Shown here: positions 1-64,000 of the stretch, piece by piece | Layout of the letters: each line of letters begins with the position of its first letter | Numbering within the stretch: the first letter of the stretch is position 1 | Assembly: GCA_964646765.1 (NCBI GenBank) | Contig: CAZYIA010000002.1 | Location: forward strand, 99,467 to 163,466 | Length of the DNA stretch: 64,000 nucleotides | Source: an uncultured Candidatus Saccharibacteria bacterium | GTDB lineage: Bacteria > Patescibacteriota > Minisyncoccia > Phycocordibacterales > UBA9973 | Direction: 5' to 3' | Notes under the pieces: generated by a model | Seen by the model: only the letters and a program-made list of their open reading frames with translations | Database searches by the model: none | What the model was told of the DNA's origin: nothing | Position numbers and translations under genes: made by a program

Positions 1-1181
1 CGGACGCGTACGCCATTTTAAATCCGCACCTTCCGGGCGAAACCTATCCGTTTCAGGATCTGTGCGGAGCAGGAGTAGCTTTTAAATTAGTTCAAGCACT
101 TTGTAAAAAATGTAATATCACGCCTGGTTGGGAGAAGTGGCTCTTAGATATGGCAGGACTCGCTACACTTTCTGATATGGTGCCACTCGTCGGTGAAAAT
201 CGCGTGCTCGCTTCGTACGGATTAAAAGTTCTTCAAAAAACTCGTCGGCCAGGACTTGCACAGCTTTTTCACAAAATGAAAACTGATATGGCACATCTCG
301 TTGAAGATGACGTGACATTTATGCTCACGCCTCGATTAAATGCTGCTTCCCGATTAGATACTCCACAAGCAGCGTTTGATCTTCTTTCTGAAACTGATGT
401 TGTTAAAGCTGGTGTACTGGCTGATCACCTCACTAAAATAAATGACTCGCGAAAAACAATGGTGGCAACTATTATGCGTGACGTGCACAAGCGGCTTGAA
501 GAGCGCGAGCTTCGCGACGTTATTGTTATCGGTTCTCCCGAATGGCGTCCAGGAGTACTTGGCCTAGTAGCTTCAAAAATTGTTGAAACGTATGAGCGAC
601 CAACATTTGTATGGGGAGGAGATAACGAGGGAAATTTTAAAGGCTCATGCCGCACAGAAGGAAAAGTGAACGTGGTTGAATTGATGACCAAGGCGAAAGA
701 TTCGTTTGCTTCATTTGGCGGACACAAAGAAGCCGGCGGGTTTGTAGTTACTCACGAAACGGTTCACTTTTTAGAAGATAAGTTAGTTTCTGCGTATCAG
801 TCATTTTCGTTTAAAGAGGAAGAGCATAAATTGGTTTCGTATACAGTTGATGCGGAACTTTCTCTTTCTGACGTTACGTTAGGCAATTACAAAGCAATTG
901 AACCGCTTGCCCCATTTGGATTGGGGAACACAAAACCAACATTTGCTTTTCCCAAGGTGACCATTTCCGGTATGCGACAATTTGGTAAAACTGCTGAGCA
1001 TCTCGAACTCTTACTCACCGATGGTGATACCAAAGTAAAAGCTATTTCGTTTTTTACTACACCTGAAAGTTATGATCGCACAATAGAACCCGGAGCTGTA
1101 GTTACTTTAGTTGGGACGTTTGAGAGATCTTACTTCTTGGGACGAAGCGAGTTGCGCCTTAGGATAGTTGATGTACTCTAA
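1..1181 (+). CDS. recJ: Single-stranded-DNA-specific exonuclease RecJ, C-terminal portion (5' end lies outside the window)
   Basis: The reading frame is open from nt 3 and translates to DAYAILNPHLPGETYPFQDLCGAGVAFKLVQAL..., which is a RecJ DHHA1-like region. The listed ORF starting at 150 is an internal Met. RecJ OB-fold-like C-terminus follows. Confidence 0.75.
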   Translation, partial: DAYAILNPHLPGETYPFQDLCGAGVAFKLVQALCKKCNITPGWEKWLLDMAGLATLSDMVPLVGENRVLASYGLKVLQKTRRPGLAQLFHKMKTDMAHLVEDDVTFMLTPRLNAASRLDTPQAAFDLLSETDVVKAGVLADHLTKINDSRKTMVATIMRDVHKRLEERELRDVIVIGSPEWRPGVLGLVASKIVETYERPTFVWGGDNEGNFKGSCRTEGKVNVVELMTKAKDSFASFGGHKEAGGFVVTHETVHFLEDKLVSAYQSFSFKEEEHKLVSYTVDAELSLSDVTLGNYKAIEPLAPFGLGNTKPTFAFPKVTISGMRQFGKTAEHLELLLTDGDTKVKAISFFTTPESYDRTIEPGAVVTLVGTFERSYFLGRSELRLRIVDVL

Positions 1182-1186
1182 GCACT

Positions 1187-1909
1187 ATGGCACAAACAGT
1201 CATATTTACTGACGGCGCTTCTCGAGGTAATCCTGGCCCGGGAGGTTGGGGAGCACTTATTATTGAAAGTGCAGAAAAGGGTTCTCGGGTTGCTGAACTT
1301 GGCGGTCGCGAAGATCATACTACCAATAATCGTATGGAGCTTATGGCGGCACTTAAAGCTCTTGAATATATAGAAGAGCGGAAATTTGGATCTCCAGTTG
1401 AAGTACGTACTGATTCCGCGTATCTCTTAAACGGTATTACCATGTGGGTGTACGGCTGGGAAAAGAATGGCTGGAAGACTAAAGAAGGAGAACCAGTATT
1501 AAACCAGGATATTTGGCAAGAACTTGCGCCAGTTGCATTTCGTCTGAAAAAAATTGTTGATCTCACCTGGGTAAAAGTAGTTGGTCATGCTGGAGACTTA
1601 GGTAATGAACGCGTTGATGAAATTGCTACTTCATTTGCCGACGGCGGTCATCCGCTTTTGTTTTCTGGTGCGCGAAGCGAGTACGAAAAATTATTTGGCG
1701 ATATGCTTGCCCCAGCACTTCTGCCACAAACGGTAAATCGTACGAAAGGCGTTGCCTACTCATACGTTTCAGTTATTGAAGGTATTCCGGAGATTCACAA
1801 AACTTGGCCAGAATGTGAACGTCGAGTAAAAGGGAAAAAAGGAGCAAAATACAAAAAAGTTTTTTCTAAAGAAGAGGAGGAGGCTCTGGTTACCGAGTGG
1901 ACCAAATAA
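1187..1909 (+). CDS. rnhA: Ribonuclease HI with a C-terminal viroplasmin (Cauli_VI)-like hybrid-binding domain
   Basis: The N-terminus VIFTDGASRGNPGPGGWGALI plus TNNRMEL and GHAGDLGNERVDEIA are the RNase H catalytic core. The C-terminal ~80 aa (GVAYSYVSVIEGIPEIHKTWPECERRVKGKKGAKYKKVFSKEEEEALV) resemble the Cauli_VI domain that normally sits N-terminal to RNase H. Confidence 0.8.
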   Translation: MAQTVIFTDGASRGNPGPGGWGALIIESAEKGSRVAELGGREDHTTNNRMELMAALKALEYIEERKFGSPVEVRTDSAYLLNGITMWVYGWEKNGWKTKEGEPVLNQDIWQELAPVAFRLKKIVDLTWVKVVGHAGDLGNERVDEIATSFADGGHPLLFSGARSEYEKLFGDMLAPALLPQTVNRTKGVAYSYVSVIEGIPEIHKTWPECERRVKGKKGAKYKKVFSKEEEEALVTEWTK

Positions 1910-1947
1910 TTTAAATTTTTCTTACTCTAGTTCGGTACAGTGGGAGT

Positions 1948-3405
1948 GTGTCATCACGCGATAAACTTCTCTATATCGTCCTTCTCGGTTTTACCATTGG
2001 TGTTTTTCTTCGAGCAAAGACACCCGATGTATATGTGCCGGCGGCTTTAGTTTCACTCAGTACTGGAAGTTTATTTTTATATCTTAAGGAAAAGAAAAGA
2101 CGGGTTATTTTTCTTACGAGTATTTTTGCAGTTGCGCTTTCCCTTGGAGTCATTCGGTTTGTTGTGAGTGTCCCTCCACCCTCGCTTTTATTAGGTGGCG
2201 TTGGAGAAACTATTTCTCTCACCGGGGTTATTTCTAGTGATCCTGATATTCGTGAATTTACCACGAAGTTAAGTATAGAAACTGATGAAGGCACAGTGCT
2301 AGTGACAGCGCCGATTGGCGCATATGCCTATGGTGACGAAATAATGGCAACTGGAACTCTAACGCAACCCGAAAACTTTGAAACTACTACTGGCCGCACC
2401 TTTAACTACGAAGCTTATCTTGGCAAAGATGGCATTTACTTTGAAATCAAAAAAGCAAAAGTTGTAGTTCTTTCACACAACCATGGAAACAGTATTTTAT
2501 CGTTACTCTTCACATTGAAACATGCAATTCTTAATGTTTTTTCGAAAACGATTCCTGATCCAGAACGAACTCTTTTAGGCGGCATTCTATTAGGTATTAA
2601 ACAATCGCTCGGCACTGATGTGCGCGATGCGCTTGTTGCCACGGGTACTATTCATATTGTGGCACTCTCTGGTTATAACGTTTCAGTTGTTGCTGGTTCC
2701 ATTATGAGAGCACTTTCTCTGATTACTTCAAGAACTGTTGCAACAATGGCAGGAGGCATCGGTATTGTTCTTTTTGTGCTTATGACTGGCGCGTCTTCAA
2801 CAGCAATTCGAGCAGGGCTTATGGCTCTGTTAGCGTTGATCGCTAAAATCTGGGGCAGGCCCTATGATGCACTACGCATTTTGTTTATCGCCGGAGTAGC
2901 AATGCTGATCTATAACCCACATTACCTAACCGACGATATTTCGTTTCAGCTTTCTTTTTTGGCCACCCTTGGGATTATTGTAATTGAACCAATTCTTCGA
3001 TCGAAACTTTCTTTTTTACAATCGCGATTTATTATCGAACTTTTCTCAGTTACCCTCGCCGCTCAAATTGCGGTGCTGCCATTTTTAGTTTGGGCGATGG
3101 GAACCCTTTCTTTGGTATCGTTACCTATAAATATTTTTGTTGGCATTTTGATTCCGTATTCAATGTTCGGTGGGGCATTGGTAGCTTTTCTCGGCCTTCT
3201 TTCTATGCCTTGTGCTACTCCAGTTGCCTATCTCGAGTATTGGCTGCTTCATATACTCCTCTGGCTTATTACCAAAGGAGCTAGTGTACCGTATGCTTCA
3301 ATAATTATTCCACCTTTCTCAGGGCTTTTCATTCTATTAATCTATGGGCTGATTTTGTGGTGGGTCTATACAGAAAGTAGAATTCGTGTTATAAAAAAAA
3401 TCTAA
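1948..3405 (+). CDS. comEC: ComEC/Rec2-family competence channel protein (polytopic membrane domain only); GTG start
   Basis: Multiple hydrophobic helices are present. The central region (GTIHIVALSGYNVSVVAG...TGASSTAIRAG) is typical of the ComEC competence domain. It has no metallo-beta-lactamase domain of its own. Confidence 0.65.
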   Translation: MSSRDKLLYIVLLGFTIGVFLRAKTPDVYVPAALVSLSTGSLFLYLKEKKRRVIFLTSIFAVALSLGVIRFVVSVPPPSLLLGGVGETISLTGVISSDPDIREFTTKLSIETDEGTVLVTAPIGAYAYGDEIMATGTLTQPENFETTTGRTFNYEAYLGKDGIYFEIKKAKVVVLSHNHGNSILSLLFTLKHAILNVFSKTIPDPERTLLGGILLGIKQSLGTDVRDALVATGTIHIVALSGYNVSVVAGSIMRALSLITSRTVATMAGGIGIVLFVLMTGASSTAIRAGLMALLALIAKIWGRPYDALRILFIAGVAMLIYNPHYLTDDISFQLSFLATLGIIVIEPILRSKLSFLQSRFIIELFSVTLAAQIAVLPFLVWAMGTLSLVSLPINIFVGILIPYSMFGGALVAFLGLLSMPCATPVAYLEYWLLHILLWLITKGASVPYASIIIPPFSGLFILLIYGLILWWVYTESRIRVIKKI

Positions 3406-3431
3406 AACATTTATAACGAAATAGTAAAATT

Positions 3432-3962
3432 ATGTTCAAGAAAATTTTTATCGTACATCCAACTGACCAGAAACTTATTAAAGCCCTACAGCTCTTTCTT
3501 GAGGGTTTAGGAATTCAGTGTGCTATCAACTTTAAATTCTATCCTCCAAATACGGAAAATGTATTGGCTGATTTAGCTGTTGTAGAAGGACCCGTACTTC
3601 TTATTTGTTCCGGAGAAGTGAATTTCGGTTCCGGTGACATGTATGCAGGTCAATTTGCAAAAGTAGCTAAATCCACCAAAGAAGATGTATTTGTGCTGGC
3701 ATATTCAAAGTCAGATAAACACCAGGAATCAAGAATGGCAGGAGAGCTCGATGCTTTCATTCTACGCTGGAATTCTGATTCTTATTTCCAACGTGTGTTT
3801 GAAATCGGCCAAAAACATCCTTCAGTAGATGGAGATTTGCGGTTGGATTACCAGCTTGCGGAATTTATTTCTGAAGCACTTAAAGTAAATAACCTGGATG
3901 AATTACATCACCTTATTGAAGGTGTTCATCAGGGAAAAGTTTTTGAACCGGTAAAACATTAA
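3432..3962 (+). CDS. Hypothetical protein, possibly a Rossmann/flavodoxin-like (TIR- or SLOG-like) fold
   Basis: The 176-aa ORF shows good coding periodicity. Its N-terminus KKIFIVHPTDQKLIKALQLFLEGLGIQCA follows a beta-strand–Asp–helix pattern, as in TIR or nucleotide-binding folds. No confident family assignment. Confidence 0.4.
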   Translation: MFKKIFIVHPTDQKLIKALQLFLEGLGIQCAINFKFYPPNTENVLADLAVVEGPVLLICSGEVNFGSGDMYAGQFAKVAKSTKEDVFVLAYSKSDKHQESRMAGELDAFILRWNSDSYFQRVFEIGQKHPSVDGDLRLDYQLAEFISEALKVNNLDELHHLIEGVHQGKVFEPVKH

Positions 3963-4012
3963 TACTCTTATCAGCTTTTACGCAGAGTATTGTTACACAA
4001 GTAAAAGATATG

Positions 4013-4052
4013 AATAGCCGCAGGTTAACGCCAGCGGCTGTTTTTTATTTTG
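4013..4052 (+). terminator. Rho-independent terminator (hairpin agccgc…gcggct followed by a T-run)
   Basis: An inverted repeat followed by TTTTTTATTTT lies immediately downstream of the 3432..3962 CDS. It overlaps the 3' end of the convergent SOD gene. Confidence 0.5.
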
Positions 4053-4641
4053 TCGCTTCTACGAAATTTTTTTCGATTACTTCCCAGTTGAGGTTTGCGA
4101 AGAAATCTTCAACGTACTGTTTCTTCCCAGAAGGAGCGTAGTCCATGACATAGGAGTGTTCCCACATGTCGAGCATGAGAATTGGTTGTAATCCATTTAG
4201 TTGGCCAAGATGCTGTTCGTCTACCCATGCCGGGGTAAATTGTCCCGCCTGTTTATCCCAGTATAAAATTGCCCAGCCGATGCCACGGGTCATTGCGAGC
4301 GTTTTAAATCCCATTAAGAATCCATCAAACGAACCAGCTTCGCTTTCGATTGCTGCTTTAAATTTTGAATTTTCTGGTAATGGTTTTGTGCCGTCCTCGA
4401 GCGATTTAAAGTAGTATTCATGGTTACGCATGCCATCAAATTCAAAAGCAATGCGACGATGGAGTTCCCCGATAATGTAAGCATTCTTTTCTGGATCACT
4501 CATGAGCTCGCCTAATTTTTCAAAAAGGCCGTTTAAGTTTTTTACGTATCCTTGGTAGAGCTTTAAATGTTCCTCAATTGTTTTTTTTGAAATTCCTTTA
4601 AGCTCCGGAATGTTAAATGTTTGTGCTAAGTGTTGTTTCAT
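4045..4641 (-). CDS. Fe/Mn-family superoxide dismutase
   Basis: The N-terminal LPELKG...IEEHLKLYQGYVKNLN matches the HHxKHH/YV region. The C-terminal DMWEHSYVMDY matches the classic D-x-W-E-H-A-Y-Y metal-ligand motif. Confidence 0.85.
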   Translation of the reverse strand: MKQHLAQTFNIPELKGISKKTIEEHLKLYQGYVKNLNGLFEKLGELMSDPEKNAYIIGELHRRIAFEFDGMRNHEYYFKSLEDGTKPLPENSKFKAAIESEAGSFDGFLMGFKTLAMTRGIGWAILYWDKQAGQFTPAWVDEQHLGQLNGLQPILMLDMWEHSYVMDYAPSGKKQYVEDFFANLNWEVIEKNFVEATK

Positions 4642-4818
4642 ACAATTTTTTCTATTACTGATACGTTTCTATTATATGCCGATAGAGGGAAGAGCCTAAT
4701 TTGACTTTTATAAAATTTATGTCAAAATACTTTAGTTCTTTTATAACTTGGTTAGCTAGCAGAAAGGCCACAAAGACTTTGCGGGTTTTCTATTAGCTAA
4801 CCTTAATACTAAAAAACA

Positions 4819-5307
4819 ATGGCAACTAAAAAAAGAAAAAAGAATGAAGACCCATCAAACATTACGAATGACCTTGCTCGCCTTGAAAAGGAAAAAAAGG
4901 AGATAATTCAGGAGTTTGTAAATGCGTGCCAGGAACACTCGACTGCACTTACGGCAGAACTTCGTAACCTATTACCTGACCTTTCCCTTAAAATCACTTT
5001 TGGACGGGAAGAAATTAGTCTGCTACCACAGATGAAAATTACTTCCGGCTATGTTGAATTACAAATTCGTTTTTCTCCACAGGGAACATATGGCTGCTTA
5101 GCAAAATATGCCCGTGGGAACAAGGAAAACCCCACTTGGTTAGAAAACTGCTATGAAGTTTTCGGCTTGCCCAACAGTTATAAGCCCGGGAAGACAAAAA
5201 GTATTTTAAGCAAAGCAAAAAAAATAGCTGAACATATACAGGAACAACACAACATTCCTTTACCGAAAGGACGGGAGTTTCAGAGTCAGCATGATTTAAT
5301 GTTTTAA
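4819..5307 (+). CDS. Hypothetical protein (basic N-terminus, predicted coiled region)
   Basis: The 162-aa ORF lies between a plausible promoter region and a downstream terminator. No recognisable family. Confidence 0.4.
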   Translation: MATKKRKKNEDPSNITNDLARLEKEKKEIIQEFVNACQEHSTALTAELRNLLPDLSLKITFGREEISLLPQMKITSGYVELQIRFSPQGTYGCLAKYARGNKENPTWLENCYEVFGLPNSYKPGKTKSILSKAKKIAEHIQEQHNIPLPKGREFQSQHDLMF

Positions 5308-5332
5308 TTTGTAAACCAATCGTTAGCTAATA

Positions 5333-5372
5333 AGGAAAGAAACCGTAGTTCATCACGGTTTCTTTTTTTTGC
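5333..5372 (+). terminator. Rho-independent terminator
   Basis: The hairpin gaaaccgtagttcatcacggtttc is followed by TTTTTTTT. Confidence 0.55.
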
Positions 5373-5403
5373 CTGAACGGTATTTTTCCAGTACACTAGC
5401 CGC

Positions 5404-6912
5404 ATGCAAATCCTCATTATTGACCTCGGCAGCCAGTACGCCCTGGTTATTGGCCGCACGCTTCGGGAGCTCGGGTATCGTTCTGCGGTGCTCTCACCAA
5501 AGCGGGCCGAAGAATGGCTTGCTCAAAATACGCCTAAATGTGTGATTCTCTCAGGAGGTGACAAGAGTGTGTATGAGGAGGGTGCTCCCAAAATCCCAGA
5601 AAAAGTTTTTTCGCTTGGGGTACCAGTGCTTGGTATTTGCTATGGCATGCAGTATATGGCGCATGTGCTTGGCGGAAAAGTAGAAAATATTACTGCTCAG
5701 CGTGAGTATGGACCAATTGATGTAACACACAACGGATCACTTTTATTTGAAGGAGTATCATCACCAACTCGCGTGTGGGCATCGCACGGCGATAGTGTTG
5801 TGACCCTGCCAGAAGGTTTTACTTCACTCGCTACTTCAACTGCTGGTGTGAATGAAGCGATGGTGCACGAAAACAAAAAACTCTATGCGGTTCAGTTTCA
5901 TCCAGAAGTACATGACTCAGTTGAAGGAAAAAAAATGCTCGAAAATTTTGTCCGCATTGTTGGTCTTGAAAAAGATTGGAATGCAGCCGAAATGATTGCC
6001 GAAATTCGTAACGAAGTAAAAACGGTAGCTGGCGATAAAAAAGCCATCATTGGCATGAGTGGTGGTGTTGATTCAACAACGCTCGGTGCCATTATTTCTC
6101 CAGTGTTTGGTGGAAATCTGTTGGCGCTTGCGGTAGATCATGGTGGTTTGCGCGAAGGTGAACTTGAAGAAATTAGAGCAAACGCGCTTTCTGCAAATCT
6201 CAATTTGAAAATTGTTGATGTAAAAGATCGGTTCTTCGCTGCAATGCAAGATGTTACTGACGCTGAAGAGAAACGTAAAAAATTTAAAGAAGTTTATCAA
6301 AAAGTTTTCGAAGAAGAAGCAGCGGCGTTTAGTGCACACTTTGTGGTGCAAGGAAGTTTAGCTACTGACTTTATCGAAAGTGGTAAAGCAGGAGAGTCGG
6401 CGCTCATTAAGAGTCATCACAATATTGGTATCGAATGGGCGATGGAAGATCTCCACCCACTTCGTAATCTATTTAAATATGAAGTTCGCGAATTAGCCGC
6501 GGCAGTGGGATTACCAGAGTGCGTTACCAAACGTCATCCGTTTCCTGGTCCAGGACTTTTCATTCGTATTGTTGGTACAGGAGTTAACGAAGAAACTATG
6601 AGTACGGTTCGGGCTGCTGATGCTATTGTGCGCGAAGTAGTAAAAACCCGCGGGTTAGAAGGTGATATTGCCCAGCTTATTGTTGCGCTTGTTGGTGTAA
6701 AAACAGTTGGAGTGAAGGGTGATGCCCGCTCATACGGATACTCAATTGTCGTTCGTGCTGTTGAAACGTCAGATTTCATGACGGCTCGCGGTTATTACTT
6801 CCCGAAAGAAGCCGCCGAAGAAATCACCAATCGTGTGACCAAAGCTCGCGAAGTGGTACGTGTGTGGTTTGACATGACTCCAAAACCACCAGCAACGACT
6901 GAGCTCGAATAA
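5404..6912 (+). CDS. guaA: GMP synthase (glutamine-hydrolysing)
   Basis: The N-terminal class-I glutamine amidotransferase region (ILIIDLGSQYALVIGRTLRELG, GICYGMQ, HPEV) is followed by the ATP pyrophosphatase PP-loop (GMSGGVDS) and the GMP synthase C-terminal dimerisation domain. Confidence 0.9.
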   Translation: MQILIIDLGSQYALVIGRTLRELGYRSAVLSPKRAEEWLAQNTPKCVILSGGDKSVYEEGAPKIPEKVFSLGVPVLGICYGMQYMAHVLGGKVENITAQREYGPIDVTHNGSLLFEGVSSPTRVWASHGDSVVTLPEGFTSLATSTAGVNEAMVHENKKLYAVQFHPEVHDSVEGKKMLENFVRIVGLEKDWNAAEMIAEIRNEVKTVAGDKKAIIGMSGGVDSTTLGAIISPVFGGNLLALAVDHGGLREGELEEIRANALSANLNLKIVDVKDRFFAAMQDVTDAEEKRKKFKEVYQKVFEEEAAAFSAHFVVQGSLATDFIESGKAGESALIKSHHNIGIEWAMEDLHPLRNLFKYEVRELAAAVGLPECVTKRHPFPGPGLFIRIVGTGVNEETMSTVRAADAIVREVVKTRGLEGDIAQLIVALVGVKTVGVKGDARSYGYSIVVRAVETSDFMTARGYYFPKEAAEEITNRVTKAREVVRVWFDMTPKPPATTELE

Positions 6913-6950
6913 TTTAGGAAAAACTTATTAGATCACGCTACACTTTCGGT

Positions 6951-7805
6951 ATGCGTCGGTATCTTTTTATTGTTCTTCTCATAGGATTCTGTGTCTTTGG
7001 CGTTCTGTGGTATGCGTTTCCAAAACACACAGTTGGTAACGATTTAAAAGTATATCTTTTAGATATTGGCCAAGGAGATGCAATGTATGTGTTGGCTCCC
7101 GACGGCAGCGATATGATTGTCGATGGTGGCCCGAAAGGGTCACTATTAACGCCGCTTCAAAAAGTGCTGCCGTTTGGTGATAGGGAAATAAATGTCATTG
7201 TGGTGACTAACCCTGACACTGATCACTACGCTGGTTTTCTTGAGCTGTTAAAAGAGTATCAGGTTGATACCGTTATTTTACCAGCGACACATTCTAAAAC
7301 GAAAACCTGGGCAGATTTTGAGTCTCTAGTTGCTGAAAAGAAAATTCCTACGGTGATTGCGTCGCGTGGCATGCGTGTACTGCTCGATAGAGATCATGGG
7401 GTCGAATACGATGTACTTTTTCCTGATCGCGATGTCTCCTCATGGACAAGTAATGATGGTTCGACGGTTGGGAAGTTGGTATATGGCGCGCGAAGTTTTA
7501 TGTTAACTGGTGACGCAACTGCGTATACTGAATCACTGCTTCTTTCAGGAAAAGATACTGCGATTTTAAAAAGTGATGTACTGAAAGTTGGTCATCACGG
7601 TTCACGAACTTCAACAAGTGAAGCGTTCTTAAAAGCTGTCCTCCCAACGTACGCCATTATTTCCGCAGGAGTACATAACAAGTATGGCCATCCACATCAA
7701 GAAGTGATTTCACGGCTGCAAGCATTTGGTGCCCAAATACTTGGAACCTATGAGCGTGGCAGCATTCTGTGTACCACTAATGGCGCTTCTCTTAATTGCC
7801 ACTAA
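6951..7805 (+). CDS. Membrane-anchored metallo-beta-lactamase-fold protein, ComEC C-terminal-domain-like
   Basis: An N-terminal transmembrane helix is followed by YLLDIGQGDAMYV, the VVTNPDTDHYAGF (HxHxDH-type) motif, and LKVGHHGS, which is typical of the ComEC/Rec2 MBL domain. It is encoded separately from the channel domain at 1948..3405. Confidence 0.65.
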   Translation: MRRYLFIVLLIGFCVFGVLWYAFPKHTVGNDLKVYLLDIGQGDAMYVLAPDGSDMIVDGGPKGSLLTPLQKVLPFGDREINVIVVTNPDTDHYAGFLELLKEYQVDTVILPATHSKTKTWADFESLVAEKKIPTVIASRGMRVLLDRDHGVEYDVLFPDRDVSSWTSNDGSTVGKLVYGARSFMLTGDATAYTESLLLSGKDTAILKSDVLKVGHHGSRTSTSEAFLKAVLPTYAIISAGVHNKYGHPHQEVISRLQAFGAQILGTYERGSILCTTNGASLNCH

Positions 7806-7902
7806 CTAGCTACCGCAAAAATATTCTATATACATTTCCCACCCCTGACGTGGGTTGTATATATGATTTTTTATTACAGTATCGAATTTGCGAGTACAAA
7901 AA

Positions 7903-9690
7903 TTAGTAGCACTCATGATGCCAAATTGGCACCTGGTGGGCTACGGGCGTCCTGTCGCCTGGTGGTGGAGTTCGTTCAAGCATGAAGATGATATCAAATG
8001 AGAGTAGTTCCTCGTTTGTGTTTCGGTGATCTGCATTCCATGTTCGGCAAATATATCTGCCATACCCTTGGCGAAAATCAGCAAGATCAGATGACCACAA
8101 GTTCATCATATATTTTTGCCAGCGTTGGTCTTTGTATGTGTAGGCAATCCACTGTGGTTTCTCGTAGGAAACAGGCGAGTGTCCACTAAAAACATCAATG
8201 GTGCCACCGTTTCTCAATTTACCTGGCATAACATACCACCCATCTTCAATAAGCGGAGTTGGGGCGAACATATTAAATTGCTGATCCAATCTGGTGATTG
8301 GGGCAATTGGCCGGAGTCTGTCTGGAATAATGTGATACCCAAGTGTTTCAAGATTTAAGCACACTATATAAATAGTAAAGAAAAGTAATACACCAGCGCG
8401 AAGCTGTTCTTTCCAAAGCTCTTGTTTTTCTGTTGGTTCTGGTGCACATACCAACTTGCGGTGATGAGCAACTGAACGGTATATCTCTTCACCAAGAGCT
8501 CGAAGTGGCGGGATGCGCAATAGTGGAGCAATAATTTTGGCATACGGTGAATATGTACATACGGTAATAAAGCCATAGAAACTTGTTGCTATTTTGCCAT
8601 CGGCATCAATAATGACCCAAGAATTCTCTTTCTCCATGATGCGCGCCCCTTCTTCATGTTCGGTTGAGGGGATAATGCGTGTCGATGGGTGAAGGAATAA
8701 AAGTCGGGCAAGTACAAAAGTTGCCTTGTGGCAGAATGAGCAATCGAAGTCATAAATAATAGTGAGATTAGGCTTACCCCAGGATTTTACTTTCGACACG
8801 ATTGGAGCAACACAATAATCCCAAAATTCGGAAGGGAAAAGACCAAAGAGTGTGGTAATCGTAATCATTCCAAAGAGGCCGAGACGCATACTCATATTAA
8901 AACCAGTTTGAAGTGCGATGAAACCAAAAATACCGATTGTGCGGAAAATCCATTGTTTCCAAGGGATAAAGAAAAGAATAACGCCGTAGACTTCGTAGTA
9001 GAGAACTGCGTGAGTAAGTAGAGGAAGAACAGCTGGAATGTTTCGCAACCATACGCCAAATGGTGTAACGAGCTGGTCAACGTTTAGAGCGTAATATACT
9101 GCGCTTCCTTCGCTGTGCCATGCCGGACCAGTTTTTAGGATGCCTGTAAAAATATACAGAACGCACGCTTGAGCTATGTACCCGAGGGTGCCGAAGTCCG
9201 CGATTGTTTTACTGCTTGGTCGAGGGACGCGATTAAAAAGTCGATCAAGCGACCACACACGTTCAAGTGGCAAAAACATCATGAAGAAAACAGTTGTGCG
9301 AAAAACAATATCACCACCCTGGAGCACCAACGGATTTCGATTTTGAAGTGAAATGAGGAGAAACCAACAAACAACAATGGCAAATCGAGTTCGGTAGCCA
9401 AAGAGTAGCATCAGCGCAAAAATCCCAGCAACAGCAAAGAGAAAAATTTGAAACCAAAGTTCTCCTGAAGCAAGATGGAGCGATACCGTCCAGTGCATAT
9501 TCCAATGAGCGAATAAGTCACTTCGCGGCAGGACTCCTCCATCGGTGTAGTGAGCAAAAAGATTTCGTGATCGCTGTAAAAGATCACAAAGAATGGTAAG
9601 TGCGATACCCACACGCAAAAGAGCTAGTGACCGATAATCAAGCGCGAACCACGTGCGAATAGTATCTTTCGCAAGTTCTAGAGATTTCAT
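7903..9690 (-). CDS. Polytopic membrane protein fusing an HTTM (vitamin-K-dependent gamma-carboxylase-like) domain to a DCC-family thiol-disulfide oxidoreductase (DUF393) domain, plus a C-terminal extension
   Basis: The HTTM signature is DYRSLALLRVGIALTILCDLLQR...FAHYTDGGVLP with multiple transmembrane helices. The DCC motif is IIYDFDCSFCHKATFVLARLL. The listed ORF runs to 9945, but the likely start is the ATG at 9688-9690 (MKSLELAKD), which gives a divergent arrangement with the next gene. Confidence 0.6.
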   Translation of the reverse strand: MKSLELAKDTIRTWFALDYRSLALLRVGIALTILCDLLQRSRNLFAHYTDGGVLPRSDLFAHWNMHWTVSLHLASGELWFQIFLFAVAGIFALMLLFGYRTRFAIVVCWFLLISLQNRNPLVLQGGDIVFRTTVFFMMFLPLERVWSLDRLFNRVPRPSSKTIADFGTLGYIAQACVLYIFTGILKTGPAWHSEGSAVYYALNVDQLVTPFGVWLRNIPAVLPLLTHAVLYYEVYGVILFFIPWKQWIFRTIGIFGFIALQTGFNMSMRLGLFGMITITTLFGLFPSEFWDYCVAPIVSKVKSWGKPNLTIIYDFDCSFCHKATFVLARLLFLHPSTRIIPSTEHEEGARIMEKENSWVIIDADGKIATSFYGFITVCTYSPYAKIIAPLLRIPPLRALGEEIYRSVAHHRKLVCAPEPTEKQELWKEQLRAGVLLFFTIYIVCLNLETLGYHIIPDRLRPIAPITRLDQQFNMFAPTPLIEDGWYVMPGKLRNGGTIDVFSGHSPVSYEKPQWIAYTYKDQRWQKYMMNLWSSDLADFRQGYGRYICRTWNADHRNTNEELLSFDIIFMLERTPPPGDRTPVAHQVPIWHHECY

Positions 9691-9748
9691 ATAAAAATAG
9701 TATACACCGCTATTGCACAGCAAGGATGGGTATAGTTTAATAACCCAT

Positions 9749-10666
9749 ATGAAACGCCTCGCAGGTATATTGTTGCTCATCGCCTCTTTTCTTGTCGTCT
9801 CTCCTGCACGCGCGGCAACAATTCCGGAACTTGAAAAAATAATTTCAGATCTCAAAGCCCAAATCGTTGAACTGCAAAGCAGATTGCAGGCCTCTGCTGT
9901 ACAAAAAGATGCAGGTGCTATTGGTGTCCAAAAAATCACGCGCACCCCAGCGCCACTTCCAGCGTTTGAAGACTTGAAACCGGCACGATACGGAGAATAT
10001 AGCGGAAGTGTTCGGACGCTTCAAAGCGAACTTACTGCGAGAGGATATTATGATGGTCCGATCACCGGCCGGTATGCTCAGGCAACTCGCGAAGCAGTAA
10101 AGAAGTTTCAGAAAGATAATGCTCTTCCTGGTGATGGGAGAGTGGTAAATGCGCAAATGATTTCCCGTATCAGCGAGTCGCTCTGTACGCTCTCTGTTTC
10201 TGTTTCTTCCGATATTGCTTCCCAAACAATTACCGCAGGGACCGAACACGTTCCGCTTGCGAAGCTTATGCTTACTGCACCCAAGAATTGCGGGGTTACC
10301 ATCTCAAAAATTTCAGTTGCTCTTGAGACAGACGGCACCGCGGTTAAAAACGTTGTCGAAGATATCAGGGTGTTTGCGGGAGAAAAGGAAATTGGTTTCT
10401 TTGCCTCGCCATCATGGGTAAATACCTTGCGCGATATTAATTTAGTTCTCGCTCCGAGTGAATCAGCATCTCTTATGATCGAAGCTTCCGTTGTAGGAGT
10501 TGGTAACGGAGTGGTGCAAGCTGGACTCTCTTATATCGAGGCAGTAAAAACAGGAACAACAACAAACGTGGGCAACAAACGAAGTTATCTTGGCGAAAAG
10601 ATGAAGCTAGTTGCTCCTCCGGAAGAAGAAAATTCTATAGATGGGGAAAGCCAGGAAACCATATAA
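9749..10666 (+). CDS. Secreted protein with signal peptide, coiled-coil, peptidoglycan-binding domain (PG_binding_1-like) and C-terminal domain
   Basis: The signal peptide MKRLAGILLLIASFLVVSPARA and the heptad-like IPELEKIISDLKAQIVELQSRLQ are followed by the PG-binding motif GSVRTLQSELTARGYYDGPITGRYAQATREAVKKFQKDNALPGDGRV. The start was moved from 9713 to the Met of the signal peptide. Confidence 0.6.
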   Translation: MKRLAGILLLIASFLVVSPARAATIPELEKIISDLKAQIVELQSRLQASAVQKDAGAIGVQKITRTPAPLPAFEDLKPARYGEYSGSVRTLQSELTARGYYDGPITGRYAQATREAVKKFQKDNALPGDGRVVNAQMISRISESLCTLSVSVSSDIASQTITAGTEHVPLAKLMLTAPKNCGVTISKISVALETDGTAVKNVVEDIRVFAGEKEIGFFASPSWVNTLRDINLVLAPSESASLMIEASVVGVGNGVVQAGLSYIEAVKTGTTTNVGNKRSYLGEKMKLVAPPEEENSIDGESQETI

Positions 10667-10705
10667 TTTTTTGCCACCGATCAAATTGTTTGGTTTAATT
10701 AGAAA

Positions 10706-12715
10706 ATGAAAAAAATCATTGCTGGCCTCGTGCTTGCAGGGGCACTTTTAGGAGCGGTACCGTTTGCTCGGGCTTCAACGCTTGATGACCTTGCGCTGCT
10801 TGTCCAACAGTTACGAGAAGAGGTTGTTCAACTCAAAAACCAGCTTCAGGCAGCAAGTATTCGCGCGACAACAACTGAGACGGTAAGCAGGATCCCTGAC
10901 CCTCAAGCAATTTCTGTTCTCGAAACAAAAGTTATTACTCCAGCAAAGCTGGGCGACTCTAGTGAAGCGGTAAAAGTTATACAAACTGAGCTTAAGACTA
11001 AAGGATATTATCCTGGTCCTATTACCGGAGTCTATGGGAAAGAAACTGCGAAAGCCGTCGCTAGTCTTCAAAAGACAGCAGGGATTAGCGGAGACGGTAG
11101 TAGGGTAGGATCACAAACAATTGCGGCGATTACTGGAGGAGTAAGTCCGGCACAAATTCCAAACGGAGGGCAACAGCCGGCACAAGGACCAAATGGAACC
11201 CAAAGCTCTATCTTTGGGAAAGTTCTTGTTTTAGCGGGAGGATATTGGGGGGCAACACCAACACCACAATCCTTTAATGATGTCTGGGCATCCTCAGGAA
11301 CACTTACCACATGGACTGAAGTTTTGGGAGATACCCCAACACCTGGAGTAAGTCAATTTAGCCAACAGACAGATACATATGCAGTTTTTCATAATGGGAA
11401 GATATATCTTCTCGGTGGTCTAGGAGGAACAGGACAATCTTTCTATGGTGACGTGTGGTCATCTTCGAATAATGGGCAGACTTGGACACGGCTTACAACA
11501 AATGCGCCGTGGAGCTCCCCGTATCCGTGTTGTGGTAGACGATATGGTCCCGGCTTCGTTTCCTTTAACGGAAAACTTTGGATTATTGGTGGTGATCAAA
11601 ACCCTGGACCAAATCCCACTACTACTGATATTTGGTCTTCCCCAGATGGCATAAATTGGACGCAAGAAACTTCTTCCGTTCCATGGGGCCGTCGGCATGA
11701 ACACACGACTTTGGTTTTTAATAACAAGCTCTGGGTTATTGGCGGTGTACAATTACAACCATACGCAACAAAAAATGACGTCTGGTCTTCATCTGATGGT
11801 GTTACTTGGACACAAGTAACAGCGAATGCCCCATGGTCAACAAGAAACGGGCATATGTCAGTGGTCTTCAATAACAAAATGTGGGTTATTGGCGGCGGTG
11901 GGTTTAACTCTGACGTTTGGTCTTCATCTGATGGTGTTACTTGGACACAAGTTACAGGCTCTGCTCCCTGGGGTGCAAGTTTCGGAAAAACCTGGGGGCA
12001 AGCGATTGTCTATAATAATAAAATCTGGATTCTTGGTGGTGGTGGAAATTCTCAGACGCAAGCTTCAGAGAGCGAAATTTGGTCTTCACCTGATGGAGCA
12101 ACATGGACACTAGTTACTAATATCCCGGGCTGGGCTGGCCGATCATGGCACGCAGCTGTTGTTATTCCGCCTTCCGTTAGTTCAATCCCAGTTACTAATT
12201 TGCCTACTCCAGTGAATAGCGCATGCAGTGCAAATCCAGTTATTACTGTTACACCGATACCACCTGCTGCGCAAATAGCCGCCCCAGGTCAGTATGGTGT
12301 GCAAATCGCGGATGTAACTATTAAAAATTATTCTTCATGTACGTATAAGATACGGTCAGTCTTTCCCACTTATGGTGTAGATGCGGGTAGTGGGAATTCA
12401 TCTTTACTCCAACAATTTACCAGTCAGTTCACTCTTCCTACAGTATTGACCTATTCAGTCAACAATGTAGCCGTTGGGCAGGGAAGTATTTCTGCTGGCG
12501 GTACAACAGCAGGCATCCCGCTTTCTCTCGGCATTACGCCAAACTCAACAAAGACGATCAAGGTTACAGCTACTTTTCCCGCAGTTACTGGCTATTCAGG
12601 GTTTAAACTACAACCAAAAGTGGTGAAGTGGATGAATGTTGATCTTTCTGGACAGATCTTTCAGGTAACTCCGCAGACTAATTACACGAATGCGACTTGG
12701 TTTACTGTTCAATAA
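10706..12715 (+). CDS. Secreted protein: signal peptide, coiled-coil, PG-binding domain, six to seven Kelch-like beta-propeller repeats, C-terminal beta-rich domain
   Basis: The N-terminal architecture matches the upstream gene (LDDLALLVQQLREEVVQLKNQLQ; GDSSEAVKVIQTELKTKGYYPGPITGVYGKETAKAVASLQKTAGISGDGS). Repeats of the form DVWSSSDGVTWTQVT..APW..R.GH..VVFNNKMWVIGG occur about seven times. Confidence 0.65.
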   Translation: MKKIIAGLVLAGALLGAVPFARASTLDDLALLVQQLREEVVQLKNQLQAASIRATTTETVSRIPDPQAISVLETKVITPAKLGDSSEAVKVIQTELKTKGYYPGPITGVYGKETAKAVASLQKTAGISGDGSRVGSQTIAAITGGVSPAQIPNGGQQPAQGPNGTQSSIFGKVLVLAGGYWGATPTPQSFNDVWASSGTLTTWTEVLGDTPTPGVSQFSQQTDTYAVFHNGKIYLLGGLGGTGQSFYGDVWSSSNNGQTWTRLTTNAPWSSPYPCCGRRYGPGFVSFNGKLWIIGGDQNPGPNPTTTDIWSSPDGINWTQETSSVPWGRRHEHTTLVFNNKLWVIGGVQLQPYATKNDVWSSSDGVTWTQVTANAPWSTRNGHMSVVFNNKMWVIGGGGFNSDVWSSSDGVTWTQVTGSAPWGASFGKTWGQAIVYNNKIWILGGGGNSQTQASESEIWSSPDGATWTLVTNIPGWAGRSWHAAVVIPPSVSSIPVTNLPTPVNSACSANPVITVTPIPPAAQIAAPGQYGVQIADVTIKNYSSCTYKIRSVFPTYGVDAGSGNSSLLQQFTSQFTLPTVLTYSVNNVAVGQGSISAGGTTAGIPLSLGITPNSTKTIKVTATFPAVTGYSGFKLQPKVVKWMNVDLSGQIFQVTPQTNYTNATWFTVQ

Positions 12716-12716
12716 T

Positions 12717-12752
12717 CAAAACAAAAGCCGCCTTGAGGCGGCTTTTGTTTTG
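12717..12752. terminator. Bidirectional rho-independent terminator
   Basis: The near-perfect palindrome caaaacaaaagccgcc ttga ggcggcttttgttttg has an A-run and a T-run on either side. It lies between convergent genes. Confidence 0.65.
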
Positions 12753-12765
12753 ATTTTCGATAAGT

Positions 12766-13011
12766 TTACGCGAGAAGTCCTGCTTTCTTAAGCGTTGCGT
12801 AGGCGCCGCGCTTGTTGATGGTGCGGATTGCACGGGTTGAGATTTCAAGAGTGACGGTTTTTTTGAGTTCAGGAATATACACCTTCTTCTTCTGGAGGTT
12901 TGGATATGCGCGGCGCTTGCCGGTTGGGTTGAATTTTGTAGCACGAACAGAGTTGGAGTATCCGCCAACGACTCGTGAACCTTTCTTTGTAATTGCGCAA
13001 ACCTTTGCCAT
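12766..13011 (-). CDS. rpmB: 50S ribosomal protein L28
   Basis: MAKVCAITKKGSRVVGGYSNSVRATKFNPTGKRRAYPNLQKK matches the L28 consensus (MAKVC...G.....S.S...T.R.F.PNLQ). Confidence 0.85.
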   Translation of the reverse strand: MAKVCAITKKGSRVVGGYSNSVRATKFNPTGKRRAYPNLQKKKVYIPELKKTVTLEISTRAIRTINKRGAYATLKKAGLLA

Positions 13012-13078
13012 AAGTCCTAGGATAGTAGCATAGATACTAAAAAGCGCAACCCCTCTAGCTCTATGCTACTATAGTGCT

Positions 13079-13711
13079 ATGCAAACAGAGCTCGCCGGAA
13101 TCTTTACAGTGATTATTGTCCTGATGTCTGTGGTGGTACATGAAGTTGCCCATGGCTACGCAGCGCTCGCCTATGGTGATCGAACAGCCTTAGTAGCTGG
13201 GAGACTCACACTTAACCCTCTTAAACATTTGGATCCAATTGGTTCAGTACTGTTACCACTCGTGCTTATCCTCTCTCATGCACCATTTCCATTCGGTTGG
13301 GCTCGGCCAGTACCATATAATCCGGCGAATATTAAAGACCTCAAGTGGGGTATCTTTGCGGTTTCAGCCGCAGGGATAGGAGCCAATTTTGGTCTAGCAT
13401 TTGTTTTCTCTCTCATCCTTCGAATTGCGGTTATGGTTGGTGTTACCTCGGCTTCTTTTTTGACGATAGTTTCTTTAATTATTATTGCTAATATTTCTTT
13501 AGCAGTTTTCAATCTTTTACCAGTCCCGCCGCTCGATGGCTCTCGAATTATTTTTAGTTTACTTCCACTACGGTATCGATATCTTGAAGCTCGTTTTGAA
13601 GCTTACGCACTTCCTGCCATTCTTGTTCTCATGTTTCTTCTCTGGAAATTCGACTTCATTTCCCCAGGTATTCGTTTTTTGTATACTTTTTTTACTGGGG
13701 TTGCGATATAA
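13079..13711 (+). CDS. Site-2 protease family (peptidase M50) membrane metalloprotease
   Basis: The HExxH motif (VVHEVAHGY) sits in the first transmembrane helix, and NLLPVPPLDGSRII is the M50 LDG motif. Four to five transmembrane helices. Confidence 0.6.
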   Translation: MQTELAGIFTVIIVLMSVVVHEVAHGYAALAYGDRTALVAGRLTLNPLKHLDPIGSVLLPLVLILSHAPFPFGWARPVPYNPANIKDLKWGIFAVSAAGIGANFGLAFVFSLILRIAVMVGVTSASFLTIVSLIIIANISLAVFNLLPVPPLDGSRIIFSLLPLRYRYLEARFEAYALPAILVLMFLLWKFDFISPGIRFLYTFFTGVAI

Positions 13712-13720
13712 TCTAGCTAC

Positions 13721-15646
13721 ATGCGATTGGAACGTCTTTTAGTCCCTCTTGTTTCTGCTGTTCTTATTTTTTCGACAGCGAGTTTTGCGCTTGCATCTTC
13801 AACTATAGGAACCATTGATCCAACTAACTCAGGTGCCAAATATGCATCCGTTGATGATGGTAGTCGATTAAACATTGGTAGTTTCACAACTCAATCTGCA
13901 TATAATGCGACAGTAACAAGTACCCAAATTCGCGGCTACGGTTGGGGTGATGATATGGGTTGGGTGGTTTGGAACTGTGCTGATACTACGAGTGGTTGTT
14001 CAAACACAAATGGTAATTTTAAGGTTTCAGTTAATGGAACTACCGGTGTTCTTTCAGGCTATGGTTGGGGAGAAATTGCTGGCTGGATTAATTTCGGTCC
14101 ATTTTCTAACGCGGCTATTTCGCGAGTAAAGATTGATCCGACCACCGGAGAATTTGGTGGAACCTTAGGCAATGCAGGTTACGCTTGGAGTGAAAATTTT
14201 GGCTTCATAAAATTTGATTGCAGTAATTCACCAACATGCGTCAAAACTGATTGGCGTGGAGCAAGTAGCACTACAGGTACTTCTGGTTCAGGCTCAGGTG
14301 CTGTTGGTTTGATTGGTCCTACTGGCCCAACATCAACAGTTGGTACAACGACTGGAACTACTACGGGCACAACTACAGGAACTGCTGGTACTACAACCAC
14401 TACAACTACTGGAACAACGACGGGAGGTAATGGTACTCAAACTTCTACAACTACAACAACGACAGGAACCACAACTGGTAGTGGTGATACGACAACCAGT
14501 ACAACCGGTGGCGATACTACAACCGGAACAACTGGAAGTGATGCCGGTACATCAACTGGATCAACAACTGGCACAGGAACTGGTTCTGGAACTGGTAGTG
14601 GTGGAAGTGGTACAGGATTCAGCCCAAATCCTCCAGGAGGTATCGTAGATGTTATTAAGAATCTTTTCGATACCATTAATGGTCTACAGGAGATTCCAAT
14701 TGCTAAGGAACTTGGTAAAGCTGCCGTGATTGTTGGTGCTGCCGCTGGTGTTGCCGCTACGACGGTTGCTGCACTCTTCGCTAATCCATTTGCAGTATCT
14801 GACCTCTTCTCTATCCCACTTCGTCTCTGGTCGCTACTCCTTTCTGCGTTTGGAGTTCGTCGTAAGCCATGGGGTGTTGTGTATGACTCTGTAACAAAAC
14901 AACCGCTTGATCCAGTATATGTAGTACTCAAAGACACGGCTGGTAACGATGTTGCAACCTCAATTAGTGATATCAGTGGACGTTGGGGCTTCTTAGCAAA
15001 ACCAGGTGTATATACCATTGCTGCTGGAAAAACAAATTATGTGTTCCCATCTCAAAATTTGAGTGGCCGCCTTGCGGACGAACTCTACCAAGATCTCTAC
15101 TTTGGTGAACCGATCACCATTTCACAAGAAGGTGAAGTAATTGCAAAAAATATTCCAATGGACCCAGTTGGCTTTGACTGGAATGAATTTGCCAAGAAGC
15201 AGCAGAAATTGATGAGCTTCTACACTGAACGAACAAAATGGTTTGCACGAATTACCGCAGTTGTATTCTATGCTGGTCTCCTCATTTCTCTCGCAGCATT
15301 TATTGGTACTCCAAAACCGTTGAATGGTATTATTCTTGCCCTCTATGGTTTAATTTTCCTTCTTCGCCGATTAGGTGTAAAACCAAAATCGTGGGGTGGT
15401 ATCGCCAATTCGCAAGGTTACCCAGTTCCGTTTGCCATCGTTCGAGTGTTCTCTGTTGCAACTAAGACTGAAATTACTCATAAAGTTGCTGATGCTACCG
15501 GCCGCTACTACTGTTTGATCCAGAATGGTAACTACTACGTCACTATTGATCGTAAGAATCCAGATGGTACCTATACCAGGGTTCTTGAAACTCCTCCATT
15601 TGCAGTCACAAAAGGGTTCTTGAACAAAAGCTTCACTATCCAGTAA
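13721..15646 (+). CDS. Large surface or membrane protein: signal peptide, N-terminal beta-rich domain, about 110-aa Thr/Gly-rich mucin-like linker, two transmembrane segments each followed by a carboxypeptidase-regulatory-like (prealbumin-fold) domain
   Basis: The signal peptide is MRLERLLVPLVSAVLIFSTASFALA. A low-complexity TTGTTTGTTTGTAGTTTTTTTG...GSGTGSGGSGTG region follows. Repeated modules read PWGVVYDSVTKQPLDPVYVVLKDTAGN...GRWGF and SWGGIANSQGYPVPFAIVRVF...TGRYY. Confidence 0.55.
   Translation: MRLERLLVPLVSAVLIFSTASFALASSTIGTIDPTNSGAKYASVDDGSRLNIGSFTTQSAYNATVTSTQIRGYGWGDDMGWVVWNCADTTSGCSNTNGNFKVSVNGTTGVLSGYGWGEIAGWINFGPFSNAAISRVKIDPTTGEFGGTLGNAGYAWSENFGFIKFDCSNSPTCVKTDWRGASSTTGTSGSGSGAVGLIGPTGPTSTVGTTTGTTTGTTTGTAGTTTTTTTGTTTGGNGTQTSTTTTTTGTTTGSGDTTTSTTGGDTTTGTTGSDAGTSTGSTTGTGTGSGTGSGGSGTGFSPNPPGGIVDVIKNLFDTINGLQEIPIAKELGKAAVIVGAAAGVAATTVAALFANPFAVSDLFSIPLRLWSLLLSAFGVRRKPWGVVYDSVTKQPLDPVYVVLKDTAGNDVATSISDISGRWGFLAKPGVYTIAAGKTNYVFPSQNLSGRLADELYQDLYFGEPITISQEGEVIAKNIPMDPVGFDWNEFAKKQQKLMSFYTERTKWFARITAVVFYAGLLISLAAFIGTPKPLNGIILALYGLIFLLRRLGVKPKSWGGIANSQGYPVPFAIVRVFSVATKTEITHKVADATGRYYCLIQNGNYYVTIDRKNPDGTYTRVLETPPFAVTKGFLNKSFTIQ
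14270..14625 (+). repeat. Imperfect tandem codon repeats (ACN GGN units) encoding the Thr/Gly-rich linker
   Basis: Repeated units act gga act/aca act gga are visible in the nucleotide sequence. This is a likely slippage- or recombination-prone tract. Confidence 0.5.
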
Positions 15647-15834
15647 ACTGTATAAGCAAACGCTCCGACTTCGGTCGGGGCGTCTTGCGTTTTGGGCCGA
15701 TATCTTGTATAGTTTTCGGCGTAGTTGCAACGGATAGGGTATGTCTCCCCGAGTCCGTCCTCGGCAAGAGGTTCTTGCCACTCCCTTTATTTTTGGATTT
15801 TTAATCCATTATTCGTTTTAGTATTTTTTGTAGA

Positions 15835-16260
15835 ATGCCTTCAATTAACCAGCTCATCAAAAAGCCTCGCAAACAGGTTCGCGCGAAGTCAAAGACCGTG
15901 GCTCTTTCTCGTGGTTTCAACACCTTGAAGAATCGCCCGATCTTTTACCCAGCTCCTTTCAAGCGTGGTGTGTGCACGAAAGTGACGACAACCACTCCTA
16001 AGAAGCCGAACTCAGCGTTGCGTAAAATCGCTCGTGTCCGTCTTTCAAACGGCATGGAAGTTACTGCGTATATTCCAGGTGAAGGACACAACCTCCAGGA
16101 ACACTCAGTGGTTGTTATTCGCGGTGGTCGTGTGAAAGACCTCGTAGGTGTGCAATACCACATTGTTCGTGGTCGTCTCGATGCTCAAGGTGTCGACAAA
16201 CGCCGCAAGGGTCGCTCACTTTACGGTAACAAGAAGCCAAAAGCTGGCGCTAAGAAATAA
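15835..16260 (+). CDS. rpsL: 30S ribosomal protein S12
   Basis: [13 protein letters not shown]...[10 protein letters not shown]...[39 protein letters not shown] is the S12 signature. Confidence 0.92.
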
Positions 16261-16270
16261 GAGTTAGACC

Positions 16271-16741
16271 ATGCGTAGAAAAGTAACCAATCGTAATATC
16301 CCAAAGCCGGATATTAAATACAGCTCAGAGCGTCTCGCTAAATTTATCAACTGCATCATGTGGGATGGTAAAAAAGAAGTCGCTCGTGGCATCGTCTATC
16401 GTGCTCTCGACATCATCAAGGAAAAGGAAAAGGTAACTGATCCACTTGAAGTATTCGAAGCAGCTCTTCGAAACACTGCTCCACTTATGGAAGTTCGCTC
16501 ACGCCGTATCGGGGGGGCTAACTACCAGGTGCCTCGTGAAGTTCGTCCAGAACGCCGTCTCGCTCTCTCTATCCGCTGGATGGTAGGTGCAGCTCGCGGT
16601 GGCAAGGGTCGCCCAATCGCTGATCGTCTTGCTGATGAACTCATCGCCGCTTCAAAAGGTGAAGGTGCAGCCGTTAAGAAAAAGGACGACACACACAAGA
16701 TGGCAGAATCAAACAAAGCATTCGCTCACTTTGCTTGGTAG
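16271..16741 (+). CDS. rpsG: 30S ribosomal protein S7
   Basis: MRRKVTNRNIPKPDIKYSSERLAKFINCIMWDGKKEVARGIVYRALD matches the S7 family. It lies immediately downstream of rpsL. Confidence 0.92.
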   Translation: MRRKVTNRNIPKPDIKYSSERLAKFINCIMWDGKKEVARGIVYRALDIIKEKEKVTDPLEVFEAALRNTAPLMEVRSRRIGGANYQVPREVRPERRLALSIRWMVGAARGGKGRPIADRLADELIAASKGEGAAVKKKDDTHKMAESNKAFAHFAW

Positions 16742-16900
16742 GTCGCAACTCCTTACAGGAGCAGTACACCTTTTGAGATATTTTTGTTCGTAAAACTCCA
16801 AAACTATCTCAAAAGGTCTTGCACTCCTCTAAGTATTCAGAGTTCACTCATCAGCGCCTCGCATCTAAAGCAATTTATATTGATTTTCCAAAATCTATTT

Positions 16901-16928
16901 CTCCACACAAAAACCGCCGTTCATGGCG
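16901..16928 (+). terminator. Rho-independent terminator after rpsL-rpsG
   Basis: The hairpin aaaaaccgccgttcatggcggttttt is followed by a T-run. Confidence 0.5.
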
Positions 16929-16950
16929 GTTTTTGCTATACTGGCAGCAT

Positions 16951-18243
16951 ATGCATCACCCTACGCGGTTGAAAGTTCTCATTGGAACTCTTGTTCTTAT
17001 TTCGATATACGCAGTATCTCTCTTTGCGCTTGCTGCCGTTACCTACGTAACTCCAGGAACTGTTCAAGATCCAGCTGGCGCACCTGGAAGCTATACCGTT
17101 GCTCCTGTTTCAATTGGGGAAACAATAGGGAACTCTCCCGTTCCGACAGGCGCTTTGTATGTAGATGGCAATGGCCTTTTGGCTACGGACGCCGGATTTA
17201 CTCATATTCCCGTACTTGTTGATCAACCAAACCAAACAGTTGCTAATCTAGCTATTTCATCAATTGCCAATACTGTTGATTCAACAACCGGGGTAACCAA
17301 TGTTGGCTTTGAGGGGGGATTAGTTATCAACGATAACTTTGATCATTCAGGAAATGGTGGAAGTTTGATTGGAACAGTAAATGGGGCTTTTCTCTCGAGT
17401 GCTGCCACAATTAATAAACTCATTGGCAACCTAAGTATTTCAGGAGGATATATTGGTGGTACAGGAACGATTACTGATGCTATTGGAGTAGCTTCGAATA
17501 TTATTAATGTTGGCAGTACAGTAACGAATGGTTACTTGTTCTACGGACAGAGTATTGGCTCAACAAACAAATATGGTGTCTATATTGATCTTGATGACAC
17601 GATAAATGTTCTCCGTGAACTTCAGCTCCGCCAAGATAGTCCGCTTAAGTGGTACGACGGCGACAGCTCAAATTACGTTGCTTTCAAGGCACCGAATGTT
17701 GTTGCTTCTGATCTTACTTGGGTGCTTCCTTCAGTTGAGGGAACCGATGGCCAAGTGCTTACTTGGCATACTGGCGGACTTTCGTGGGATACGCCGGCAG
17801 GTGGTGGCGGTGGGGGAGGAGAAACTGTAACCACTGTTAAACTAAGTCTCTCGCAATCTGATATTTTAGCTCTCGGAACAAAGGTAGAAGTTGTTCCAGC
17901 TCCTGGTCCTGGTAAAGCAATTCAAATTCTTAATATCGTAGGCACAGTAAATTTTGGAACTACGGCATATGATACTAATACCCAAATGGTTGGTTTCGAA
18001 GGAACCGATCCAAGTAATGGTATTTTTAGCTCCATAAACCACCTAAATGCTACCAGCTCAAAAACGATACTTTTTAACGCCAACGGTTTTGGTGGACCGA
18101 GTTCGTATAAAGCTGTTGTAGAGAATTCTCCATTTTATATTCAAGCAGGAAGTAGCGGTCCAGGAGGATTTACTGGAGGCAACCCAGCTAATGGAGATAG
18201 TACTATTGATTTGTATGTAACTTATACAACGATCAACCTCTAA
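16951..18243 (+). CDS. Membrane-anchored surface protein, family member A (N-terminal transmembrane anchor, conserved TYVTPGTVQDPAGAPGSYTV box, beta-rich repeats, poly-Gly hinge, C-terminal beta domain)
   Basis: The start was moved to MHHPTRLKVLIGTLVLISIYAVSLFALAA. It is paralogous to 18256..19464 and to the N-terminus of 52088..54724. Shared boxes are NVLRELQLRQDSPLKWYDGDSSNYVAFKAP and LTWHTGGLSWDTPAGGGGGGG. Confidence 0.55.
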   Translation: MHHPTRLKVLIGTLVLISIYAVSLFALAAVTYVTPGTVQDPAGAPGSYTVAPVSIGETIGNSPVPTGALYVDGNGLLATDAGFTHIPVLVDQPNQTVANLAISSIANTVDSTTGVTNVGFEGGLVINDNFDHSGNGGSLIGTVNGAFLSSAATINKLIGNLSISGGYIGGTGTITDAIGVASNIINVGSTVTNGYLFYGQSIGSTNKYGVYIDLDDTINVLRELQLRQDSPLKWYDGDSSNYVAFKAPNVVASDLTWVLPSVEGTDGQVLTWHTGGLSWDTPAGGGGGGGETVTTVKLSLSQSDILALGTKVEVVPAPGPGKAIQILNIVGTVNFGTTAYDTNTQMVGFEGTDPSNGIFSSINHLNATSSKTILFNANGFGGPSSYKAVVENSPFYIQAGSSGPGGFTGGNPANGDSTIDLYVTYTTINL

Positions 18244-18255
18244 CACTTTCATCGT

Positions 18256-19464
18256 ATGTCTATGTCTCTTCAACGAAAAAAAATTCTCCTCGGTTCATTT
18301 ATTTTTATTTCACTCTATGGGGCCGCGCTTACGTATGCAGCGATGACTTATGTTGCTCCAAGTACCGTCCAAGATCCTGTCGGTGCCCCAGGTACTTACA
18401 CAGTTGGTTTTGCTACAGCACCAAATGAGGTTCTCTATACCAATAGTTCAAACCAGCTTGCCTCTGATGCGGGGTTTACTCGTGTTCCAACAATGGTTGA
18501 TTTACCCGATCAATCAATTGGAAATAAAACTCTTACCACAATGCAGAACACGGCTAATACGAATGGTATTGCAAACGTTGGGTCAAGCTCGGTTCTCTTA
18601 ATAAATGACAGTTTTGATCACCTAAATGCGTATACTATTGGGTTAGCAGGTGAAGCAGTGCAAATGAGTAGTGGTACCATCGATAAGCTTGTTGGTCTTG
18701 GCGGCGTATCGATAAACAATGGTTCTGGTGTTGTAACACAGGCAATGGGAACGGCATCGGTGGTGGTTAACTCTGGTAGCGGTTCTATCACCAATGGCTA
18801 CGGATTTTTCTCGAACAAAATTGATGGTACAAATAAGTACGGTATTTATGTCGATGTTGACGACACTACGAATGTTCTTCGTGAACTTCAGTTGCACGAC
18901 GAAAGCCCGCTCAAATTATTTGATAAAGACAGTTCGAACTTTATTGCACTCAAGTCTCCATCAGTTCTCTTAACTGATACGACATATACACTTCCGCTTG
19001 CTGATGGTTCTTCTGGTCAATTTTTGAAAACGGACGGGGCAGGTAACCTTTCGTGGGATACGCCGGCAGGTGGTGGAGGGAGTAGCGACATTCAAACGGC
19101 AACCATTCACGTTAGTTCCGCAGAAATATTAGCACTCAACACTTCTCCTGTAGAACTTTTACCTGCTCCGGGAGCAGGTAAGGCTATTGATTTAGTATCA
19201 CTTGTCGTTAGACAGAACTTCGTTACAACTCAATATGATGGAGGATTCATGGCTATCTTCCCGAGTCTTTACTTTGGTGTAGGTAATATCAGCGACAACA
19301 TTAGTGGTACTCAGCTTGATTTTACTTCTTCGCGTATTACTAAAATGACTATGAACGGCCTCATGGTAGAGAATGAGCCTCTGTATCTTGGAACAAGTGC
19401 CAATCCAACCAATGGTGACGGCACCCTCGATTTCTATATAACCTATCGAATTATCGATTTGTAA
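18256..19464 (+). CDS. Membrane-anchored surface protein, family member B (paralog of 16951..18243)
   Basis: MSLQRKKILLGSFIFISLYGAALTYAAMTYVAPSTVQDPVGAPGTYTV, NVLRELQLHDESPLKLFDKDSSNFIALKSP and GNLSWDTPAGGGGS match the upstream gene in both order and spacing. The C-terminus ends TLDFYITYRIIDL, against IDLYVTYTTINL in the paralog. Confidence 0.55.
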   Translation: MSMSLQRKKILLGSFIFISLYGAALTYAAMTYVAPSTVQDPVGAPGTYTVGFATAPNEVLYTNSSNQLASDAGFTRVPTMVDLPDQSIGNKTLTTMQNTANTNGIANVGSSSVLLINDSFDHLNAYTIGLAGEAVQMSSGTIDKLVGLGGVSINNGSGVVTQAMGTASVVVNSGSGSITNGYGFFSNKIDGTNKYGIYVDVDDTTNVLRELQLHDESPLKLFDKDSSNFIALKSPSVLLTDTTYTLPLADGSSGQFLKTDGAGNLSWDTPAGGGGSSDIQTATIHVSSAEILALNTSPVELLPAPGAGKAIDLVSLVVRQNFVTTQYDGGFMAIFPSLYFGVGNISDNISGTQLDFTSSRITKMTMNGLMVENEPLYLGTSANPTNGDGTLDFYITYRIIDL

Positions 19465-19558
19465 TCCCTTTAAACTGTGCTATAGTTTGCGCTAGAAAAG
19501 ACCTAGCGGTCCTTTTTATTTATCACTTAGAAGCCTTTGCGCTGTATCTTTTATTTCC

Positions 19559-21709
19559 ATGGAACGAGATTATCCTCTAGAGAAAGTACGTAACTTCGGT
19601 ATCGTTGCTCACATCGATGCCGGTAAAACCACGACATCAGAACGTGTGCTCTTTTACACTGGTGTATCACACAAAATTGGTGAAGTGCACGAAGGTGAGG
19701 CAACCATGGACTGGATGGAACAGGAGCGTGAACGCGGTATCACCATTACTGCTGCGGCAACTACCTGTTTCTGGACTCCAACCTACGCAAACGGCGACAA
19801 AAATAAAAAGCACCGCTTTAACTTGATCGACACCCCTGGACACATCGACTTCACCGTAGAAGTGAAGCGTTCCCTCCGTGTGCTCGACGGCGCAGTTGTG
19901 GTGTTCGATGGTGTTGCTGGTGTAGAACCACAGTCTGAAACAAACTGGCGCTACGCTGACGAAGCAAAGGTTCCTCGTATTTGTTTCATCAACAAACTCG
20001 ACCGTACTGGCGCATCATTCGAGAAGTCATACGCTTCTATTCTTGATCGCTTGAACAAAAAAGCTGTTCGTATGCAGATTCCAATTGGTCTTGAAGATAA
20101 GCACGAAGGTGTTATTGATCTTCTTACTATGGAAGCAGTAACGTTCTCGGGTGAAAAAGGAGAAAAAATTTCTCGCGGACCAATTCCTGAAGAGTACAAA
20201 GCTGAAGCAGAAAAGTTTCACAACGAACTCATCGAAGCTATCGTTTCTCATGACGACGAACAGATGACCGCATACCTCGACGGAAAAGTTCCATCAATCG
20301 ATGAACTCAAGAAAACACTCCGTAAGGCAGTTATCGCAAACGAAATTTTCCCAGTGTACGCAGGTTCTGCGCTTAAGAACAAAGGCGTGCAACTCGTCCT
20401 CGACGGTGTTGTAGATTATCTTCCAGCTCCAACTGATATTCCACCAATCAAAGGTATTAACCCTGACACTGAAGAACCAGCAGAACGCAAAGCTTCTGAT
20501 GCCGAACCATTTTCAGCACTTGCTTTCAAGGTTGCTTCTGATCCATTCGTTGGCCAGCTCGTGTTCTTCCGTGTGTACTCTGGACAACTTGCCGCTGGTT
20601 CATACGTGTACAACCCACGCACTCGAAACAAAGAGCGCATCGGCCGTATTCTTCGTATGCACGCAAACGAGCGTGAAGAAGTGAAGAAAGTATTTGCTGG
20701 TGAAATTGCCGCTGCCGTTGGTTTGAAAGACACCATTACTTCTGACACTATCTGTGACGAACAGAATCCAATTGAACTTGATCGCATTGTCTTCCCAGAA
20801 CCAGTTATCAGCTTACGTATCGAACCGAAGACAAAGGCTGACCAGGAAAAAATGGGTATGGCACTTTCTCGTCTTGCTCAAGAAGACCCAACCTTCCGTG
20901 TCACCTCAGATTCTGAAACTGGCGAAACAATCATCGCAGGTATGGGAGAACTTCACCTCGACATTATTGTTGATCGCTTGAAGCGCGAATTCTCTGTTGA
21001 AGCAAACGTTGGTAAGCCACAGGTTGCTTACCGCGAAACTATTACCGGTACTGCTGAAGTGGAAGGTAAGTACATCAAGCAAACTGGTGGTCGTGGTAAC
21101 TATGGTCACGTTCGCATCAAGATTAAGCCAATGGATATGACTCTTACCAAAGAGGATATTGCTGACCTTCCGAAGAACGTGAAGCGCGAAGACCACTTCG
21201 AATTCATTAACACAATTAAAGGTGGTGCAATTCCTCAAGAATATATTCCAGCTTGTGAAAAAGGTTTCCGTGAAGGTCTTGAACGCGGTGTTGTTGCTGG
21301 ATTCAAAATGGTGGACGTTTCTGTTGACCTTTGGGATGGTAGTTACCACGATGTGGACTCAAACGAAATGGCCTTCAAGATTGCTGCTTCAATGGCAATT
21401 CAGGATGCATGTAAACAAGCTCGTCCAGTTATCCTTGAACCGATGATGAAAGTAGAAGTGGTGACTCCAGATAAATTCATGGGTGATGTTACTGGTTCTC
21501 TTTCAGCGAAGCGTGGTCTTATCGAAGGTATGGAAGCTCGTGGTATGAACCAAGCAGTAAAAGCAGTTGTGCCACTTTCTGAAATGTTCGGTTACATGAC
21601 TAACCTCCGCTCAATGACCGAAGGCCGCGCTGGATTTACTATGGAATTCCTTCGCTACGATGTGGTTCCGCAGAACGTCGCCGACGAAATCGTAAAATCC
21701 CGCAAATAA
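19559..21709 (+). CDS. fusA: Elongation factor G
   Basis: The G1–G5 GTPase motifs ([20 protein letters not shown]; DTPGHIDF; NKLD) and all EF-G domains II–V are present, including [13 protein letters not shown]. Confidence 0.95.
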
Positions 21710-21720
21710 TTTTTGACACT

Positions 21721-21752
21721 AAAAACAACCCCTCACAAGGGGTTGTTTTTGC
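21721..21752 (+). terminator. Rho-independent terminator after fusA
   Basis: The hairpin aaaaacaacccctcacaaggggttgttttt has flanking A- and T-runs. Confidence 0.6.
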
Positions 21753-21799
21753 AAGAGGAGAGGCGCTCACTCGTCTTAGTTAGTGACAAGAAATGGTAT

Positions 21800-21828
21800 T
21801 TGACTAAATGTCAAAAACATGGTAAAGT
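21800..21828 (+). promoter_or_regulatory. Candidate sigma70-type promoter (TTGACT, 17-nt spacer, extended -10 TGgTAAAGT) for the downstream secreted-protein gene
   Basis: ttgactaaatgtcaaaaacatggtaaagt lies about 115 nt upstream of the 21944 start. Confidence 0.35.
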
Positions 21829-21943
21829 CAGAGCCATTTTACTGCCTTGAAAAATGTTAAGGAATAGAAAGTTTTGGCCGCTATAAAGTGGCTGGGATTT
21901 TCTATTTTTTAATTAAACAATCACTTTTAAACAAAGACCAACT

Positions 21944-24574
21944 ATGAGGAAATTTCTTCTCTGCATGCTGGTAGCTCTAGGTAGTTACCACATGTTTGCT
22001 CAAACCACTTTCTCCACGTCCTTCAACAGCGGGGTTCAATTTATCTGTTCACAGCAGGTAAACTTTGAAATCGCTGAAGCAGGCATTACGGCTTCCGTTT
22101 CGGAAGACTTACAACCAAACACGGTGTATTTTCACCTGAATCCTTCCGTAACAGGAATAATTACCAATGTCACTATATGGCAAGGTGGGGTTCAGTATGG
22201 TCCTACGGTTAATCCGTTTGGGGCGATGCAGGTAGCTATTCAGGGTTCGCCCGGCATACCAGCAGGAACTTCGGAAATTCTTACGTTCAATGCAGATGTT
22301 ATTGGCAATTCTGGCGACATATTCAGCCTAACAATTGACTCAATTCGTTGCATTGGTCTAACTACCGGAACGGCCGTTACTCTTCCTGCAAATTTTTCCG
22401 GAAAAACATTCATTATTCAAAGTTGCCCGGCGCTTATCGCGGATTTCAGTTTGAGTAAACATGAGTTTTGCTACGGTGAAATTATAGCAATAACAAATCA
22501 TTCTATTGCTCCAGGTAATGCCGAATATCAATGGGAATTTGGTTGGAACTCACAGCCGCCTAATATTATTGGTGATACTTCAGTTTTCCCGAATACATTT
22601 ACCGTTCAGTTCTATCAAACAGGAACATACAATGTTGATCTTTGGGTAACCAATCATACTACCGGCCAATCAAGCCACCACGCCGAAACTGTTCAAGTAC
22701 GCCCGAATCCATCTACAACATCAATTACCGCAAGCGGATTACTGGGCTGCAATGGAGCGACCGAATTAACACTTACAGCAAATACCCTTGGCGGTATTAA
22801 CACATACACCTGGATGCAAGGAACATGGGGTGGTCCATATGACACACTTGCTGTGAATGGAGATTCCACTCTTATGGTTACCACGCCGGGAGAGTATTTC
22901 GTTGTTCCTACAAATGTGTATGGTTGCTCACAACCGTATCCGCAACCCTACAATGTAAGTTATGTTCAAAATCCAAGTGTGGAATTGTACGTAACGAATT
23001 TGCCGGGAACATGGATTCAAATACCACAGGTACTACATGATACTGCTTATGCGTGCGAATTTAGTCTTTCCCAACTACAACTTGGAGTAAATGCTTGGGT
23101 TCCTATGACCGGCTCCCAAGGACTATTCTATGAGTGGAACGATAGTAGCCATGCCGCTCAGTTTCATCCACTTTCCGGTTCCGGAAATTCGGAGTGGTAT
23201 TATGTTTCAGTTACCAATACAAATGGTTGCACTACAGTGGATTCTCTGTACTTAGATGTTGTTCATCCAACAGCGCCCACTATTACTGCATTAGGCCCAA
23301 CTACTTTCTGCGAAGGTGACCATGTATCTTTATTAGCCAGTGGTTCTCCAGGATTACAATACTACTGGAACTACGGTGCTCCTGGAGATAGCGTGTCGCT
23401 GTTCTGGAATCCCGGACCTATCGTTGCGTTTACCATTGATGCCTATGGTTGCAGAGCCCAATCAGATACCGTGTTTATTACCATATTGCCGGTGCCACAA
23501 AAACCAACAATATTAGTGAACGGTTGCAATCTTGTTTCTGATGCTGTTTCAAATAACACCTGGTTTTATGGAACACAGCAACTCTCTTACACTGGAAGTG
23601 TTATTACTCCTGATTCATCAGGAATTTTTATCACCACAGTTACAGGAGTGAATGGTTGCTCAGCAACTTCTGACCCTGTTGCGTTCCAAGTACCACCACT
23701 TCCACAAATTACAGTTAGCGATAACAATTTTTGTGAAGGTGGTTCAAGTACGCTCGCTGTTGGACCTGGTACGGATTTTGTATGGTCTAACGGCCAAACA
23801 GGAAGCCCAATTACTGTTGAAACTTCAGGCACCTACAGCGCCACCGTTACAAATGGTACCTGCGTACGGGTTGCAACACCTGTTACTATCACGGTTTTTC
23901 CGAAACCGAACACTACTATTGATACCGTTGGCACAATGCAATTTTGCCAAGGTGGCTCAGTTACCTTGCTACTTCAGGAAAGTGGTTCTGTGTACGATTG
24001 GAACACAAATGAGGTTACACAAGAAATTAATGTAACCCAATCCGGTTCCTTCCGTGCTCACATCACTAATATATATGGCTGCGAAGCTTATACTGATGTA
24101 GTAACAGTGTTTGTACATCCATTACCTGATGTTGACCCGATTTTAGTAACTAACTGTTTACTGGCCGCGCCTTACGGAGCAGCGACCTATCAGTGGTTAC
24201 TGTTCGGAGATACTATTAGCGGAGCAACAAACCGCTTTTGTACTGCAGATACCAACGGCATCTACGAATGTGTTCTGACCAGCCAATTTGGTTGTGAGGC
24301 GTATTCGTTGCCAACTGTTGTAACTTGCGGAGCTACTACGGGTATTACAGAAATTACCGAAGATGCGCTTGCGTTATTCCCGAACCCCACAACTGGTTTG
24401 GTTACCGTAAAGCCTGATTTGACGCTTGAAGAAGAAGTTTTCATTTACTCCATTACCGGAGATATTGTTCGCAAGGAACCGAAAGGGACCAAAGCATTCG
24501 ATATTTCTAACCTGGCAGACGGTATGTATACCGTTCGCATAGGGAATTCGATTACAAAACTGGTGAAGCAGTAA
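21944..24574 (+). CDS. Large secreted multi-domain protein with a Bacteroidota-type signal peptide, tandem Cys-bracketed Ig-like repeats and a type IX secretion (Por) C-terminal sorting domain
   Basis: The signal peptide is MRKFLLCMLVALGSYHMFAQ. Repeats of the form FC.GG(S).L.....Y.W..G.T...I.V...G.Y...VT...GC occur at least five times. The C-terminal ~70 aa (LFPNPTTGLVTVKPDLTLEEEVFIYSITGDIVRKEPKGTKAFDISNLADGMYTVRIGNSITKLVKQ) fit the T9SS CTD pattern (PNP..., Y...G..V, D.S.L..G.Y.V.I). Confidence 0.7.
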   Translation: MRKFLLCMLVALGSYHMFAQTTFSTSFNSGVQFICSQQVNFEIAEAGITASVSEDLQPNTVYFHLNPSVTGIITNVTIWQGGVQYGPTVNPFGAMQVAIQGSPGIPAGTSEILTFNADVIGNSGDIFSLTIDSIRCIGLTTGTAVTLPANFSGKTFIIQSCPALIADFSLSKHEFCYGEIIAITNHSIAPGNAEYQWEFGWNSQPPNIIGDTSVFPNTFTVQFYQTGTYNVDLWVTNHTTGQSSHHAETVQVRPNPSTTSITASGLLGCNGATELTLTANTLGGINTYTWMQGTWGGPYDTLAVNGDSTLMVTTPGEYFVVPTNVYGCSQPYPQPYNVSYVQNPSVELYVTNLPGTWIQIPQVLHDTAYACEFSLSQLQLGVNAWVPMTGSQGLFYEWNDSSHAAQFHPLSGSGNSEWYYVSVTNTNGCTTVDSLYLDVVHPTAPTITALGPTTFCEGDHVSLLASGSPGLQYYWNYGAPGDSVSLFWNPGPIVAFTIDAYGCRAQSDTVFITILPVPQKPTILVNGCNLVSDAVSNNTWFYGTQQLSYTGSVITPDSSGIFITTVTGVNGCSATSDPVAFQVPPLPQITVSDNNFCEGGSSTLAVGPGTDFVWSNGQTGSPITVETSGTYSATVTNGTCVRVATPVTITVFPKPNTTIDTVGTMQFCQGGSVTLLLQESGSVYDWNTNEVTQEINVTQSGSFRAHITNIYGCEAYTDVVTVFVHPLPDVDPILVTNCLLAAPYGAATYQWLLFGDTISGATNRFCTADTNGIYECVLTSQFGCEAYSLPTVVTCGATTGITEITEDALALFPNPTTGLVTVKPDLTLEEEVFIYSITGDIVRKEPKGTKAFDISNLADGMYTVRIGNSITKLVKQ

Positions 24575-24599
24575 AAACTGCCTTCATTTTATCTTTTGA

Positions 24600-24634
24600 A
24601 AAAGGCGAGCTTCGGTTCGCCTTTTTTCTTTTTC
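24600..24634 (+). terminator. Rho-independent terminator
   Basis: The hairpin aaaaaggcgagcttcggttcgcctttttt is followed by a T-run. Confidence 0.6.
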
Positions 24635-24659
24635 CACCAAATTCACAGGCAAGGCGCCT

Positions 24660-24688
24660 TTGACAGGATACTTGTTTTGACGTAGTAT
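24660..24688 (+). promoter_or_regulatory. Candidate sigma70-type promoter upstream of tuf (TTGACA, 17-nt spacer, TAGTAT)
   Basis: ttgacaggatacttgttttgacgtagtat lies about 190 nt upstream of the tuf start. Hairpin-forming sequence follows immediately. Confidence 0.4.
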
Positions 24689-24880
24689 AGCCCCAACTGC
24701 TCCTTGGGGCATTTTTTATTTGTCCAAATAAAAAATGCCAGAAGACAGGTATGAGTTAGTGGCTGTGGCTGAGGATAGATGATCAAATCCTCAACTTTCG
24801 CCAGTAACTCAATTTATTATCAGTTAAGCTAATAGATTGCAGATGTAGAATCTGGGAACTACTAGCAAAGACTAAAACAT

Positions 24881-26080
24881 ATGGCAGAAGAATTTAATCG
24901 TTCCAAGCCGCACGTAAACGTAGGTACCATCGGTCACGTTGACCACGGTAAGACCACGCTCACGGCGGCAATCCTCACTGTTCTCGGTCGCGAAGGCAAC
25001 GGGTATGGTGCAAAGATGAAGGGTGTTGATCAAATCGACAACGCTCCAGAAGAAAAGGCTCGTGGTATCACGATTGCTCTTTCTCACAACGAGTACGAAA
25101 CTCCTACTCGTCACTACGCTCACATCGACGCTCCGGGTCACGCTGACTACATCAAGAACATGATTACTGGTGCCGCTCAAATGGACGGTGCTATTATCGT
25201 GGTAGCAGCTACTGACGGTGCTATGCCTCAGACTCGTGAACACATCCTCCTTGCTAAGCAAGTTGGTGTTCCAAAGATCATCGTTTTCCTCAACAAGTGC
25301 GACATGGTTGACGACAAAGACATGATCGACCTCGTTGAAGAAGAAATCCGCGAACTCCTCACCAAGCAGGGCTTCGACGGTGCTGGTGCTCCAGTTATCC
25401 GCGGTTCAGGTCTCAAGGCTCTCGAATCAGCTGACAACTCAGATCCATGGGCACAGAAAGTGCTTGAGCTCGCAAAGGCTCTCGACGAATACATCCCGCT
25501 TCCACAGCGTGATCTCGACAAGCCATTCCTCATGCCGGTTGAAGACATCTTCTCAATCGAAGGCCGTGGAACTGTGGTTACCGGTCGTATTGAGCGTGGT
25601 GTTGTAAAAGTTGGTGAAGATATCGAAATCGTTGGTATCAAGGACACCGTTAAGACAACTGTTACCGGTATCGAAATGTTCAACAAGTCCCTCAAAGAAG
25701 GTATGGCTGGTGACAACGCTGGTATCCTTCTCCGCGGTACTAAGAAAGAAGACATCACTCGTGGTCAGGTGCTTGCAAAGCCAGGCTCTGTAACTCCTCA
25801 CTCACAGTTTGAAGCTGAAGTATATATCTTGAAGAAGGAAGAAGGTGGCCGCCACACTCCATTCTTCTCTGGATATAAGCCACAGTTCTACGTTCGTACT
25901 ACGGACGTAACTGGTGAAGTTACTCTTCCAGAAGGAAAGGAAATGGTCGTTCCAGGTGACACCGTTACTTTCAAGGTGAAGCTCGTTACTCCAGTTGCGC
26001 TCGAAGAAAAGACTCGTTTTGCTATCCGTGAAGGTGGTAAGACAGTTGGTGCTGGTGTCGTAACCAAAATTACTGCGTAA
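24881..26080 (+). CDS. tuf: Elongation factor Tu
   Basis: [39 protein letters not shown] and NKCDMV match, and the overall length and domain order are those of EF-Tu. Confidence 0.95.
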
Positions 26081-26131
26081 GCAAGCAGCGTTTCTTTAAG
26101 GCCCTCGCTTAAAGATCTCTAGCTCTTTCCC

Positions 26132-26488
26132 ATGGCTACCGCTAAAGCAAAAACAAAGGCGAAGGCTTCGTCCGGTGAAACTTCTATCCGATTGCGCATC
26201 CGCGTTCGGGCGTACGAGAACAAAATTCTTGACGCGTCCGTTAAGCAAATCATGGACACTGCTGCTCGCTATGATGCACAGGTCCTTGGTCCAATCCCGA
26301 TGCCAACGGAAATTAAGAAATACACGGTCAACCGTTCGTCTTTCATCTATAAGAACACTCGAGAACAGTTCGAAGTTCGCGTGCACAAGCGCGTGATCGA
26401 CATTCTCAACCCTAACCAGAAGACTATTGAAGCACTTACCAACCTCTCACTCCCTAGTGGTGTTGATGTTGATGTGAAAATGCTCTAA
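26132..26488 (+). CDS. rpsJ: 30S ribosomal protein S10 (with a short basic N-terminal extension)
   Basis: IRLRIRVRAYENKILDASVKQIMDTAARYDAQVLGPIPMPT matches the S10 core. It begins the S10 operon after tuf. Confidence 0.9.
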   Translation: MATAKAKTKAKASSGETSIRLRIRVRAYENKILDASVKQIMDTAARYDAQVLGPIPMPTEIKKYTVNRSSFIYKNTREQFEVRVHKRVIDILNPNQKTIEALTNLSLPSGVDVDVKML

Positions 26489-26513
26489 GCATTCCACGAG
26501 TGCGAGAATCTTT

Positions 26514-27125
26514 ATGAAATATTTACTTGGAACGAAAGTCGCCATGACGGAGTTCTTCGCTGAAAACGGCGAAGTAACTCCGGTTACGGTGATCAGCGCA
26601 GGTCCTATCACTGTTACCAGTGTAAAGACCAAAGAGCGCGACGGCTACGCCGCCGTAAAAGTTGGCTACGGCGCACAGAAAGAGAGCCGTCTCTCAAAAT
26701 CTGTCGTCGGTGAAACAAAAGCAAACGGAGTATTCCGTCACCTCAAGGAATTTCGTCCAAAAGGCGATATGCCGGAAGTGAAGGCAGGTGACACGTTTGA
26801 TGTTTCTGCATTTGCTGCAGGGGACACCATTCGCGTTACTGGCACTTCGAAAGCAAAAGGTTTTCAAGGTGTAGTTAAGCGTCATGGTTTCCATGGTGGT
26901 CCTCGTTCCCACGGTCAGAAACACTCTGAACGCGAACCAGGTTCTATTGGTGGAGGTCTCCGTGTTCGTGTACCAAAAGGTATGCGCATGGCCGGCCGCA
27001 CTGGTGGTGACACCGTGACAGTAACCAACCTCAAAGTGGTTGCTACTGATCCTACAAACAATCTCTTACTCGTCAAAGGAGCCGTCCCTGGTCGTCGCGG
27101 CACTCTTCTAACTATCGTTGGATAA
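26514..27125 (+). CDS. rplC: 50S ribosomal protein L3
   Basis: LGTKVAMTEFFAENGEVTPVTVISAGP...VTGTSKAKGFQGVVKRHGFHGGPRSHGQ is typical of L3. Confidence 0.9.
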   Translation: MKYLLGTKVAMTEFFAENGEVTPVTVISAGPITVTSVKTKERDGYAAVKVGYGAQKESRLSKSVVGETKANGVFRHLKEFRPKGDMPEVKAGDTFDVSAFAAGDTIRVTGTSKAKGFQGVVKRHGFHGGPRSHGQKHSEREPGSIGGGLRVRVPKGMRMAGRTGGDTVTVTNLKVVATDPTNNLLLVKGAVPGRRGTLLTIVG

Positions 27126-27130
27126 ATTCT

Positions 27131-27832
27131 ATGGCTACTAAAAAGACAAAAGAAGCATCCGGCGCAAGCTTGGAAGCAAAAGTATATAGCGCCGCTGGTA
27201 AGGAAGTTTCAAAACTTTCTCTCCCAGAAGCTGTATTCGGTGCAAAGCGAAACACTGACCTCGTGCACCAAGTAGTATCTGCTATGCGTGGCAACGCGCG
27301 CGCAGGTACAGCGCACACCAAAAACCGTGGAGAAGTTCGCGGTGGTGGACGCAAGCCTTGGAAGCAAAAGGGAACTGGCCGTGCTCGTCACGGTTCAACC
27401 CGTTCTCCAATTTGGAAGGGTGGTGGTGTAACCCACGGACCACGTGCTGAAAAAGACTACACACGCTCTATCAACAAAAAGATGCGCGTGGGTGCTCTCT
27501 ATGCAGTCCTTTCTGAAAAATTCCGCGCAGGCGAAATTCTCTTTGTTGAGAAGCTCGACCTCAAAGACGCAAAAACCAAGAGTGGTGCGAAAGTAGTTTC
27601 TGCTCTCGCAAAAATTTCTGGATTTGAACGTCTCGCTGGTAAAAAGAAGACAGCACTTGTTGCGCTTCCGGGCAAAGACGAAGAAAATCGCCGCGCTCTC
27701 CGCAACCTTGGTGTTGTTGAACTTGTTTCAATCAAAGATATTAACCCGGTCGATGTTCTTGATACTCGCTATCTCATCGTTACTGCTCCAGAAGAAAGTG
27801 TGAAAATGCTTGCTTCTCGCAGTGCAAAATAG
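27131..27832 (+). CDS. rplD: 50S ribosomal protein L4
   Basis: ...RGGGRKPWKQKGTGRARHGSTRSPIWKGGGVTHGP is the L4 signature. Confidence 0.9.
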   Translation: MATKKTKEASGASLEAKVYSAAGKEVSKLSLPEAVFGAKRNTDLVHQVVSAMRGNARAGTAHTKNRGEVRGGGRKPWKQKGTGRARHGSTRSPIWKGGGVTHGPRAEKDYTRSINKKMRVGALYAVLSEKFRAGEILFVEKLDLKDAKTKSGAKVVSALAKISGFERLAGKKKTALVALPGKDEENRRALRNLGVVELVSIKDINPVDVLDTRYLIVTAPEESVKMLASRSAK

Positions 27833-27834
27833 TT

Positions 27835-28146
27835 ATGAAAAAGACTACACTCGAAATGCGCGTACTCGGAACAAAATCGGCTGAAAGCATTGTGCTCTCT
27901 CCACGCATTACTGAGAAAGCAACAAAGGCTGCAGAAAACAATACGTACACCTTTAACGTTGCTAAAGATTCTTCAAAGACTGAAATTACTCAGGCAGTGA
28001 AGGCTCTCTACAATGTTACTCCGGTCGAAGTTCGCGTTGTTACCGTTCGCGCACAGCGCGCCGTTCGCGGCACGCGTGGTGCTCGCAAGAGCGGTCGCAA
28101 AGCGTACGTTACCCTCAAAAAGGGCGATGTCATTAAGCTCATGTAA
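27835..28146 (+). CDS. rplW: 50S ribosomal protein L23
   Basis: ESIVLSPRITEKATKAAENNTYTFNVAKDSSKTEITQAVKALYNVTPVEVRVV matches the L23 family. The position between rplD and rplB fits. Confidence 0.85.
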   Translation: MKKTTLEMRVLGTKSAESIVLSPRITEKATKAAENNTYTFNVAKDSSKTEITQAVKALYNVTPVEVRVVTVRAQRAVRGTRGARKSGRKAYVTLKKGDVIKLM

Positions 28147-28151
28147 GGCAT

Positions 28152-29000
28152 ATGAAAACATACCGACCAACAACCAAATCACGCCGCAACATGTTGACTG
28201 TTGACTACTCTGACAAACTCACACGAGGGAAGCCAGAGAAGTCACTCACTGGTGGTTTTAAGCGCTCTATGGGCCGTAACGCACAGGGCCGCATTACTAC
28301 TCGCCACAAAGGCGGCGGTAACAAGCGTCTCTATCGCGACATCGACTTCGTATTAAACAAGCGCGATATTCCTGCGAAGATCGCTTCAGTTGAATACGAT
28401 CCAAACCGCACAGCATTCATTGCGCTTGCAGTGTACGCTGATGGTGAAAAGCGTTACGTACTTGCACCAAAAAGTTTAACCGCTGGAAGCACCTTCATCA
28501 TTTCTGAGAAGGCTCCAGTGAAGACTGGTAATCGTCTCCCGCTTAAGTTCATTCCTGTTGGTACCTTCGTGTACAACATTGAGCTCAAGCCAAACGGTGG
28601 TGCTAAGCTTGTTCGTTCAGCTGGTAACTTTGCTCAAGTTATTGCTAACGACGCAGGTTACACACTTCTTAAGATGCCTTCAACCGAAGTTCGCAAAGTT
28701 TCAGAAATGAGCTGGGCAAACGTTGGTGAAGTTTCTAACGAAGAAAACAAACTCCGAAACTTCGGTAAAGCAGGACGTTCACGATGGCGCGGTATTCGCC
28801 CAACCGTTCGTGGTTCTGCTATGAACCCAGTTGATCACCCATACGGTGGTGGTGAAGGAGCTCAGGGTCGCGGAACCCGTCGCCCAAAGACCCTCTGGGG
28901 TAAGGTGACTGGTGGACGCAAAACTCGTACACCAAAGAAATACTCAAACCAATTTGTGGTTACTCGCCGGGTTACCGGAAAGAAGCGCAAAGAGGCGTAA
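28152..29000 (+). CDS. rplB: 50S ribosomal protein L2
   Basis: GRNAQGRITTRHKGGGNKRLYRDIDF and the C-terminal GGGEGAQGRGTRRPKT are L2 hallmarks. Confidence 0.92.
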   Translation: MKTYRPTTKSRRNMLTVDYSDKLTRGKPEKSLTGGFKRSMGRNAQGRITTRHKGGGNKRLYRDIDFVLNKRDIPAKIASVEYDPNRTAFIALAVYADGEKRYVLAPKSLTAGSTFIISEKAPVKTGNRLPLKFIPVGTFVYNIELKPNGGAKLVRSAGNFAQVIANDAGYTLLKMPSTEVRKVSEMSWANVGEVSNEENKLRNFGKAGRSRWRGIRPTVRGSAMNPVDHPYGGGEGAQGRGTRRPKTLWGKVTGGRKTRTPKKYSNQFVVTRRVTGKKRKEA

Positions 29001-29011
29001 AGATTTTTACT

Positions 29012-29048
29012 CAAAAAGTCGAGAGGAGATACCCTCTCGACTTTTTGT
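29012..29048 (+). terminator. Rho-independent terminator after rplB
   Basis: The hairpin gtcgagagg…cctctcgac is followed by TTTTTG. It interrupts the S10 operon, where rpsS would normally follow. Confidence 0.6.
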
Positions 29049-29085
29049 ATTTATGTGGTATTGTAAAAATACAAAATTTACAACA

Positions 29086-29664
29086 ATGAAAAGAATATTT
29101 TTTGAAACCAACCGCATGCTTCGCGCATTAAAAAACATCTTGTTACTCGTAATACCCGAAACTATCGATGTAGAAGTTTTCAGTGAGCGTATTGAGAACC
29201 TACTTCGTTTTGTAATGGGTAGTTGGATTATTGCTCTTACCAGCTTCATTATTTTTACAGCCGGGGTGGAAACTGCATATTTTTACTATTTTCACTACCT
29301 GCAGGATATGAGCAAAGAAGCATACTTCTACTACCTCAAAGACCACCAAAATGGGGTAGTGGTTCGTATCGTTGTGTTTACAGCAATACTCTTGCTTTGC
29401 CAAAAGCGTTTTTTGAAAACCACTGAAGATGTAATAAAGACAAGAATATTACTTATTGCCACAGGTTTTTTCTGCGCCCCGCTACTGTTAACCTGGGATT
29501 TCCTTCAGCTTTGGGACCCGAGTAGTGCAATTGCCCTTGCCTTTGCGGTAAGAATAACGCTTTCGTGGGAGATTTTGAGTAAATGGGTAAACCCATTTAC
29601 TGCATCCATCAGGGATTTTATACACCAGAAAACTGCCAAAACTTGGCATGTTCGAAGTTCGTAA
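29086..29664 (+). CDS. Hypothetical integral membrane protein
   Basis: The listed ORF begins inside rplB. The likely start is MKRIFFETNRMLRALK (an alternative ATG at 29053). About four hydrophobic helices. Confidence 0.4.
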   Translation: MKRIFFETNRMLRALKNILLLVIPETIDVEVFSERIENLLRFVMGSWIIALTSFIIFTAGVETAYFYYFHYLQDMSKEAYFYYLKDHQNGVVVRIVVFTAILLLCQKRFLKTTEDVIKTRILLIATGFFCAPLLLTWDFLQLWDPSSAIALAFAVRITLSWEILSKWVNPFTASIRDFIHQKTAKTWHVRSS

Positions 29665-29715
29665 TACTAAACTGCTCACCCTCCGTCTCCGCGGAGGGTT
29701 TGCTATACTCCAGGG

Positions 29716-30108
29716 ATGGAATCACCAAAAGAAGAGGAAGCTTTTTCTGTAGTAAAGAGAGCACGAAGTTTTACCCATGCTTGGCGCGGATTATGCATTA
29801 TGGTTAAAACGCAGCATAATGCCTGGCTTCATGTATTAGCCGCACTGGTTGCAATTGCTCTTGGTGTATATTTTTCAATCTCTACAACTGAATGGTTTGC
29901 CCTCATTATTTCTATTGGTGTGGTATTAGTGGCTGAAGCGTTTAATACGGCAATTGAAGTTGATATCAATTTAACTTCACCGGAATATCACCCGTTTGCA
30001 CGCGACACCAAAGACATTGCCGCTGGGGCAGTGCTCATTTCAGCCCTCATGGCTCTCACTGTTGGCCTTATGATTTTTTTACCGAGAGTCCTTGAACTTC
30101 TTTCTTAA
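29716..30108 (+). CDS. dgkA: Diacylglycerol kinase / undecaprenol kinase family (DgkA)
   Basis: AWRGLCIMVKTQHNAWLHVLAALVAIALG and AEAFNTAIEVDINL carry the conserved E..NTAIE motif. Three transmembrane helices, about 130 aa. Confidence 0.7.
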   Translation: MESPKEEEAFSVVKRARSFTHAWRGLCIMVKTQHNAWLHVLAALVAIALGVYFSISTTEWFALIISIGVVLVAEAFNTAIEVDINLTSPEYHPFARDTKDIAAGAVLISALMALTVGLMIFLPRVLELLS

Positions 30109-32518
30109 AGAGAGTTCCTTTCTCTTCGAAATTTTTCCAAAGTGAATACGAAGGGGAAGCTGTTGAAAGGAGACAGATGCTTCCTTTTTTTGTGTGTTGG
30201 TAAGCAAAAGTCACGGCCGCTTTCATGCTTTTTGTTTTAAGAATGTTAAATCCTTTTTCGCTTTTTAAGATTCGCTTACCTGAATCAGGGAAGAGCACAA
30301 TATTTTGCACTTTATATTTTCGGAGTGTTTTTTCGAGCTCACGAAAATCATAGCCGCGGTCCGTACCGCCCAAGAAGATGGTATTAACGTTTTTCAGAGT
30401 CTTGATTGCTTCGCTAGTTGATTCTGGGGTAGTTGAAATAGCGTCGTCGTAGAATGTAACATCGCTATATGTGCCAACTTTCTCAAGTCGATGAGGAAGC
30501 GGCTTAAAGTTTTTGATCGCTTTTTTGATTGCTATGTCAGAAATACCAAAGTATTTTGCAATAGTAATTGCTGCTTTAATGTTACTCTCGTTATGTTTTC
30601 CTAAGAGTGGAATATCTTTTTCTCCAACTGGAATTTTTGCTGTAAATGGAGCAACAAAAGCCACGTCCCCTTTCTTCTGAAATTTGAATATGTTTTTCTT
30701 AGCCGCGTAGTATGCTTCCACTGATCCGTGATAGTTCATGTGTTCAGGGAACAAGTTAAGAAGTAGGGCAACGTTTGGTGATTGCTCAATGTCCTCAAGC
30801 ATGTAACTTGAAAGTTCAAGGACGAAAATCTCTTTCTGATTGCGCTTAGTAAGCACTGCTTCGAGCATTGGATTTCCAATATTCCCAAGCAGCCGCACTT
30901 TTTTCCCGCCCGCTTTGAGCATTTCATATACTAAGCTGGTAGTCGTGCTTTTACCTTTTGTTCCCGTAATGCCAACCGTTACGTTTTTATTTTCAGAGAA
31001 GAAAAGATTAGTTGCTGTAGTATAGGGAATAGTAATAAGGCGCTTTGGAATACCTGGAGTTTTAATGGCAAGGTCATAAGCGCTCTGTTTCTTTAAATAG
31101 TTTTTATCGCGGGTTTCGTCTAAAATGCCAACTTTCAGGTTTGGGTATTTTTGCTTGAGATACTTTTCAGTTACTTTTCCTTCTCGGCCGTAACCAACAA
31201 TTGCCACGTTTTTGATACTCAAGAATTTAAATGGAGTCGGAAGCGTTGGAGCGTGAGCAGTTTTAAAAACTTTCTCTACTAGAGCCTTCGGATTTTTAAC
31301 TTTTGATAAAAATGTTTTTACTACAACGGAGTCTTTCCAATTCTTTGAAGCTAAATAAAGCGCAGCCTGGGATTCTTCAAATGTACCTACACAATCAAAC
31401 GGCTTCATGGTGCCAAAGCCTAATATGTCTTTATAGAGTGGCAAAAGCGATTCATCCGCTAACAGATTCTTGCCGAACATGTCGATGACTTCTTGTTTTG
31501 GAAGCGTGGCGGCAAGCAGCAAAAAGACGAAGGCACATTTTGGGCACTCTCCGCACCACAGCGTATTTGGGCGATCTTTGTGAACTTTGAAGTTTCGGTT
31601 GCAGCTTGAGAAAAAAGGAAAGTATTTTGGATACTTGGCAAACATTTTCACAATTCGGATTTCATAAAATTGGCGAAGAACTGAAGTATAGATGATGTCA
31701 GGTGTAATAAATTTTCGAGTGTACTCTTGAAGTAGTGCTTCAAATTCTGCTGATTTGCTCCATTGGTGATTAATTGTTTCTCCTTTATAGGTTAAGTTCC
31801 CGAAGTTACTCGAGTGTTCATTTGCGACAGCGATATATTTAAAGCCGTAGAGTGCTGAAGTGAGAAGACCAAGAAAAGCAAACACGGCGGAAATTGGCAC
31901 GTGACCGTTATATGCACCATCGTGATTTTGAAAAATCTTCGGATCAAGTCTTCGGTGAATTTTTAGCGCTGGATAGCCAATAGTTTCAATAATGTGTTCT
32001 GAAATAAGATCAGCTCGCTCGGTTTCAACTAAGAATGATGTAACGGGAAAATCACGCAACAGTTCGGCTGCAACGATTGAATCTTTTCCGCCACCAATAC
32101 CAAGTAAGATGTCATTGCCGGTTGGAATTCGTACGGAAGTAGTGCCAGTTTTTGTAAAAGGGAATTTGGCGATATTTTTTGGATTAATATTATTTCGGTA
32201 TGAAAATTCACCGAGACCTTTTCGATATACTGTATTCCAAAATTCCGCCTGCTCTTTAGAGAGAGAGTAGGGAACCGTAATTTTCTTCGGGCAATACAGT
32301 TTGTAGTAACTGATACCTAAAATAAGGTGAAGCGGCTCTAAAAAGTGGCCTAGCTCTTCCTTCGAAAGTTTCCGCGGAGCTTTTGGCAAGGTAATGGTTT
32401 CGGTAAAAATAAGTGGTTCTCGATTTGAAAAAGCGATTTCGTAAGAAAACTTGATTTCTAGGCTGTTTTTAGGGAATTCGTAGCCGAGAAAGTTAAAACT
32501 GTTCGCGCGCGGAGTCAT
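30068..32518 (-). CDS. murD: Fusion protein: N-terminal PP-loop (adenine-nucleotide alpha-hydrolase-like) domain with a CxxC motif, joined to a complete UDP-N-acetylmuramoyl-L-alanine–D/L-glutamate ligase (MurD-type)
   Basis: The N-terminal half has LLGIGGGKDSIVAAELL (SGGxDS-type PP-loop) and WCGECPKCAFVFLL. The C-terminal half has VAIVGYGREG, the Mur ligase P-loop GITGTKGKSTTTSLV, the central domain, and the Mur ligase C-terminal domain (HNESNIKAAITIA; FYDDAISTTPEST). Confidence 0.65.
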   Translation of the reverse strand: MTPRANSFNFLGYEFPKNSLEIKFSYEIAFSNREPLIFTETITLPKAPRKLSKEELGHFLEPLHLILGISYYKLYCPKKITVPYSLSKEQAEFWNTVYRKGLGEFSYRNNINPKNIAKFPFTKTGTTSVRIPTGNDILLGIGGGKDSIVAAELLRDFPVTSFLVETERADLISEHIIETIGYPALKIHRRLDPKIFQNHDGAYNGHVPISAVFAFLGLLTSALYGFKYIAVANEHSSNFGNLTYKGETINHQWSKSAEFEALLQEYTRKFITPDIIYTSVLRQFYEIRIVKMFAKYPKYFPFFSSCNRNFKVHKDRPNTLWCGECPKCAFVFLLLAATLPKQEVIDMFGKNLLADESLLPLYKDILGFGTMKPFDCVGTFEESQAALYLASKNWKDSVVVKTFLSKVKNPKALVEKVFKTAHAPTLPTPFKFLSIKNVAIVGYGREGKVTEKYLKQKYPNLKVGILDETRDKNYLKKQSAYDLAIKTPGIPKRLITIPYTTATNLFFSENKNVTVGITGTKGKSTTTSLVYEMLKAGGKKVRLLGNIGNPMLEAVLTKRNQKEIFVLELSSYMLEDIEQSPNVALLLNLFPEHMNYHGSVEAYYAAKKNIFKFQKKGDVAFVAPFTAKIPVGEKDIPLLGKHNESNIKAAITIAKYFGISDIAIKKAIKNFKPLPHRLEKVGTYSDVTFYDDAISTTPESTSEAIKTLKNVNTIFLGGTDRGYDFRELEKTLRKYKVQNIVLFPDSGKRILKSEKGFNILKTKSMKAAVTFAYQHTKKGSICLLSTASPSYSLWKNFEEKGTLFKKEVQGLSVKKS

Positions 32519-32581
32519 GTTGAACCTACTATACTCGCTGTTCGCTTTATCGCCAAACCTGAGTTACTATAGCGAATATCT

Positions 32582-33475
32582 ATGGCACTAGGTTTCCGTG
32601 AAAAACTAAAAGCACGTCAGGAAGAAATCCGAGGCGTACTTTGTGTTGGACTCGACCCACTCCCAGAAAAATTGCCGTCCTCTCTCTCAACCGGCTCACA
32701 TCCTTCACAAACTGCTCACGATATTACGGAGTGGATGAAGGCTATTGTGGACGCTACCGCTCCATACGCCACCATGTTTAAGCCACAGAAAGCTCACTGG
32801 GAGGCATTTGTTGGTGGCGACTATGCGCTTCAAGAAGTGATTACCTACATTCATAAACGCTATCCAGGTATTGTGGTTTTTGAAGACTGTAAACGTGGAG
32901 ATATTGGTCGCACTCAAGAACGATATCGTATGAGTGTCTTTGAATTTGACGGGGCTGATGGCGCTAACTTTTCTCCATACATGGGCCGCGAGTGTATGGA
33001 ATATTTCGTTGATCAAAATCATAAAGAGCGCTCAATTGTTGGACTCTGTTATACGAGTAATCCTTCAGCGCGCGAGATCCAAAATCAAAAATTAGAAAGC
33101 GGAGAATATCTCTGGGAATTTATTGCTAAGCGTACACTTGCGTGGGCAGACGAACTCGGAGTAACCGAAAATGCTGGTCTTGTGATGGCTGCTGCATATG
33201 AAGAAGAAAAGGGATCCGGTAAGATCAAAACTGATCATCTCACTCGTTGTCGCCAAATTGTTGGCGACAAATTCTGGTTCTTAATTCCAGGTGTTGGAAC
33301 CCAAGGTGGTTTTGCTTATGAAACTGTTCAAGCTTCGTTTGCTGGTTTCGGTTCCATTGCGGTGAATTCTTCAAGCGATATCAACTTTGCTTCAAGTGGT
33401 CCTGACTTTGCCGACGCTGCTGCTCAAAAAGCAAAGGAGCTCCATCTAGAGCTCCAGGCTGCATTACCAAACTAG
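32582..33475 (+). CDS. pyrF: Orotidine 5'-phosphate decarboxylase, type 2
   Basis: LCVGLDP near the N-terminus, a length of about 295 aa and KRGDIGRT are typical of the long-form PyrF. Confidence 0.7.
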   Translation: MALGFREKLKARQEEIRGVLCVGLDPLPEKLPSSLSTGSHPSQTAHDITEWMKAIVDATAPYATMFKPQKAHWEAFVGGDYALQEVITYIHKRYPGIVVFEDCKRGDIGRTQERYRMSVFEFDGADGANFSPYMGRECMEYFVDQNHKERSIVGLCYTSNPSAREIQNQKLESGEYLWEFIAKRTLAWADELGVTENAGLVMAAAYEEEKGSGKIKTDHLTRCRQIVGDKFWFLIPGVGTQGGFAYETVQASFAGFGSIAVNSSSDINFASSGPDFADAAAQKAKELHLELQAALPN

Positions 33476-34248
33476 TTTTTTGCCATTGCTTCGCGAAGCG
33501 GCGTCCAGTTATCCTTTGGTTTCCAAATGATATTTCCGGCTTCGATATCGGCTTGTACGGCCGTGTCGTCTTGGCGAAATTCAGGAATAGGGAAGGCAAG
33601 AAGAGCAATAACCTTAAGGGTTATATCGTTTTCACTGTAGATATCGGTCACTTTCGAAGAACGATTCAAAATATCAGTTACGGCAACCGGCACGCCACCT
33701 TTTTCGGTAATGGCAGCAATCGATTTTCCAATAGTTGAGAAGTTAAAAGAAACATCTTCAGAAATAATTACTTTGTCGCCTGGTTCAATGCGATGACGGA
33801 AGAATCCCATCTTCGTTTCTTCGCGCTCTCCGATAGCTGCGGCCTTGGTTACTTTCTTTTCAATGATGGCAAAACGCGTGCCGAGTTCAGCAGCTAAAAA
33901 ATTTCCAATGCCAATGCCGCCCATTTGTGGTCCTGCCACAACATACTGTGCGGCGTGTGTTTCAATATCTGGAATTGCCTCCCGAACTTTTTGAGCAATC
34001 AGTTTTCCGATATATGAAAGAATAGTTGGATACTGTTCAATTTGCGCGCAGTTGATGTAGGTTTCACCAACCCACTGTTTCATTTCACCGTTATCTTCAT
34101 ATGTTCCGGCATAGCCAACTAATGGACCAAGACGCTTTCCGCTCACATCTTTCGGCACGGTGTACATTGCGCCACACGCTTTCAAAATTGCCACCGGGTC
34201 GCCTGGGTTTTTTTCAATGATGGTTTGAAGTTCGTTGGGCGAGAGCAT
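33472..34248 (-). CDS. pyrE: Phosphoribosyltransferase-domain protein, probably orotate phosphoribosyltransferase
   Basis: The PRPP-binding motif is KVIISEDVSFNFSTIGKSI (acidic-hydrophobic followed by a T/G-rich loop). It is convergent with and overlaps pyrF by 4 nt. Confidence 0.55.
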   Translation of the reverse strand: MLSPNELQTIIEKNPGDPVAILKACGAMYTVPKDVSGKRLGPLVGYAGTYEDNGEMKQWVGETYINCAQIEQYPTILSYIGKLIAQKVREAIPDIETHAAQYVVAGPQMGGIGIGNFLAAELGTRFAIIEKKVTKAAAIGEREETKMGFFRHRIEPGDKVIISEDVSFNFSTIGKSIAAITEKGGVPVAVTDILNRSSKVTDIYSENDITLKVIALLAFPIPEFRQDDTAVQADIEAGNIIWKPKDNWTPLREAMAKN

Positions 34249-34307
34249 AGATTTCTACAGGAAACGGTAGCACAGGAGCGGAGTCGGTGCAATTTAGAAG
34301 TCTATAT

Positions 34308-34335
34308 TTGACAATGTTAGACAATCTGCTAATAT
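34308..34335 (+). promoter_or_regulatory. Candidate sigma70-type promoter for rpsS and downstream ribosomal-protein genes (TTGACA, 16 nt, TAATAT)
   Basis: atttgacaatgttagacaatctgctaatatagcc lies about 40 nt upstream of the rpsS start. Confidence 0.45.
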
Positions 34336-34373
34336 AGCCACCACTGGCTCTTTGGAGCCCTTTTATTTACGCC

Positions 34374-34715
34374 ATGACACGATCACTCAAAAAAGGACCA
34401 TATATTGACCCACGCCTCTTGAAAAAGATTGAGGGCAAAGAACCACAAAAGACTGGGGTTATTAAAACCTGGTCACGCGCCTGCCAGATTTCTCCAGAAA
34501 TGATTGGATTCATTTTTGGCGTGCACAATGGTAAGCAACACATCGAAGTTCTTGTTTCTGAAGACATGGTTGGACATCGCTTAGGTGAATTTTCTCCAAC
34601 TCGTAAGTTCAGCAAGCACGGTGGTAAGATGCAAAAGGAACTTGAAGCTAAGAAGAAGGAAGCTGAACTCGCTGCTGCACAGGCTGCTAAGGCTGCTCCT
34701 GCCGATAAGAAATAA
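34374..34715 (+). CDS. rpsS: 30S ribosomal protein S19 (with a Lys/Ala/Glu-rich C-terminal extension)
   Basis: [19 protein letters not shown]...[29 protein letters not shown] matches S19. Confidence 0.9.
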
Positions 34716-34717
34716 TC

Positions 34718-35128
34718 ATGAAAGCTACTCTCTCAAACTATCGTCAAGCTCCACGCAAGGTTCGCCTTGTTGCTACTTCTTTGAAAGGAAAGAAGGTTTC
34801 TGACGCGAGTGTTGCTCTCCGCTTTATGCCAAAGCGTGCTGCTCTTCCACTTTCAAAACTCCTTGCTTCAGCTGTAGCTAACGCCCTCCAAGATTCAAGC
34901 GTTCGTGCAGAAGACTTGATTGTTCGCGAAGTCCGCGTCGACAAAGGAACCAACGCTAAGCGCTGGCTTCCTCGTGCGTTCGGCCGTGCTTCCCGCATAA
35001 ACAAGCGCTCAAGCCACGTTACTATTGTGCTTGGTGTAGCAGAAGGCAAGGCAGAGAAAAAAGCTAAGGCTGTTAAGGCTCCAAAAGCAAAAGCTGTAAA
35101 GAAGACCACTAAGAAAGCCGCGAAATAA
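34718..35128 (+). CDS. rplV: 50S ribosomal protein L22 (with a Lys/Ala-rich C-terminal tail)
   Basis: APRKVRLVATSLKGKKVSDA...KRWLPRAFGRASRINKRSSHVTIVL matches L22. Confidence 0.9.
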   Translation: MKATLSNYRQAPRKVRLVATSLKGKKVSDASVALRFMPKRAALPLSKLLASAVANALQDSSVRAEDLIVREVRVDKGTNAKRWLPRAFGRASRINKRSSHVTIVLGVAEGKAEKKAKAVKAPKAKAVKKTTKKAAK

Positions 35129-35129
35129 T

Positions 35130-35810
35130 ATGTCTAAGAACGTTCATCCATATGCACACCGCCTCGTAATCCTCCGCGACTGGAAAAGCCGCTGGATTGC
35201 TCCAAACCGTAAGTATCAGGAGTTTCTCCGTGCTGACGTTTTGATCCGTGAATTTCTCGCCGAGAAGCTCCGTGGCTTTTATGTTTCTTCTGTAGAAATC
35301 GAGCGCGGTCAGAAAACCACTCGCATCATCCTCCGCACTTCACGCCCAGGAATGCTTATCGGCCGCAACGGTGAAGGTTCTATCAAACTTAAAGCTGATC
35401 TCACTTCTTTCATGAAAAAGAAGAAGATCGCTGTTCCAGAAGATCTCAAGATTGATATCGTTGAAGTTCCAAACGCTGATGCTGATGCTCATGTTGTTGG
35501 CTACGCCATTGCTGAAGCTCTCGAAAAGCGTATGACCTTCCGCCGCGTCATGAAGCAGACCATCGAAAAAGTTATGGCTGTTCGTGGTGTTGAAGGAGTT
35601 CGCATCGTAATGTCAGGCCGCCTTGGTGGTGCTGAAATTGCTCGTACTGAAGAACTCAAGAAAGGTTCAATCCCACTCCAAACATTCCGTGCTGATGTTG
35701 ATTTCGCTCGTGAACGTGCAACTCTTCCATACGGCGTTATCGGTATCAAAGTTTGGATTTACCGCGGTCAGATTTTTAATGATAAGAAAGCAGCCGCACC
35801 TGCTAAGTAA
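35130..35810 (+). CDS. rpsC: 30S ribosomal protein S3
   Basis: A KH domain and the S3 C-terminal domain are present (GVEGVRIVMSGRLGGAEIARTE). Confidence 0.9.
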   Translation: MSKNVHPYAHRLVILRDWKSRWIAPNRKYQEFLRADVLIREFLAEKLRGFYVSSVEIERGQKTTRIILRTSRPGMLIGRNGEGSIKLKADLTSFMKKKKIAVPEDLKIDIVEVPNADADAHVVGYAIAEALEKRMTFRRVMKQTIEKVMAVRGVEGVRIVMSGRLGGAEIARTEELKKGSIPLQTFRADVDFARERATLPYGVIGIKVWIYRGQIFNDKKAAAPAK

Positions 35811-35816
35811 ACCTAT

Positions 35817-36239
35817 ATGCTTATCCCTAAGAAAGTAAAACACCGCAAATGGCAAAGTGGCCGCGCTGGTAAGGAACGAACAGTTCGTCCAGAAACTCGT
35901 GGTATTACACTTGCTTTTGGCTCACACGGTCTCAAAGCTGAAACTCAGGCTCGCATCCGTTCAAACCAGCTCGAGGCTGCTCGAAAGGCTCTTACTCGCC
36001 AGCTTACTAAAGTTGGTAAAGTATGGATTCGTGTGTTCCCAGACCGACCATATACTCAGAAAGGTGCACAGGTGCCGATGGGTAAGGGTAAAGGAGATCT
36101 TCAGGGATACTGTTTTGATGTTCGCCCAGGCCGCATCCTCTTTGAAGTTGATGGTGTTGATGAGAAGACTGCTCGCGAAGCACTTCGCAAAGCAGGTACG
36201 AAGCTTCCAGTTAAAGTCCGCATTATCTCACGTGCGTAA
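35817..36239 (+). CDS. rplP: 50S ribosomal protein L16
   Basis: MLIPKKVKHRKWQSGRAGK... matches the L16 N-terminus and length. Confidence 0.9.
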   Translation: MLIPKKVKHRKWQSGRAGKERTVRPETRGITLAFGSHGLKAETQARIRSNQLEAARKALTRQLTKVGKVWIRVFPDRPYTQKGAQVPMGKGKGDLQGYCFDVRPGRILFEVDGVDEKTAREALRKAGTKLPVKVRIISRA

Positions 36240-36248
36240 GAGTTTTGT

Positions 36249-36449
36249 ATGAAGAAGAAAGTAAACTTTACTGATCTCAATACGACTGATCTCAAAGACA
36301 AGCTCGCAGAAGCTCGCAAAGCAGTTCACACAGCTTCGATGGCTCTCGCTGGCGTTCGTGGCAAAAGCTTAAAAGAAGCTCGCGTTGCGAAGAAAACTGT
36401 TGCCCAGATCATGACCGAGCTCACTAAGCGCACAAAGGCAAACGCATAA
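36249..36449 (+). CDS. rpmC: 50S ribosomal protein L29
   Basis: The 66-aa protein has the L29 pattern [20 protein letters not shown]. The position is conserved. Confidence 0.8.
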
Positions 36450-36454
36450 CCTAT

Positions 36455-36706
36455 ATGACAAAGAACAAAGTACAAAACAAAACAGTAAAGACTTGGAAAG
36501 GCGTTGTTGTCTCTGACAAAATGGACAAGACCGTTGTTGTTCGTGTTGACCGCTACGTGAAGCACGCAAAGTACAAGAAGTACTACACCATTTCAAAGAA
36601 CTACAAAGCTCATGATCCAGAAAACAAAGCTAAGGTAGGCGACACTGTTACCATCAAAGAAACGAAGCCAATGTCGAAAGACAAGCGGTTTGCGGTAGTG
36701 TTTTAA
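36455..36706 (+). CDS. rpsQ: 30S ribosomal protein S17
   Basis: [32 protein letters not shown]...[18 protein letters not shown] matches S17. Confidence 0.9.
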
Positions 36707-36709
36707 TAT

Positions 36710-37081
36710 ATGATTCAACCTCGCTCAATCGTAAAAATTACAGACAACGCTGGTGGTAAAGTAGGCCGCGTATTTAAAGTACTCGGTGGTTCAAAGAAGC
36801 GCTACGCTTCAATTGGTGAACTCGTCGTTATCTCTGTACAGATTGCTGAACCTCGCAAAGGCGTAAAGAAGAAGGATGTTCACCGTGCAGTTGTCGTTCG
36901 TCAGCGTAATGCGTTCCGCCGCAAGGACGGTTCATACATTCGCTTTGACGACAACGCAGTAGTGATCCTCGAAAAGGACAAGCCAGAACCAAAAGCTGGT
37001 CGCGTATTCGGTCCGATTCCACGTGAAGTTGGTGAAGCTGGCTACCAGAAAATTATTTCCCTCGCACCGGAAGTTCTCTAA
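36710..37081 (+). CDS. rplN: 50S ribosomal protein L14
   Basis: [44 protein letters not shown] matches L14. Confidence 0.92.
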
Positions 37082-37091
37082 GAGTTTGTAT

Positions 37092-37391
37092 ATGCATATC
37101 AAGAAAGGAGACAACGTAATAGTAAAAACCGGTAAGGATAAGGGTAAGAAGGGCTCAGTGCTCCGTATCATGGGTGATCGCGTTCTCGTAGAAGGCGTTA
37201 ACATGGTAAAGAAGCACCAAAAGCCTCGCCGAAGTGGTGAAGCTGGTCAGATTCTCGATGTTGGTCGCTCAGTCCACATTTCAAACGTATCACCAGTTGA
37301 TCCAAAGACAGGCAAAGCTACACGCGTTGGTTCAAAAATGATCAGCGGCAAAAAAGTTCGCATTGCTAAGAAGAGCGGACAGGAGTTCTAG
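37092..37391 (+). CDS. rplX: 50S ribosomal protein L24
   Basis: [26 protein letters not shown] matches the L24 (KOW) signature. The start was moved from the listed 37023 to the Met after the rplN stop. Confidence 0.85.
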
Positions 37392-37392
37392 T

Positions 37393-37932
37393 ATGATTTC
37401 AGTTAAAGAAAAAGCAGAAAAAGCATTTGAGACGATGAAAGGTTCGTTCGGCTACAAAAACAAAATGGCCGCACCAAAACTCAAGAAAGTAGTTGTTTCA
37501 GTTGGTACTGGTAGCGCAATGAAGCGCGACAATAAGCGCAACGATTTCGTTCTCGGACGCCTCGCAAACATTACTGGCCAGAAGCCAGCAACTCGCCAGG
37601 CTAAGAAGTCAGTGGCATCATTCAAAATTCGTCAAGGTGATCCAATCGGTGTTGCGGTTACTCTCCGTGGTGCTCGCATGTACGCGTTCCTCGACAAGCT
37701 CTTCAATATTGCACTTCCTCGAACCAAAGACTTCCGTGGAATTGATGCAAAAGTTGTTGATGATATCGGAAACGTAACGCTTCCAATTAAAGAGCACACA
37801 ATCTTCCCAGAAACTGCTGATGAAGAATTGAAAGACGTGTTCTCTCTCGGAATCACTATCGTTACTTCTGCAAAGGATAAAAAAGAAGCAACTAAATTCT
37901 TCGAACTCATTGGCGTTCCGTTCAAAAAATAA
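37393..37932 (+). CDS. rplE: 50S ribosomal protein L5
   Basis: The protein has PKLKKVVVSVGTGSAMKRDNKR and RGARMYAFLDKLFNIALPRTKDFRG. The start was moved to MISVKEKAEK. Confidence 0.88.
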   Translation: MISVKEKAEKAFETMKGSFGYKNKMAAPKLKKVVVSVGTGSAMKRDNKRNDFVLGRLANITGQKPATRQAKKSVASFKIRQGDPIGVAVTLRGARMYAFLDKLFNIALPRTKDFRGIDAKVVDDIGNVTLPIKEHTIFPETADEELKDVFSLGITIVTSAKDKKEATKFFELIGVPFKK

Positions 37933-37937
37933 ATTGC

Positions 37938-37975
37938 AAAACAAAAACACCCCATACGGGGTGTTTTTGTTTTCT
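37938..37975 (+). terminator. Rho-independent terminator after rplE
   Basis: The hairpin aaacaccccatacggggtgttt is followed by TTGTTTTC. Confidence 0.6.
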
Positions 37976-38062
37976 ATTGACAAAAAGAGGAGTAATGAGG
38001 TAATTTAAAGGTCTCATTCTTAAATAATTAAATTTTTTCTAAACCAGTCAAACCAAGTTATT

Positions 38063-38542
38063 ATGAACACTGCAGCTCCAAAAATTTTGGGCGAGGACTT
38101 TAACCTTGCCGATGTAACCAATTTCTTCACTACTAACAATATGGCTATCGGCAATGATATCCGTACATTGTTAGGGAATATCGCTCGTTCCCCGGAGATT
38201 TATACCAAACCGGACACTGACGCCTTCAATCATTTCCTCTCTAAACCCGTTCAATCGCATGAGCAGGTATTGGGAGAACTTACTGATTGCGAAAAGGTGT
38301 TAGCTATCGGTTCTGTATATGGAACCAGTAACATCGAGCCGCTGCGTAAATTTTTGCGCAAAAATGATTCCAGCCACCCTGACTATTTTGAAAAGGAAAA
38401 AGAGTGTCTGCTGATTAAGCCCCGCCAGGAGCTTTTGAAAGGACACCTGATTACCTCAATTGCTGACCGGTTTAAAGGTCAGATTCAGGGACGCCCGATT
38501 GAAATCCGTGAAGGCTGGCAAGTTGTTGTGCTGCCTCATTAA
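38063..38542 (+). CDS. Hypothetical protein (159 aa) inserted in the spc operon
   Basis: The ORF is clean and followed by a 13-bp-stem hairpin (agccccgcaatac…gtatttgcggggct). I noticed more CTG (Leu) and CCG (Pro) codons than in neighbouring genes. Confidence 0.4.
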   Translation: MNTAAPKILGEDFNLADVTNFFTTNNMAIGNDIRTLLGNIARSPEIYTKPDTDAFNHFLSKPVQSHEQVLGELTDCEKVLAIGSVYGTSNIEPLRKFLRKNDSSHPDYFEKEKECLLIKPRQELLKGHLITSIADRFKGQIQGRPIEIREGWQVVVLPH

Positions 38543-38635
38543 CAAACGGTTACCGTTAAAAAAACAAGCCCCGCAATACCTTAAAAGTATTTGCGGGGCT
38601 AGTTTATTTATGGGGAGACATGCTATTGTTCCTCC

Positions 38636-39244
38636 ATGCAGAAAAAGGAACGTCTTGGTTTTAATATTGTTTTGCTTGGGCAAATTGCCGCTGGAAAAGA
38701 AACACAGGCGGCACTTCTTATGGAAAAATACGCTCTCCATCCTGTTGAATCAGGAAAGTACTGGCGTACGATGATGAAGGCTAAAACTAAAGAAGGGGAA
38801 TGGCTCCGTCGTACAACCGCCAAAGGACTGCCGGCTCCAGTATCACTGATGAAAAAATTCCTTGTTGAACGTATTAACAAAAAACCAAAAAATAAAGACC
38901 TTCTCTTTATTGGTAACCCACGATTGAAGCCGGAAGCCCAGCTTTTAAAAAAGTTGTTAGCAGCAAAGAAACAAGATTTCTTTGCGCTCTATATCTCACT
39001 TCCTGATAAGGAAATATATAATCGATCGCTCAAGCGAAAAGAAGGTGCCGGTAAGGCAATTTACAAAGTGCTTGATGAAAAGCACCTTATTGCTGCGCGT
39101 ATTAAATGGCATAAAGACCAGGTTGGTAAGACCGTGGCCTACTTTGATTCTCTCGGTAAATTAAAAAAAATTAACGGCAAACAAAGCATTGAAAAGGTGG
39201 CTGCTGATATTGAAAAAGCTATCGCTCAAGCTCGAAAAGCCTAA
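38636..39244 (+). CDS. Adenylate-kinase-like nucleoside-monophosphate kinase paralog with a variant P-loop (GKETQ instead of GKGTQ)
   Basis: The protein has FNIVLLGQIAAGKETQAALLMEKY, and its length and LID-like region match the adk family. The canonical adk is at 43325..43921. Confidence 0.5.
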   Translation: MQKKERLGFNIVLLGQIAAGKETQAALLMEKYALHPVESGKYWRTMMKAKTKEGEWLRRTTAKGLPAPVSLMKKFLVERINKKPKNKDLLFIGNPRLKPEAQLLKKLLAAKKQDFFALYISLPDKEIYNRSLKRKEGAGKAIYKVLDEKHLIAARIKWHKDQVGKTVAYFDSLGKLKKINGKQSIEKVAADIEKAIAQARKA

Positions 39245-39245
39245 A

Positions 39246-39276
39246 TTGACTTTTCGCCATTTCCTGATACTATAAT
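39246..39276 (+). promoter_or_regulatory. Candidate promoter (TTGACT, about 19 nt, perfect TATAAT) for rpsN and the distal spc genes
   Basis: aattgacttttcgccatttcctgatactataatgcc. A 7-bp-stem hairpin with a large loop (tcctgcc…ggcaggg followed by a T-rich tract) lies between it and rpsN. Confidence 0.4.
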
Positions 39277-39412
39277 GCCTAGGCACCTGTTACGGTTCCC
39301 AGTCCGTTTTTCTCCTTTAGATTACGCCTCGTTCCTGCCGAGCGCTGTAGCATAAAGAATAAAAACGCGATACTGGATCCTGGCAGGGGGCTTTTATTAA
39401 GTATTTTCTAGT

Positions 39413-39598
39413 ATGGCAAAAACATCAACGTACGTACGTTCTCAAAAAAAGCCCAAGTTCTCATCTCGGGCTAAGAACCGCTGCTTTCGCTGCGGTCGTG
39501 GTCGTGGTTTTATGCGTGATTTCGGACTCTGTCGTATTTGCTTCCGCGAGTTAGCAAACGAAGGAATGATTCCGGGCGTCCGCAAATCATCTTGGTAG
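39413..39598 (+). CDS. rpsN: 30S ribosomal protein S14, zinc-binding type Z (61 aa)
   Basis: [61 protein letters not shown] carries the Z-type C..C...C..C signature. Confidence 0.9.
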
Positions 39599-39617
39599 TT
39601 TTTTAAAGCACACGATT

Positions 39618-40004
39618 ATGGATCCAATTTCCAACATGGCAATCGCCTTAAAAAACGCTTCTCTTGCTTCACACGAAAGCATCACTGTGCCTTTTTCAAA
39701 GGTAAAGCTTGCTCTCGCAGAAGCTCTCGAGAAAGCTGGTTTCGTTAAGGCCGTTGCAAAAAAAACAAAGAAGAACCTCCAGGTTCTCGAAGTTACCCTC
39801 GCTTATACGAATGGCAAGCCAAAGATTAGTGGCGTTGAGCGTGTTTCAAAACCGTCTCGCCGTCTCTATATCAATACTCGGGCAATGAAAAAGCCGCTCG
39901 GTGGCGTTGGTACTGAATTTATTTCCACCCCGAAAGGGATTTTGACTAGTCGCGAGGCTCACCTCGAACACGTCGGCGGCGAAGTTATGCTTAAAGTTTG
40001 GTAA
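39618..40004 (+). CDS. rpsH: 30S ribosomal protein S8
   Basis: DPISNMAIALKNASLASHESITVPFSKVKLALAEALEKAGFV matches S8. Confidence 0.9.
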   Translation: MDPISNMAIALKNASLASHESITVPFSKVKLALAEALEKAGFVKAVAKKTKKNLQVLEVTLAYTNGKPKISGVERVSKPSRRLYINTRAMKKPLGGVGTEFISTPKGILTSREAHLEHVGGEVMLKVW

Positions 40005-40008
40005 CTAT

Positions 40009-40542
40009 ATGTCACGAGTTGGTAAACAAGTTATAACAATTCCATCTGGTACTGAGGTTAAACTCGACAATGGAATGGTTTCAGTGAAAGGTCCAAAAGG
40101 AACTCTCACTCGTCCGGTGCTCGACAATGTGGTTATCACCATTGAAGGCACAACCGTTCGCTTTGAACCAAAGCGCAACGATGGTTTCACAAAAGCTCTT
40201 TGGGGAACCTATGCTTCGCACGTCAAAAATATGATCGCTGGTGTGAACACCCCGTTCGTTAAGAAACTCATTCTCGAAGGTGTTGGTTTCAAGAGCGATG
40301 TGAAAGGAAAGAATCTCGAGCTTGCGCTTGGTTTCTCTCACCCAGTATCAGTAGCAATTCCTGAAGGTCTTACCGTGACCGCAGAAAAGAACCTCATCAC
40401 AATCACTGGAGTCGACAAGGAAAGTGTTGGTCAGTATGCGGCAAAGATCCGCGCACTCAAGAAGCCAGAACCATATAAGGGTAAAGGTTTTCGCTACGAC
40501 ACTGAAGTTATTCGCCGCAAGCAGGGTAAGAAAACTGCATAG
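40009..40542 (+). CDS. rplF: 50S ribosomal protein L6
   Basis: MSRVGKQVITIPSGTEVKLDNGMVSVKGPKGTL with a two-domain length matches L6. Confidence 0.9.
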   Translation: MSRVGKQVITIPSGTEVKLDNGMVSVKGPKGTLTRPVLDNVVITIEGTTVRFEPKRNDGFTKALWGTYASHVKNMIAGVNTPFVKKLILEGVGFKSDVKGKNLELALGFSHPVSVAIPEGLTVTAEKNLITITGVDKESVGQYAAKIRALKKPEPYKGKGFRYDTEVIRRKQGKKTA

Positions 40543-40545
40543 TGT

Positions 40546-40896
40546 ATGAAAGCAACTAACAAACAAAACGAAAAGCGTTCACGACTCAAGGCAAAGATCC
40601 GCGCAAAAGTGTTTGGAACACAGGAGCGCCCACGCCTTTCAGTCTATCGCTCAAATAAATTCATTTACGCTCAAATCATTAACGACGACATGGGCAAGAC
40701 TCTTGTTTCTGCTTCTGATGTTTCAACAACGAAGGGAACAAAGATTGAACGTGCTGAAAAAGTTGGTACTGATATTGCAGCTGCCGCAAGTGCAAAAGGT
40801 ATCAAAGCAGTTGTCTTCGATCGTAACGGATTCAAGTATATTGGTCGCATTAAACTTCTCGCTGACGCCGCTCGCAAGGCCGGTTTAGTTTTCTAA
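40546..40896 (+). CDS. rplR: 50S ribosomal protein L18
   Basis: [28 protein letters not shown]...[25 protein letters not shown] matches L18. Confidence 0.9.
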
Positions 40897-40900
40897 ATTT

Positions 40901-41548
40901 ATGGATACTCCTACAACAACAAATGCTGCTTCGGCTACCGGAGCACAGAAGCCTCGACCAGCAAACGATCGTCGCCGTCCAGGTGGTCCTCGTGGCCAAG
41001 GTGGTCCACGCCGTGGTGGTGATCGAGGTGGTAATCGCCCAAACTTTGAGCGCCCTCGACCAGAATTTGAACAAAAAATGCTCGCTGTTCGCCGCGTAAC
41101 CCGTGTGGTTGCTGGTGGACGCCGCATGTCATTTGCTATCGCACTCGCGATTGGTGACAAAAAAGGTTCAATCGGTCTCGGTACTGGTAAAGCTGGTGAT
41201 ACTTCACTCGCTATCAACAAAGCAGTTCGTGATGCAAAGAAAAATCTCATTCGCATCAAGACCACTAAGAATTTTTCAATTCCTCAGGTTGTGTCTGCTA
41301 AGTATGGCAGTGCTGAAGTAATGATTATGCCTAACCGTGGTAAAGGTCTTGTGGCTGGTTCTGCAGTTCGTGATCTTCTCTCTCTCGCTGGTATTAAAGA
41401 CACTACTTCAAAAGTGCTCACTGGTTCGAAAAACAAGTTAAACATTGCTCGCGCAACTATGCTCGCGCTCTCTCGCATTGCGGACAAGAAAACTTCTTTC
41501 CCGATGACTGAACAGAAAGCGTTCGTTGCTGATGCTCCAGCAGAGTAA
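40901..41548 (+). CDS. rpsE: 30S ribosomal protein S5 (with an Arg/Gly-rich N-terminal extension)
   Basis: RRVTRVVAGGRRMSFAIALAIGDKKGSIGLGTGKAGDTSLAINKAVRDAKKNLIRI matches the S5 dsRBD and C-terminal domain. Confidence 0.9.
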   Translation: MDTPTTTNAASATGAQKPRPANDRRRPGGPRGQGGPRRGGDRGGNRPNFERPRPEFEQKMLAVRRVTRVVAGGRRMSFAIALAIGDKKGSIGLGTGKAGDTSLAINKAVRDAKKNLIRIKTTKNFSIPQVVSAKYGSAEVMIMPNRGKGLVAGSAVRDLLSLAGIKDTTSKVLTGSKNKLNIARATMLALSRIADKKTSFPMTEQKAFVADAPAE

Positions 41549-41553
41549 ACTTT

Positions 41554-41985
41554 ATGCAAACTCACTCACTTAAACGAAATCATCCAAACAAGGACGCAAA
41601 GCGCGTTGGTCGCGGTGGCCGATTTGGAAAGACTTCTGGCCGCGGTACAAAAGGTCAGAACGCTCGCGCAGGTCGCAAGAAGTGGCCTGAACTCCGCACC
41701 ATCATTAAGCGTTTACCAAAACTTCGTGGTTACCGTTTCAATTCAATCCACGACAAGCCTCTTACCGTAAATCTTATTGCTCTCGAAGCTGCTTTCAAGG
41801 CAGGAGAAACGGTTACTCCGGTAACACTTCGTGAACGTGGTGTTATTAAGAACACCAAGAGCACTGGCGCACAGGTTAAAATTCTTGCGACTGGTGACAT
41901 TACCAAAGCACTCACCGTTTCAGGCTGCACGCTTTCTGAGACTGCCAAGGAGAAAATTACGAAAGCTGGTGGTACTGTTAAGTAA
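41554..41985 (+). CDS. rplO: 50S ribosomal protein L15
   Basis: VGRGGRFGKTSGRGTKGQNARAGR matches the L15 N-terminus. It follows rpsE directly, with no rpmD (L30) between them. Confidence 0.9.
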   Translation: MQTHSLKRNHPNKDAKRVGRGGRFGKTSGRGTKGQNARAGRKKWPELRTIIKRLPKLRGYRFNSIHDKPLTVNLIALEAAFKAGETVTPVTLRERGVIKNTKSTGAQVKILATGDITKALTVSGCTLSETAKEKITKAGGTVK

Positions 41986-41991
41986 CCCCCT

Positions 41992-43266
41992 ATGAACTCA
42001 CTTATTCAAAAGATAAAGACAGTTTTCACGGATGCTTCGATTCGTCGTCGTGTTATCGTGGTACTTCTTTCCCTCGTTGTCTTCCGACTGCTTGCGTCGA
42101 TTCCAGTTCCTGGTATTGATGCAAATCGTTTGGCAGCATTCCTCGCTAATAACCAGTTTCTCGGTATCTTAAACATCTTCTCAGGTGGTGGACTTTCAAA
42201 CCTTTCGGTGATCATGCTCGGTGTTGGTCCGTACATTACGGCTTCCATCGTGCTTCAACTCCTCACGATTATGGTGCCATCACTTAAGCGTCTCTACCAA
42301 GAAGAAGGTGAAGCTGGCCGCAAGAAATTTGCCCAGTACTCACGTCTTCTTACAGTACCGCTTGCTGCTGTTCAAGGATTTTCCCTCATGACCATTCTTG
42401 AACGACAGGGAATTCTGGTTAGCCCAGATCTCTTTCACAAGTTTGTAACCCTCGCGGTTATCATTGGGGGCTCACTACTCCTTATGTGGATTGGAGAACT
42501 TGCTACTGAATTTGGTATTGCAAACGGTGTCTCGCTTATTATCTTTGCTGGTATCGTTGCTCGTCTTCCTCGTGAAGTTGGACAACTTCTCTTTACCTTC
42601 GATGCTTCGCAGATTCCGCAGTACATCGTATTCCTTTTGGTTGCTGCTCTCCTTATTCTTGGAGTGGTTATCGTTACTGAAGCGGAACGTCCAATTCCAG
42701 TAACGTATGCTCGCCGAGTTACGGCAACAGGACGCGCAACAGGTGGTGTCTCAACATACCTTCCAATTCGCGTGAACCAGGCTGGTGTGATGCCAATCAT
42801 CTTTGCGCTTTCACTCCTCCTCATTCCGCAGCTTCTTGGAACCCTTCTGTCGAATAATGCGCATGCATCTCTCCAAGCAATTGGTCATACACTCGCACTA
42901 TTCACTCAGAATACTTGGGGCTATCTTGTTGCCTACTTCGTTCTCGTGTTTGTCTTTACCTACTTCTATACAGCGATTACTTTCGAACCACATCAGCTCG
43001 CTGAAAATCTTCAGAAAGGTGGTGCGTTCGTTCCAGGTATTCGCCCAGGTAACGATACCGAGCAGTACGTTGGCAACATTGTTTCTCGCATTACCTTTAT
43101 TGGTGCGCTCTTCCTCGGTGTTATTGCGATCTTGCCACTTCTCATGCAGAAGTTAACTGGCATCACCGCAATTGCAGTCGGTGGCACAGCGCTCCTCATC
43201 GTAGTGTCTGTTGTGCTTGATTTCTTGAAACGAATCGACGCTCAGCTTGCGATGCGCGAGTACTAA
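41992..43266 (+). CDS. secY: Preprotein translocase subunit SecY
   Basis: Ten transmembrane helices are present, and the protein has GIDANRLAAFL, FSGGGLSNLSVIMLGVGPYITASIVLQLL and IPGIRPG. Confidence 0.92.
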   Translation: MNSLIQKIKTVFTDASIRRRVIVVLLSLVVFRLLASIPVPGIDANRLAAFLANNQFLGILNIFSGGGLSNLSVIMLGVGPYITASIVLQLLTIMVPSLKRLYQEEGEAGRKKFAQYSRLLTVPLAAVQGFSLMTILERQGILVSPDLFHKFVTLAVIIGGSLLLMWIGELATEFGIANGVSLIIFAGIVARLPREVGQLLFTFDASQIPQYIVFLLVAALLILGVVIVTEAERPIPVTYARRVTATGRATGGVSTYLPIRVNQAGVMPIIFALSLLLIPQLLGTLLSNNAHASLQAIGHTLALFTQNTWGYLVAYFVLVFVFTYFYTAITFEPHQLAENLQKGGAFVPGIRPGNDTEQYVGNIVSRITFIGALFLGVIAILPLLMQKLTGITAIAVGGTALLIVVSVVLDFLKRIDAQLAMREY

Positions 43267-43288
43267 ATTCTTCTCGAAAGGATTAAAA

Positions 43289-43316
43289 ACAGCCTGCTTT
43301 CGCAGGCTGTTTTTGT
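43289..43316 (+). terminator. Rho-independent terminator between secY and adk
   Basis: aaacagcctgctttcgcaggctgttttt. Confidence 0.55.
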
Positions 43317-43324
43317 GTGTTAGG

Positions 43325-43921
43325 ATGGCTCGTATGAATCCTAAAACCTATGTATTTTTCGGTAATGTTGGTGCCGGAAAGGGAACCCAGATTGAACGCC
43401 TCCAGAAATACCTTAAGGAAAAAACTGGCCAAGATACAGCATACGCGTATCCAGGCGGAGAGTTTCGGAAACTCATTGGTGGAACAGGTTATACCTCGTC
43501 GTTGGTAAAAGATATTTTGAGCGCTGGGAAATTAGTACCGATGTTCCTGGTTTCGTGGGTTATTGGCAATGTTCTAGTTGAAAAACTTACCAGCCCTGAC
43601 ATGCATGTAATTTTTGACGGTTTCCCACGATCACTCGATCAGGTAATTGCTTTTGAATCGACGCTCGATTTGTATAAGCGTACAAATGTTGAACTTGTCT
43701 ATATCGAAGTGCCGAAAGAGGAAGTGATTAAACGCATGAAGCTACGCGGTCGTTTTGATGACACCGATGAAGGTATTGCTCAGCGTTTTTCGGAGTATGA
43801 AAACAATGTACTTCCTGCATTAAATCTTTTGAAAGAAAAGGGATACCCAGTACATACGATTCATGGAGCTCAGAGTATTGAAGAAGTATTTGCTGATCTC
43901 GTTAAAGCGCTCAATGTGTAA
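43325..43921 (+). CDS. adk: Adenylate kinase
   Basis: MARMNPKTYVFFGNVGAGKGTQ carries the canonical GxxGxGKGTQ P-loop. The start was moved from the listed TTG at 43247 to the ATG after the terminator. Canonical position after secY. Confidence 0.8.
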   Translation: MARMNPKTYVFFGNVGAGKGTQIERLQKYLKEKTGQDTAYAYPGGEFRKLIGGTGYTSSLVKDILSAGKLVPMFLVSWVIGNVLVEKLTSPDMHVIFDGFPRSLDQVIAFESTLDLYKRTNVELVYIEVPKEEVIKRMKLRGRFDDTDEGIAQRFSEYENNVLPALNLLKEKGYPVHTIHGAQSIEEVFADLVKALNV

Positions 43922-43923
43922 GT

Positions 43924-44604
43924 ATGAATAATCGCACCATCATCTCTCTCGGCGGTTCACTCGTAGTACCAAACGGTATCGATACCGAATTTTTGTCTAC
44001 GTTTGTTTCGCTTATAAAAAAAGAAGCAGAGAATGGTAAAGAATTTTCGATTGTGGTTGGTGGTGGCAAAGTGGCGCGTGATTACCGCGACGCACTTACT
44101 GCTCTTGGAGTTTCAGATAACGATATCCTTGATTGGCAGGGGATTTACGCCACACGATTGAATGCCGAGCTCGTTCGCCTCGCATTTGGTGAAACTGCTG
44201 AACCAGAAATTTTTCTTGAACCAGCGCAAGCTAGTTTTAAAACTAAGCGTATTCTCATTGGCGGCGGCTGGAAGCCAGGTCACTCAAGTGATGGTGCTGC
44301 TGTTGGCCTTGCAGAAGCACTTAAAGCGGGAACACTCATTAATCTTTCAAATATCGACTACGTCTACACTGATGACCCTCGCAAAAATCCTGAAGCCACA
44401 CCAATCGAAAAAATTAGTTGGGCAGAGTTTCGAAAGTTACTACCAACAGAGTGGAATCCTGGTGTGAATGCACCATTTGATCCAGTTGCCGCACAGATGG
44501 CCGAAAAAATTGGTCTTACTGTTGTGGTGATGAATGGCAAAAATTTGAATAATCTTAAAGCGTACCTTTCTGGCGAGCAGTTTATTGGTACGGTCATTTC
44601 TTAG
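43924..44604 (+). CDS. pyrH: Uridylate (UMP) kinase, short archaeal/CPR-type amino-acid-kinase fold
   Basis: IISLGGSLVVPNG...IVVGGGKVARDY...ILIGGGWKPGHSSDGAAV is the amino-acid-kinase family pattern. The length is about 225 aa. Confidence 0.65.
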   Translation: MNNRTIISLGGSLVVPNGIDTEFLSTFVSLIKKEAENGKEFSIVVGGGKVARDYRDALTALGVSDNDILDWQGIYATRLNAELVRLAFGETAEPEIFLEPAQASFKTKRILIGGGWKPGHSSDGAAVGLAEALKAGTLINLSNIDYVYTDDPRKNPEATPIEKISWAEFRKLLPTEWNPGVNAPFDPVAAQMAEKIGLTVVVMNGKNLNNLKAYLSGEQFIGTVIS

Positions 44605-45376
44605 TATGGCTATCATTATTAAAACCGAAGAAGAAATTGCGCATCTTCGTGAGGGGGGCAAGCGCTTAGCAAAAATTTTAGCTGAGGTGGCAACTCATGT
44701 CCGCCCAGGTATTTCTACACTCGAACTCGACAAAATTGCGGAAGGGCTTATTCGTGATGGTGGAGACGAACCAGCATTCAAAGGTTATCGCCCAGCTCAC
44801 CATATGGCTCCGTATCCAGCGTCGCTTTGTACCTCACTAAATAGTGAAGTGGTACATGGTATTCCACGAGCGAGCGTTATCTTAAAAGAAGGTGATATTG
44901 TTTCGCTCGATCTTGGTTTAAAACACAAAAATCTTTTTACCGATCACGCTATTTCAGTTATCGTTGGCAAAGGCTCAAAGAAAGATCAAGAATTTTTGGA
45001 AAACACTAACGAAGCACTACTTGTGGGAATTTATGAAGCAGTAGCAGGGAATCGCACAGGTGATATCGGCGCGGCTATTTCGGAATTTGTAAAACCATTT
45101 AAATATGGGGTGGTTCGTGATCTTGCTGGTCATGGTGTTGGGCGTGCAATCCACGAAGATCCATTTATTCCAAACTATGGCAAACGAGGAACTGGAGCGC
45201 TATTAGAGCCAGGAATGGTAGTTGCTCTTGAGCCAATGCTTACCCAAGGTGGTGCTCCGACAATCGTTGATGCTGACGGCTACACCGTTCGTACTGCCGA
45301 CGGTTCTCGCGCTGCTCACTTTGAACACACGATTCTCATCACTGAAGGAGAGGCTGAAATCCTGACTATTTTCTAA
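44585..45376 (+). CDS. map: Methionine aminopeptidase, type I
   Basis: IKTEEEIAHLREGGKRLAKIL, metal-ligand His/Asp/Glu positions (HGIP...; DLG; HGVGRAIHEDP; EPM; FEHT). Confidence 0.88.
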   Translation: MVRSFLSMAIIIKTEEEIAHLREGGKRLAKILAEVATHVRPGISTLELDKIAEGLIRDGGDEPAFKGYRPAHHMAPYPASLCTSLNSEVVHGIPRASVILKEGDIVSLDLGLKHKNLFTDHAISVIVGKGSKKDQEFLENTNEALLVGIYEAVAGNRTGDIGAAISEFVKPFKYGVVRDLAGHGVGRAIHEDPFIPNYGKRGTGALLEPGMVVALEPMLTQGGAPTIVDADGYTVRTADGSRAAHFEHTILITEGEAEILTIF

Positions 45377-45397
45377 GGTGCGCTATAATAGTGGGAG

Positions 45398-48136
45398 ATG
45401 GAAAGTTTCCCGCAAGCGTCCAAATTTAAAACGGCTGAAGAAGAGCTCGCTTTTTTGCGTGCTCATATTGCTGAACGCGAACAAAAATCTGCTGAGATGG
45501 GCACAGGCGGTGGCAGTGAAAAAGCAGCGGAAGCCACACTTGAAGCATACAAGCGTGCTGACGCTGCAGAAGTGCTTCATGAAGCTGCGAAATTGCCGGA
45601 GCATCAGGTTGAACAATTAGTTCTTAATTTAAAACCTGAAACACACGATCGCCAGATGGAAGAGCTTCTCGGGATTCTTCTTGAGAATGGTATTAAGAAC
45701 GCCCTTGATGTAGTTGAGGCTATGCAGAACCCGCACTTAACCGATGATTTTCATCGTTTTCTAGTGCAGTACCTTGTAAGTACCAACGGTATTCCAGGAC
45801 TAAAAGAATCGCATCCACTTTGGAAAGGAGTGAATATGAAGCTTTTTGAAATTACCCTTCCTGAACAAGGAAAAGATGAAGCAAAGGGCTACAAAGAATT
45901 TATTGCCGCTATGGAGCAATTTTACGCTGGCATGCTCTCCGCTGGCGGAACTGACAATCCAAACCGTAAATACTACACCCTTGAAATCGCGGTTAATAAT
46001 AAGTCACCGCAAATCATGTTCTATGCTGCGGTGCCGAATGAAAAAGTAGATCTCTTTGAAAAACAGGTTCTTGGTTTCTACGAAGATGCAAAAGTAAAAG
46101 AAATTTCTGACGACTACAATATTTTTACTGAAGGTGGTGAAGCCGCTGGTTCATATGCCAAGCTTGGGGAAGTAGAAGTATTTCCACTGAAAATGCATGA
46201 TGAACTCGAGCACGACCCGATGAAGGCTATCATCAATGCCTTTTCAAAATTGAAGGATGAAGGTGAAGGTGCTGCTATTCAGTTTATGGTAGTTCCTGCG
46301 GGGGAACGACTAGTAAAGCAATTTTCTAATGTCCTCTGGCGAGTGAAAGAGGAAAAACTTCGAGCTCGAGAAGCTCTTAAGCTTTCAAACTCAATTGGCC
46401 GGGAAGTATTTCACCTGGCCAAACAGTTTGTAAAACCAACTTCCAAAGAGCGTCTTGAACAAAAAGGCCGCGCAAATGAAAAAGATATTGAAAATATCAC
46501 TAATAAGTTAAAAAGCACTGTTGTTGATGTTGCTGTTCGAGTAGTTGCTTCAGCTGCTACTCGTGAACGAGCGAAAGACATTTTGCGTGAAATTGAATCA
46601 GCATTCTATCAATTCTCAAATCCAACTGCGAACCATATTGAATGGGAACGTGTTGAAGGGCGTCGGGCAAGCGAACTCTTCCAAGAATTTTCATATCGTA
46701 TGTTCAATGAGGAAGAGCGCATGTCGCTTAATCTTCGCGAACTTGCCTCACTTTTTCATTTCCCAATTGGTATTTCTTCTTCACCTGAACTCAAGCAAGC
46801 TAAGGCTGCAACTGCTCCAGTGCCACTGGAAATGAAGGCTGACGCCGGCGGTATTTTCTTAGGTACCAATGAGCATCGTGGTGGATCGAAGAAAGTATTT
46901 ATGGGCAAAGAAGATCGCCGTCGTCACTTCTATGCTATTGGTCAAACCGGTACTGGTAAGACAACCATTTTGAAGCACATGATCATTCAAGATATTCAGA
47001 ATGGTGACGGAGTGTGTTTCATCGATCCGCATGGTTCTGATCTCCAGGACATTATTGCCAATATTCCAAAAGAGCGTATCGACGATGTTATTTACTTTGA
47101 TCCGGCGTACATTGCTCGGCCAATGGGGCTAAACATGTTGGAATACGATCCACGATACCCAGAACAAAAAACCTTCGTGGTGAACGAGCTTTTGGCTATT
47201 TTTAATAAGCTCTTCGATATGAAAACGGCCGGTGGCCCAGCGTTTGAACAGTACTTCCGTAACTCGTCGCTTTTGGTTATGGAAGATCCAGCATCTGGTT
47301 CAACGCTCCTGGAAATCGGTCGCGTGCTCGCGGATAAAGAATTCCGCGATCTCAAACTTTCTCGTTGTAAAAACCCAATCATCAAACAATTTTGGGAAAA
47401 TGCTGAAAAAACATCGGGCGAACAATCATTGGCAAACTTCGTACCATACGTTACCAACAAGTTCGATGTGTTCGTTTCAAACGACATCATGCGTCCGGTT
47501 ATTGCTCAGGAAAAGTCCGTATTCAATTTCCGTGAGATTATGGATAATCGCAAGATCCTTCTCGTGAATCTTTCGAAAGGCCGTTTGGGTGATATTAACT
47601 CAAACCTTATTGGTCTCATTTTGGTTGGAAAGCTTACGATGGCGGCGCTTTCTCGTGTCGATATTTTAGGCAAACAAGAAGTGCACGATTTTTACCTCTA
47701 CATCGACGAATTTCAGAACGTCACAACCGACTCCATCGCAACAATCCTTTCCGAAGCCCGCAAATACCGCCTGTGTTTGAATATCGCCCATCAATATATC
47801 GAACAGCTTGATGAGAAGATCAAAAATGCCGTCTTTGGAAACGTGGGATCGATGGCCATCCACCGTGTTTCGGTGGAGAATGCGGAGGTGTTCGCTAAAC
47901 AGCTTGAACCGACATTCACTGCAGAAGATATCATTAAACTCGAGAACCTTAATTGTTACATAAAGATGCTGGTGAACGGCATGCCGGTAAAACCATTCAA
48001 CTCGAAAACACCGTTTCCGCCGAAGGGTAATCCAGAGCTTGCTGAAAAGATTAAAGAGCTTTCGTACCTCAAATTCGGGCGAGATCGGGAAGAAGTGGAA
48101 AGTGAAATCATGGCCCGCTACGTTCAGCAGTTCTAA
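45398..48136 (+). CDS. Large soluble P-loop ATPase of the VirD4/TraG/TrwB coupling-protein superfamily (ATPase domain in the C-terminal half; about 450-aa N-terminal domain of unknown function, no transmembrane segments)
   Basis: Walker A is HFYAIGQTGTGKTT, followed by CFIDPHGSD. Walker B is LYIDEFQN. The region SEARKYRLCLNIAHQYIEQL resembles the TraG-D_C motif. Confidence 0.6.
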   Translation: MESFPQASKFKTAEEELAFLRAHIAEREQKSAEMGTGGGSEKAAEATLEAYKRADAAEVLHEAAKLPEHQVEQLVLNLKPETHDRQMEELLGILLENGIKNALDVVEAMQNPHLTDDFHRFLVQYLVSTNGIPGLKESHPLWKGVNMKLFEITLPEQGKDEAKGYKEFIAAMEQFYAGMLSAGGTDNPNRKYYTLEIAVNNKSPQIMFYAAVPNEKVDLFEKQVLGFYEDAKVKEISDDYNIFTEGGEAAGSYAKLGEVEVFPLKMHDELEHDPMKAIINAFSKLKDEGEGAAIQFMVVPAGERLVKQFSNVLWRVKEEKLRAREALKLSNSIGREVFHLAKQFVKPTSKERLEQKGRANEKDIENITNKLKSTVVDVAVRVVASAATRERAKDILREIESAFYQFSNPTANHIEWERVEGRRASELFQEFSYRMFNEEERMSLNLRELASLFHFPIGISSSPELKQAKAATAPVPLEMKADAGGIFLGTNEHRGGSKKVFMGKEDRRRHFYAIGQTGTGKTTILKHMIIQDIQNGDGVCFIDPHGSDLQDIIANIPKERIDDVIYFDPAYIARPMGLNMLEYDPRYPEQKTFVVNELLAIFNKLFDMKTAGGPAFEQYFRNSSLLVMEDPASGSTLLEIGRVLADKEFRDLKLSRCKNPIIKQFWENAEKTSGEQSLANFVPYVTNKFDVFVSNDIMRPVIAQEKSVFNFREIMDNRKILLVNLSKGRLGDINSNLIGLILVGKLTMAALSRVDILGKQEVHDFYLYIDEFQNVTTDSIATILSEARKYRLCLNIAHQYIEQLDEKIKNAVFGNVGSMAIHRVSVENAEVFAKQLEPTFTAEDIIKLENLNCYIKMLVNGMPVKPFNSKTPFPPKGNPELAEKIKELSYLKFGRDREEVESEIMARYVQQF

Positions 48137-48183
48137 CAACCTAGCAGGCTTTACGCTTCATTCTTTACCCGTATACTAGGGAA

Positions 48184-48762
48184 ATGACTATCTTACCGTT
48201 GCCTCTCATCCTCGGTTCCTCTTCGGAGTTTCGGGCGCTTGAACTTCGAAATGCCGGGTACGATTTTACTGTGCGCACTGCTGATATCGACGAGAAAAAA
48301 AATCGGCATACTGATTTGCGAAAATTACCCCTTTTTATTGCTGAGGCAAAGGCTGAAGCTCTTCTCCCGCAGATCCAAGAACCGTCAATTCTACTCACGG
48401 CTGATGTGGTCGTTATCGCCAATGGCGAGCTCCGTGAAAAACCTATCGATGAAACGCAAGCGCGCACATGGTTCCACTCATATAGTAGCGGTGTGCCAGC
48501 AGTCATTTATACTGGCCTTGTCGTAGTGAACACTAAAACCGGAAAACGCGCCGAAGGTATTGATGAGTGTGTCGTGCATTGGAATCATATTCCTGAAAAT
48601 GCAGTAGAGAAAATTATTGCCGATGGTACGATTTTCAAAACCGCTGGCGGATTCACAAATGAAATTGCTCTTGAATTTGGACGGCAACCACTTCCGTCAG
48701 GCGATCGCCGTCGCGGCATCCCGATCTATCTTTTTGAAGAATTAGTGCAGAAAGTCTTGTAG
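48184..48762 (+). CDS. maf: Maf-family nucleoside triphosphate pyrophosphatase
   Basis: LILGSSSEFRALEL matches the Maf N-terminal signature (LILAS.SPRR..LL). The length is about 190 aa. Confidence 0.7.
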   Translation: MTILPLPLILGSSSEFRALELRNAGYDFTVRTADIDEKKNRHTDLRKLPLFIAEAKAEALLPQIQEPSILLTADVVVIANGELREKPIDETQARTWFHSYSSGVPAVIYTGLVVVNTKTGKRAEGIDECVVHWNHIPENAVEKIIADGTIFKTAGGFTNEIALEFGRQPLPSGDRRRGIPIYLFEELVQKVL

Positions 48763-48764
48763 CT

Positions 48765-49349
48765 ATGCATGAAGAAATTGAAATAAAGTTTTTGGAGGTA
48801 GATATTCCAACACTTGAAGAAAAATTTCTTTCCTATGGTGCTACCCGGGTGGGAGAGACTCTTTCACGTATCACTAATTTTGATTTTCCCGACTACCGCT
48901 TAAAAAGCGATCATGCGTGGGTACGGCTTCGAACAGAGTTTGGAAAGACAACTCTTACCTATAAGCAGCGAATTGGTGTAGTTTCTAGCGATACATCACT
49001 GCGTGACGAAGGAATGCGCGAAATTGAAATCACTGTTTCTGATTTTGAGACAATGCGCAAATTACTTCACGCTATTGGCATGATTGAGAAATTTTCCCAG
49101 GAACGGAAAAGAATTCATTTTGAAAAAGACGACCTGTCTTTTGACATTGACACGTGGCCTCTCATACCGCCGTACTTGGAAATTGAAGGAAACAGCTGGG
49201 AGAATGTCGAAAAAGCGGCTTCTGATCTCGGCTTTGATTACGATAGCCATCTTCGCTGTTCGGCAGGTAATATCCTTACCAAATACGGATATCCTGACCA
49301 TGATTATTCCATTTTTACCTTCAGTGAACAGATAAAAAAGAATTTGTAA
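48765..49349 (+). CDS. CYTH-domain (triphosphate tunnel metalloenzyme, CyaB/ThTPase-like) protein 1
   Basis: EIEIKFL is the N-terminal CYTH ExExK motif. Alternating acidic beta-strand residues (RLR, ExE) and YLEIEG are present. Confidence 0.65.
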   Translation: MHEEIEIKFLEVDIPTLEEKFLSYGATRVGETLSRITNFDFPDYRLKSDHAWVRLRTEFGKTTLTYKQRIGVVSSDTSLRDEGMREIEITVSDFETMRKLLHAIGMIEKFSQERKRIHFEKDDLSFDIDTWPLIPPYLEIEGNSWENVEKAASDLGFDYDSHLRCSAGNILTKYGYPDHDYSIFTFSEQIKKNL

Positions 49350-49422
49350 AACCACCAAATTTTTGCTAGTATCTGGCTGTATTTTAGTAGTCCTATAGAG
49401 CGAGAAATCGCATTTTTTATTT

Positions 49423-50007
49423 ATGGCAGTACACCCGAAAGAGGAGCGCACATACGTGATGATCAAACCGGATGGCGTTCGCAAAGGCCTTATTGGAGAG
49501 GTCATCAAGCGTTTCGAACAGCGCGATCTTAAAATTGTCGCTCTTGAGATGTTTACCCCGACTCGCGACCAGGTTCACAACCATTATCCGCAGGATGAAA
49601 AGTGGATTCGTCGCCTCGGTGAAAAAACCGCTGCTACTTATGAAAAGTACGGCTATGACTTGAACGAACTCGGTACATCCGATCTTCTTGAGATTGGTGG
49701 CATGGTTCGCGAATGGCTCCTTGATTTCATGACCAGCGCTCCGATGGTTCGCATGGTGGTGCAGGGACTCCACGCTGTAGACGTTGTCCGAAAAATTGCA
49801 GGCCCAACGATGCCGTATCTCGCTGAAATGGGAACGATCCGCGGAGATTACTCAATTGACTCTCCAGCGCTTGCAAACAAAGAAAAGCGCGCAGTTGCAA
49901 ACATCATTCACGCTTCAGAAACTGCTGAAGAAGCAGCACATGAAATCGAATACTGGTTCGGCAAAAGCCCGATTCACCCGTACAAGCGTTTCGGTGTAGA
50001 CGAATAA
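49423..50007 (+). CDS. ndk: Nucleoside diphosphate kinase (long form, 194 aa)
   Basis: RTYVMIKPDGVRKGLIGEVIKRFEQRDLKIVALEM... NIIHASETAEEAAHEIEYWF carries the NxxHGSD-like active-site His region. Confidence 0.8.
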   Translation: MAVHPKEERTYVMIKPDGVRKGLIGEVIKRFEQRDLKIVALEMFTPTRDQVHNHYPQDEKWIRRLGEKTAATYEKYGYDLNELGTSDLLEIGGMVREWLLDFMTSAPMVRMVVQGLHAVDVVRKIAGPTMPYLAEMGTIRGDYSIDSPALANKEKRAVANIIHASETAEEAAHEIEYWFGKSPIHPYKRFGVDE

Positions 50008-50019
50008 AAAGAAAAGTCA

Positions 50020-50128
50020 CAAACTGCTTACTAAGGAAAACGGAATATTTTTCTGCGGAAAAATTTCCTCCGACTCGCACCCAGTGCTCCGTCGAGTTTC
50101 CTTAGTAAGCAGTTTCTTTTTTTGAGAG
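50020..50128 (+). terminator. Long-stem hairpin (about 19 bp, about 55-nt loop) plus T-run after ndk
   Basis: caaactgcttactaaggaaa … tttccttagtaagcagttt is followed by cttttttttg. Confidence 0.45.
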
Positions 50129-50129
50129 G

Positions 50130-50813
50130 TTGTTACATAACCCAACTAGCAGTATGCTGATTACTATCATGCGGCCTATTTTAGAAATCTACAAACAATA
50201 CAATATTCCACCGAAGCTTGAGGAGCACATGCTTACAGTTGCCGGAGTCGCTCTTTGGATCGGTGAACACATCGAAGTGCCGCTTGATACTGACCGGGTA
50301 GTAACCGCGGCGCTTCTTCACGACATGGGAAATCTGGCGAAGTTCAAATTTGATTCTGATCTCTACCCGATATCTGACGAAGAGCGCGAGTACTGGAGGC
50401 GGGCGCAGTTGGAATTTTTTCACAAATATGGTCGTGACGAATACGAAGCAACCCTCCATATCGTCAGAGAACTCGGGATGCCCGATACGGTAACGTCACT
50501 TCTCGGTAGCGCCGGATTTAAAAGCGCATGTCTTGTATTAGAGGGAGCTAATTGGGAATACAAAGTTCTCGATTATTCTGATATGCGCGTCGGCCCGCAT
50601 GGAATTGTTTCACTTGATGAACGCCTGCTTGATCTTAAAAAGCGTTATGGTGAAAAAGTAGTTGTTGAGACGAAGGAAGAAGCAGAAAAACAATCCGAAT
50701 GTCTTCGCATGCTTGAGAAACAACTGTTCGAAAAGATTTCCCAAGATCCAGCCGCTATTTCTTCGGAAACAATCTTCTCGTATCGCGAGCGTGTACGCGC
50801 ACGGAATATCTAA
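50130..50813 (+). CDS. HD-domain metal-dependent phosphohydrolase
   Basis: The H…HD motif is TAALLHDMGN. The protein is helical and about 225 aa long. Confidence 0.6.
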   Translation: MLHNPTSSMLITIMRPILEIYKQYNIPPKLEEHMLTVAGVALWIGEHIEVPLDTDRVVTAALLHDMGNLAKFKFDSDLYPISDEEREYWRRAQLEFFHKYGRDEYEATLHIVRELGMPDTVTSLLGSAGFKSACLVLEGANWEYKVLDYSDMRVGPHGIVSLDERLLDLKKRYGEKVVVETKEEAEKQSECLRMLEKQLFEKISQDPAAISSETIFSYRERVRARNI

Positions 50814-50814
50814 T

Positions 50815-51351
50815 ATGGAAATTGAAACTAAAGTTCTTGAGATCGATCGGGTTTTGGTTGCTCAAAAGTTACGAGCGCTCGGAGCAAACGAAGTCCAAAA
50901 CGTGCGTCTTATCGTTGATTGGTATTCGCCGGCAGACATTTTGGGGGATACTCATCCGTGGTATTTGCGTGTGCGAAGCTTTGGAGAAGAGAAAGCAGAG
51001 ATTTCCTGGAAGTCTTTGCCGAAAATAATAGGGAATACGCGTCATTCAGAGGAAATAACCGTTCCGGTAAGTGATTTTGAGACAGCAAAAAGTATTTTAG
51101 ATGCTCTCGGGTTTAAAAACTACGCTCACCAGGAAAAAGACCGGCTCTCGTTTGTCTATAAAGCTTGGAATTTTGATATTGATCAGTATCCAGACATGCC
51201 GTGCTACTTAGAAATTGAAGGAAACTCGTATGAACACGTACAAGAAGCAATTTTGTTACTTAATTTAGAAAACCACGAAAGTATTTCTGAAGGAGAACGC
51301 CTTCTCATTGAAGAGAAATACAAACTAAACTGGAGTGACATGCGATTTTAG
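50815..51351 (+). CDS. CYTH-domain protein 2 (paralog of 48765..49349)
   Basis: MEIETKVLEID carries the ExExK motif. The shared C-terminal box YLEIEGNSYEHVQEA matches YLEIEGNSWENVEKA in the paralog. The start was moved to the Met after the HD-gene stop. Confidence 0.6.
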   Translation: MEIETKVLEIDRVLVAQKLRALGANEVQNVRLIVDWYSPADILGDTHPWYLRVRSFGEEKAEISWKSLPKIIGNTRHSEEITVPVSDFETAKSILDALGFKNYAHQEKDRLSFVYKAWNFDIDQYPDMPCYLEIEGNSYEHVQEAILLLNLENHESISEGERLLIEEKYKLNWSDMRF

Positions 51352-51617
51352 TTTTGTCTAATTTGCTACCATGCATTTTTTATTGCAAATCTATTCTTTC
51401 CGCTTGCAGATTATGTATCGAAGCATACAATAAATACAGGATTATTGAGGAGTATCACTTAGAACATAAAGTATCCGGGATCCTTGATTATTTTGTGCCG
51501 TGGCACAGAATCTCTGGAACCCACTTGGCTTCACGCTAAGGTGATATCTGCCCGATAGTCCTAACAAGCAACTCTCCGTTTGGAGGGTTTTTTGTTTGTT
51601 CAGGCTTTAGGTATACT

Positions 51618-52055
51618 TTGCATATGTATCCGATTACTTCAGTAGCGCAGAAACGCACTTTTCGACAAGCGGCGGCGGTCATTGCGGTCATTTGCGTCCT
51701 TAATCTCCTGGCAACCCTCTTCTATTGGTACTCTACAATCTGGTGGTTTGATATTTTGATGCATTTCCTGGGTGGATTTTTTATAGGATTGCTTGCGTAC
51801 TGGATCAGCACCTCTTTTATTCCCGCTCGATTTCTACCGACCACTATCATGGGGTGGATTTCTGTACTGATTCTTTCGGTATGTATTATCGGCTTTCTTT
51901 GGGAAGCATATGAACTCGTGGTTGATCTTTGTACCGGAGCCCAAGGATACGGATATCTTGATGGAATTTCTGATATGTTTAACGATCTTTCCGGAGGCTT
52001 TTTTAGTGTCATCGCAATCTTCCTTTTCCCTCAAAGAGATTCAACAGTAAATTAG
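51618..52055 (+). CDS. Hypothetical small integral membrane protein (about four transmembrane helices)
   Basis: Hydrophobic helices VIAVICVLNLLATLFYWY, FLGGFFIGLLAYWI and ISVLILSVCIIGFLW are present. It is preceded by a terminator-like hairpin. Confidence 0.4.
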   Translation: MHMYPITSVAQKRTFRQAAAVIAVICVLNLLATLFYWYSTIWWFDILMHFLGGFFIGLLAYWISTSFIPARFLPTTIMGWISVLILSVCIIGFLWEAYELVVDLCTGAQGYGYLDGISDMFNDLSGGFFSVIAIFLFPQRDSTVN

Positions 52056-52087
52056 GAATACTGTTGCATTTTTGATATACTATAAGG

Positions 52088-54724
52088 ATGTTTGACCAAG
52101 TATGGTTATTTCTAAAGCTCCGTATTTTTTCCGAGAAGGTTCTCATCGGAGCTTTTGTATTTATTTCTCTCTATACAGGCGCCTTATACGCATTTGCGGT
52201 TACGTATGTAAACCCGGGAGATGTTCTTGATCCTTCAGGATTGCCTGGGAGTTACACAGTTCGAATATTTCCCAATCAAGCCGGCCATGCTGGAGAGTAC
52301 CTCACTACCGATGGCTCAGGAAATCTAAGCTGGGATTCAGTCTCTGGTTCCGGTAGTCCTGCGGGGAGTGATGGAGAAGTGCAGTTTAATAATGGAGGCT
52401 CTTTTGGAGCTTCGTCTCATTTTTTCTGGGATAACAGCACTAATCGTTTGGGAATAAAGACAAATACTCCGGAAGCGAGTCTGCATCTGCTAGCTTCGCA
52501 AAATATTATTCCAGGAACCCCCGGCACTATCGGTTCAACTTCCTATACTCCCACTGGTCCAGGAGAGCTTGATGACGCGACATTTGGCGGAGATTACTCT
52601 GGAGACAGCGATTGTACAATTGCTGCAGGCATCGCAACGACAGCCCCAGGAAATGGCCATACCAATGATGAATTTATCTGGGGGTATGTAAGCGGTTCTT
52701 GCAGTGGGGGGTCAGGCACTCCGACTGAAATCACCCCAGGAGCTCCTCAGGCTCTTGAGAATGGCATTACGATTACTTTTGCATCAGGAACCGGTCATAC
52801 ACCGTTAGGTGAAGATTTTAGTTCAATTTGGACAGCGGCGGTTACCGCAGGTACTCCAGATACTACGAGCGCTGGAGATGATCCGTTTTTGATCACGAAT
52901 AGTGATGATGCCACTGTATTTAAGGTGGCAAACGACGGCAGAATTTCGGTAGGAGGTAGCATCGGTTCGTCTACCGTATTAATTCACGCTCTTGAAGGCT
53001 ACCGGGCGCTGACGATTCGTAACTTTGACGACAGCAGCCTTCTTTTTTCCATTGATGATTTAGGGGATGCCGATTTGTTTGGTGATTTAAGCGTTGGAGG
53101 TAATTCCTTGGCTGTAAACGGAGTTGATTATACGTGGCCTAGTTCCCAAGCTGGTGGTTCCGGGTATGTTCTTACAAACGATGGTTCGGGTGGGTTATCT
53201 TGGACAGTGCCAGATGGTGGAGGTATTACTGTTGACGCAACAAGTTATAATATCTTTTCCGATAATATAAATGCTGGTACTTCACTTACTAGCGGTACAA
53301 CAAATACTTTTTTTGGTCGGCATGCAGGATCTATTAATACCGAGGGTTCAAGTAATATTTTCATTGGACCATATTCTGGATCCTCAAATACGACAGGCAA
53401 CAACAATGTGTTTTTAGGTTCAAATGCTGGTTTTACTAGCATGATGGGAGACGATAATATTTTTATCGGGACTAATGCTGGGTATCAGGCAAATGCCGCT
53501 CAGTATAATGTTTTCTTAGGTGCAGGTGCGGGCTACTCAAATCTTTCAGGAAATTTAAATGTTGCTATTGGGTATAATGCAGGATCTGTTGCTTCTAATT
53601 ATCAAAATACCTTTATTGGCGCTTATGCGGACGCCACAATTAATACAGTCACTGAATCTATAGCACTTGGCTCTTATTCTAAAGTTAGCAATTCAAATAC
53701 ATTTGTCGCAGGTTCACAAAACGCTCCAATAACAGATGTATATTTTGGTGGAGGAGAGCATCTCGATTGGATGTACGCACCATTCGGTTATACAATTCAC
53801 GGCACCGATGCTAATGGTAATAATTTAAAAGGCGGAGACATTACTCTTATGTCAGGAGCGGGAAGCGGAAATGCTGATGGAGGAGATATTCGCATCGGGG
53901 TCGCTCCGGGCGGTTCTTGCGGCACTCCATCATCTGGCAGTACAAACGGCACGCTGTGTCGTGGGATTTTCGTTTCAGGCAATTACGGAGAAGTAAGTTT
54001 CGGATCATATACCCAATCTCCGGGAACGTTTTACACATTCCCATATAATGACGGCTCGAGCGGTGATGTTCTCGTAACCGACGGTGCCGGTGTTATAACT
54101 TGGGAAGATCCAAGCCTGCTTCCATCTGATATCTCTCTTAAAACAAACATAAACCCGATTTCCTATGGACTCGAAACTCTAGAGAATCTTCGCCCCGTTT
54201 CTTATACCTTGATTGCCTCAGGACGTCCGCAGGTTGGTTTTATCGCCCAGGAGGTTGAAACAGTTGTGCCTGAATTGGTCGGGGTAATCTCGGGAGATAA
54301 AAAAGGAATTCAATACGGCCAGCTCTCAGCGGTGATTGTAAAAGCGATTCAGGAGCTCGACCTTAAGGTACAAAACCTTGAATTGCTTACCGGAGAGGCA
54401 ACTTCAATTGCCGGTCAGTTTACAGAAACGATTCTCCGTGTAAAAAGCATCGTCTTTGGATCGTCTGAAGACCCAACAGGATTTACCATGTATGATACCG
54501 TCACTAAAGAACCGTATTGCGTAACACTTACTAGCGGAGATTTCGTTAAAACCCCGGGTGTTTGCGGTGAAGACAGTAATTTAGGATCTTCTGGAAGTGG
54601 AGACGGCGATGATATTCAAACAGAGGAAACCGTTACTCCGGATGAGCAAGAAGAAGGTGGAAGCGGAGAAGAAATTACTACGGAAAATCCTTCTCCTCAA
54701 GCGGAGCCTGCTCCTATAGAGTAA
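52088..54724 (+). CDS. Tail-fiber-like surface protein: N-terminal transmembrane anchor and family box shared with 16951 and 18256, Gly/Ser-rich hinge, beta-helix-like N.F.G..AG repeats, C-terminal phage intramolecular-chaperone (peptidase S74-like) domain, acidic tail
   Basis: The N-terminus is KVLIGAFVFISLYTGALYAFAVTYVNPGDVLDPSGLPGSYTV...GSGNLSWD. Repeats read NIFIGPYSGSSNTTGNNNVFLGSNAGFTS / NIFIGTNAGYQANAAQYNVFLGAGAGYS. The C-terminal chaperone region is SDISLKTNINPISYGLETLENLRPVSYTL...QVGFIAQEVETVVPELV. Confidence 0.6.
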   Translation: MFDQVWLFLKLRIFSEKVLIGAFVFISLYTGALYAFAVTYVNPGDVLDPSGLPGSYTVRIFPNQAGHAGEYLTTDGSGNLSWDSVSGSGSPAGSDGEVQFNNGGSFGASSHFFWDNSTNRLGIKTNTPEASLHLLASQNIIPGTPGTIGSTSYTPTGPGELDDATFGGDYSGDSDCTIAAGIATTAPGNGHTNDEFIWGYVSGSCSGGSGTPTEITPGAPQALENGITITFASGTGHTPLGEDFSSIWTAAVTAGTPDTTSAGDDPFLITNSDDATVFKVANDGRISVGGSIGSSTVLIHALEGYRALTIRNFDDSSLLFSIDDLGDADLFGDLSVGGNSLAVNGVDYTWPSSQAGGSGYVLTNDGSGGLSWTVPDGGGITVDATSYNIFSDNINAGTSLTSGTTNTFFGRHAGSINTEGSSNIFIGPYSGSSNTTGNNNVFLGSNAGFTSMMGDDNIFIGTNAGYQANAAQYNVFLGAGAGYSNLSGNLNVAIGYNAGSVASNYQNTFIGAYADATINTVTESIALGSYSKVSNSNTFVAGSQNAPITDVYFGGGEHLDWMYAPFGYTIHGTDANGNNLKGGDITLMSGAGSGNADGGDIRIGVAPGGSCGTPSSGSTNGTLCRGIFVSGNYGEVSFGSYTQSPGTFYTFPYNDGSSGDVLVTDGAGVITWEDPSLLPSDISLKTNINPISYGLETLENLRPVSYTLIASGRPQVGFIAQEVETVVPELVGVISGDKKGIQYGQLSAVIVKAIQELDLKVQNLELLTGEATSIAGQFTETILRVKSIVFGSSEDPTGFTMYDTVTKEPYCVTLTSGDFVKTPGVCGEDSNLGSSGSGDGDDIQTEETVTPDEQEEGGSGEEITTENPSPQAEPAPIE

Positions 54725-54778
54725 ACATATACACAGCGCTCTCTCCCGTTTCAGCCGTCTAATCGGTATACTAGGGGA

Positions 54779-56167
54779 ATGCAAGCTTCGGGAGAGAAGA
54801 GTCTCTCTATTACATTTTGTTCTGGCGCCGGTACGGTTACCGGGGCTAATTTTTTAGTCGAAGCAAAAAATCCGGACGGCACGAGTACAAAGTTTCTCGT
54901 TGACTGTGGTCTTATTCAAAATACCAGTATTGCTGACCCAGTGAATTGGCAGCCGTGGCCTTATAACGCTTCCGAAATTGAAGCACTGATTATTACACAC
55001 TCACATATTGATCATATTGGCCGCATTCCTAAACTTATTAAAGATGGTTTTCGTGGCCGAATTCTTTCAACGGTGCCAACAAAGGAGTTGGTCAAACCAA
55101 TGCTTGAAGATACCGCAGCGATTTTGGGTCATGAAAAGGAGCTCAAGCTCAACGAAATTTATAATTCCGAAACTATTAACCAGGCTTTAAAGCTTTGGGA
55201 AGGAATCCCATATCATCAGGAATTTCAAATTGGGGAAGTGCGTGGTCGCTTCTTAGATGCTGGCCATATTTTAGGTTCAGCTATGGCATCGCTTCGCTTT
55301 GGTGAAAAAACCACTGTCTTTACTGGTGATCTTGGTAACTCACCATCACCAATTTTGAAGGATACTGAGCCGTTAGGAACCGTTGATTATCTCGTCATGG
55401 AAAGTGTGTATGGTGATCGTAACCATGAAGCGCGTGACGAACGCAAGCGTCGTCTTGAGGGAGTCATTGAGGATAACTATAAGCGTCGTGGCACACTCGT
55501 GATTCCAACATTTTCTCTTGAACGCAGCCAAGAACTGCTCTATGAAATTGGTACGCTCGTTGAAGAAAAACGCATTCCAGAAATGCCAGTATACTTCGAT
55601 TCACCACTTGGTATTAAACTTACCAGTGTCTATCGTTCGTTTACTAATTACTTAAATGAAGAAGCTCAAAACTGGTTGAAACATGATGACGATCTTTTCT
55701 CATTTCCAGGGCTCAAAGTCACTCCGGAAACTGACGACTCAAAAGCCATCGTGCATACCTCTGACCCAAAAATTATTATTGCTGGTAGTGGTATGAGTAA
55801 CGGCGGCCGTATTACGCATCACGAGCACAATTACTTACCAAATCCAAACAACACCTTATTACTTACTGGGTATCAATCAATGGGAACTCTTGGCCGAGCG
55901 ATTGAAGACGGAGCCAAAGTAGTGCGCATTCATGGAGATGAAGTTCCTGTAAAAGCTCACATAGAAAAAATTAGTGGCTACTCAGGTCATAAAGATCGTG
56001 ATCATCTGGTGGACTTTGTAGGAGCAGTGAGCGATCAGGTGCAACGTGTCTTTGTGGTGATGGGAGAACCACATTCATCCCTTTTTCTTACTCAACGACT
56101 TCGTGATTTCTTGGGTGTGCAAGCAGAAGCACCAGATGCTGGTACCAGTGTAACCCTTCAGTGTTAA
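54779..56167 (+). CDS. Metallo-beta-lactamase / beta-CASP family ribonuclease (RNA-metabolising MBL)
   Basis: The MBL motif is ITHSHIDHIGRIP, with a downstream beta-CASP region and a C-terminal RMMBL-like histidine (ISGYSGHKDRDHL). Confidence 0.6.
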   Translation: MQASGEKSLSITFCSGAGTVTGANFLVEAKNPDGTSTKFLVDCGLIQNTSIADPVNWQPWPYNASEIEALIITHSHIDHIGRIPKLIKDGFRGRILSTVPTKELVKPMLEDTAAILGHEKELKLNEIYNSETINQALKLWEGIPYHQEFQIGEVRGRFLDAGHILGSAMASLRFGEKTTVFTGDLGNSPSPILKDTEPLGTVDYLVMESVYGDRNHEARDERKRRLEGVIEDNYKRRGTLVIPTFSLERSQELLYEIGTLVEEKRIPEMPVYFDSPLGIKLTSVYRSFTNYLNEEAQNWLKHDDDLFSFPGLKVTPETDDSKAIVHTSDPKIIIAGSGMSNGGRITHHEHNYLPNPNNTLLLTGYQSMGTLGRAIEDGAKVVRIHGDEVPVKAHIEKISGYSGHKDRDHLVDFVGAVSDQVQRVFVVMGEPHSSLFLTQRLRDFLGVQAEAPDAGTSVTLQC

Positions 56168-56170
56168 TGT

Positions 56171-56800
56171 ATGGCAACCAATCCAACTACACTTCTTTGT
56201 TATAACGGTCCAATTGGTAACGGTGATAAACATAATCACCTCAAACGTAAAATTGGAATTGCTGGTGCTTCTGAAACAGTACAGTGGGGCGGTACCGTAC
56301 TCGATACCGCAAAAGAAGTTGGGAAAGAAGTTGTTAAACAAGGAGGAATTTTGTTAACAGGAGCAGAAAGTGGTTTTGCGCTGTGGGCTTCCATGGGAGC
56401 GAAAGAAGAACGGGGAATTGTGATTGGTATTTCTCCTGCAGTTTCTGAAGAAGAACATGTAAATGTGTATCGGTATCCGCTTGATTACACTGACCTTATT
56501 GTCTATACCGGTTTTGGTCTTGCTGGTCGCGATCTTCTTTTTACCCGTAGTTGCGATGCTGTCGTTATTGGTGCTGGCCGTACTGGCACTATTCATGAAT
56601 TTACAGTTGCGTACGAAGACGAAAAACCGATCGGAGTACTCGAAGGCCCTGGAAGTATTGCCGAAATTGCTCGCGATATTATTACTCGTGGCGGGCATCC
56701 AGCTGACAATGTTATTTTCTCTGCTTCTCCAAAAGAACTTATTACGAAACTTATGAAAATGCTCGATGAGCGAAAAGTAACAGAAGCCCATCTTCGTTAA
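56171..56800 (+). CDS. TIGR00725/LOG-like Rossmann-fold nucleotide-binding protein
   Basis: The protein has KIGIAGASE...GGILLTGAESGFALWASMGAKE...CDAVVIGAGRTGTIHEF, which is the pattern of the LOG/SLOG superfamily. Confidence 0.5.
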   Translation: MATNPTTLLCYNGPIGNGDKHNHLKRKIGIAGASETVQWGGTVLDTAKEVGKEVVKQGGILLTGAESGFALWASMGAKEERGIVIGISPAVSEEEHVNVYRYPLDYTDLIVYTGFGLAGRDLLFTRSCDAVVIGAGRTGTIHEFTVAYEDEKPIGVLEGPGSIAEIARDIITRGGHPADNVIFSASPKELITKLMKMLDERKVTEAHLR

Positions 56801-56801
56801 T

Positions 56802-59243
56802 ATGTCGACCATCCAGGGCTTAACACACGCCGAAGCAGTAGCGCGTCTCAGTAAGGAAGGTTATAACCGCGTTGGTGGGCAAGAACATCAATCAGCACTC
56901 CGTACGTTTCTTGCTGAATTCAAAAGTCCGTTAGTCTTGCTTCTCATTGGAGCCGCTTCTATCTCCTTTATTTCAGGATCGTACGCCAGTGCGACGCTTA
57001 TTATCATCATTATTTTAGTCAGTTCGGTTATTGATTTTTGGATTTCACACAAATCAGAACGAGCCGCTCAGGCGCTCGCGGAAAAAATTGCCGAGCATGC
57101 AACTGTTATTCGGGAAGGACGAGAACTTGAAGTTCCGATTGAAACAGTGGTTCCCGGAGATATTGCTGTGCTTGAAGCAGGTTCACTTGTTCCTGCTGAC
57201 GGTGTGGTCGTTGATGGTACTGATTTATTTTTAAACGAGTCGTCCTTAACAGGAGAATCGTTGCCCGTTGAAAAAGGCAAAGGCTTGCCAGTGTATCTTG
57301 GTTCCGGTGTGGTTACTGGGCATGCTTATATTGAGATAACCGCAACAGGTAAAAAGACAAAATTTTATGACATTGTTGCGTTACTTTCTTCTCGTGAGCG
57401 CGCCAGTAGCTTTGAAACCGGTATCCGCGACTTTAGTTTTCTGGTAGCAAAAGTTGCCGTTCTGATGGCAGCTGTTGTATTTGGAGCAAATGTTTTTGCG
57501 CATCGTGATATTCTAGAGTCTCTCATTTTTGCTTTGGCAATTGCTGTTGGTGTGACTCCTGAACTTTTACCAATGATCATTGCGTTTAATGTGTCACGAG
57601 CATCTATTCGAATGGCCGATGGGGGAGTTATTGTGAAGCGCCTCTCCGCAATCGAAAATTTTGGAAGCATTGATATTCTCTGTACTGACAAAACCGGGAC
57701 GTTAACAGAAGATCGAATTGCCGTTGTGAAGTATCTCAATAGTGATGGGGTAGAATCACTCGACGTTCTAAAAGATGCCTATTTAACCAGTGCATTCCAT
57801 TCAGGGGTTCGCAATCCGCTTAATGAAGCAATTATCAGTTATCGCGATTTTGATCTTTCACCTTATCAAAAAATTGAGGAAATACCGTTTGATTTTGAAC
57901 GCCGACGAGACAGTATTGTCGTTGGTGAAAATGGTATACGGACCTTAATAGCGAAAGGTGCACCAGAAAATATTTTGCCGGTGGTAACGCTTTCAAGCAC
58001 GGAAAAAGAAAAGGCGAATGCTCTTTTTACCGCACTTTCTAAGGATGGGTATCGAGTTCTTGCTGTTGCCCGAAAAGAAGGTATTGAAGCCAAAGATAAC
58101 TATACTCGCGAAGATGAAAAAGAGATGACTTTCGATGGCTTTATTGCTTTTATTGATCCACCAAAACCTGGAGTAAAGCCAATACTTGATATGCTCAAGG
58201 CGCGAGGCATTAGCATTAAAGTTATTACCGGAGATCATCCTTTAGTTGCTGAGAGGGTTGCTAAAGATGTTGGTCTATCAGTACAGTCGTTGGTGACTGC
58301 AGAAGAAATTGATGCACTTTCTGATGAAGCACTTCGTGAACGTGCCGAGCATACAACTATTTTTGCTCGAGTTACGCCAGTTCAAAAAAATCGTATTATC
58401 CAAGCGCTTCAGGCAAAGGGCCATATTGTTGGGTATATGGGAGATGGTATCAATGATGCTCCGGCACTGCGTACTGCGGATGTTGGTATTTCTGTAAACA
58501 ATGCAGTAGATGTTGCTCGTGAGGCCGCAGATATTATTCTTACTCAGAAAAGCTTGAAGCAGTTGAAAGATGGAGTAATTGAAGGTCGCCGTACTTTTGC
58601 AAATACAACAAAATATATTACGATGGCCGTCTCCTCTAATTTTGGGAATATGTTCTCAATGACTGGAGCATCATTTATTTTGCCATTTCTCCCGATGCTT
58701 CCAGTGCAAATTTTGCTCAATAACTTACTCTATGAAAGTTCACAGTTCTCACTTGGCTTTGATACTGTTGAGGATGAAATTTTAAATAAGCCAAACCCGT
58801 GGGATATCGCTTTTATCAAAAAATTCATGGTGGTGTTTGGCACGGTTAGTTCGCTGTTCGATTTTCTAACCTTTTTCCTTTTGTATAAAGTGTTTGCGCT
58901 CTCAGGGGCAACATTTCAAACCGGCTGGTTTATTGAATCATTTGCCACTCAGGTGCTTGTGGTCTTTGTGATTCGAACGCATAAGTCATTTATTAAAGCC
59001 AACCGAGCAAAGCCTGTAGTGATTATCGCTATTCTCGGGGCTCTCTTAGTTGCCTGGGCTATTGCGCTAACCGGACTTGGCGCACTCTTTGGATTTACTC
59101 CACTACCGTTGCCCCTTATTGTAGCCATTGGCATCATTGTTCTTGCTTACCTTTTTGTTGTTGAAGTTGTGAAGCATTTCTTCTACTCATGGACTACTGT
59201 TGGTAGACGAGTAAAACATGTTCACGTAAATGTGGCAGCATAA
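56802..59243 (+). CDS. Cation-transporting P-type ATPase (MgtA/Ca2+-ATPase-like)
   Basis: The phosphorylation motif is ICTDKTGTLTED. The hinge MGDGINDAPALRTADVGISV, the TGES motif (LTGES) and ten transmembrane helices are present. The N-terminus GLTHAEAVARLSKEGYNRV resembles MgtA. Confidence 0.8.
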   Translation: MSTIQGLTHAEAVARLSKEGYNRVGGQEHQSALRTFLAEFKSPLVLLLIGAASISFISGSYASATLIIIIILVSSVIDFWISHKSERAAQALAEKIAEHATVIREGRELEVPIETVVPGDIAVLEAGSLVPADGVVVDGTDLFLNESSLTGESLPVEKGKGLPVYLGSGVVTGHAYIEITATGKKTKFYDIVALLSSRERASSFETGIRDFSFLVAKVAVLMAAVVFGANVFAHRDILESLIFALAIAVGVTPELLPMIIAFNVSRASIRMADGGVIVKRLSAIENFGSIDILCTDKTGTLTEDRIAVVKYLNSDGVESLDVLKDAYLTSAFHSGVRNPLNEAIISYRDFDLSPYQKIEEIPFDFERRRDSIVVGENGIRTLIAKGAPENILPVVTLSSTEKEKANALFTALSKDGYRVLAVARKEGIEAKDNYTREDEKEMTFDGFIAFIDPPKPGVKPILDMLKARGISIKVITGDHPLVAERVAKDVGLSVQSLVTAEEIDALSDEALRERAEHTTIFARVTPVQKNRIIQALQAKGHIVGYMGDGINDAPALRTADVGISVNNAVDVAREAADIILTQKSLKQLKDGVIEGRRTFANTTKYITMAVSSNFGNMFSMTGASFILPFLPMLPVQILLNNLLYESSQFSLGFDTVEDEILNKPNPWDIAFIKKFMVVFGTVSSLFDFLTFFLLYKVFALSGATFQTGWFIESFATQVLVVFVIRTHKSFIKANRAKPVVIIAILGALLVAWAIALTGLGALFGFTPLPLPLIVAIGIIVLAYLFVVEVVKHFFYSWTTVGRRVKHVHVNVAA

Positions 59244-59244
59244 T

Positions 59245-59278
59245 AAAAAAAATCTCCGCCGAGCGGAGATTTTTTTAT
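59245..59278. terminator. Bidirectional rho-independent terminator
   Basis: aaaaaaaatctccgccgagcggagattttttt lies between convergent genes. Confidence 0.65.
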
Positions 59279-59287
59279 TCCAGAGTA

Positions 59288-59632
59288 TTACGAGAGGCTC
59301 TTAGCGAGACGCTCGAATGTTTCAGGGTGGTGTTCAGCAATTTGAGCGAGAACCTTTCGATCGAGAGCGATGCCTTTTTTCTTGAGAGCACCAATCATCT
59401 TTGAGTAGGAGAGACCAAAAGCTTTTGCAGATGAACCAAGCTTGATGTTCCAGAGACCGCGGTTTTCAGTCTTTTTCTTTCGGCGATCGCGGAAAGCGTA
59501 CTTACCAGCGTGCTTGATAGCTTCCTTAGCTGCTGCTTCCTTAGATTTTCGGCCGAAGCGATATCCTTTCGTTTGAGAGAGGACATTGCGGCGGCGCTTC
59601 ATTTTTATAACACCTCGTTTGACGCGTGACAT
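59288..59632 (-). CDS. rplT: 50S ribosomal protein L20
   Basis: MSRVKRGVIKMKRRRNVLSQTKGYRFGRK...YAFRDRRKKK matches L20. Confidence 0.9.
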   Translation of the reverse strand: MSRVKRGVIKMKRRRNVLSQTKGYRFGRKSKEAAAKEAIKHAGKYAFRDRRKKKTENRGLWNIKLGSSAKAFGLSYSKMIGALKKKGIALDRKVLAQIAEHHPETFERLAKSLS

Positions 59633-59635
59633 AGA

Positions 59636-59824
59636 CTAGCTGAATGGCAAGAGGCGGCTCTTGTCTTTATTCTTCATGGTAAATTCGACACCTTTCTTTC
59701 GACCGAGCTGTTTCACTCGACGCTCTTTGGCGTTGAAGTGGTTGCCACCCGGTTTGCGACCGATGAGCTTACCATTCTTGGTGAGCTTGAGGCGCTTTGC
59801 AACTGCTTTGTTTGTTTTTGGCAT
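59636..59824 (-). CDS. rpmI: 50S ribosomal protein L35
   Basis: MPKTNKAVAKRLKLTKNGKLIGRKPGGNHF matches L35. It sits between infC and rplT. Confidence 0.85.
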   Translation of the reverse strand: MPKTNKAVAKRLKLTKNGKLIGRKPGGNHFNAKERRVKQLGRKKGVEFTMKNKDKSRLLPFS

Positions 59825-59841
59825 GTTGTTTTACTACTAAA

Positions 59842-60387
59842 TTACTTACTAGGTTCGGTCTTTGCCTTCTTTGCGTTATCGCGCTCAATAGTGAGTTGGA
59901 GTCCTTTCGGGCCGCGCTTAACTTCTTCGGCAATTTTCCAGTTTTCGGTGATGAGTTTTAATACTCGATCAAGCCGTTCTTTCAAAAACCTCTCTTCCAT
60001 GTACTTTGTGCGACCTGAAAGGAACAGTTCAACTTTAATGCGATGGCCTTCAGCGAGCCAGTTTGAAGCTTGCTTCGCTTTGAGCTCGAGGTCGTGTTCG
60101 CCAGTTCCTACTTTTACCTGAATGGCTTTAGTTTCGGTTGGCTTAGCGCCTGCGCGCATTTTCTTGGCCTTTTTGGCTTCCGCATACTGATACTTGCCGT
60201 AGTCAGCAATTTTAGCAACCGGGGGAGTAGCGTTTGGGGCAACCTCAATGAGGTCAAGTCCAACACTTTGTGCTCGAGCGAGAGCATCTTTCGTGGCCAT
60301 AACGCCAAGATTTTCGCCATTCTCGCCGACAACCCGAAGTTCGGCTGCGCGGATAAAGTTGTTTATTCGTTCTCGCAAGTTATACAA
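59842..60387 (-). CDS. infC: Translation initiation factor IF-3 (non-ATG start, listed with TTG)
   Basis: INNFIRAAELRVVGENGENLGVMATKDALARAQSVGLDLIEVAPNATPPVAKIADYGK matches the IF3 N- and C-terminal domains. Unusual start codons are typical for infC. Confidence 0.85.
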   Translation of the reverse strand: MYNLRERINNFIRAAELRVVGENGENLGVMATKDALARAQSVGLDLIEVAPNATPPVAKIADYGKYQYAEAKKAKKMRAGAKPTETKAIQVKVGTGEHDLELKAKQASNWLAEGHRIKVELFLSGRTKYMEERFLKERLDRVLKLITENWKIAEEVKRGPKGLQLTIERDNAKKAKTEPSK

Positions 60388-60475
60388 AACGGCGTACTTC
60401 GCTCCGGTGTGGAGTAGGAAGGAGACATACCGTAGGCACCACTATAGCGCGGAATTACTAACCTGTCAAAAGGGG

Positions 60476-61825
60476 TTACGACAGGAGCGTATTCAGAATC
60501 GCCAGTATTTCCAAGGTCCGTTTTTCGGTTAGTGCTTCTACTGTTGCACGGGCAATTGGCTCAGTATTGGAAGGACGGAGGGAAAGCCAGGAACCGTCAG
60601 AAAAATCAAGTCGAATGCCATCCTGAGTATTCTTTGTGCCTCCCGGGAAGGCAGCTTCTATCTTTTGATAGAAGGCATCCAAAGTGCCAACAAGAGGGAA
60701 TTTCATTTTTTTCATATAGGTTTTTGGAAGTTCGTCCACAATTTGAGAAAGTGGCTTACCCGTTTCAGCGAGGAGAGAAAGGATAAGAGCCATACCAGCA
60801 ATACTGTCACGACACGGATTCATAGTTGGGTAGATAATTCCGCCAGATCCTTCACCGCCGATAATACAGTTGTTTTCTAAAATTGCTTCAACTACGTTTC
60901 CTTCACCCACTTTGGCGTAGTATGTCTTTTTGCCGTAAGAAGCTGCAATCATTTCCGTTACTTTTGATGAGGTGAGATTGGTTGCAACGTCACCAGGAGT
61001 TTTTCGAAGCACGGAAAGTACGCCAAGAGCAATGGTGTATTCTTCAAACACAATTTGGCCTTTCTCGTCACAAAAAACAATGCGATCGGCATCAGGATCT
61101 TGAGCAAAACCAACCTGTGCACCCACTTTTGTTACTGTTTCAGCAAGCTTTGTTAAATGTTCTGGCAATGGTTCTGGTGTATGAGCAAAATCTCCATTTG
61201 GTGTATCGTTTAAATAGGTAACTTCGCAACCAAGTTCAGAAAGTAAGAGCTTTGCTGGTAAGATGCCGACGCTATTAATAGAGTCGAGCACAACCTTAAA
61301 GTGCATATTCCGAATGTTAGTTTTGGTTTCTTCACTCAGTTTTGAAAGTATGTGAAGTGCGTGTTTTTGAGCGAGCCCTTCGGTAATGGTAACTTCACCA
61401 TGACCAGTTGGCTCCTCTCCAAGTTCACTCATGATAGCCATAATTTCGTTAGCCTCTTCTTGGTTGGTCATTATGCCTCGGCCGGTAACAAACTTGAGGC
61501 CATTATATTGGGCAGGATTGTGTGAAGCGGTAATGATAATGGCGCCATCAAAACCCATTTCACGAACCAAAAACATAATTGATGGAGTAGGTAAAAGACC
61601 ACCGATAGTTACATTCATGTTTTCGCTCGATAGAGCGGCCGAAACAAGTGGTTCTATGGTTTCGCCAGTTTGTCGTGCGTCGCGGCCAACTAAAATACGT
61701 GAACCTCCACGTTTTTTAGTGAATTGTGCAAAAGCGCGAGAAAAGTCTCGGACAAGTTCGGGAGTGAGGCTTTCACCCCAGATAGCGCGGTAACCAGAAA
61801 CAGCTAATTTTACAGTTTGTGCCAT
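60476..61825 (-). CDS. Alpha-D-phosphohexomutase family enzyme (phosphoglucosamine mutase or phosphomannomutase-like)
   Basis: The active-site serine loop is IITASHNPAQYNGLKF. The Mg-binding FAQDPDADR and the four-domain length (449 aa) also match. Confidence 0.7.
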   Translation of the reverse strand: MAQTVKLAVSGYRAIWGESLTPELVRDFSRAFAQFTKKRGGSRILVGRDARQTGETIEPLVSAALSSENMNVTIGGLLPTPSIMFLVREMGFDGAIIITASHNPAQYNGLKFVTGRGIMTNQEEANEIMAIMSELGEEPTGHGEVTITEGLAQKHALHILSKLSEETKTNIRNMHFKVVLDSINSVGILPAKLLLSELGCEVTYLNDTPNGDFAHTPEPLPEHLTKLAETVTKVGAQVGFAQDPDADRIVFCDEKGQIVFEEYTIALGVLSVLRKTPGDVATNLTSSKVTEMIAASYGKKTYYAKVGEGNVVEAILENNCIIGGEGSGGIIYPTMNPCRDSIAGMALILSLLAETGKPLSQIVDELPKTYMKKMKFPLVGTLDAFYQKIEAAFPGGTKNTQDGIRLDFSDGSWLSLRPSNTEPIARATVEALTEKRTLEILAILNTLLS

Positions 61826-61904
61826 AGGGGAAATTCTAGCGCATCTTTCAAAATAACGGAAAATTTCTCCTTGAAATTGAAGTATTTTTAGGCTATAGTT
61901 CGGT

Positions 61905-64000
61905 CATGATTTCGAGAGTGTTTATAGCCCCGGTCGTTTCTGACCCGAGGGCGCACTCCGCCCAAAAATCCTTCGATCGCCTTACTCTTTCCGGAAAGGT
62001 GTCTTCGGTATTTGTGGTTGATGCCTATACCTTTGATGTATCGCTCTCACTCCTAGAACACAAGAAGCTTGCCGAGGCGCTCACCAATCCAGGACTAGAA
62101 ATTTCCACCATTGATAGTCTGCCGAAGCTCCCGAAATTCTCCTTCGCCATCGAAATTGGTTTTAAGCCGGGAGTTACCGACAACGTAGCAACTACGGTTC
62201 GCGAAATGGTCGGAGATATAACTCGCCGAAATGTAAAAGACTCTGAAACAATTGCGAGCTCGAAGGTCTTTTTTGTTTCAGGTCCTCTCAACGAGAACGA
62301 TGCAAAAATAATTGCGCTCTCTCTCCATAACCCGCTTATTGAGCATGCAGCAATTACCAAAGAATCTGAAGTAAAAAAAAGTGGTTTACCTACCTATCTT
62401 CCGCGCGTGGTGCTTGAAAGTTCAGGCAATGTTTCTACTGTGCCACTGCTTTTAATGAGTGACGCTGAACTCAAAGAAGTCGGTGAAAAGGGAATCAAAA
62501 ATGCCGACGGCAGCTACCGTGGCCCGCTCGCACTTGAATTTGATTATATGAAAGTAATTCAGGCGCACTTTAAAGCGCTCGGCCGAAATCCTACGGATAT
62601 TGAACTGGAATCGTTGGCTCAGACGTGGAGCGAGCACTGCAAACACACTATTTTTGCCAATCCGATGGAAGGAGCAGAGCGCGGCATTTACAAAACCTAC
62701 ATTAAAGGCGCCACAGAAAAAATTCGTGCCGCAAAAGGCAAAAAAGATTTTTGCGTTTCGGTTTTCTCTGACAACGCCGGCGGCATTGTCTTCGATGATG
62801 AGTATGTGGTGACGCACAAAGTTGAAACGCATAATTCACCATCAGCCCTCGATCCATTCGGCGGTGCCATCACCGGCATCGTTGGTGTTAACCGCGACAC
62901 GATCGGTTTCGGCCTCGGAGCGAAGCCAGTGGCAAACGTCTACGGCTTCTGTTTTGGTTATCCAACCGATAAGCGCCCGCTCTATCGCAACGCACAAAAA
63001 ACTGAAAAACTGCTTTCACCGGAACGTATTATGGAAGGCGTGGTGAAGGGAGTGAATGTTGGCGGCAACTGCTCGGGTATCCCAACAGTGCATGGCTTTC
63101 TTCATTTTGATGATGACTTCCGCGGAAAGCCGCTCGTTTTTGCAGGAACTGTTGGTCTTATTCCGAGAAAAGTGAAAGGGAAACCTTCGCACGAGAAAGA
63201 AGCAAAGAAAGGCGACTATGTGGTAGTTATCGGCGGCCGCGTCGGCGCCGATGGTATTCATGGCGCAACATTCTCTTCAGTCGTGCTTGATCAAAATTCT
63301 CCGGCAACAGCGGTGCAAATCGGCGACCCCATCACTCAGAAAAAACTTTCTGACATGATCGTCAAAGAAGCTCGAGAAGAGGGACTCTATAACAGCATCA
63401 CCGATAACGGCGCGGGAGGTATTTCCTGTTCGGTTGCTGAAATGGCAAAGGAGTGTAACGGTGCAGTGGTTGATTTAGAAAAAGTGCCGCTCAAATATCC
63501 CGGACTTGATCCATGGCAGATTTGGATTTCTGAATCACAAGAACGCATGACTCTTTCTGTGCCGAAAGGTAAGTGGGAAGCATTCAAAAAACTATGCGAT
63601 AGCCGAGGAGTAGAAGCAACGGTGATTGGTGAATTTACTAACTCTGGAAACATGACGGTGCGTTTTGGTGGGAAAACAGTGATGGATATTTCACTTGAAT
63701 TTCTTCACAACGGTTTACCAAAGAAGGAACTCGAACTTACAAAGCCGGTTCGTACATTTATTGAACCAAAACGTAAGGCAGAAAAAGATCTTACAAAAAC
63801 TGTTATAAAACTTCTTGCTCGCGAAAATATCGGCAGCACCGAGTTTGTGTCTAAGCAGTACGATCATGAAGTCCAAGCTGGTTCAGTATTGAAGCCAACC
63901 CAGGGTCGCGGTCGTGTTTCCGCTGATGCCGAAATTTTCCGTCCAGTTCTTTCCAGTAAAAAAGGAGTGGTGCTCACTTCAGCTCTCTTTCCTTCGTACT
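61905..64000 (+). CDS. purL: Phosphoribosylformylglycinamidine synthase (FGAM synthase, PurL-type), 3' end outside the window
   Basis: This ORF is not in the supplied track because it runs off the window. It translates from the ATG at 61905 to MISRVFIAPVVSDPRAHS... and contains LAQTWSEHCKHTIF (the PurL SEHC.HK.F motif) and GAITGIVGVNRD, and it continues in frame to the window end. Confidence 0.7.

Follow-up and report, generated by a model that had tools for sequence, protein, structure and literature searches.

A GGCX-like membrane protein in three parts, with an inserted DCC domain and a possible quinol-based mechanism

In human gamma-glutamyl carboxylase (GGCX), Lys218 is described as the catalytic base, and roles have likewise been assigned to the residues of the pocket (PMC12589487, PMC13486548). 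The D263E variant of GGCX retains partial activity, and homologues in giant viruses carry Glu at the same position (PMC13486548). The role of the bacterial relatives of this vitamin-K-dependent carboxylase is a long-standing question; MloH of Streptomyces, a vitamin-K-dependent aspartyl carboxylase of malonomycin biosynthesis, has an assigned reaction. A literature search for the combination of HTTM and DCC domains returned a single 2026 preprint, concerning a split form (bioRxiv 10.64898/2026.08.19.745780), and no experimental work on the fused family. In that preprint a split pair from Melghirimyces is modelled as a complex resembling GGCX, in which menaquinol lies by the equivalent Lys, Trp and Phe and the helix of the DUF5819 protein falls on a GGCX transmembrane (TM) helix. 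The protein studied here, encoded in a 64-kb stretch of DNA (the window), is a member of a widespread family in which the parts form one fused three-part chain, to be set beside the split form already described.

The gene and its GGCX-like core

A single ORF extends from 7903 to 9945 on the minus strand, the maximal form of which would encode 680 aa. The ATG at 9690 is the start in agreement with the homologues and gives a product of 595 aa, which gene calling also yielded on an independent contig from public data; the identical protein (P0001) was found in both NCBI and Logan. Full-length homologues have 36-71% identity to it, with 96-100% of the length covered. The features of the gene are as follows.

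7903-9690, minus strand: whole gene, 595 codons plus stop (TAA/TAG, 7903-7905), with the ATG at 9690; coordinates verified by translation
8782-9648, minus strand: HTTM/GGCX-like polytopic membrane core, residues 15-303; approximately eight helices, two probably re-entrant
9133-9135, minus strand: codon of Lys186, which both HMMER and hhalign align with Lys218, the catalytic base of GGCX; Lys in 73/73 homologues
8992-8994, minus strand: codon of Glu233, which aligns with Asp263 of GGCX (partner of Lys218); Glu in 70/73 homologues, Gln in 3
8443-8775, minus strand: DCC1-like domain, residues 306-416, with a predicted thioredoxin fold; separates the TM8-like helix from the TM9-like one as an insertion and is probably cytoplasmic
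8731-8742, minus strand: CSFC, the CxxC of the DxxCxxC motif (D314, C317, C320); translation checked
8347-8418, minus strand: additional TM helix, residues 425-448, equivalent in position to TM9 of GGCX and to the helix with which DUF5819 proteins begin
7906-8346, minus strand: C-terminal domain, residues 449-595, predicted to be extracytoplasmic; no Pfam family

The first-pass annotation had described a single polypeptide joining an HTTM-like domain to a DCC domain, and both the uninterrupted ORF and the full-length homologues agree with this. Its position for the DCC motif, after about 390 aa, suits only the maximal 680-aa ORF, as the motif begins at approximately residue 311 of the 595-aa product. 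The further transmembrane segment placed after the DCC domain is present as the helix at residues 425-448, and the C-terminal domain that follows, previously put at about 200 aa, is approximately 147 aa long. Scans for promoters and terminators around the gene performed no better than on shuffled sequence.

Both profile and fold comparisons show the polytopic core to be homologous to the membrane domain of GGCX. Aligning the core with GGCX using hhalign gave a probability of 96.4% (E = 1.2e-9, 254 columns), and the HMMER comparison of the window protein with GGCX gave E = 1.6e-3. The structure model of the protein is highly confident (pLDDT 95.7, pTM 0.92), and its top 16 PDB matches in Foldseek are all GGCX, with around 600 aligned columns. 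Beyond the Lys and its acid partner, the retention of which upholds the HTTM/GGCX relationship originally proposed, three further GGCX residues are recognisable: F273 (GGCX F299) is kept in 73/73 homologues, G271 (G297) in 72/73 and W191 (W223) in 62/73. The Glu-pocket residues Asn158, Asn159 and His160 are not retained as a set. Depending on the alignment, His160 falls either on G126, in the QGG(D) region (HMMER), or on P120, in RNP (hhalign), and so has no counterpart; an invariant residue, Asp127, is close to this position. One Asn is kept only in the hhalign register, in which N119 corresponds to Asn159.

Searches with Pfam models, the check proposed for both domains by the first-pass annotation, give a mixed picture. 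The window protein has no match to the HTTM model PF05090 at E <= 0.1, while 29 of the 73 full-length homologues do (best E = 2.1e-14). For DUF393/DCC (PF04134) it falls just short of the threshold, scoring 26.9 bits against a cut-off of 27.8, with 71/73 homologues matching at E <= 0.01 (best 8.3e-14). The lipase maturation factor model PF06762 is matched by three of the 73 homologues (best E = 1.3e-4), and not by the window protein.

The inserted DCC domain and the outer module

Both cysteines of the CxxC, C317 and C320, are invariant in the 73 homologues, D314 is present in 72 of them, and the CxxC is retained in 149 of 158 DCC-bearing relatives. The DCC domain is nevertheless an accessory module, because there are close relatives without any DCC domain; a rough tree suggests at least around 31 events of gain or loss, and a search for stand-alone DCC genes beside the DCC-less relatives found none. 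The idea of a fused redox partner is supported as regards the fusion, which is conserved across phyla, but not as regards an obligatory partner, since close relatives manage without it.

The short loops predicted to lie inside the cell are rich in K and R. This charge distribution, together with the topology of GGCX, would put the DCC domain in the cytoplasm, on the far side of the membrane from Lys186, and the C-terminal domain outside. The latter placement is supported by a conserved Cys pair in the C-terminal domain (C548 and C594), which is typical of an outer location. Because the DCC domain would lie on the opposite face of the membrane from K186, direct electron transfer from it at the active site is unlikely, and any role of its CxxC in recycling a cofactor must be indirect.

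The additional TM helix, which the structure model puts at residues 425-448 and for which the hydropathy peak is at residues 429-452, is followed by the motif Q-x-[WF]-x-M-F-A-P-x-P, here QQFNMFAPTP (residues 470-479, positions 8254-8283). Comparison of the C-terminal module with DUF5819 using hhalign gave a probability of 88.5% (E = 2.7e-6, 54 columns); the match starts at the end of the helix and covers the TM end and the QxWxxFAPxP motif, with no detectable similarity past the first 54 or so columns. None of three C-terminal domains searched with the Pfam DUF5819 model (PF19136) matched at E <= 10, and a stand-alone relative (P0172) was marginal (E = 0.061). GGCX proper is further characterised by a conserved segment at 374-418 and by the lumenal propeptide-binding domain PF22777. 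A register shared with GGCX after TM9, consisting of [YQ]xW[DN]M[MF] and RW[KQ], was not significant by hhalign (E = 0.17). On plasmids of Bacillales, at Virgibacillus and B. thuringiensis loci, a DUF5819 gene is located directly upstream of a gene for an HTTM-DCC protein of 446-456 aa. The characteristic of DUF5819 proteins, a TM helix and then QxWxxFAPxP, tied to HTTM-DCC, is accordingly found in fused form here and in adjacent form in L090/L091. In the fused chain, the C-terminal module takes the place of the separately encoded DUF5819 partner, and with it the protein has a complete GGCX-like architecture. This nature of the module had been missed by the first-pass annotation.

Distribution, gene neighbourhoods and possible function

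At least 253 species genomes carry this architecture, and the outer domain alone forms thousands of protein clusters. The closest relatives are in CPR bacteria and DPANN archaea, and the family is also present in culturable cyanobacteria (Anabaena, Nostoc and Crocosphaera). A complete GGCX-like architecture with an inserted redox domain is therefore common, and extends to organisms of minimal metabolism. Members of the CPR and DPANN groups are usually without quinone biosynthesis or respiratory chains.

Clustering of ORFs around 82 loci found no universal neighbour or substrate gene that spans phyla. An arrangement of TPR, HTTM-DCC and small-ORF genes common to a 1-Mb MAG contig and a Thermus aquaticus plasmid appears coincidental, as the flanking proteins are unrelated. 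In 22 cyanobacterial loci, from several orders, the homologue is immediately preceded on the same strand by a Pyr_redox_2 gene, which in most cases ends 23-234 nt before it. The closest solved relatives of the encoded protein are NDH-2 NADH:quinone reductases, sulfide:quinone reductase and FSP1 (4nwz, E = 3e-36). The same-strand cluster in cyanobacteria consists, in order, of acyl-CoA dehydrogenase-like, ACP, MBOAT, 314-aa protein, NDH-2-like, HTTM/DCC, second MBOAT and DUF1574-like genes, individual components of which are found in 14-26 loci. No NDH-2 homologue and no quinone-related gene was found in the window.

The reading we favour, with a little more than even confidence, is that the product of the gene is a bacterial member of the HTTM superfamily, an integral membrane enzyme of GGCX type made as a single chain in three parts, with a quinol-based mechanism. 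It is from the observed architecture, homology, residues and neighbourhoods that we infer the topology, the use of quinol, the role of the DCC domain and the nature of the substrate. The core, keeping K186, E233 and the quinone-pocket residues W191, G271 and F273, would be the counterpart of the vitamin-K-binding domain of the human enzyme; the ninth helix and the DUF5819-related outer domain would form a lid over the active site on the extracellular side, and the DCC domain with its invariant CxxC would sit in the cytoplasmic loop ahead of the ninth helix. K186 may deprotonate a membrane quinol (a naphthoquinol, for example menaquinol or phylloquinol), the reaction of which with O2 would generate a strong base or an epoxide, as in GGCX, and the energy released would drive modification of a substrate on the extracellular face of the membrane. 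This substrate is probably something other than a Gla-type glutamate, because neither alignment has a counterpart of His160, and the placement of the adjacent Asn residues is ambiguous. Supplied by a cytoplasmic thiol reductant, the DCC domain might assist in regenerating the cofactor, once oxidised, at the inner leaflet, in a VKOR-like manner; alternatively, it could gate activity according to redox state. The earlier suggestion of a quinone- or thiol-dependent reaction is independently strengthened, as regards quinones, by the NDH-2-type gene upstream in the 22 cyanobacterial loci; an obligatory part for the DCC domain is not supported, and a direct one at the active site is unlikely.

Several observations count against a quinol-based mechanism. 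The closest relatives belong to CPR and DPANN lineages, the NDH-2 linkage is confined to cyanobacteria and the window holds no quinone-related gene; furthermore, the window protein is below both Pfam cut-offs, it has no residue corresponding to GGCX His160, its DCC domain would face the side of the membrane opposite K186, the DCC domain has been lost or gained at least around 31 times, and other HTTM proteins, such as SdpB and those of linaridin clusters, have no demonstrated quinone dependence. As there are culturable cyanobacteria with an adjacent quinone reductase gene, the hypothesis is directly testable. If it is true, vitamin-K-type strong-base chemistry extends to the prokaryotic envelope and the DCC family gains a first function; if it is false, HTTM proteins use their conserved Lys-acid pair for some other chemistry.

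A bolder version, which seems to us a long shot, makes the protein a self-contained vitamin K cycle in one chain. The outward-facing part would be the quinol epoxidase or strong-base generator and the inward-facing, thiol-driven DCC domain would re-reduce the quinone, so that quinone-auxotrophic CPR and DPANN episymbionts could carry out GGCX-type chemistry on their envelope with quinones taken from the membrane of the host. Such a cycle would imply a new class of substrate for vitamin-K-dependent modification outside animals and natural-product pathways.

Among the alternatives, the one that survives best is a quinone-independent maturation factor, in which the HTTM core and outer domain would serve as a membrane scaffold or help to process secreted peptides or proteins, a part also proposed for SdpAB in maturing the SDP toxin and for the linaridin HTTM proteins, with the Lys engaged in other chemistry and the DCC domain acting as a cytoplasmic redox sensor. 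The SdpB model TIGR04033 is not matched by the window protein, and the scores of relatives, 31-78 bits, fall short of the cut-off of 178, but the HTTM parts of the Virgibacillus HTTM-DCC protein and of a cyanobacterial protein (P0117) reach E-values of 1e-21 and 2e-7, both below the cut-off. The split loci of Bacillales adjoin small hypothetical ORFs, an S8 peptidase and a TasA-family gene, as at toxin or peptide loci, HTTM proteins are present in linaridin clusters, and CPR hosts probably have no quinones of their own. This reading nonetheless appears unlikely, given that the Lys-acid pair and the aromatic pocket residues, which bind naphthoquinol in GGCX, are kept, that an NDH-2-type quinone reductase is linked in cyanobacteria, and that no precursor-peptide gene is conserved beside the fused family.

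The ACP, the two MBOAT and the acyl-CoA dehydrogenase-like genes of the cyanobacterial cluster raise the possibility of a function in envelope acylation or lipid remodelling, with the enzyme acting not on a protein but on a lipid or glycan-linked acyl group from an MBOAT/ACP system. The giant-virus pairing of GGCX-like epoxidases with desaturases and VKOR, proposed to form epoxidase-desaturase modules, offers a parallel (PMC13486548). The cluster is, however, exclusively cyanobacterial, being absent from the window and all other sampled phyla, and the adjacency could represent a lineage-specific operon; this explanation is considered rather improbable.

The two divergently arranged neighbours do encode peptidoglycan-binding proteins, as initially described, both matching PG_binding_1 (E = 8.5e-14 and 2.2e-12). 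The spacer to the called start of the first is 58 nt, and the adjacency recurs in two related CPR genomes, as might be expected if they were substrates of a gamma-glutamyl (or Cys-directed) modifying enzyme. Nevertheless, it belongs to a more extensive block of synteny (L28, M50 peptidase, MBL, GMP synthase and SOD) limited to closely related CPR genomes, and is absent from P0006 and from the other CPR, cyanobacterial, acidobacterial and proteobacterial loci. Neither are the neighbours Glu-rich (7.2% and 1.8% Glu) or well supplied with Cys (two and four residues), and GGCX His160 is not conserved. These two cell-wall-binding proteins are unlikely to be substrates, and the corresponding reading of the enzyme is very improbable. 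That the ORF is an artefact, either two genes joined by a frameshift in sequencing or assembly or a chance ORF, can be dismissed: the weak Pfam scores of the window protein itself are all that speaks for it, while the identical protein occurs in independent data, the homologues span 96-100% of the length, the same three-part architecture is found in 148 relatives, and the model folds confidently as one chain.

Comparison with known systems

Taken as a GGCX-type enzyme with a quinol-based mechanism, the window protein can be compared with several described systems. The DCC family (PF04134), including YuxK and plant DCC1, has the DxxCxxC motif, and probably the thioredoxin-like fold, in common with it; known members are soluble, stand-alone proteins, whereas here the domain is an insertion in a membrane enzyme. 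MloH has no DCC domain and belongs to a natural-product gene cluster, a separation made by description only. The SdpB/SdpA system of SDP toxin maturation in Bacillus subtilis likewise combines an HTTM-family membrane protein with a small partner, and relatives of the window protein score against the SdpB model, but SdpB lacks both the DCC domain and the fused outer domain, and there is no toxin precursor gene near the window locus. The GGCX-like epoxidase(-desaturase) modules of giant viruses have truncated cores in which K218 is kept and Glu occupies the D263 position, and are genomically coupled to a quinone-recycling enzyme (PMC13486548). They differ in having neither TM9 nor the outer domain, and in being coupled to VKOR and a desaturase rather than to DCC or NDH-2.

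Human GGCX has the same order of parts, a core, a cytoplasmic loop, a last TM helix and an outer or lumenal domain, and shares the Lys (K218/K186), the acid (D263/E233), F299/F273, G297/G271 and W223/W191. Sequence identity is only around 13-14%, His160 is absent from the window protein and the alignment of Asn158/159 is ambiguous. The lumenal propeptide clamp of around 350 aa is replaced by a domain of approximately 147 aa, the short cytoplasmic TM8-TM9 loop by the 110-aa DCC domain, and the C99-C450 disulfide, which is not conserved, contrasts with the C548/C594 pair. The split HTTM-DCC1 and DUF5819 system of Bacillales also has an HTTM core and then a DCC1-like domain, with a partner composed of a TM helix and an outer domain that opens with QNWxLFAPxP. 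Identity to it is approximately 24% and the genomic contexts differ; in the window protein, the partner is fused at the C-terminus.

Gene model and domain architecture

The gene and its product are laid out as follows:

7903-9945, minus strand: single open reading frame (ORF list of the window)
Residues 15-303: GGCX-like core, with helices taken from a structure model
Residues 306-416: DCC domain, motif D314-x-x-C317-x-x-C320
Residues 425-448: further helix, leading into the C-terminal domain
About 147 aa after that helix: C-terminal domain, with QxWxMFAPxP (470-479), DGWYV, QRWQKY and the Cys pair C548/C594

The ATG at 9690 is the start in accord with all homologues and gives a product of 595 aa. 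The same call is repeated for this gene on an independent public contig, and an identical protein (P0001) is present in NCBI and Logan. Searching 5.8 billion proteins retrieved 351 relatives. Many of these are approximately 600 aa long, are 36-71% identical to the query and span 96-100% of it, which rules out a frameshift or an artificial joining of two genes.

Scanned alone, the window protein has only DCC1-like reported by Pfam (26.9 bits, cut-off 27.8), with no match to Pfam HTTM or in an NCBIfam scan. Across an alignment of 73 full-length family members, DCC1-like is matched by 71 (best 8e-14) and HTTM by 29 (best 2e-14), such that the union of both domains in one protein, proposed in the first-pass annotation, is backed at the level of the family. 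The sequences quoted there are found in the protein, but two of its boundaries required revision: the DCC motif, placed near 390, begins at residue 311, and the supposed 200-aa C-terminal domain comprises about 147 aa after an extra transmembrane helix.

Active site, topology and distribution

[quoted passage not shown] K186, equivalent to the catalytic base K218, is invariant (73/73), and E233, a Glu in 70/73 homologues, aligns in both the HMMER and hhalign alignments with D263, the partner of the catalytic Lys (residue roles: PMC12589487, PMC13486548). The pocket residues F273 (F299 in GGCX), G271 (G297) and W191 (W223) are also conserved. By contrast, the glutamate-pocket His160 is not kept, lying opposite QGG(D127) in one alignment and R118-N119-P120 in the other; this argues against the GGCX-type reading, and hence the protein is not a gamma-glutamyl carboxylase orthologue. 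The alignment of Asn158/159 is ambiguous, one Asn being retained in the hhalign register only. At or beside the His160 position is Asp127, invariant (73/73) in a QGGD turn (residues 124-127, nt 9310-9321), which could have a role in catalysis or substrate binding that is specific to this family.

In GGCX, a cytoplasmic loop joins TM8 to TM9 and the C-terminal domain is lumenal, whereas in the window protein this loop is replaced by the DCC domain, of which C317 and C320 are both invariant among the 73 homologues. Given this position, the abundance of K/R in the short loops predicted to be inside, and the C-terminal Cys pair, the DCC domain is most probably cytoplasmic, while K186 and the C-terminal domain would be exposed on the outside. 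The active site would then lie on the outer face of the membrane, where the substrate would be modified, with DCC a dispensable redox accessory on the cytoplasmic side. Its role might be a VKOR-like recycling of the oxidised cofactor, with quinol supplied by NDH-2 where present, or alternatively that of a redox gate. One argument against this scheme is that the CxxC and Lys sites would be on opposite membrane faces.

When one genome per species was scanned, 253 genomes proved to carry a relative, and the best 80 of them include CPR/Patescibacteria, Woesearchaeota, Nanoarchaeota, Omnitrophota, many cyanobacteria (Anabaena, Nostoc, Crocosphaera watsonii WH 8501, Leptolyngbya PCC 6406 and others), Acidobacteria, Nevskiaceae, Bdellovibrionales and Chloroflexota; versions are also found on Thermus and haloarchaeal plasmids. 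CPR and DPANN organisms usually lack quinone synthesis, and the occurrence of the gene in them argues against quinol use. A maturation factor that works without quinones, SdpB-like or linaridin-like, would fit this occurrence, but seems rather unlikely. Judging from these sequences, the presence of DCC is labile: one of the ten proteins most closely related to the window protein, the 502-aa P0045, has no DCC domain, and parsimony on a rough neighbour-joining tree gives at least 31 gains or losses, a count inflated by tree error, despite which the pattern is clear.

Gene neighbourhoods

When the ORFs around 82 loci were clustered, none of the neighbours proved to be shared between phyla. The lineage-specific signal is strong, however: cyanobacteria of several orders have a same-strand cluster ordered as acyl-CoA dehydrogenase-like, ACP, MBOAT, a 314-aa protein without a family, Pyr_redox_2, HTTM/DCC, a second MBOAT and DUF1574-like genes. 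It is seen at one cyanobacterial locus (L033:1-9000) and about 25 others (e.g. L029, L042, L046, L050, L072, L081), with one or two DUF1574-like genes; in Anabaena (L006), an AMP-binding enzyme is encoded upstream. By analogy, the cluster looks like a Dlt-like system acylating an envelope component, yet that the window protein is part of an envelope acylation pathway is doubtful. The Pyr_redox_2 gene is present in 22 cyanobacterial loci (mutual identity 42-82%), in most of which the distance from its end to the downstream HTTM/DCC gene is 23-234 nt, and the closest solved relatives of its product are NDH-2 NADH:quinone reductases (4nwz, E 3e-36; S. aureus NDH-2; B. subtilis YjlD), followed by sulfide:quinone reductase and FSP1. 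This provides independent support for a quinol-using reaction. Elsewhere, an ABC1/UbiB-type kinase gene directly downstream in a Bdellovibrionales MAG (L026:7805-9475) and a mandelate-racemase/MenC-type enolase-superfamily gene upstream in a deltaproteobacterial MAG (L089:2780-3841) are each single cases.

In the window itself, the HTTM gene lies next to:

9749-10666, plus strand: PG_binding_1 gene (Pfam)
10706-12715, plus strand: PG_binding_1 gene with Kelch repeats (Pfam)

These two peptidoglycan-binding genes, reported in the first-pass annotation, are real, but the suggestion that their products are the substrates is very improbable, as the adjacency is limited to closely syntenic CPR genomes (sharing a block of L28, M50 peptidase, MBL, GMP synthase and SOD), was not found in another CPR genome, cyanobacteria, Acidobacteria or the other loci compared, and the proteins have few Cys and are not Glu-rich. 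Both appear to be secreted paralogs with a signal peptide, coiled-coil and PG_binding_1 domain, the longer additionally carrying a Kelch beta-propeller and, at its C-terminus, a region rich in Ser/Thr; a 1000-aa version occurs in a related CPR genome (L005:2613-5615). ComEC is apparently split into a DUF4131/Competence gene (1948-3405, plus) and a metallo-beta-lactamase gene (6951-7805, plus), separated by about 3.5 kb with unrelated genes, as in the related CPR contigs L001, L002 and L005. The product of another plus-strand gene (13721-15646) is 641 aa long and has a signal-like N-terminus, Thr/Gly/Ser-rich low complexity at about residues 180-330 and then hydrophobic segments; its L002 homologue has no Pfam family. 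A Fe/Mn superoxide dismutase gene (4045-4641, minus) sits three genes away from the HTTM gene; related CPR genomes retain it within the same syntenic block, and its presence points to contact with O2, a requirement that GGCX-type chemistry would have.

The C-terminal module and the split system

The C-terminal domain is strongly conserved, including its three motifs and both cysteines, and has no Pfam match. Its profile retrieved 4540 clusters at E <= 1e-3 from 1.84 billion representatives. Among 262 collected sequences, core, DCC and C-terminal domain are combined in 148 and core and C-terminal domain without DCC in 73, the remainder being C-terminal only or fragments. Such proteins already carry the names 'HTTM domain-containing' or 'DCC1-like' from automated annotation, and no experimental work on the HTTM-DCC family was found in the literature searched. 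No earlier description was found of the three-part single-chain architecture, the C-terminal domain, the repeated loss and gain of DCC, or the NDH-2 linkage in cyanobacteria.

A split form has been described computationally in one preprint (bioRxiv 10.64898/2026.08.19.745780). On Bacillales plasmids, a DUF5819-annotated gene lies directly 5' of an HTTM-DCC gene of 446-456 aa. Two such operons (L090:949-1807, L091:163-1966) are preceded by short hypothetical ORFs, two of them 101 aa and one 111 aa in length, and the B. thuringiensis locus additionally has an S8 peptidase and, downstream, a TasA-family gene. By analogy with sdpABC, these operons may be toxin or peptide maturation loci. The Melghirimyces pair was modelled as a complex resembling whole GGCX, with the DUF5819 helix on a GGCX TM helix, its domain in the clamp position, and menaquinol beside the conserved Lys, Trp and Phe (bioRxiv 10.64898/2026.08.19.745780). 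Profile-profile comparison of the C-terminal module with 21 DUF5819 proteins gave a probability of 88.5% (E 2.7e-6) over 54 columns only, namely the helix end, the QxWxxFAPxP motif and the next hairpin. With the outer-domain match confined to these columns, we interpret the window protein as a one-chain version of the split HTTM-DCC/DUF5819 system.

Follow-up and report, generated by a model that had tools for sequence, protein, structure and literature searches.

How a genome from the Candidate Phyla Radiation (CPR, or Patescibacteria) comes to encode, between its genes for EF-G and EF-Tu, a protein ending in a type IX secretion (T9SS) sorting domain, and what such a tail could do there, is the question raised by this locus. 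The T9SS and its C-terminal domain (CTD) signal are regarded as a hallmark of the Bacteroidota/FCB group, and CPR cells have no outer membrane. To our knowledge, Patescibacteria genomes lack outer membrane, LPS and T9SS alike. In published surveys, T9SS machinery was found only in Bacteroidetes (PMC4793230). We have analysed the locus within a window of 64,000 nucleotides, the whole stretch of DNA under study; the coordinates of its features are compiled in Table 1.

Table 1. Features of the fusA-tuf interval, numbered from the first nucleotide of the window.
Feature	Position	Strand	Basis or remark
fusA, EF-G, 716 aa, conserved left flank of the slot	19559..21709	+	82% DNA identity to relatives
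fusA terminator hairpin, AAAAACAACCCCT / AGGGGTTGTTTTT, within the left flank that is conserved	21721..21750	+	inverted repeat I4, 13-nt arms, 100% complementary
Variable cassette, ~2.8 kb, holding the adhesin transcription unit	21794..24618	+	DNA not homologous to the corresponding interval of close relatives
Sigma-70-like promoter, TTGACT-17-TAAAGT with TG extension	21800..21828	+	consensus match only
5' untranslated region: hairpin, long and imperfect, then T-run	21862..21907	+	
Putative T9SS-CTD fibrillar adhesin ORF, 876 aa	21944..24574	+	CTD profile matches, homologs
Sec signal peptide, aa 1-19, MRKFLLCMLVALGSYHMFA, cut before Q	21944..22000	+	inspection
N-terminal head, cohesin/CBM-like beta-sandwich, presumed binding module, aa 21-165	22004..22438	+	
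PKD-like domain, aa 190-251	22511..22696	+	PF18911 17.6 bits, PF00801 15.4 bits, both below gathering threshold
Cys-bracketed Ig-like stalk repeats (~7), aa 256-800	22709..24343	+	Cys pairs, homolog coverage
T9SS type-A CTD, aa 811-876 of 876; motifs PNP, ITGDIV, GMYTVRI, KLVKQ	24374..24571	+	profile matches, PMC11285876
Adhesin gene's intrinsic terminator, on the right edge of the cassette	24598..24627	+	13-bp stem then T-run
Conserved tuf promoter and structured leader, right flank of the slot	24629..24880	+	90% identity to relatives
tuf, EF-Tu, 399 aa	24881..26080	+	

The encoded protein and its sorting domain

In the ORF, a signal peptide is followed by a cohesin-like head, a PKD-like domain, an Ig-like stalk and a T9SS type-A CTD; this is the build of a fibrillar adhesin of Bacteroidota type and points to adhesin function. 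The first-pass annotation had recognised the sorting domain by its motifs, and the profile searches agreed: the CTD matched Pfam PF18962 (Por_Secre_tail) with E=1.3e-9 and 38.7 bits (gathering 27) and TIGR04183 with E=1.1e-7 and 31.7 bits (cut-off 23), in both cases above the curated cut-off and far beyond chance. It forms the very end of a protein that begins with a Sec signal peptide (the latter identified by inspection), and it is the only CTD found in the six frames of the window. A CTD profile including the CPR sequences matched the solved T9SS CTDs 8glk_D, 8glj_D, mirolase (8qb1), PorZ (5m11), RgpB (5hfs) and PorU (6za2). Seven strands were predicted at aa 811-875 in a low-confidence model (pLDDT 51-71), the expected fold being a 3+4 Ig-like beta-sandwich. 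By experiment, the Gly of Lbeta3beta4 and a C-terminal K-x-x-K-x are needed for T9SS recognition and secretion (PMC11285876). In the window protein and its CPR ortholog P0002 both the Lbeta3beta4 motif (ITGDIV/ITGSIV) and the C-terminal ITKLVKQ are kept, and Gly39 of Lbeta3beta4 is invariant in a 25-sequence CTD alignment.

The signal peptide, MRKFLLCMLVALGSYHMFA|QTT, noted at first reading as of Bacteroidota type, has a basic n-region, a 12-residue hydrophobic core and an A|Q cleavage context, as judged by inspection. It is conserved in P0002, and in both proteins Gln occupies +1 of the predicted site (FA|Q), which fits the Q-rule (Gln right after the signal peptidase I site), reported as a Bacteroidetes-specific trait (PMC5837995). 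The context [ASGTC]Q was found at the signal peptide of 73 of 97 homologs. The protein shares with Bacteroidota T9SS type-A cargo (P. gingivalis RgpB, T. forsythia mirolase, the F. johnsoniae substrates in 8glj/8glk) both a Sec signal peptide followed by Gln in position +1 and a C-terminal domain of ~70 aa with the motifs PNP, D-x-x-G-x-x-V, G-x-Y and K-x-x-K-x, above the HMM thresholds. Unlike the genes for that cargo, its gene lies in a genome of Patescibacteria, with no T9SS seen in ~74 kb.

The tandem Cys-bracketed Ig-like repeats described beforehand were recovered as about seven units (Cys pairs 269/328, 371/429, 456/503, 528/572, 597/640, 668/713 and 738/784-795), with the pattern FC.GG...GC present literally at aa 456-503, 597-640 and 668-713. 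Pfam Ig_7 (PF19081) did not match the protein at E<=1, the only hits there being sub-threshold PKD and Ig_2; by phmmer it is clearly homologous to PF19081-bearing proteins. Among homologs of 25-36% identity, the domains PF19081, PF13585 and PF18962 occur. With the entire protein as query, phmmer returned no match among PDB sequences, and a full-length AlphaFold model built from two sequences was too poor for use (pLDDT 35). The head is cohesin-like and of a rare kind; an exhaustive HMMER search with it found the same combination of head and CTD in P0245, a Bacteroidota-style protein of 238 aa, and distant relatives in PG_binding_1 proteins with Kelch or NHL propellers. The latter architecture also resembles that of a wall protein encoded in the same window.

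Distal head, Cys-bracketed Ig-like stalk and C-terminal anchor domain are shared with the Bacteroidota fibrillar adhesins that carry Por_Secre_tail or CHU_C anchors (PMC8286594; the Cytophaga/Flavobacterium "gliding motility-associated" proteins). The window protein differs from these in having repeats below the Pfam Ig_7 threshold and its unusual head, and its length of 876 aa falls short of the 1000-1500 aa of most homologs.

A variable slot between fusA and tuf

In blastn comparisons with relatives L004-L008, DNA homology continues past fusA to 21793 (84 nt beyond the gene), ends there, and restarts at 24619-24629, in the 262 nt of conserved tuf leader flanking the slot. That leader contains a promoter consensus match (TTGACA-17-TAGTAT at 24660-24688) and a conserved hairpin at ~24752-24811. 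The promoter-like element and terminators that had been ascribed to the adhesin gene were all found again, each as a consensus match. No direct or inverted repeats or att sites beyond chance flank the cassette boundaries, the slot holds no integrase ORF or tRNA, and Rfam models run over window and cassette gave nothing at gathering threshold, with weak matches on the terminator. As in chromosomal integration hotspots between core genes, conserved flanks enclose unrelated cargo; the fusA-tuf slot differs from these in lacking integrase, att repeats and tRNA, and in breaking the usually tight rpsL-rpsG-fusA-tuf str operon.

A chimeric contig, in which a Bacteroidota fragment had been joined to CPR sequence during assembly or binning, was among the explanations first proposed, and the gene's standing as strongest tetranucleotide outlier of the window, with deviant Leu codons, would suit it. 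The assemblies argue decisively otherwise. Four Logan contigs, each assembled independently, match the window at 100% identity and carry no SNPs, and two of them (L001 and L002) span both junctions; the per-run assemblies SRR11845633 and SRR11845619 reproduce these junctions at 100% identity. Misassembly is thereby excluded. Moreover, an ortholog with 61% identity follows fusA on a JGI contig from a different sample, the cassette boundaries coincide with the terminator and the conserved tuf leader, and the GC of the gene equals that of the host. An artefact of this kind has a negligible probability.

The adhesin is not a one-off insertion. P0002, the ortholog on the separate JGI contig, is encoded directly downstream of a 716-aa EF-G that is 95.5% identical to the EF-G of adhesin-less relatives and only 88.7% identical to that of the window; the adhesin is thus patchily distributed, with an ortholog in a non-sister CPR lineage. 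In a third lineage (L010/L011), the position directly upstream of tuf is taken by an unrelated 562-aa FG-GAP protein that bears a T9SS CTD of its own, again above both cut-offs (29.0 against 27 and 29.3 against 23), whose signal peptide in L010 ends in ..VVG|Q, a predicted site that also fits the Q-rule. Other relatives have in the slot a 130-aa ORF, a 203-aa ORF, 117- and 55-aa ORFs, an MscS channel, or nothing, and CTD cassettes occurred at two of the 77 sampled tuf loci.

The conserved CTDs on different passengers in three related CPR lineages could also mean that the clade possesses a system of its own that reads T9SS-type CTDs, such as sortase-like or S-layer attachment machinery, for which the CTD would be a native sorting signal. 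We regard this as highly improbable. The 64 kb contain a single CTD protein and no candidate machinery, and the slots of most relatives contain none. Furthermore, the adhesin-type and FG-GAP-type CTDs are only ~30% identical to each other, no closer than either is to Bacteroidota CTDs, which argues for separate imports and not for a clade-specific signal.

Host genome and origin of the cassette

The host is a member of the CPR/Patescibacteria, as the first-pass annotation had read from the gene content. All named relatives of its EF-G at 84-86% identity belong to the Patescibacteria (Pacebacteria, Nomurabacteria, Minisyncoccia and "Patescibacteria group"). L30 is missing, with L15 (41554-41985) coming directly after S5 (40901-41548). 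A Paceibacteria/Minisyncoccia-like lineage is suggested. No T9SS component (SprA/Sov, PorK/L/M/N, PorU or PorV) was found among the proteins of the window, in line with what had been stated for it, or in 10 kb past its right edge (~74 kb in all). Because CPR cells have no outer membrane and this region encodes no T9SS part, the canonical job of the CTD (outer-membrane crossing via SprA/PorV, cleavage by PorU and A-LPS anchoring) would be impossible here.

The divergent codon choice reported for the gene stood only in part. The Leu codons deviate strongly (CTC 5% vs 28%, CTG 17% vs 6%, CTA 12% vs 5%, TTA 24% vs 13%; chi2=31, p=9e-6), making the adhesin the most deviant gene, in the direction opposite to ribosomal genes. 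The supposed excess of CCG for Pro was small (28% vs 23%), and both the GC (0.44) and the overall codon divergence (KL 0.069 vs 0.047-0.089 in other long genes) are host-like. By tetranucleotide usage the gene ranks first among the window's outliers (z=3.6). Absence of a Shine-Dalgarno sequence was considered as a Bacteroidota-like trait of the gene and discarded, since only two of 61 host genes have one.

Among the 120 homologs listed, 118 are at most 36% identical to the adhesin and, where named, mostly from Bacteroidota (Chitinophagales, Runella, Dyadobacter, Fluviicola, Saprospiraceae and others). The closest relative among the matches listed is another CPR gene, and the nearest non-CPR homolog does not exceed 36% identity. 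A scan of GTDB genomes with the two-ortholog alignment, using patterns from the signal peptide, gave as sole confirmed match a CTD in Flavobacterium cheongpyeongense; the genome of the window is evidently no species representative. Horizontal acquisition from a Bacteroidota donor, as first suggested, is still the best explanation of the architecture, homolog names, Q-rule fit and deviant composition; the transfer is neither a single event confined to this genome nor, given the distance to any non-CPR homolog and the closer CPR relative, a recent one from an identifiable donor. Since a close non-CPR donor was not found, "Bacteroidota-like" describes the probable donor from architecture and names, not from a tree. 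Tblastn of phage records and IMG/VR yielded no viral relatives of the adhesin, and a viral vector thus lacks support. The head's relatives in PG_binding_1 and Kelch/NHL proteins leave room for a mosaic origin, in which an imported stalk and tail would have been joined to a head of CPR type.

In groundwater, Patescibacteria are found together with Bacteroidota, from which they are documented to receive genes, and most Patescibacteria gene exchange takes place among Patescibacteria (PMC12455944). The cases in that study likewise concern foreign genes in Paceibacteria-like genomes, and exchange among Patescibacteria fits the patchy distribution of the adhesin. Secretion-system domains are not mentioned there; the cargo of the present slot, by contrast, is a surface protein with a sorting signal for machinery that the recipient lacks, at a defined and recurrent position. 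The literature searched contained no paper that connects CTD proteins with the CPR.

Proposed export and the retained tail

We consider it probable that the gene is an old Bacteroidota-derived adhesin cassette, exported through Sec and circulating among CPR lineages, with the CTD kept for a non-canonical use. In such a course of events, the adhesin gene would have entered a Patescibacteria lineage horizontally from a Bacteroidota-like donor and would now be a self-contained unit of promoter, gene and terminator in the variable slot. Related CPR genomes may swap such cassettes by homologous recombination through the highly conserved flanks, which would explain why an ortholog is found in a non-sister lineage while closer relatives hold other cargo. 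The CPR cell would export the protein through Sec by means of the N-terminal signal peptide, and the protein would act extracellularly as an adhesin whose binding tip is the cohesin-like head, as the fold of this head and the overall architecture suggest. No LPXTG, TM helix or PG-binding domain was recognised as a monoderm anchor in the protein, and surface retention is therefore unexplained, which counts against this reading.

The intact and conserved CTD would, in this scheme, have a role such as docking or anchoring and would not be dead weight. A non-canonical role is plausible from the sequence comparisons: relatives carry similarly tailed proteins in the same slot, and the CTD has therefore probably been kept for something other than its normal use. 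An alternative is that the adhesin, or binding protein, works after Sec export and that its CTD is just an inherited Ig-like end domain, retained for the folding or stability of its neighbour. The missing T9SS parts, the single CTD protein of the window and the largely ameliorated overall composition agree with this, as does the structural importance, in RgpB, of CTD integrity and contact with the preceding domain (PMC11285876); conservation of the CTD may indeed reflect folding constraints instead of function. The comparison of the orthologs points the other way. The 150 aa directly upstream of the CTD (aa 651-800 of the window protein) are not conserved, having been replaced, with 12-20% identity against 61% overall, yet the CTD is 71% identical and its extreme C-terminus, ITKLVKQ, is the same. 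In addition, the independent CTD of L010 is also complete, and a useless 70-aa tail would be expected to erode in streamlined genomes. On balance, a vestigial tail is a tentative alternative, clearly less probable than a kept function.

The same conservation could have a bolder meaning, namely that the CTD is recognised by the surface attachment complex of a Bacteroidota partner (PorV shuttle, PorU sortase), at which the CPR protein would be docked or covalently tethered. The two T9SS-recognition elements have been kept between CPR orthologs together with the CTD, despite replacement of the neighbouring domain, and the PorU/PorV complex anchors cargo at the extracellular face of the outer membrane (PMC11285876). 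An outer-membrane translocation signal is useless to the CPR cell itself, a second, unrelated passenger with a complete CTD occupies the slot in another CPR lineage, and the partners would be at hand in groundwater (PMC12455944). Nevertheless, the translocon normally receives T9SS cargo from the periplasm rather than from the cell exterior, incompatibility of CTDs can occur even among Bacteroidota species (PMC11285876), and the cassettes are rare at tuf loci. Hijacking of a host T9SS is hence unlikely. Its extension to the clade, in which CPR would repeatedly capture T9SS-tailed Bacteroidota proteins whose tails tether the cell to a Bacteroidota host via PorV/PorU as an inter-species docking tag, is slightly more doubtful still. 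If true, it would indicate Bacteroidota as hosts of a Paceibacteria-like lineage.

The importance of the locus lies in the occurrence of intact, conserved CTDs on different passengers, in the same slot, in three lineages of a host-dependent phylum without outer membrane. Even if the tail is vestigial, the finding is still a case of horizontal gene transfer. The CTD cassettes may serve as a marker of gene flow from Bacteroidota to the CPR, hence as a lead to the partners of these bacteria, and the CTD in a CPR protein would offer a natural test of a secretion signal parted from its machine. The fusA-tuf interval, in turn, appears as a defined hotspot where streamlined CPR genomes exchange surface proteins.

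The adhesin ORF, its host and its locus

The 876-aa adhesin ORF between fusA and tuf ended in 66 residues forming a T9SS type-A sorting domain (CTD), with scores above the curated thresholds of two independent libraries (PF18962, 38.7 bits, E = 1.3e-9, gathering threshold 27 bits; TIGR04183, 31.7 bits, E = 1.1e-7, cut-off 23 bits). This upheld the sorting domain proposed in the first-pass annotation. By inspection, the N-terminus (MRKFLLCMLVALGSYHMFA, followed by QTT) was a typical Sec/SPI signal peptide. The protein carried about seven Ig-like repeats, each bracketed by Cys pairs (269/328, 371/429, 456/503, 528/572, 597/640, 668/713 and 738/784-795), and the FC.GG...GC motif described at first reading was literal in three of them. 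A PKD-like segment (aa 190-251) scored under threshold, and no monoderm anchor could be recognised in the protein. The protein would be exported via Sec and act as an extracellular adhesin.

Coordinates of the features discussed (window positions unless another contig is named)
Feature	Contig	Position	Strand	Remark
ComEC-type competence channel	window	1948-3405		Competence + DUF4131
rpsG-fusA paralog 1	window	16819-18243
rpsG-fusA paralog 2	window	18256-19464
EF-G (fusA)	window	19559-21709
Adhesin cassette	window	21794-24618
Adhesin ORF, 876 aa	window	21944-24574	+	
tuf leader	window	24629-24880		non-coding
tuf-leader hairpin	window	~24752-24811
Mur-ligase-family protein, 816 aa	window	30068-32518	-
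Adenylate-kinase-like gene 1	window	38636-39244
Adenylate-kinase-like gene 2	window	43247-43921
VirD4/TrwB-like coupling ATPase, 912 aa	window	45398-48136		TrwB_AAD_bind, TraG-D_C
CYTH-domain paralog 1	window	48765-49349
CYTH-domain paralog 2	window	50662-51351
Peptidase_S74 protein, 878 aa	window	52088-54724		endosialidase-chaperone, tail-fibre-like
130-aa slot ORF	L004	10484-10876
Diversity-generating retroelement	L010 (L011 too)	877-3339		bAvd accessory protein, reverse transcriptase, 224-aa candidate target
Purine run	L087	1-9920		beyond window position 64000

The window EF-G had thousands of relatives, and those named at 84-86% identity belonged to Candidatus Pacebacteria, Nomurabacteria, Minisyncoccia or "Patescibacteria group". 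L15 directly followed S5 with no L30 between them, and a missing L30 is a recognised CPR trait. Both observations bore out the CPR host suggested earlier. PG_binding_1 domains were present in the window's native secreted proteins, consistent with a wall that lacks an outer membrane. As already stated at first reading, no T9SS component was found among the window's proteins; none was present in the 10 kb past its right edge, a purine-biosynthesis region, and an HMM built from homologous CTDs detected no second CTD in a six-frame search of the window. The TXSScan survey recovered T9SS from Bacteroidetes alone (PMC4793230), and literature searches gave no relevant report joining T9SS or its CTD with Patescibacteria, CPR or Parcubacteria. 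The purine region comprised a full run of purL, purQ, purF, purN, purD, prs and a purK/T-like gene, a larger biosynthetic repertoire than CPR are often credited with.

The VirD4/TrwB-like coupling ATPase lay directly after map, within the ribosomal-protein/secY/adk/map cluster. A pair of divergent adenylate-kinase-like genes (25% identical), with one member inside the ribosomal protein cluster, and two CYTH-domain paralogs (35% identical) were also present. The S10-spc array was broken by the Mur-ligase-family gene together with dgkA and pyrF; the counterpart of this gene in relatives was annotated as MurL_N + MurL_epimerase_C. Only 2 of the 61 window genes had a Shine-Dalgarno-like motif and TAnAnT boxes stood ~7-12 nt before many start codons (e.g., 45398, 54779, 48184 and 13721), which suggests widespread leaderless or SD-independent translation.

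A chimeric assembly had been one of the options raised initially. Two Logan contigs from independent assemblies (SRR11845633 and SRR11845619) encoded the exact adhesin protein, both with the order S7, two unknown proteins, EF-G, adhesin ORF and start of EF-Tu, and the window was 100% identical to these and to two further contigs. In a different sample, a JGI contig had a 716-aa EF-G directly upstream of P0002 (821 aa, 61% identity), the only close adhesin homolog among the matches listed. The independent assemblies and the position of P0002 thus contradicted chimerism and ruled out an assembly artefact.

Variable intervals around fusA

Between the window and relatives with 88-89% identical EF-G, DNA homology extended through fusA to 21793 and restarted at ~24619, 262 nt upstream of tuf. 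The tuf leader was 90% identical across relatives, versus 82% for the fusA coding sequence. The cassette in between was a complete unit with a promoter-like site (TTGACT-17-TAAAGT), 5' hairpin, ORF and intrinsic terminator, with the fusA terminator on one side and the tuf promoter on the other, in line with the own promoter-like element and terminators described before. In relatives, the same slot held a 130-aa ORF (L004/5), a 203-aa ORF (L006/7), 117- and 55-aa ORFs (L008), a 154-aa ORF (L052) or an MscS channel (L086), or was empty (277 nt in L012, under 200 nt in L025 and L049). The 130-aa ORF of L004 started with MKKLILPLLCVVFFATNFLTSC, resembling a lipoprotein signal with a lipobox, and looks like another small exported protein.

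Since neither an integrase nor att-like repeats were found flanking the cassette, its replacement would proceed by homologous recombination that uses the conserved flanks. The ComEC-type channel is a plausible DNA-uptake route for such exchange. The long hairpin of the tuf leader showed some compensatory changes across five sequences; the leader had no Rfam match and may be a regulatory leader RNA.

The neighbouring rpsG-fusA gap was as variable as the slot, being empty in some relatives and occupied in others by a 1051-aa beta-helix protein, a methyltransferase or a diversity-generating retroelement. In the window, it contained two tandem paralogs (43% identical) with no Pfam match. These shared an N-terminal anchor-like segment with the Peptidase_S74 protein, and the three look like members of one native surface-fibre family with N-terminal anchoring. 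The P0002 contig had a 399-aa ORF in the same position upstream of fusA, a likely homolog as judged by size and position.

A third CPR lineage (L010/L011, EF-G ~88% identical to that of the window) encoded three small ORFs and then, just upstream of tuf, a 562-aa FG-GAP beta-propeller protein whose C-terminus exceeded both CTD thresholds (PF18962, 29.0 vs. 27; TIGR04183, 29.3 vs. 23) and whose signal peptide ended in ...VVG before QSF. Its cassette, which looked ameliorated in composition, adjoined the retroelement in the rpsG-fusA gap. The L010 CTD was ~30% identical to the window CTD, no closer than Bacteroidota CTDs; therefore, the two cassettes either were imported separately or are very old. 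A clade-specific DNA pattern gathered 77 tuf loci, of which only those of the window and L010 had a CTD, so the feature is rare and restricted to few lineages. More distant relatives had signal-peptide surface proteins upstream of tuf, without CTDs.

Origin of the adhesin

P0002 apart, adhesin homologs were at most 36% identical among the matches listed from 5.8 billion proteins searched. Those with names were overwhelmingly from Bacteroidota, with T9SS or CHU_C tails. Gln occupied position +1 of the predicted signal peptides in the three CPR proteins and in 73 of 97 homologs; this "Q-rule" has been described as a trait of Bacteroidetes specifically, not of the FCB group at large (PMC5837995). 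The tetranucleotide comparison proposed in the first-pass annotation placed the adhesin gene as the top outlier of the window (z = 3.6). The deviant codon choice noted there held for Leu codons, whose usage was the most deviant of any gene in the window (chi2 = 31, p = 9e-6; CTC 5% vs. 28%) and shifted opposite to the expression-linked bias seen in ribosomal genes, but not for overall codon usage, which was host-like, as was GC.

In the EF-G tree, the EF-G accompanying P0002 (P0123) was 95.5% identical to those of two adhesin-less genomes (P0124 and P0126) and only 88.7% identical to that of the window. The cassette thus has a patchy distribution, owing either to repeated loss or to movement between CPR lineages. 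The latter agrees with a study of groundwater Patescibacteria that found most HGT to take place within the phylum (PMC12455944). Taken together, patchiness, homolog names and identities, Q-rule and composition support a Bacteroidota-type origin that was not recent, with later spread within CPR. The acquisition from Bacteroidota suggested earlier would thus stand as to type of source.

The Bacteroidota-type matches left the head (aa 21-165) uncovered. An exhaustive HMMER search of 1.84 billion representatives retrieved only 12 relatives of the head, two of them Bacteroidota-style: P0245 (signal peptide, head and CTD) and P0242 (three heads in tandem). Several others joined PG_binding_1 to Kelch or NHL propellers, an architecture resembling the window's own wall protein. 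The AlphaFold model of the head, built from the alignment of the HMMER relatives, had a pLDDT of 86.

Retention and role of the CTD

The adhesin and P0002 were 64-76% identical over aa 200-650, dropped to 12-20% in a stretch whose repeats had been exchanged for different ones (aa 651-800), and returned to 68-77% in the CTD. The extreme C-terminus (ITKLVKQ) was identical and the Lbeta3beta4 Gly was conserved; mutagenesis has shown that T9SS recognition requires both elements (PMC11285876). A CTD profile including the CPR sequences matched solved T9SS CTDs (8glk_D, 8glj_D, mirolase, PorZ, RgpB and PorU). This pattern points to a CTD under constraint.

We infer that the CTD cannot serve outer-membrane translocation in a cell that lacks such a membrane, and its role is probably non-canonical. 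The main alternative is that the CTD is an end domain needed for structure but silent in function. On a more speculative view, the CTD would be a docking tag recognised by the attachment complex of a Bacteroidota partner's T9SS. Proteins of this family are well known; the novelty lies in the recurrence of conserved CTD proteins at one defined hotspot of a CPR clade.

Follow-up and report, generated by a model that had tools for sequence, protein, structure and literature searches.

A single gene in the window, the whole 64-kb stretch of DNA that was analysed, very probably encodes a bifunctional enzyme of the MurD2/MurL route to the peptidoglycan stem peptide, with one protein catalysing both reactions. 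Its sequence supports the presence of both enzymes of this known alternative L-Glu to D-Glu cell-wall route on one chain, an epimerase of the MurL type followed by a ligase of the MurD2 type. The evidence consists of homology, fold, motif conservation, specificity residues and conserved linkage and fusion, and from these we infer the activities themselves. The protein represents a known pathway of two enzymes in fused form and not a new kind of system. In that pathway, XOO_1319 (MurL) is an ATP-dependent, AMP-forming, unidirectional L-to-D epimerase that consumes one ATP (PMC8788868).

Results

The features of the gene and its neighbour are collected in Table 1. The motifs on which the earlier note had based its reading of a PP-loop domain joined to a Mur ligase are all present in the translation: GIGGGKDS at aa 140-147, the cysteine pair in WCGECPKC at aa 321-328, and the Mur ligase motif GITGTKGKSTTTSLV at aa 516-530.

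Table 1. Features of the MurL-MurD2 fusion gene and its neighbour (window coordinates)
Feature	Position	Strand	Basis or remark
MurL-MurD2 fusion gene, 816 aa	30068..32518	-	Single intact ATG-initiated ORF; stop TAA at 30068-30070
MurL-like epimerase half, aa 1-430	31229..32518	-	NF041275 match, AF2 model
N-terminal beta/alpha sub-domain, aa 1-125	32144..32518	-	Corresponds to Pfam MurL_N; model secondary structure, Pfam names on homologues
PP-loop ATP-pyrophosphatase core, aa ~130-300	31619..32131	-	
PP-loop motif G142-G-G-K-D-S147	32078..32095	-	Predicted ATP alpha/beta-phosphate binding
Cys4 motif C306...C322-x2-C325-x2-C328	31535..31603	-	Conservation
K372-P-F-D-C376-V-G378 invariant motif	31385..31405	-	Conservation
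Junction between the halves, aa 409-437	31208..31294	-	Ordered in AF2 model, no floppy linker
MurD2-type UDP-MurNAc-L-Ala:glutamate ligase half, aa 438-816	30071..31207	-	All three Mur ligase domains
Mur ligase ATP-binding P-loop G519-T-K-G-K523-S-T	30944..30964	-	K523 = E. coli K115
Glu592, predicted chirality determinant	30743..30745	-	E. coli MurD Asp182 / X. oryzae MurD2 Glu197
Ile694	30437..30439	-	Replaces E. coli Lys319
Arg721, predicted chirality determinant	30356..30358	-	E. coli Lys348 / MurD2 Arg358
Pro789-Ser-Tyr791, Glu-binding loop	30146..30154	-	E. coli Ala414-Ser-Leu416 / MurD2 Pro433, Phe435
DgkA-family lipid kinase, neighbour	29716..30108	+	PF01219, E 8.2e-33

The ligase half carries the determinants of an L-Glu ligase

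The C-terminal half is a MurD-type ligase, as the earlier note had recognised. It matches Pfam Mur_ligase_M (E 3.8e-24) and Mur_ligase_C as well as MurD structures in the PDB, and it scores 262.5 bits against the TIGR01087 murD model, over the equivalog cut-off of 211.95. Equivalents of the E. coli MurD catalytic residues K115, N138, E157, H183 and K198 are all retained (numbering checked against PDB 1e0d). The fold and the residues that bind ATP and UDP-MurNAc-L-Ala are shared with canonical MurD (E. coli, PDB 1e0d/2uag; TIGR01087), whereas the positions that read the incoming glutamate differ: D182 is replaced by E, K348 by R, K319 by I, A414 by P and L416 by Y. Unlike canonical MurD, this ligase is also joined to an epimerase.

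These replacements fall where substrate chirality is set. According to the Dairi-group review, the L-Glu specificity of MurD2 is determined by Glu197 and Arg358, an E197D/R358K double change converts the X. oryzae enzyme to D-Glu use, and a K319T change makes E. coli MurD able to use L-Glu. Read over the specificity positions, the window protein has the signature EHIRPSY, the MurL-linked ligases of Xanthomonadales have EHIRPSF and that of Micromonospora has EHLRPSY. EHIRPSY is the commonest signature among MurL-linked ligases (42/77). The MurD2 signature is not absolute, since Asp occupies the 182 position in ten of the 77. At the same positions, the solved D-Glu ligases that we examined read D/T, K, K/R and A in turn. 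The suggestion that the ligase might be specific for L-Glu is therefore upheld at the level of residues, as the published MurD2 determinants are present and the D-Glu ones are not.

The window ligase and the MurD2 of Xanthomonas are both three-domain Mur ligases with the same catalytic residues and the same Glu/Arg/Pro/aromatic determinants, the aromatic residue being Tyr791 here, as in Micromonospora, and Phe in Xanthomonas. The window ligase differs in forming the C-terminal part of a fusion, and over the whole sequence it resembles proteobacterial MurD2 no more closely than it does Gram-positive MurD. Its phmmer score is 175.7 bits against the canonical MurD of S. agalactiae versus 117-155 bits against Xanthomonadales MurD2, so the MurD2 assignment rests on five signature positions and on linkage, not on global phylogeny. 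In the full-length AF2 model, pLDDT is under 50 in the Glu-binding loop (aa 788-795).

This overall similarity, together with the TIGR01087 score, is what could be expected if the ligase half were an ordinary D-Glu-specific MurD, with the MurL-like domain proof-reading or salvaging stray L-Glu and a racemase encoded elsewhere. Streptococcal MurD likewise has Arg at the 348 position, and an active MurI (glutamate racemase) has been reported in a Saccharibacterium, another CPR lineage. We nevertheless consider this reading improbable. E592, I694 and P789 are unlike the residues of every solved D-Glu ligase examined and match those of MurL-linked ligases, including ligases from validated genera. 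The two residues that must change to D and K for D-Glu use in X. oryzae MurD2 are E and R in the window protein, and an occasional repair reaction would scarcely call for an obligate fusion with 1:1 stoichiometry.

The N-terminal half belongs to the MurL family

The proposal that the N-terminal half of the fusion is MurL-like held up well. It matches the NCBIfam model for MurL, NF041275, with an E-value of 5.6e-106, aa 6-408 aligning to profile positions 8-413 of 447, and it is this model that claims the domain, not one for tRNA modification or some other unrelated PP-loop function. The score of 354.7 bits lies under the equivalog cut-off of 700, which limits automatic naming and is no argument against homology, since the model takes its name from Xanthomonadales and was tuned to that group. 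Pfam families PF26299 and PF26298 are precomputed on the listed homologues, and those looked up carry the names MurL_N and MurL_epimerase_C; an older Pfam set without MurL models, run on the fusion protein itself, annotated only the ligase half. By tblastn, the half is 35-38% identical over almost its full length (aa 1-407/430) to the MurL proteins of Rhodanobacter, Dyella, Frateuria and Micromonospora. All four genera are among the users of the pathway listed in the review, and Micromonospora has been validated in vitro (PMC8788868). The family-invariant positions (GGGKDS, H206, E234, H251-Q252, K255, E260, R282, the Cys4 motif, KPxxCVG and E382) are identical in 22 of 22 cases to the MurLs of pathway-using genera (Xanthomonadales, Micromonosporaceae).

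The AF2 model of this half is confident (pLDDT 91.7, pTM 0.91), and both motif and three-dimensional fold place it in the PP-loop ATP pyrophosphatase superfamily. The GGGKDS motif, 94-100% conserved across 151 sequences, comes after a strand at aa 137-140 and aligns to SGGKDS of TtuA, which the MurL family profile matches on the PP-loop with E 9.5e-5. The N-terminal sub-domain may bind the UDP-MurNAc moiety. The Cys4 motif is 94% conserved in the same 151 sequences and complete in 80 of 81 genome-derived MurLs, and by analogy with QueC it is probably a structural Zn site. The KPFDCVG motif is 96-98% conserved, with the Cys kept in 79 of 81 genome-derived MurLs, and Cys376 may act as the general acid/base in alpha-proton exchange; His206 and His251 are further candidates for the catalytic base. 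A PDB sequence search with the half found no MurL structure. A match to glycerol dehydrogenase in a single-sequence PDB search (E 0.06) was spurious.

The relationship to QueC is structural only. QueC (PDB 3bl5) and the QueC-like CBASS protein Cap9 (PDB 9nto) are 14-16% identical to the MurL half, the MurL profile reaches E 0.77 against QueC 3bl5, and there was no QueC match to the half at E <= 1 in Pfam or NCBIfam. Unlike QueC, it has an additional N-terminal domain of ~125 aa and a helical C-terminal extension with the invariant KPxxCVG. Substrate and outcome also differ, as MurL epimerises a peptide C-terminus and QueC forms an amide and a nitrile. Carboxylate adenylation is QueC chemistry, and it fits the published traits of MurL, in which one ATP is used, AMP is formed and conversion runs from L to D only.

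The closest structural relatives (QueC, NAD synthetase and asparagine-synthetase-like enzymes) form amides from an adenylate, and MurT/GatD amidate lipid II. The PP-loop half could by the same chemistry adenylate the Glu alpha-carboxylate and then use ammonia to give iso-glutamine, with no epimerisation at all. We regard this as very unlikely. The 22 invariant residues are those of MurLs from genera with demonstrated epimerisation, and the homology to MurL far exceeds that to any amidating PP-loop enzyme, for which there is no Pfam match and PDB matches are at E ~1e-4 or weaker. In addition, a stem peptide with L-iso-Gln would remain without a D residue.

The fusion is conserved and recurrent

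The best 120 homologues listed are all fusions of 767-861 aa with the same architecture, and the two closest relatives, on independent contigs, carry the same gene at 815-816 aa. The junction is conserved among homologues (consensus ...APTLPTPFRFLGI.NV...) and aa 410-440 have pLDDT of 94-97 in the full-length AF2 model, which has a pTM of 0.83 for the whole fusion protein. Met is absent in frame from aa 371 to 533. Although murL and murD2 are separate adjacent genes in most lineages, often with overlapping ends, the chance that a sequencing or assembly frameshift joined two neighbouring genes into this ORF is negligible, because the continuous architecture is shared by the best 120 listed homologues from many independent samples and recurs in 24 independent species genomes, the closest relatives carry it on contigs of their own, and the junction is both conserved and ordered.

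Among 80 MurL-holding species genomes, the 24 with a fusion always have it in MurL–MurD order. In 52 of the 80, a separate MurD2-type gene adjoins murL (directly downstream in 49). A MurD-like gene is thus fused or adjacent at 76 of 80 MurL loci, and the MurD2 signature is found in the MurL-linked ligases. The order, murL and then murD2, is that of the known coupled genes, but MurL of the XOO_1319 type is a separate protein of ~450 aa, whereas the window MurL shares one polypeptide with the ligase. Judged by sequence, the MurL-MurD fusion is common in Patescibacteria. MurL relatives occur in at least 598 species-representative genomes, and the family comprises 2,621 clusters at 50% identity. 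One standalone MurL representative is a Roizmanbacteria protein, which UniRef names MurL epimerase.

The fusion itself is mostly annotated as "D-glutamate ligase" or "Mur ligase family protein". Our literature search found no paper describing a MurL–MurD fusion and returned only the Dairi-group reviews of the pathway; an apparent match for MurL together with Patescibacteria was merely the string "Mur_ligase".

Genes around the fusion

The earlier statement that no murI is visible in the window holds among the ORFs scanned. A Pfam scan of non-overlapping ORFs of at least 150 aa in the window found neither Asp_Glu_race nor Aminotran_4 (murI, dat); the scan set aside a 181-aa ORF at 59842-60387 (-), the ribosomal genes, and ORFs that lie antisense within annotated genes. 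A phmmer search of the 64 kb found neither another Mur ligase nor a paralogue of MurL. The neighbouring DgkA-family gene is convergent with the fusion gene, their 3′ ends overlapping by 41 nt, and the kinase may help to recycle the undecaprenol lipid carrier. This gene context, including the kinase, is shared only by the two closest metagenome relatives, and no common gene neighbourhood was found across the 80 genome MurL loci.

Discussion

We propose the following scheme for the bifunctional enzyme. The ligase half would first join L-glutamate to UDP-MurNAc-L-Ala, converting ATP to ADP and phosphate. The MurL half, with its QueC-like PP-loop fold, would then spend a second ATP, which yields AMP, on adenylating the alpha-carboxylate of the L-Glu just attached. 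This would turn the alpha-proton acidic, and inversion of the activated residue could be the work of the invariant Cys376. Inversion may pass through an enolate or an oxazolone, and the intermediate may be channelled between the halves. The organism would then need neither free D-glutamate nor glutamate racemase, and it is plausible, as the earlier note suggested, that such a route suits a reduced genome.

Because the pathway is available here as one gene, complementation, inhibitor screens and structural studies become simpler to set up. The original description of MurL credits it with "no known conserved domains". The QueC-like PP-loop fold, the Cys4 motif and the invariant Cys give a concrete handle on how an epimerisation can be driven by ATP in one direction.

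The fusion is also a natural "Rosetta stone" that gives the pathway independent support, as the sequence by itself confirms that MurL and MurD2 act together. Most records label such proteins as D-glutamate ligases or as generic Mur ligases. A CPR metabolism reconstructed from these labels would seem to lack a racemase, or to depend on D-Glu when it does not.

Finally, the host here is a member of the Patescibacteria/CPR, which published accounts of the pathway's distribution do not name; in the published view, the route is confined to relatively few genera. Our data suggest that the MurL-MurD2 route is far more widespread than that. They extend the known pathway beyond a few genera of proteobacteria and actinobacteria into a large radiation whose members are mostly uncultivated. 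It is tempting to go further and propose, at somewhat less than even confidence, that this route, often in fused form, may be the usual way for D-Glu to enter peptidoglycan in large parts of the Patescibacteria/CPR. If true, such widespread use would contradict the published view.

Results

The fusion gene is a single unbroken ORF of 816 aa, from an ATG start to a TAA stop, and NCBIfam divides its product cleanly into two halves. Residues 6-408 match NF041275 (E 5.6e-106, 354.7 bits; positions 8-413 of the 447 in the profile). From residue 438 on, the protein matches the murD model TIGR01087 (262.5 bits against a cut-off of 211.95), and in this half Pfam detects the middle and C-terminal domains of Mur ligases. 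The motifs quoted in the earlier note were borne out (GIGGGKDS at residue 140, WCGECPKC at 321 and GITGTKGKSTTTSLV at 516). Its proposal of a MurL-like epimerase fused to a MurD2 ligase is supported by the NF041275 match, the MurD2 residue signature, and the recurrence of fusion and linkage. No second Mur ligase or MurL paralogue was found elsewhere in the 64-kb window. A full-length model of the fusion (pLDDT 88.5) has a pTM of 0.83 and a pLDDT of 94-97 across the junction (residues 410-440), which suggests that the two enzymes would be held rigidly together and not strung loosely like beads.

The fusion is genuine and recurs across genomes. The best 120 database homologues listed are 62-79% identical (the closest, 79%) and 767-861 aa long; all have precomputed Pfam PF26299 (MurL_N), PF26298 (MurL_epimerase_C) and Mur_ligase_M, and most also Mur_ligase_C. 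Named sources among these 120 are Patescibacteria/CPR (Pacebacteria, Uhrbacteria, Moranbacteria, Parcubacteria). Their records read "Mur ligase family protein", "hypothetical protein" or "UDP-N-acetylmuramoylalanine-D-glutamate ligase", and only one of the 120 listed (from JGI) carries the epimerase name. The D-Glu ligase annotation is usual because the ligase half passes the canonical murD model.

With the N-terminal half as query, an exhaustive search returned 2,621 MurL cluster representatives at E <=1e-3 and 1,207 at E <=1e-30; the best 150 of the 2,621 include 124 standalone proteins (380-520 aa) and 19 fusions (>=760 aa). Scanning a single genome for each species confirmed at least 598 MurL relatives, and locus comparisons cover the best 80 of these. 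Their CPR part comprises Moraniibacteriota and Uhr-, Staskawicz-, Roizman-, Levyi-, Woese-, Taylor-, Falkow-, Peregrini-, Peri- and Gracilibacteria. The remainder comprises Rhodanobacter, Dyella, Frateuria, Micromonospora, Plantactinospora, some Alphaproteobacteria, one Sericytochromatia genome and one Thermoanaerobaculia genome. Dyella, Frateuria, Rhodanobacter and Micromonospora are named as users of the pathway, which was validated in vitro for Micromonospora and Salinispora (PMC8788868). Eight loci from third-party MAGs labelled 'uncultured Gammaproteobacteria' or 'Saccharibacteria' (L007, L008, L017, L019, L022, L024, L027, L060) have MurLs that nest within Parcubacteria-type CPR clades, and their taxonomic labels are probably unreliable.

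By ORF analysis, murL and murD are fused in 24 of the best 80 loci, in MurL-then-MurD order without exception. A separate MurD-like gene adjoins murL in another 52, directly downstream on the same strand in 49 of them; four loci are truncated. In a neighbour-joining tree of MurL domains, drawn without support values, the window protein falls into a single large clade of 21 species genomes, all with the fusion. Fused genes also occur in two small groups, one with a single Falkowbacteria genome and one with two Peribacteria genomes, that are nested between unfused lineages; this pattern suggests that fusion happened more than once.

The S10 ribosomal-protein operon is normally contiguous. Here it is split between rplB and rpsS by a 5.4-kb block containing murL-murD2, and the same interruption occurs on independent contigs (L083/L084 and P0001) that carry the two closest relatives. 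None of the 80 species MurL loci has this interruption. The fusion gene and dgkA are convergent and their 3' ends overlap by 41 nt; a similar overlap is seen on the P0001 contig. In another Patescibacteria genome, the fusion lies directly downstream of a GlmM-like gene. Two adjacent PG_binding_1 proteins in the window suggest that the organism has a peptidoglycan wall.

Positions of features in the window
Feature	Position	Detail
Two PG_binding_1 proteins	9713-12715	one fused to a Kelch beta-propeller
ORFs of 474 and 402 aa	16819-19464	between rpsG and fusA, inside str operon; no Pfam match
876-aa protein	21944-24574	between fusA and tuf; C-terminal Por_Secre_tail (type IX sorting domain), E 1.3e-9
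5.4-kb block	29001-34373	193-aa membrane-like ORF, dgkA, murL-murD2, pyrF, phosphoribosyltransferase
murL-murD2 fusion	30068-32518 (-)
dgkA/fusion overlap	30068-30108
Glu-binding loop	~30134-30157	aa 788-795
Two adenylate-kinase-family genes	38063-39244; 43247-43921
912-aa protein	45398-48136	weak VirD4/TraG-type coupling-protein ATPase signatures (TrwB_AAD_bind, TraG-D_C)
Nucleotide-metabolism cluster	48184-51351	tightly packed small genes: Maf, CYTH, NDK, HD-domain protein, second CYTH
878-aa protein	52088-54724	Peptidase_S74 intramolecular chaperone domain
GlmM-like gene	60476-61825

Several other features of the window were recorded. Type IX secretion is a Bacteroidota feature, so the Por_Secre_tail domain is unexpected in a Patescibacteria-like genome. 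Peptidase_S74 domains occur in phage tail spikes and endosialidases. One adenylate-kinase-family gene is inserted with a 159-aa ORF after rplE inside the spc operon, as also in L083, and the second occupies the usual site after secY.

Discussion

The residues of the ligase half point to L-Glu as its substrate. Glu197, Arg358, Pro433 and Phe435 of X. oryzae MurD2 correspond to Asp182, Lys348, Ala414 and Leu416 of E. coli MurD; the double mutant E197D/R358K switched MurD2 to D-Glu, and K319T allowed E. coli MurD to accept L-Glu (PMC8788868). Residue numbers from the literature can be used as they stand, since our E. coli reference matches PDB 1e0d_A at 100% identity across residues 1-437. By alignment, the ligase half keeps the catalytic K115, N138, E157, H183 and K198 (E. 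coli numbering), its chirality positions are E592, R721, P789 and Y791, and Ile694 stands at the K319 position. Of 77 MurL-linked ligases, 42 share the window signature, more than have any other. Ten of the 77 have Asp at position 182, and their chirality preference may differ. In overall score, the ligase half is closer to streptococcal MurD (175.7 bits) than to Xanthomonadales MurD2 (117-155 bits).

Residues at E. coli MurD signature positions
Ligase	182, 183, 319, 348, 414, 415, 416	182/319/348/414/416
E. coli MurD	DHKKASL
Window protein	EHIRPSY
Rhodanobacter, Dyella, Frateuria linked ligases	EHIRPSF
Micromonospora, Plantactinospora linked ligases	EHLRPSY
S. agalactiae 3lk7, solved D-Glu ligase		T/K/R/A/W
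8dp2, solved D-Glu ligase		D/K/K/A/L
7sir, solved D-Glu ligase		D/K/K/A/F

Lys319 is conserved in canonical MurD, within the DSKATN motif. All alignable MurL-linked ligases (74 of 77; loci L003-L082) have Ile, Leu or Phe there; as judged from these alignments, this is consistent with the published effect of K319T and extends the signature to a fifth position. Within an otherwise confident full-length model, pLDDT falls below 50 in just one segment, the Glu-binding loop that holds P789 and Y791. This could reflect mobility of MurD domain 3 or substrate-induced fit.

The PP-loop that the earlier note saw in the N-terminal half was correctly called. When a MurL profile is aligned to TtuA (E 9.5e-5), its GGGKDS falls on the PP-loop sequence SGGKDS, and all 14 PDB matches of the profile are PP-loop enzymes; no solved MurL relative was detectable by sequence in the PDB. 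Across 151 diverse members, 90-100% conservation is seen at G142-G-G-K-D-S147, H206, E234, N250-H251-Q252, K255, E260, R282, C306, W321-C322-x-x-C325-x-K327-C328 and K372-P-x-x-C376-V-G378, and the window protein is identical to the MurLs of Xanthomonadales and Micromonosporaceae at all 22 positions checked. More precisely, MurL is a PP-loop enzyme of the QueC-like kind that carries three additional elements: a further domain at the N-terminus, a Cys4 motif resembling that of QueC, and an invariant cysteine specific to the family. Published reviews describe MurL as one that "lacks known conserved domains", and propose alpha-carboxylate adenylation on the grounds that the reaction uses one ATP, yields AMP and proceeds only from L to D (including PMC8788868).

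A four-step mechanism can be proposed. The ligase half would add L-Glu, as its residue signature implies, and the PP-loop half, with the fold and motif described here, would then adenylate the new C-terminal alpha-carboxylate; AMP formation is published for XOO_1319 (PMC8788868). The activated residue would lose its alpha-proton, directly or via an oxazolone that it forms with the amide before it, and be re-protonated from the opposite face, with Cys376, His206 and His251 as candidate acid/base groups. Once the adenylate is hydrolysed, the D-Glu product would be free to pass to MurE. The reaction would run one way because the L-epimer would be adenylated selectively.

The ORFs of at least 150 aa that were scanned with Pfam in the 64-kb window include neither murI nor dat, in line with the earlier remark that no murI is visible there. 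An active glutamate racemase is reported for Ca. Saccharimonas aalborgensis in a 2024 paper, as cited in PMC11974145, so CPR lineages differ on murI.

MurL domain families are already present in Pfam, NCBIfam and UniRef. The MurD2/MurL pathway has been known since 2017. Our literature search found no paper on MurL in CPR, a MurL-MurD2 fusion or a QueC-like MurL fold. In the window gene a known system takes a fused form, in a lineage for which that system had not been discussed, and the fused MurL-MurD2 has useful consequences for annotation and mechanism.
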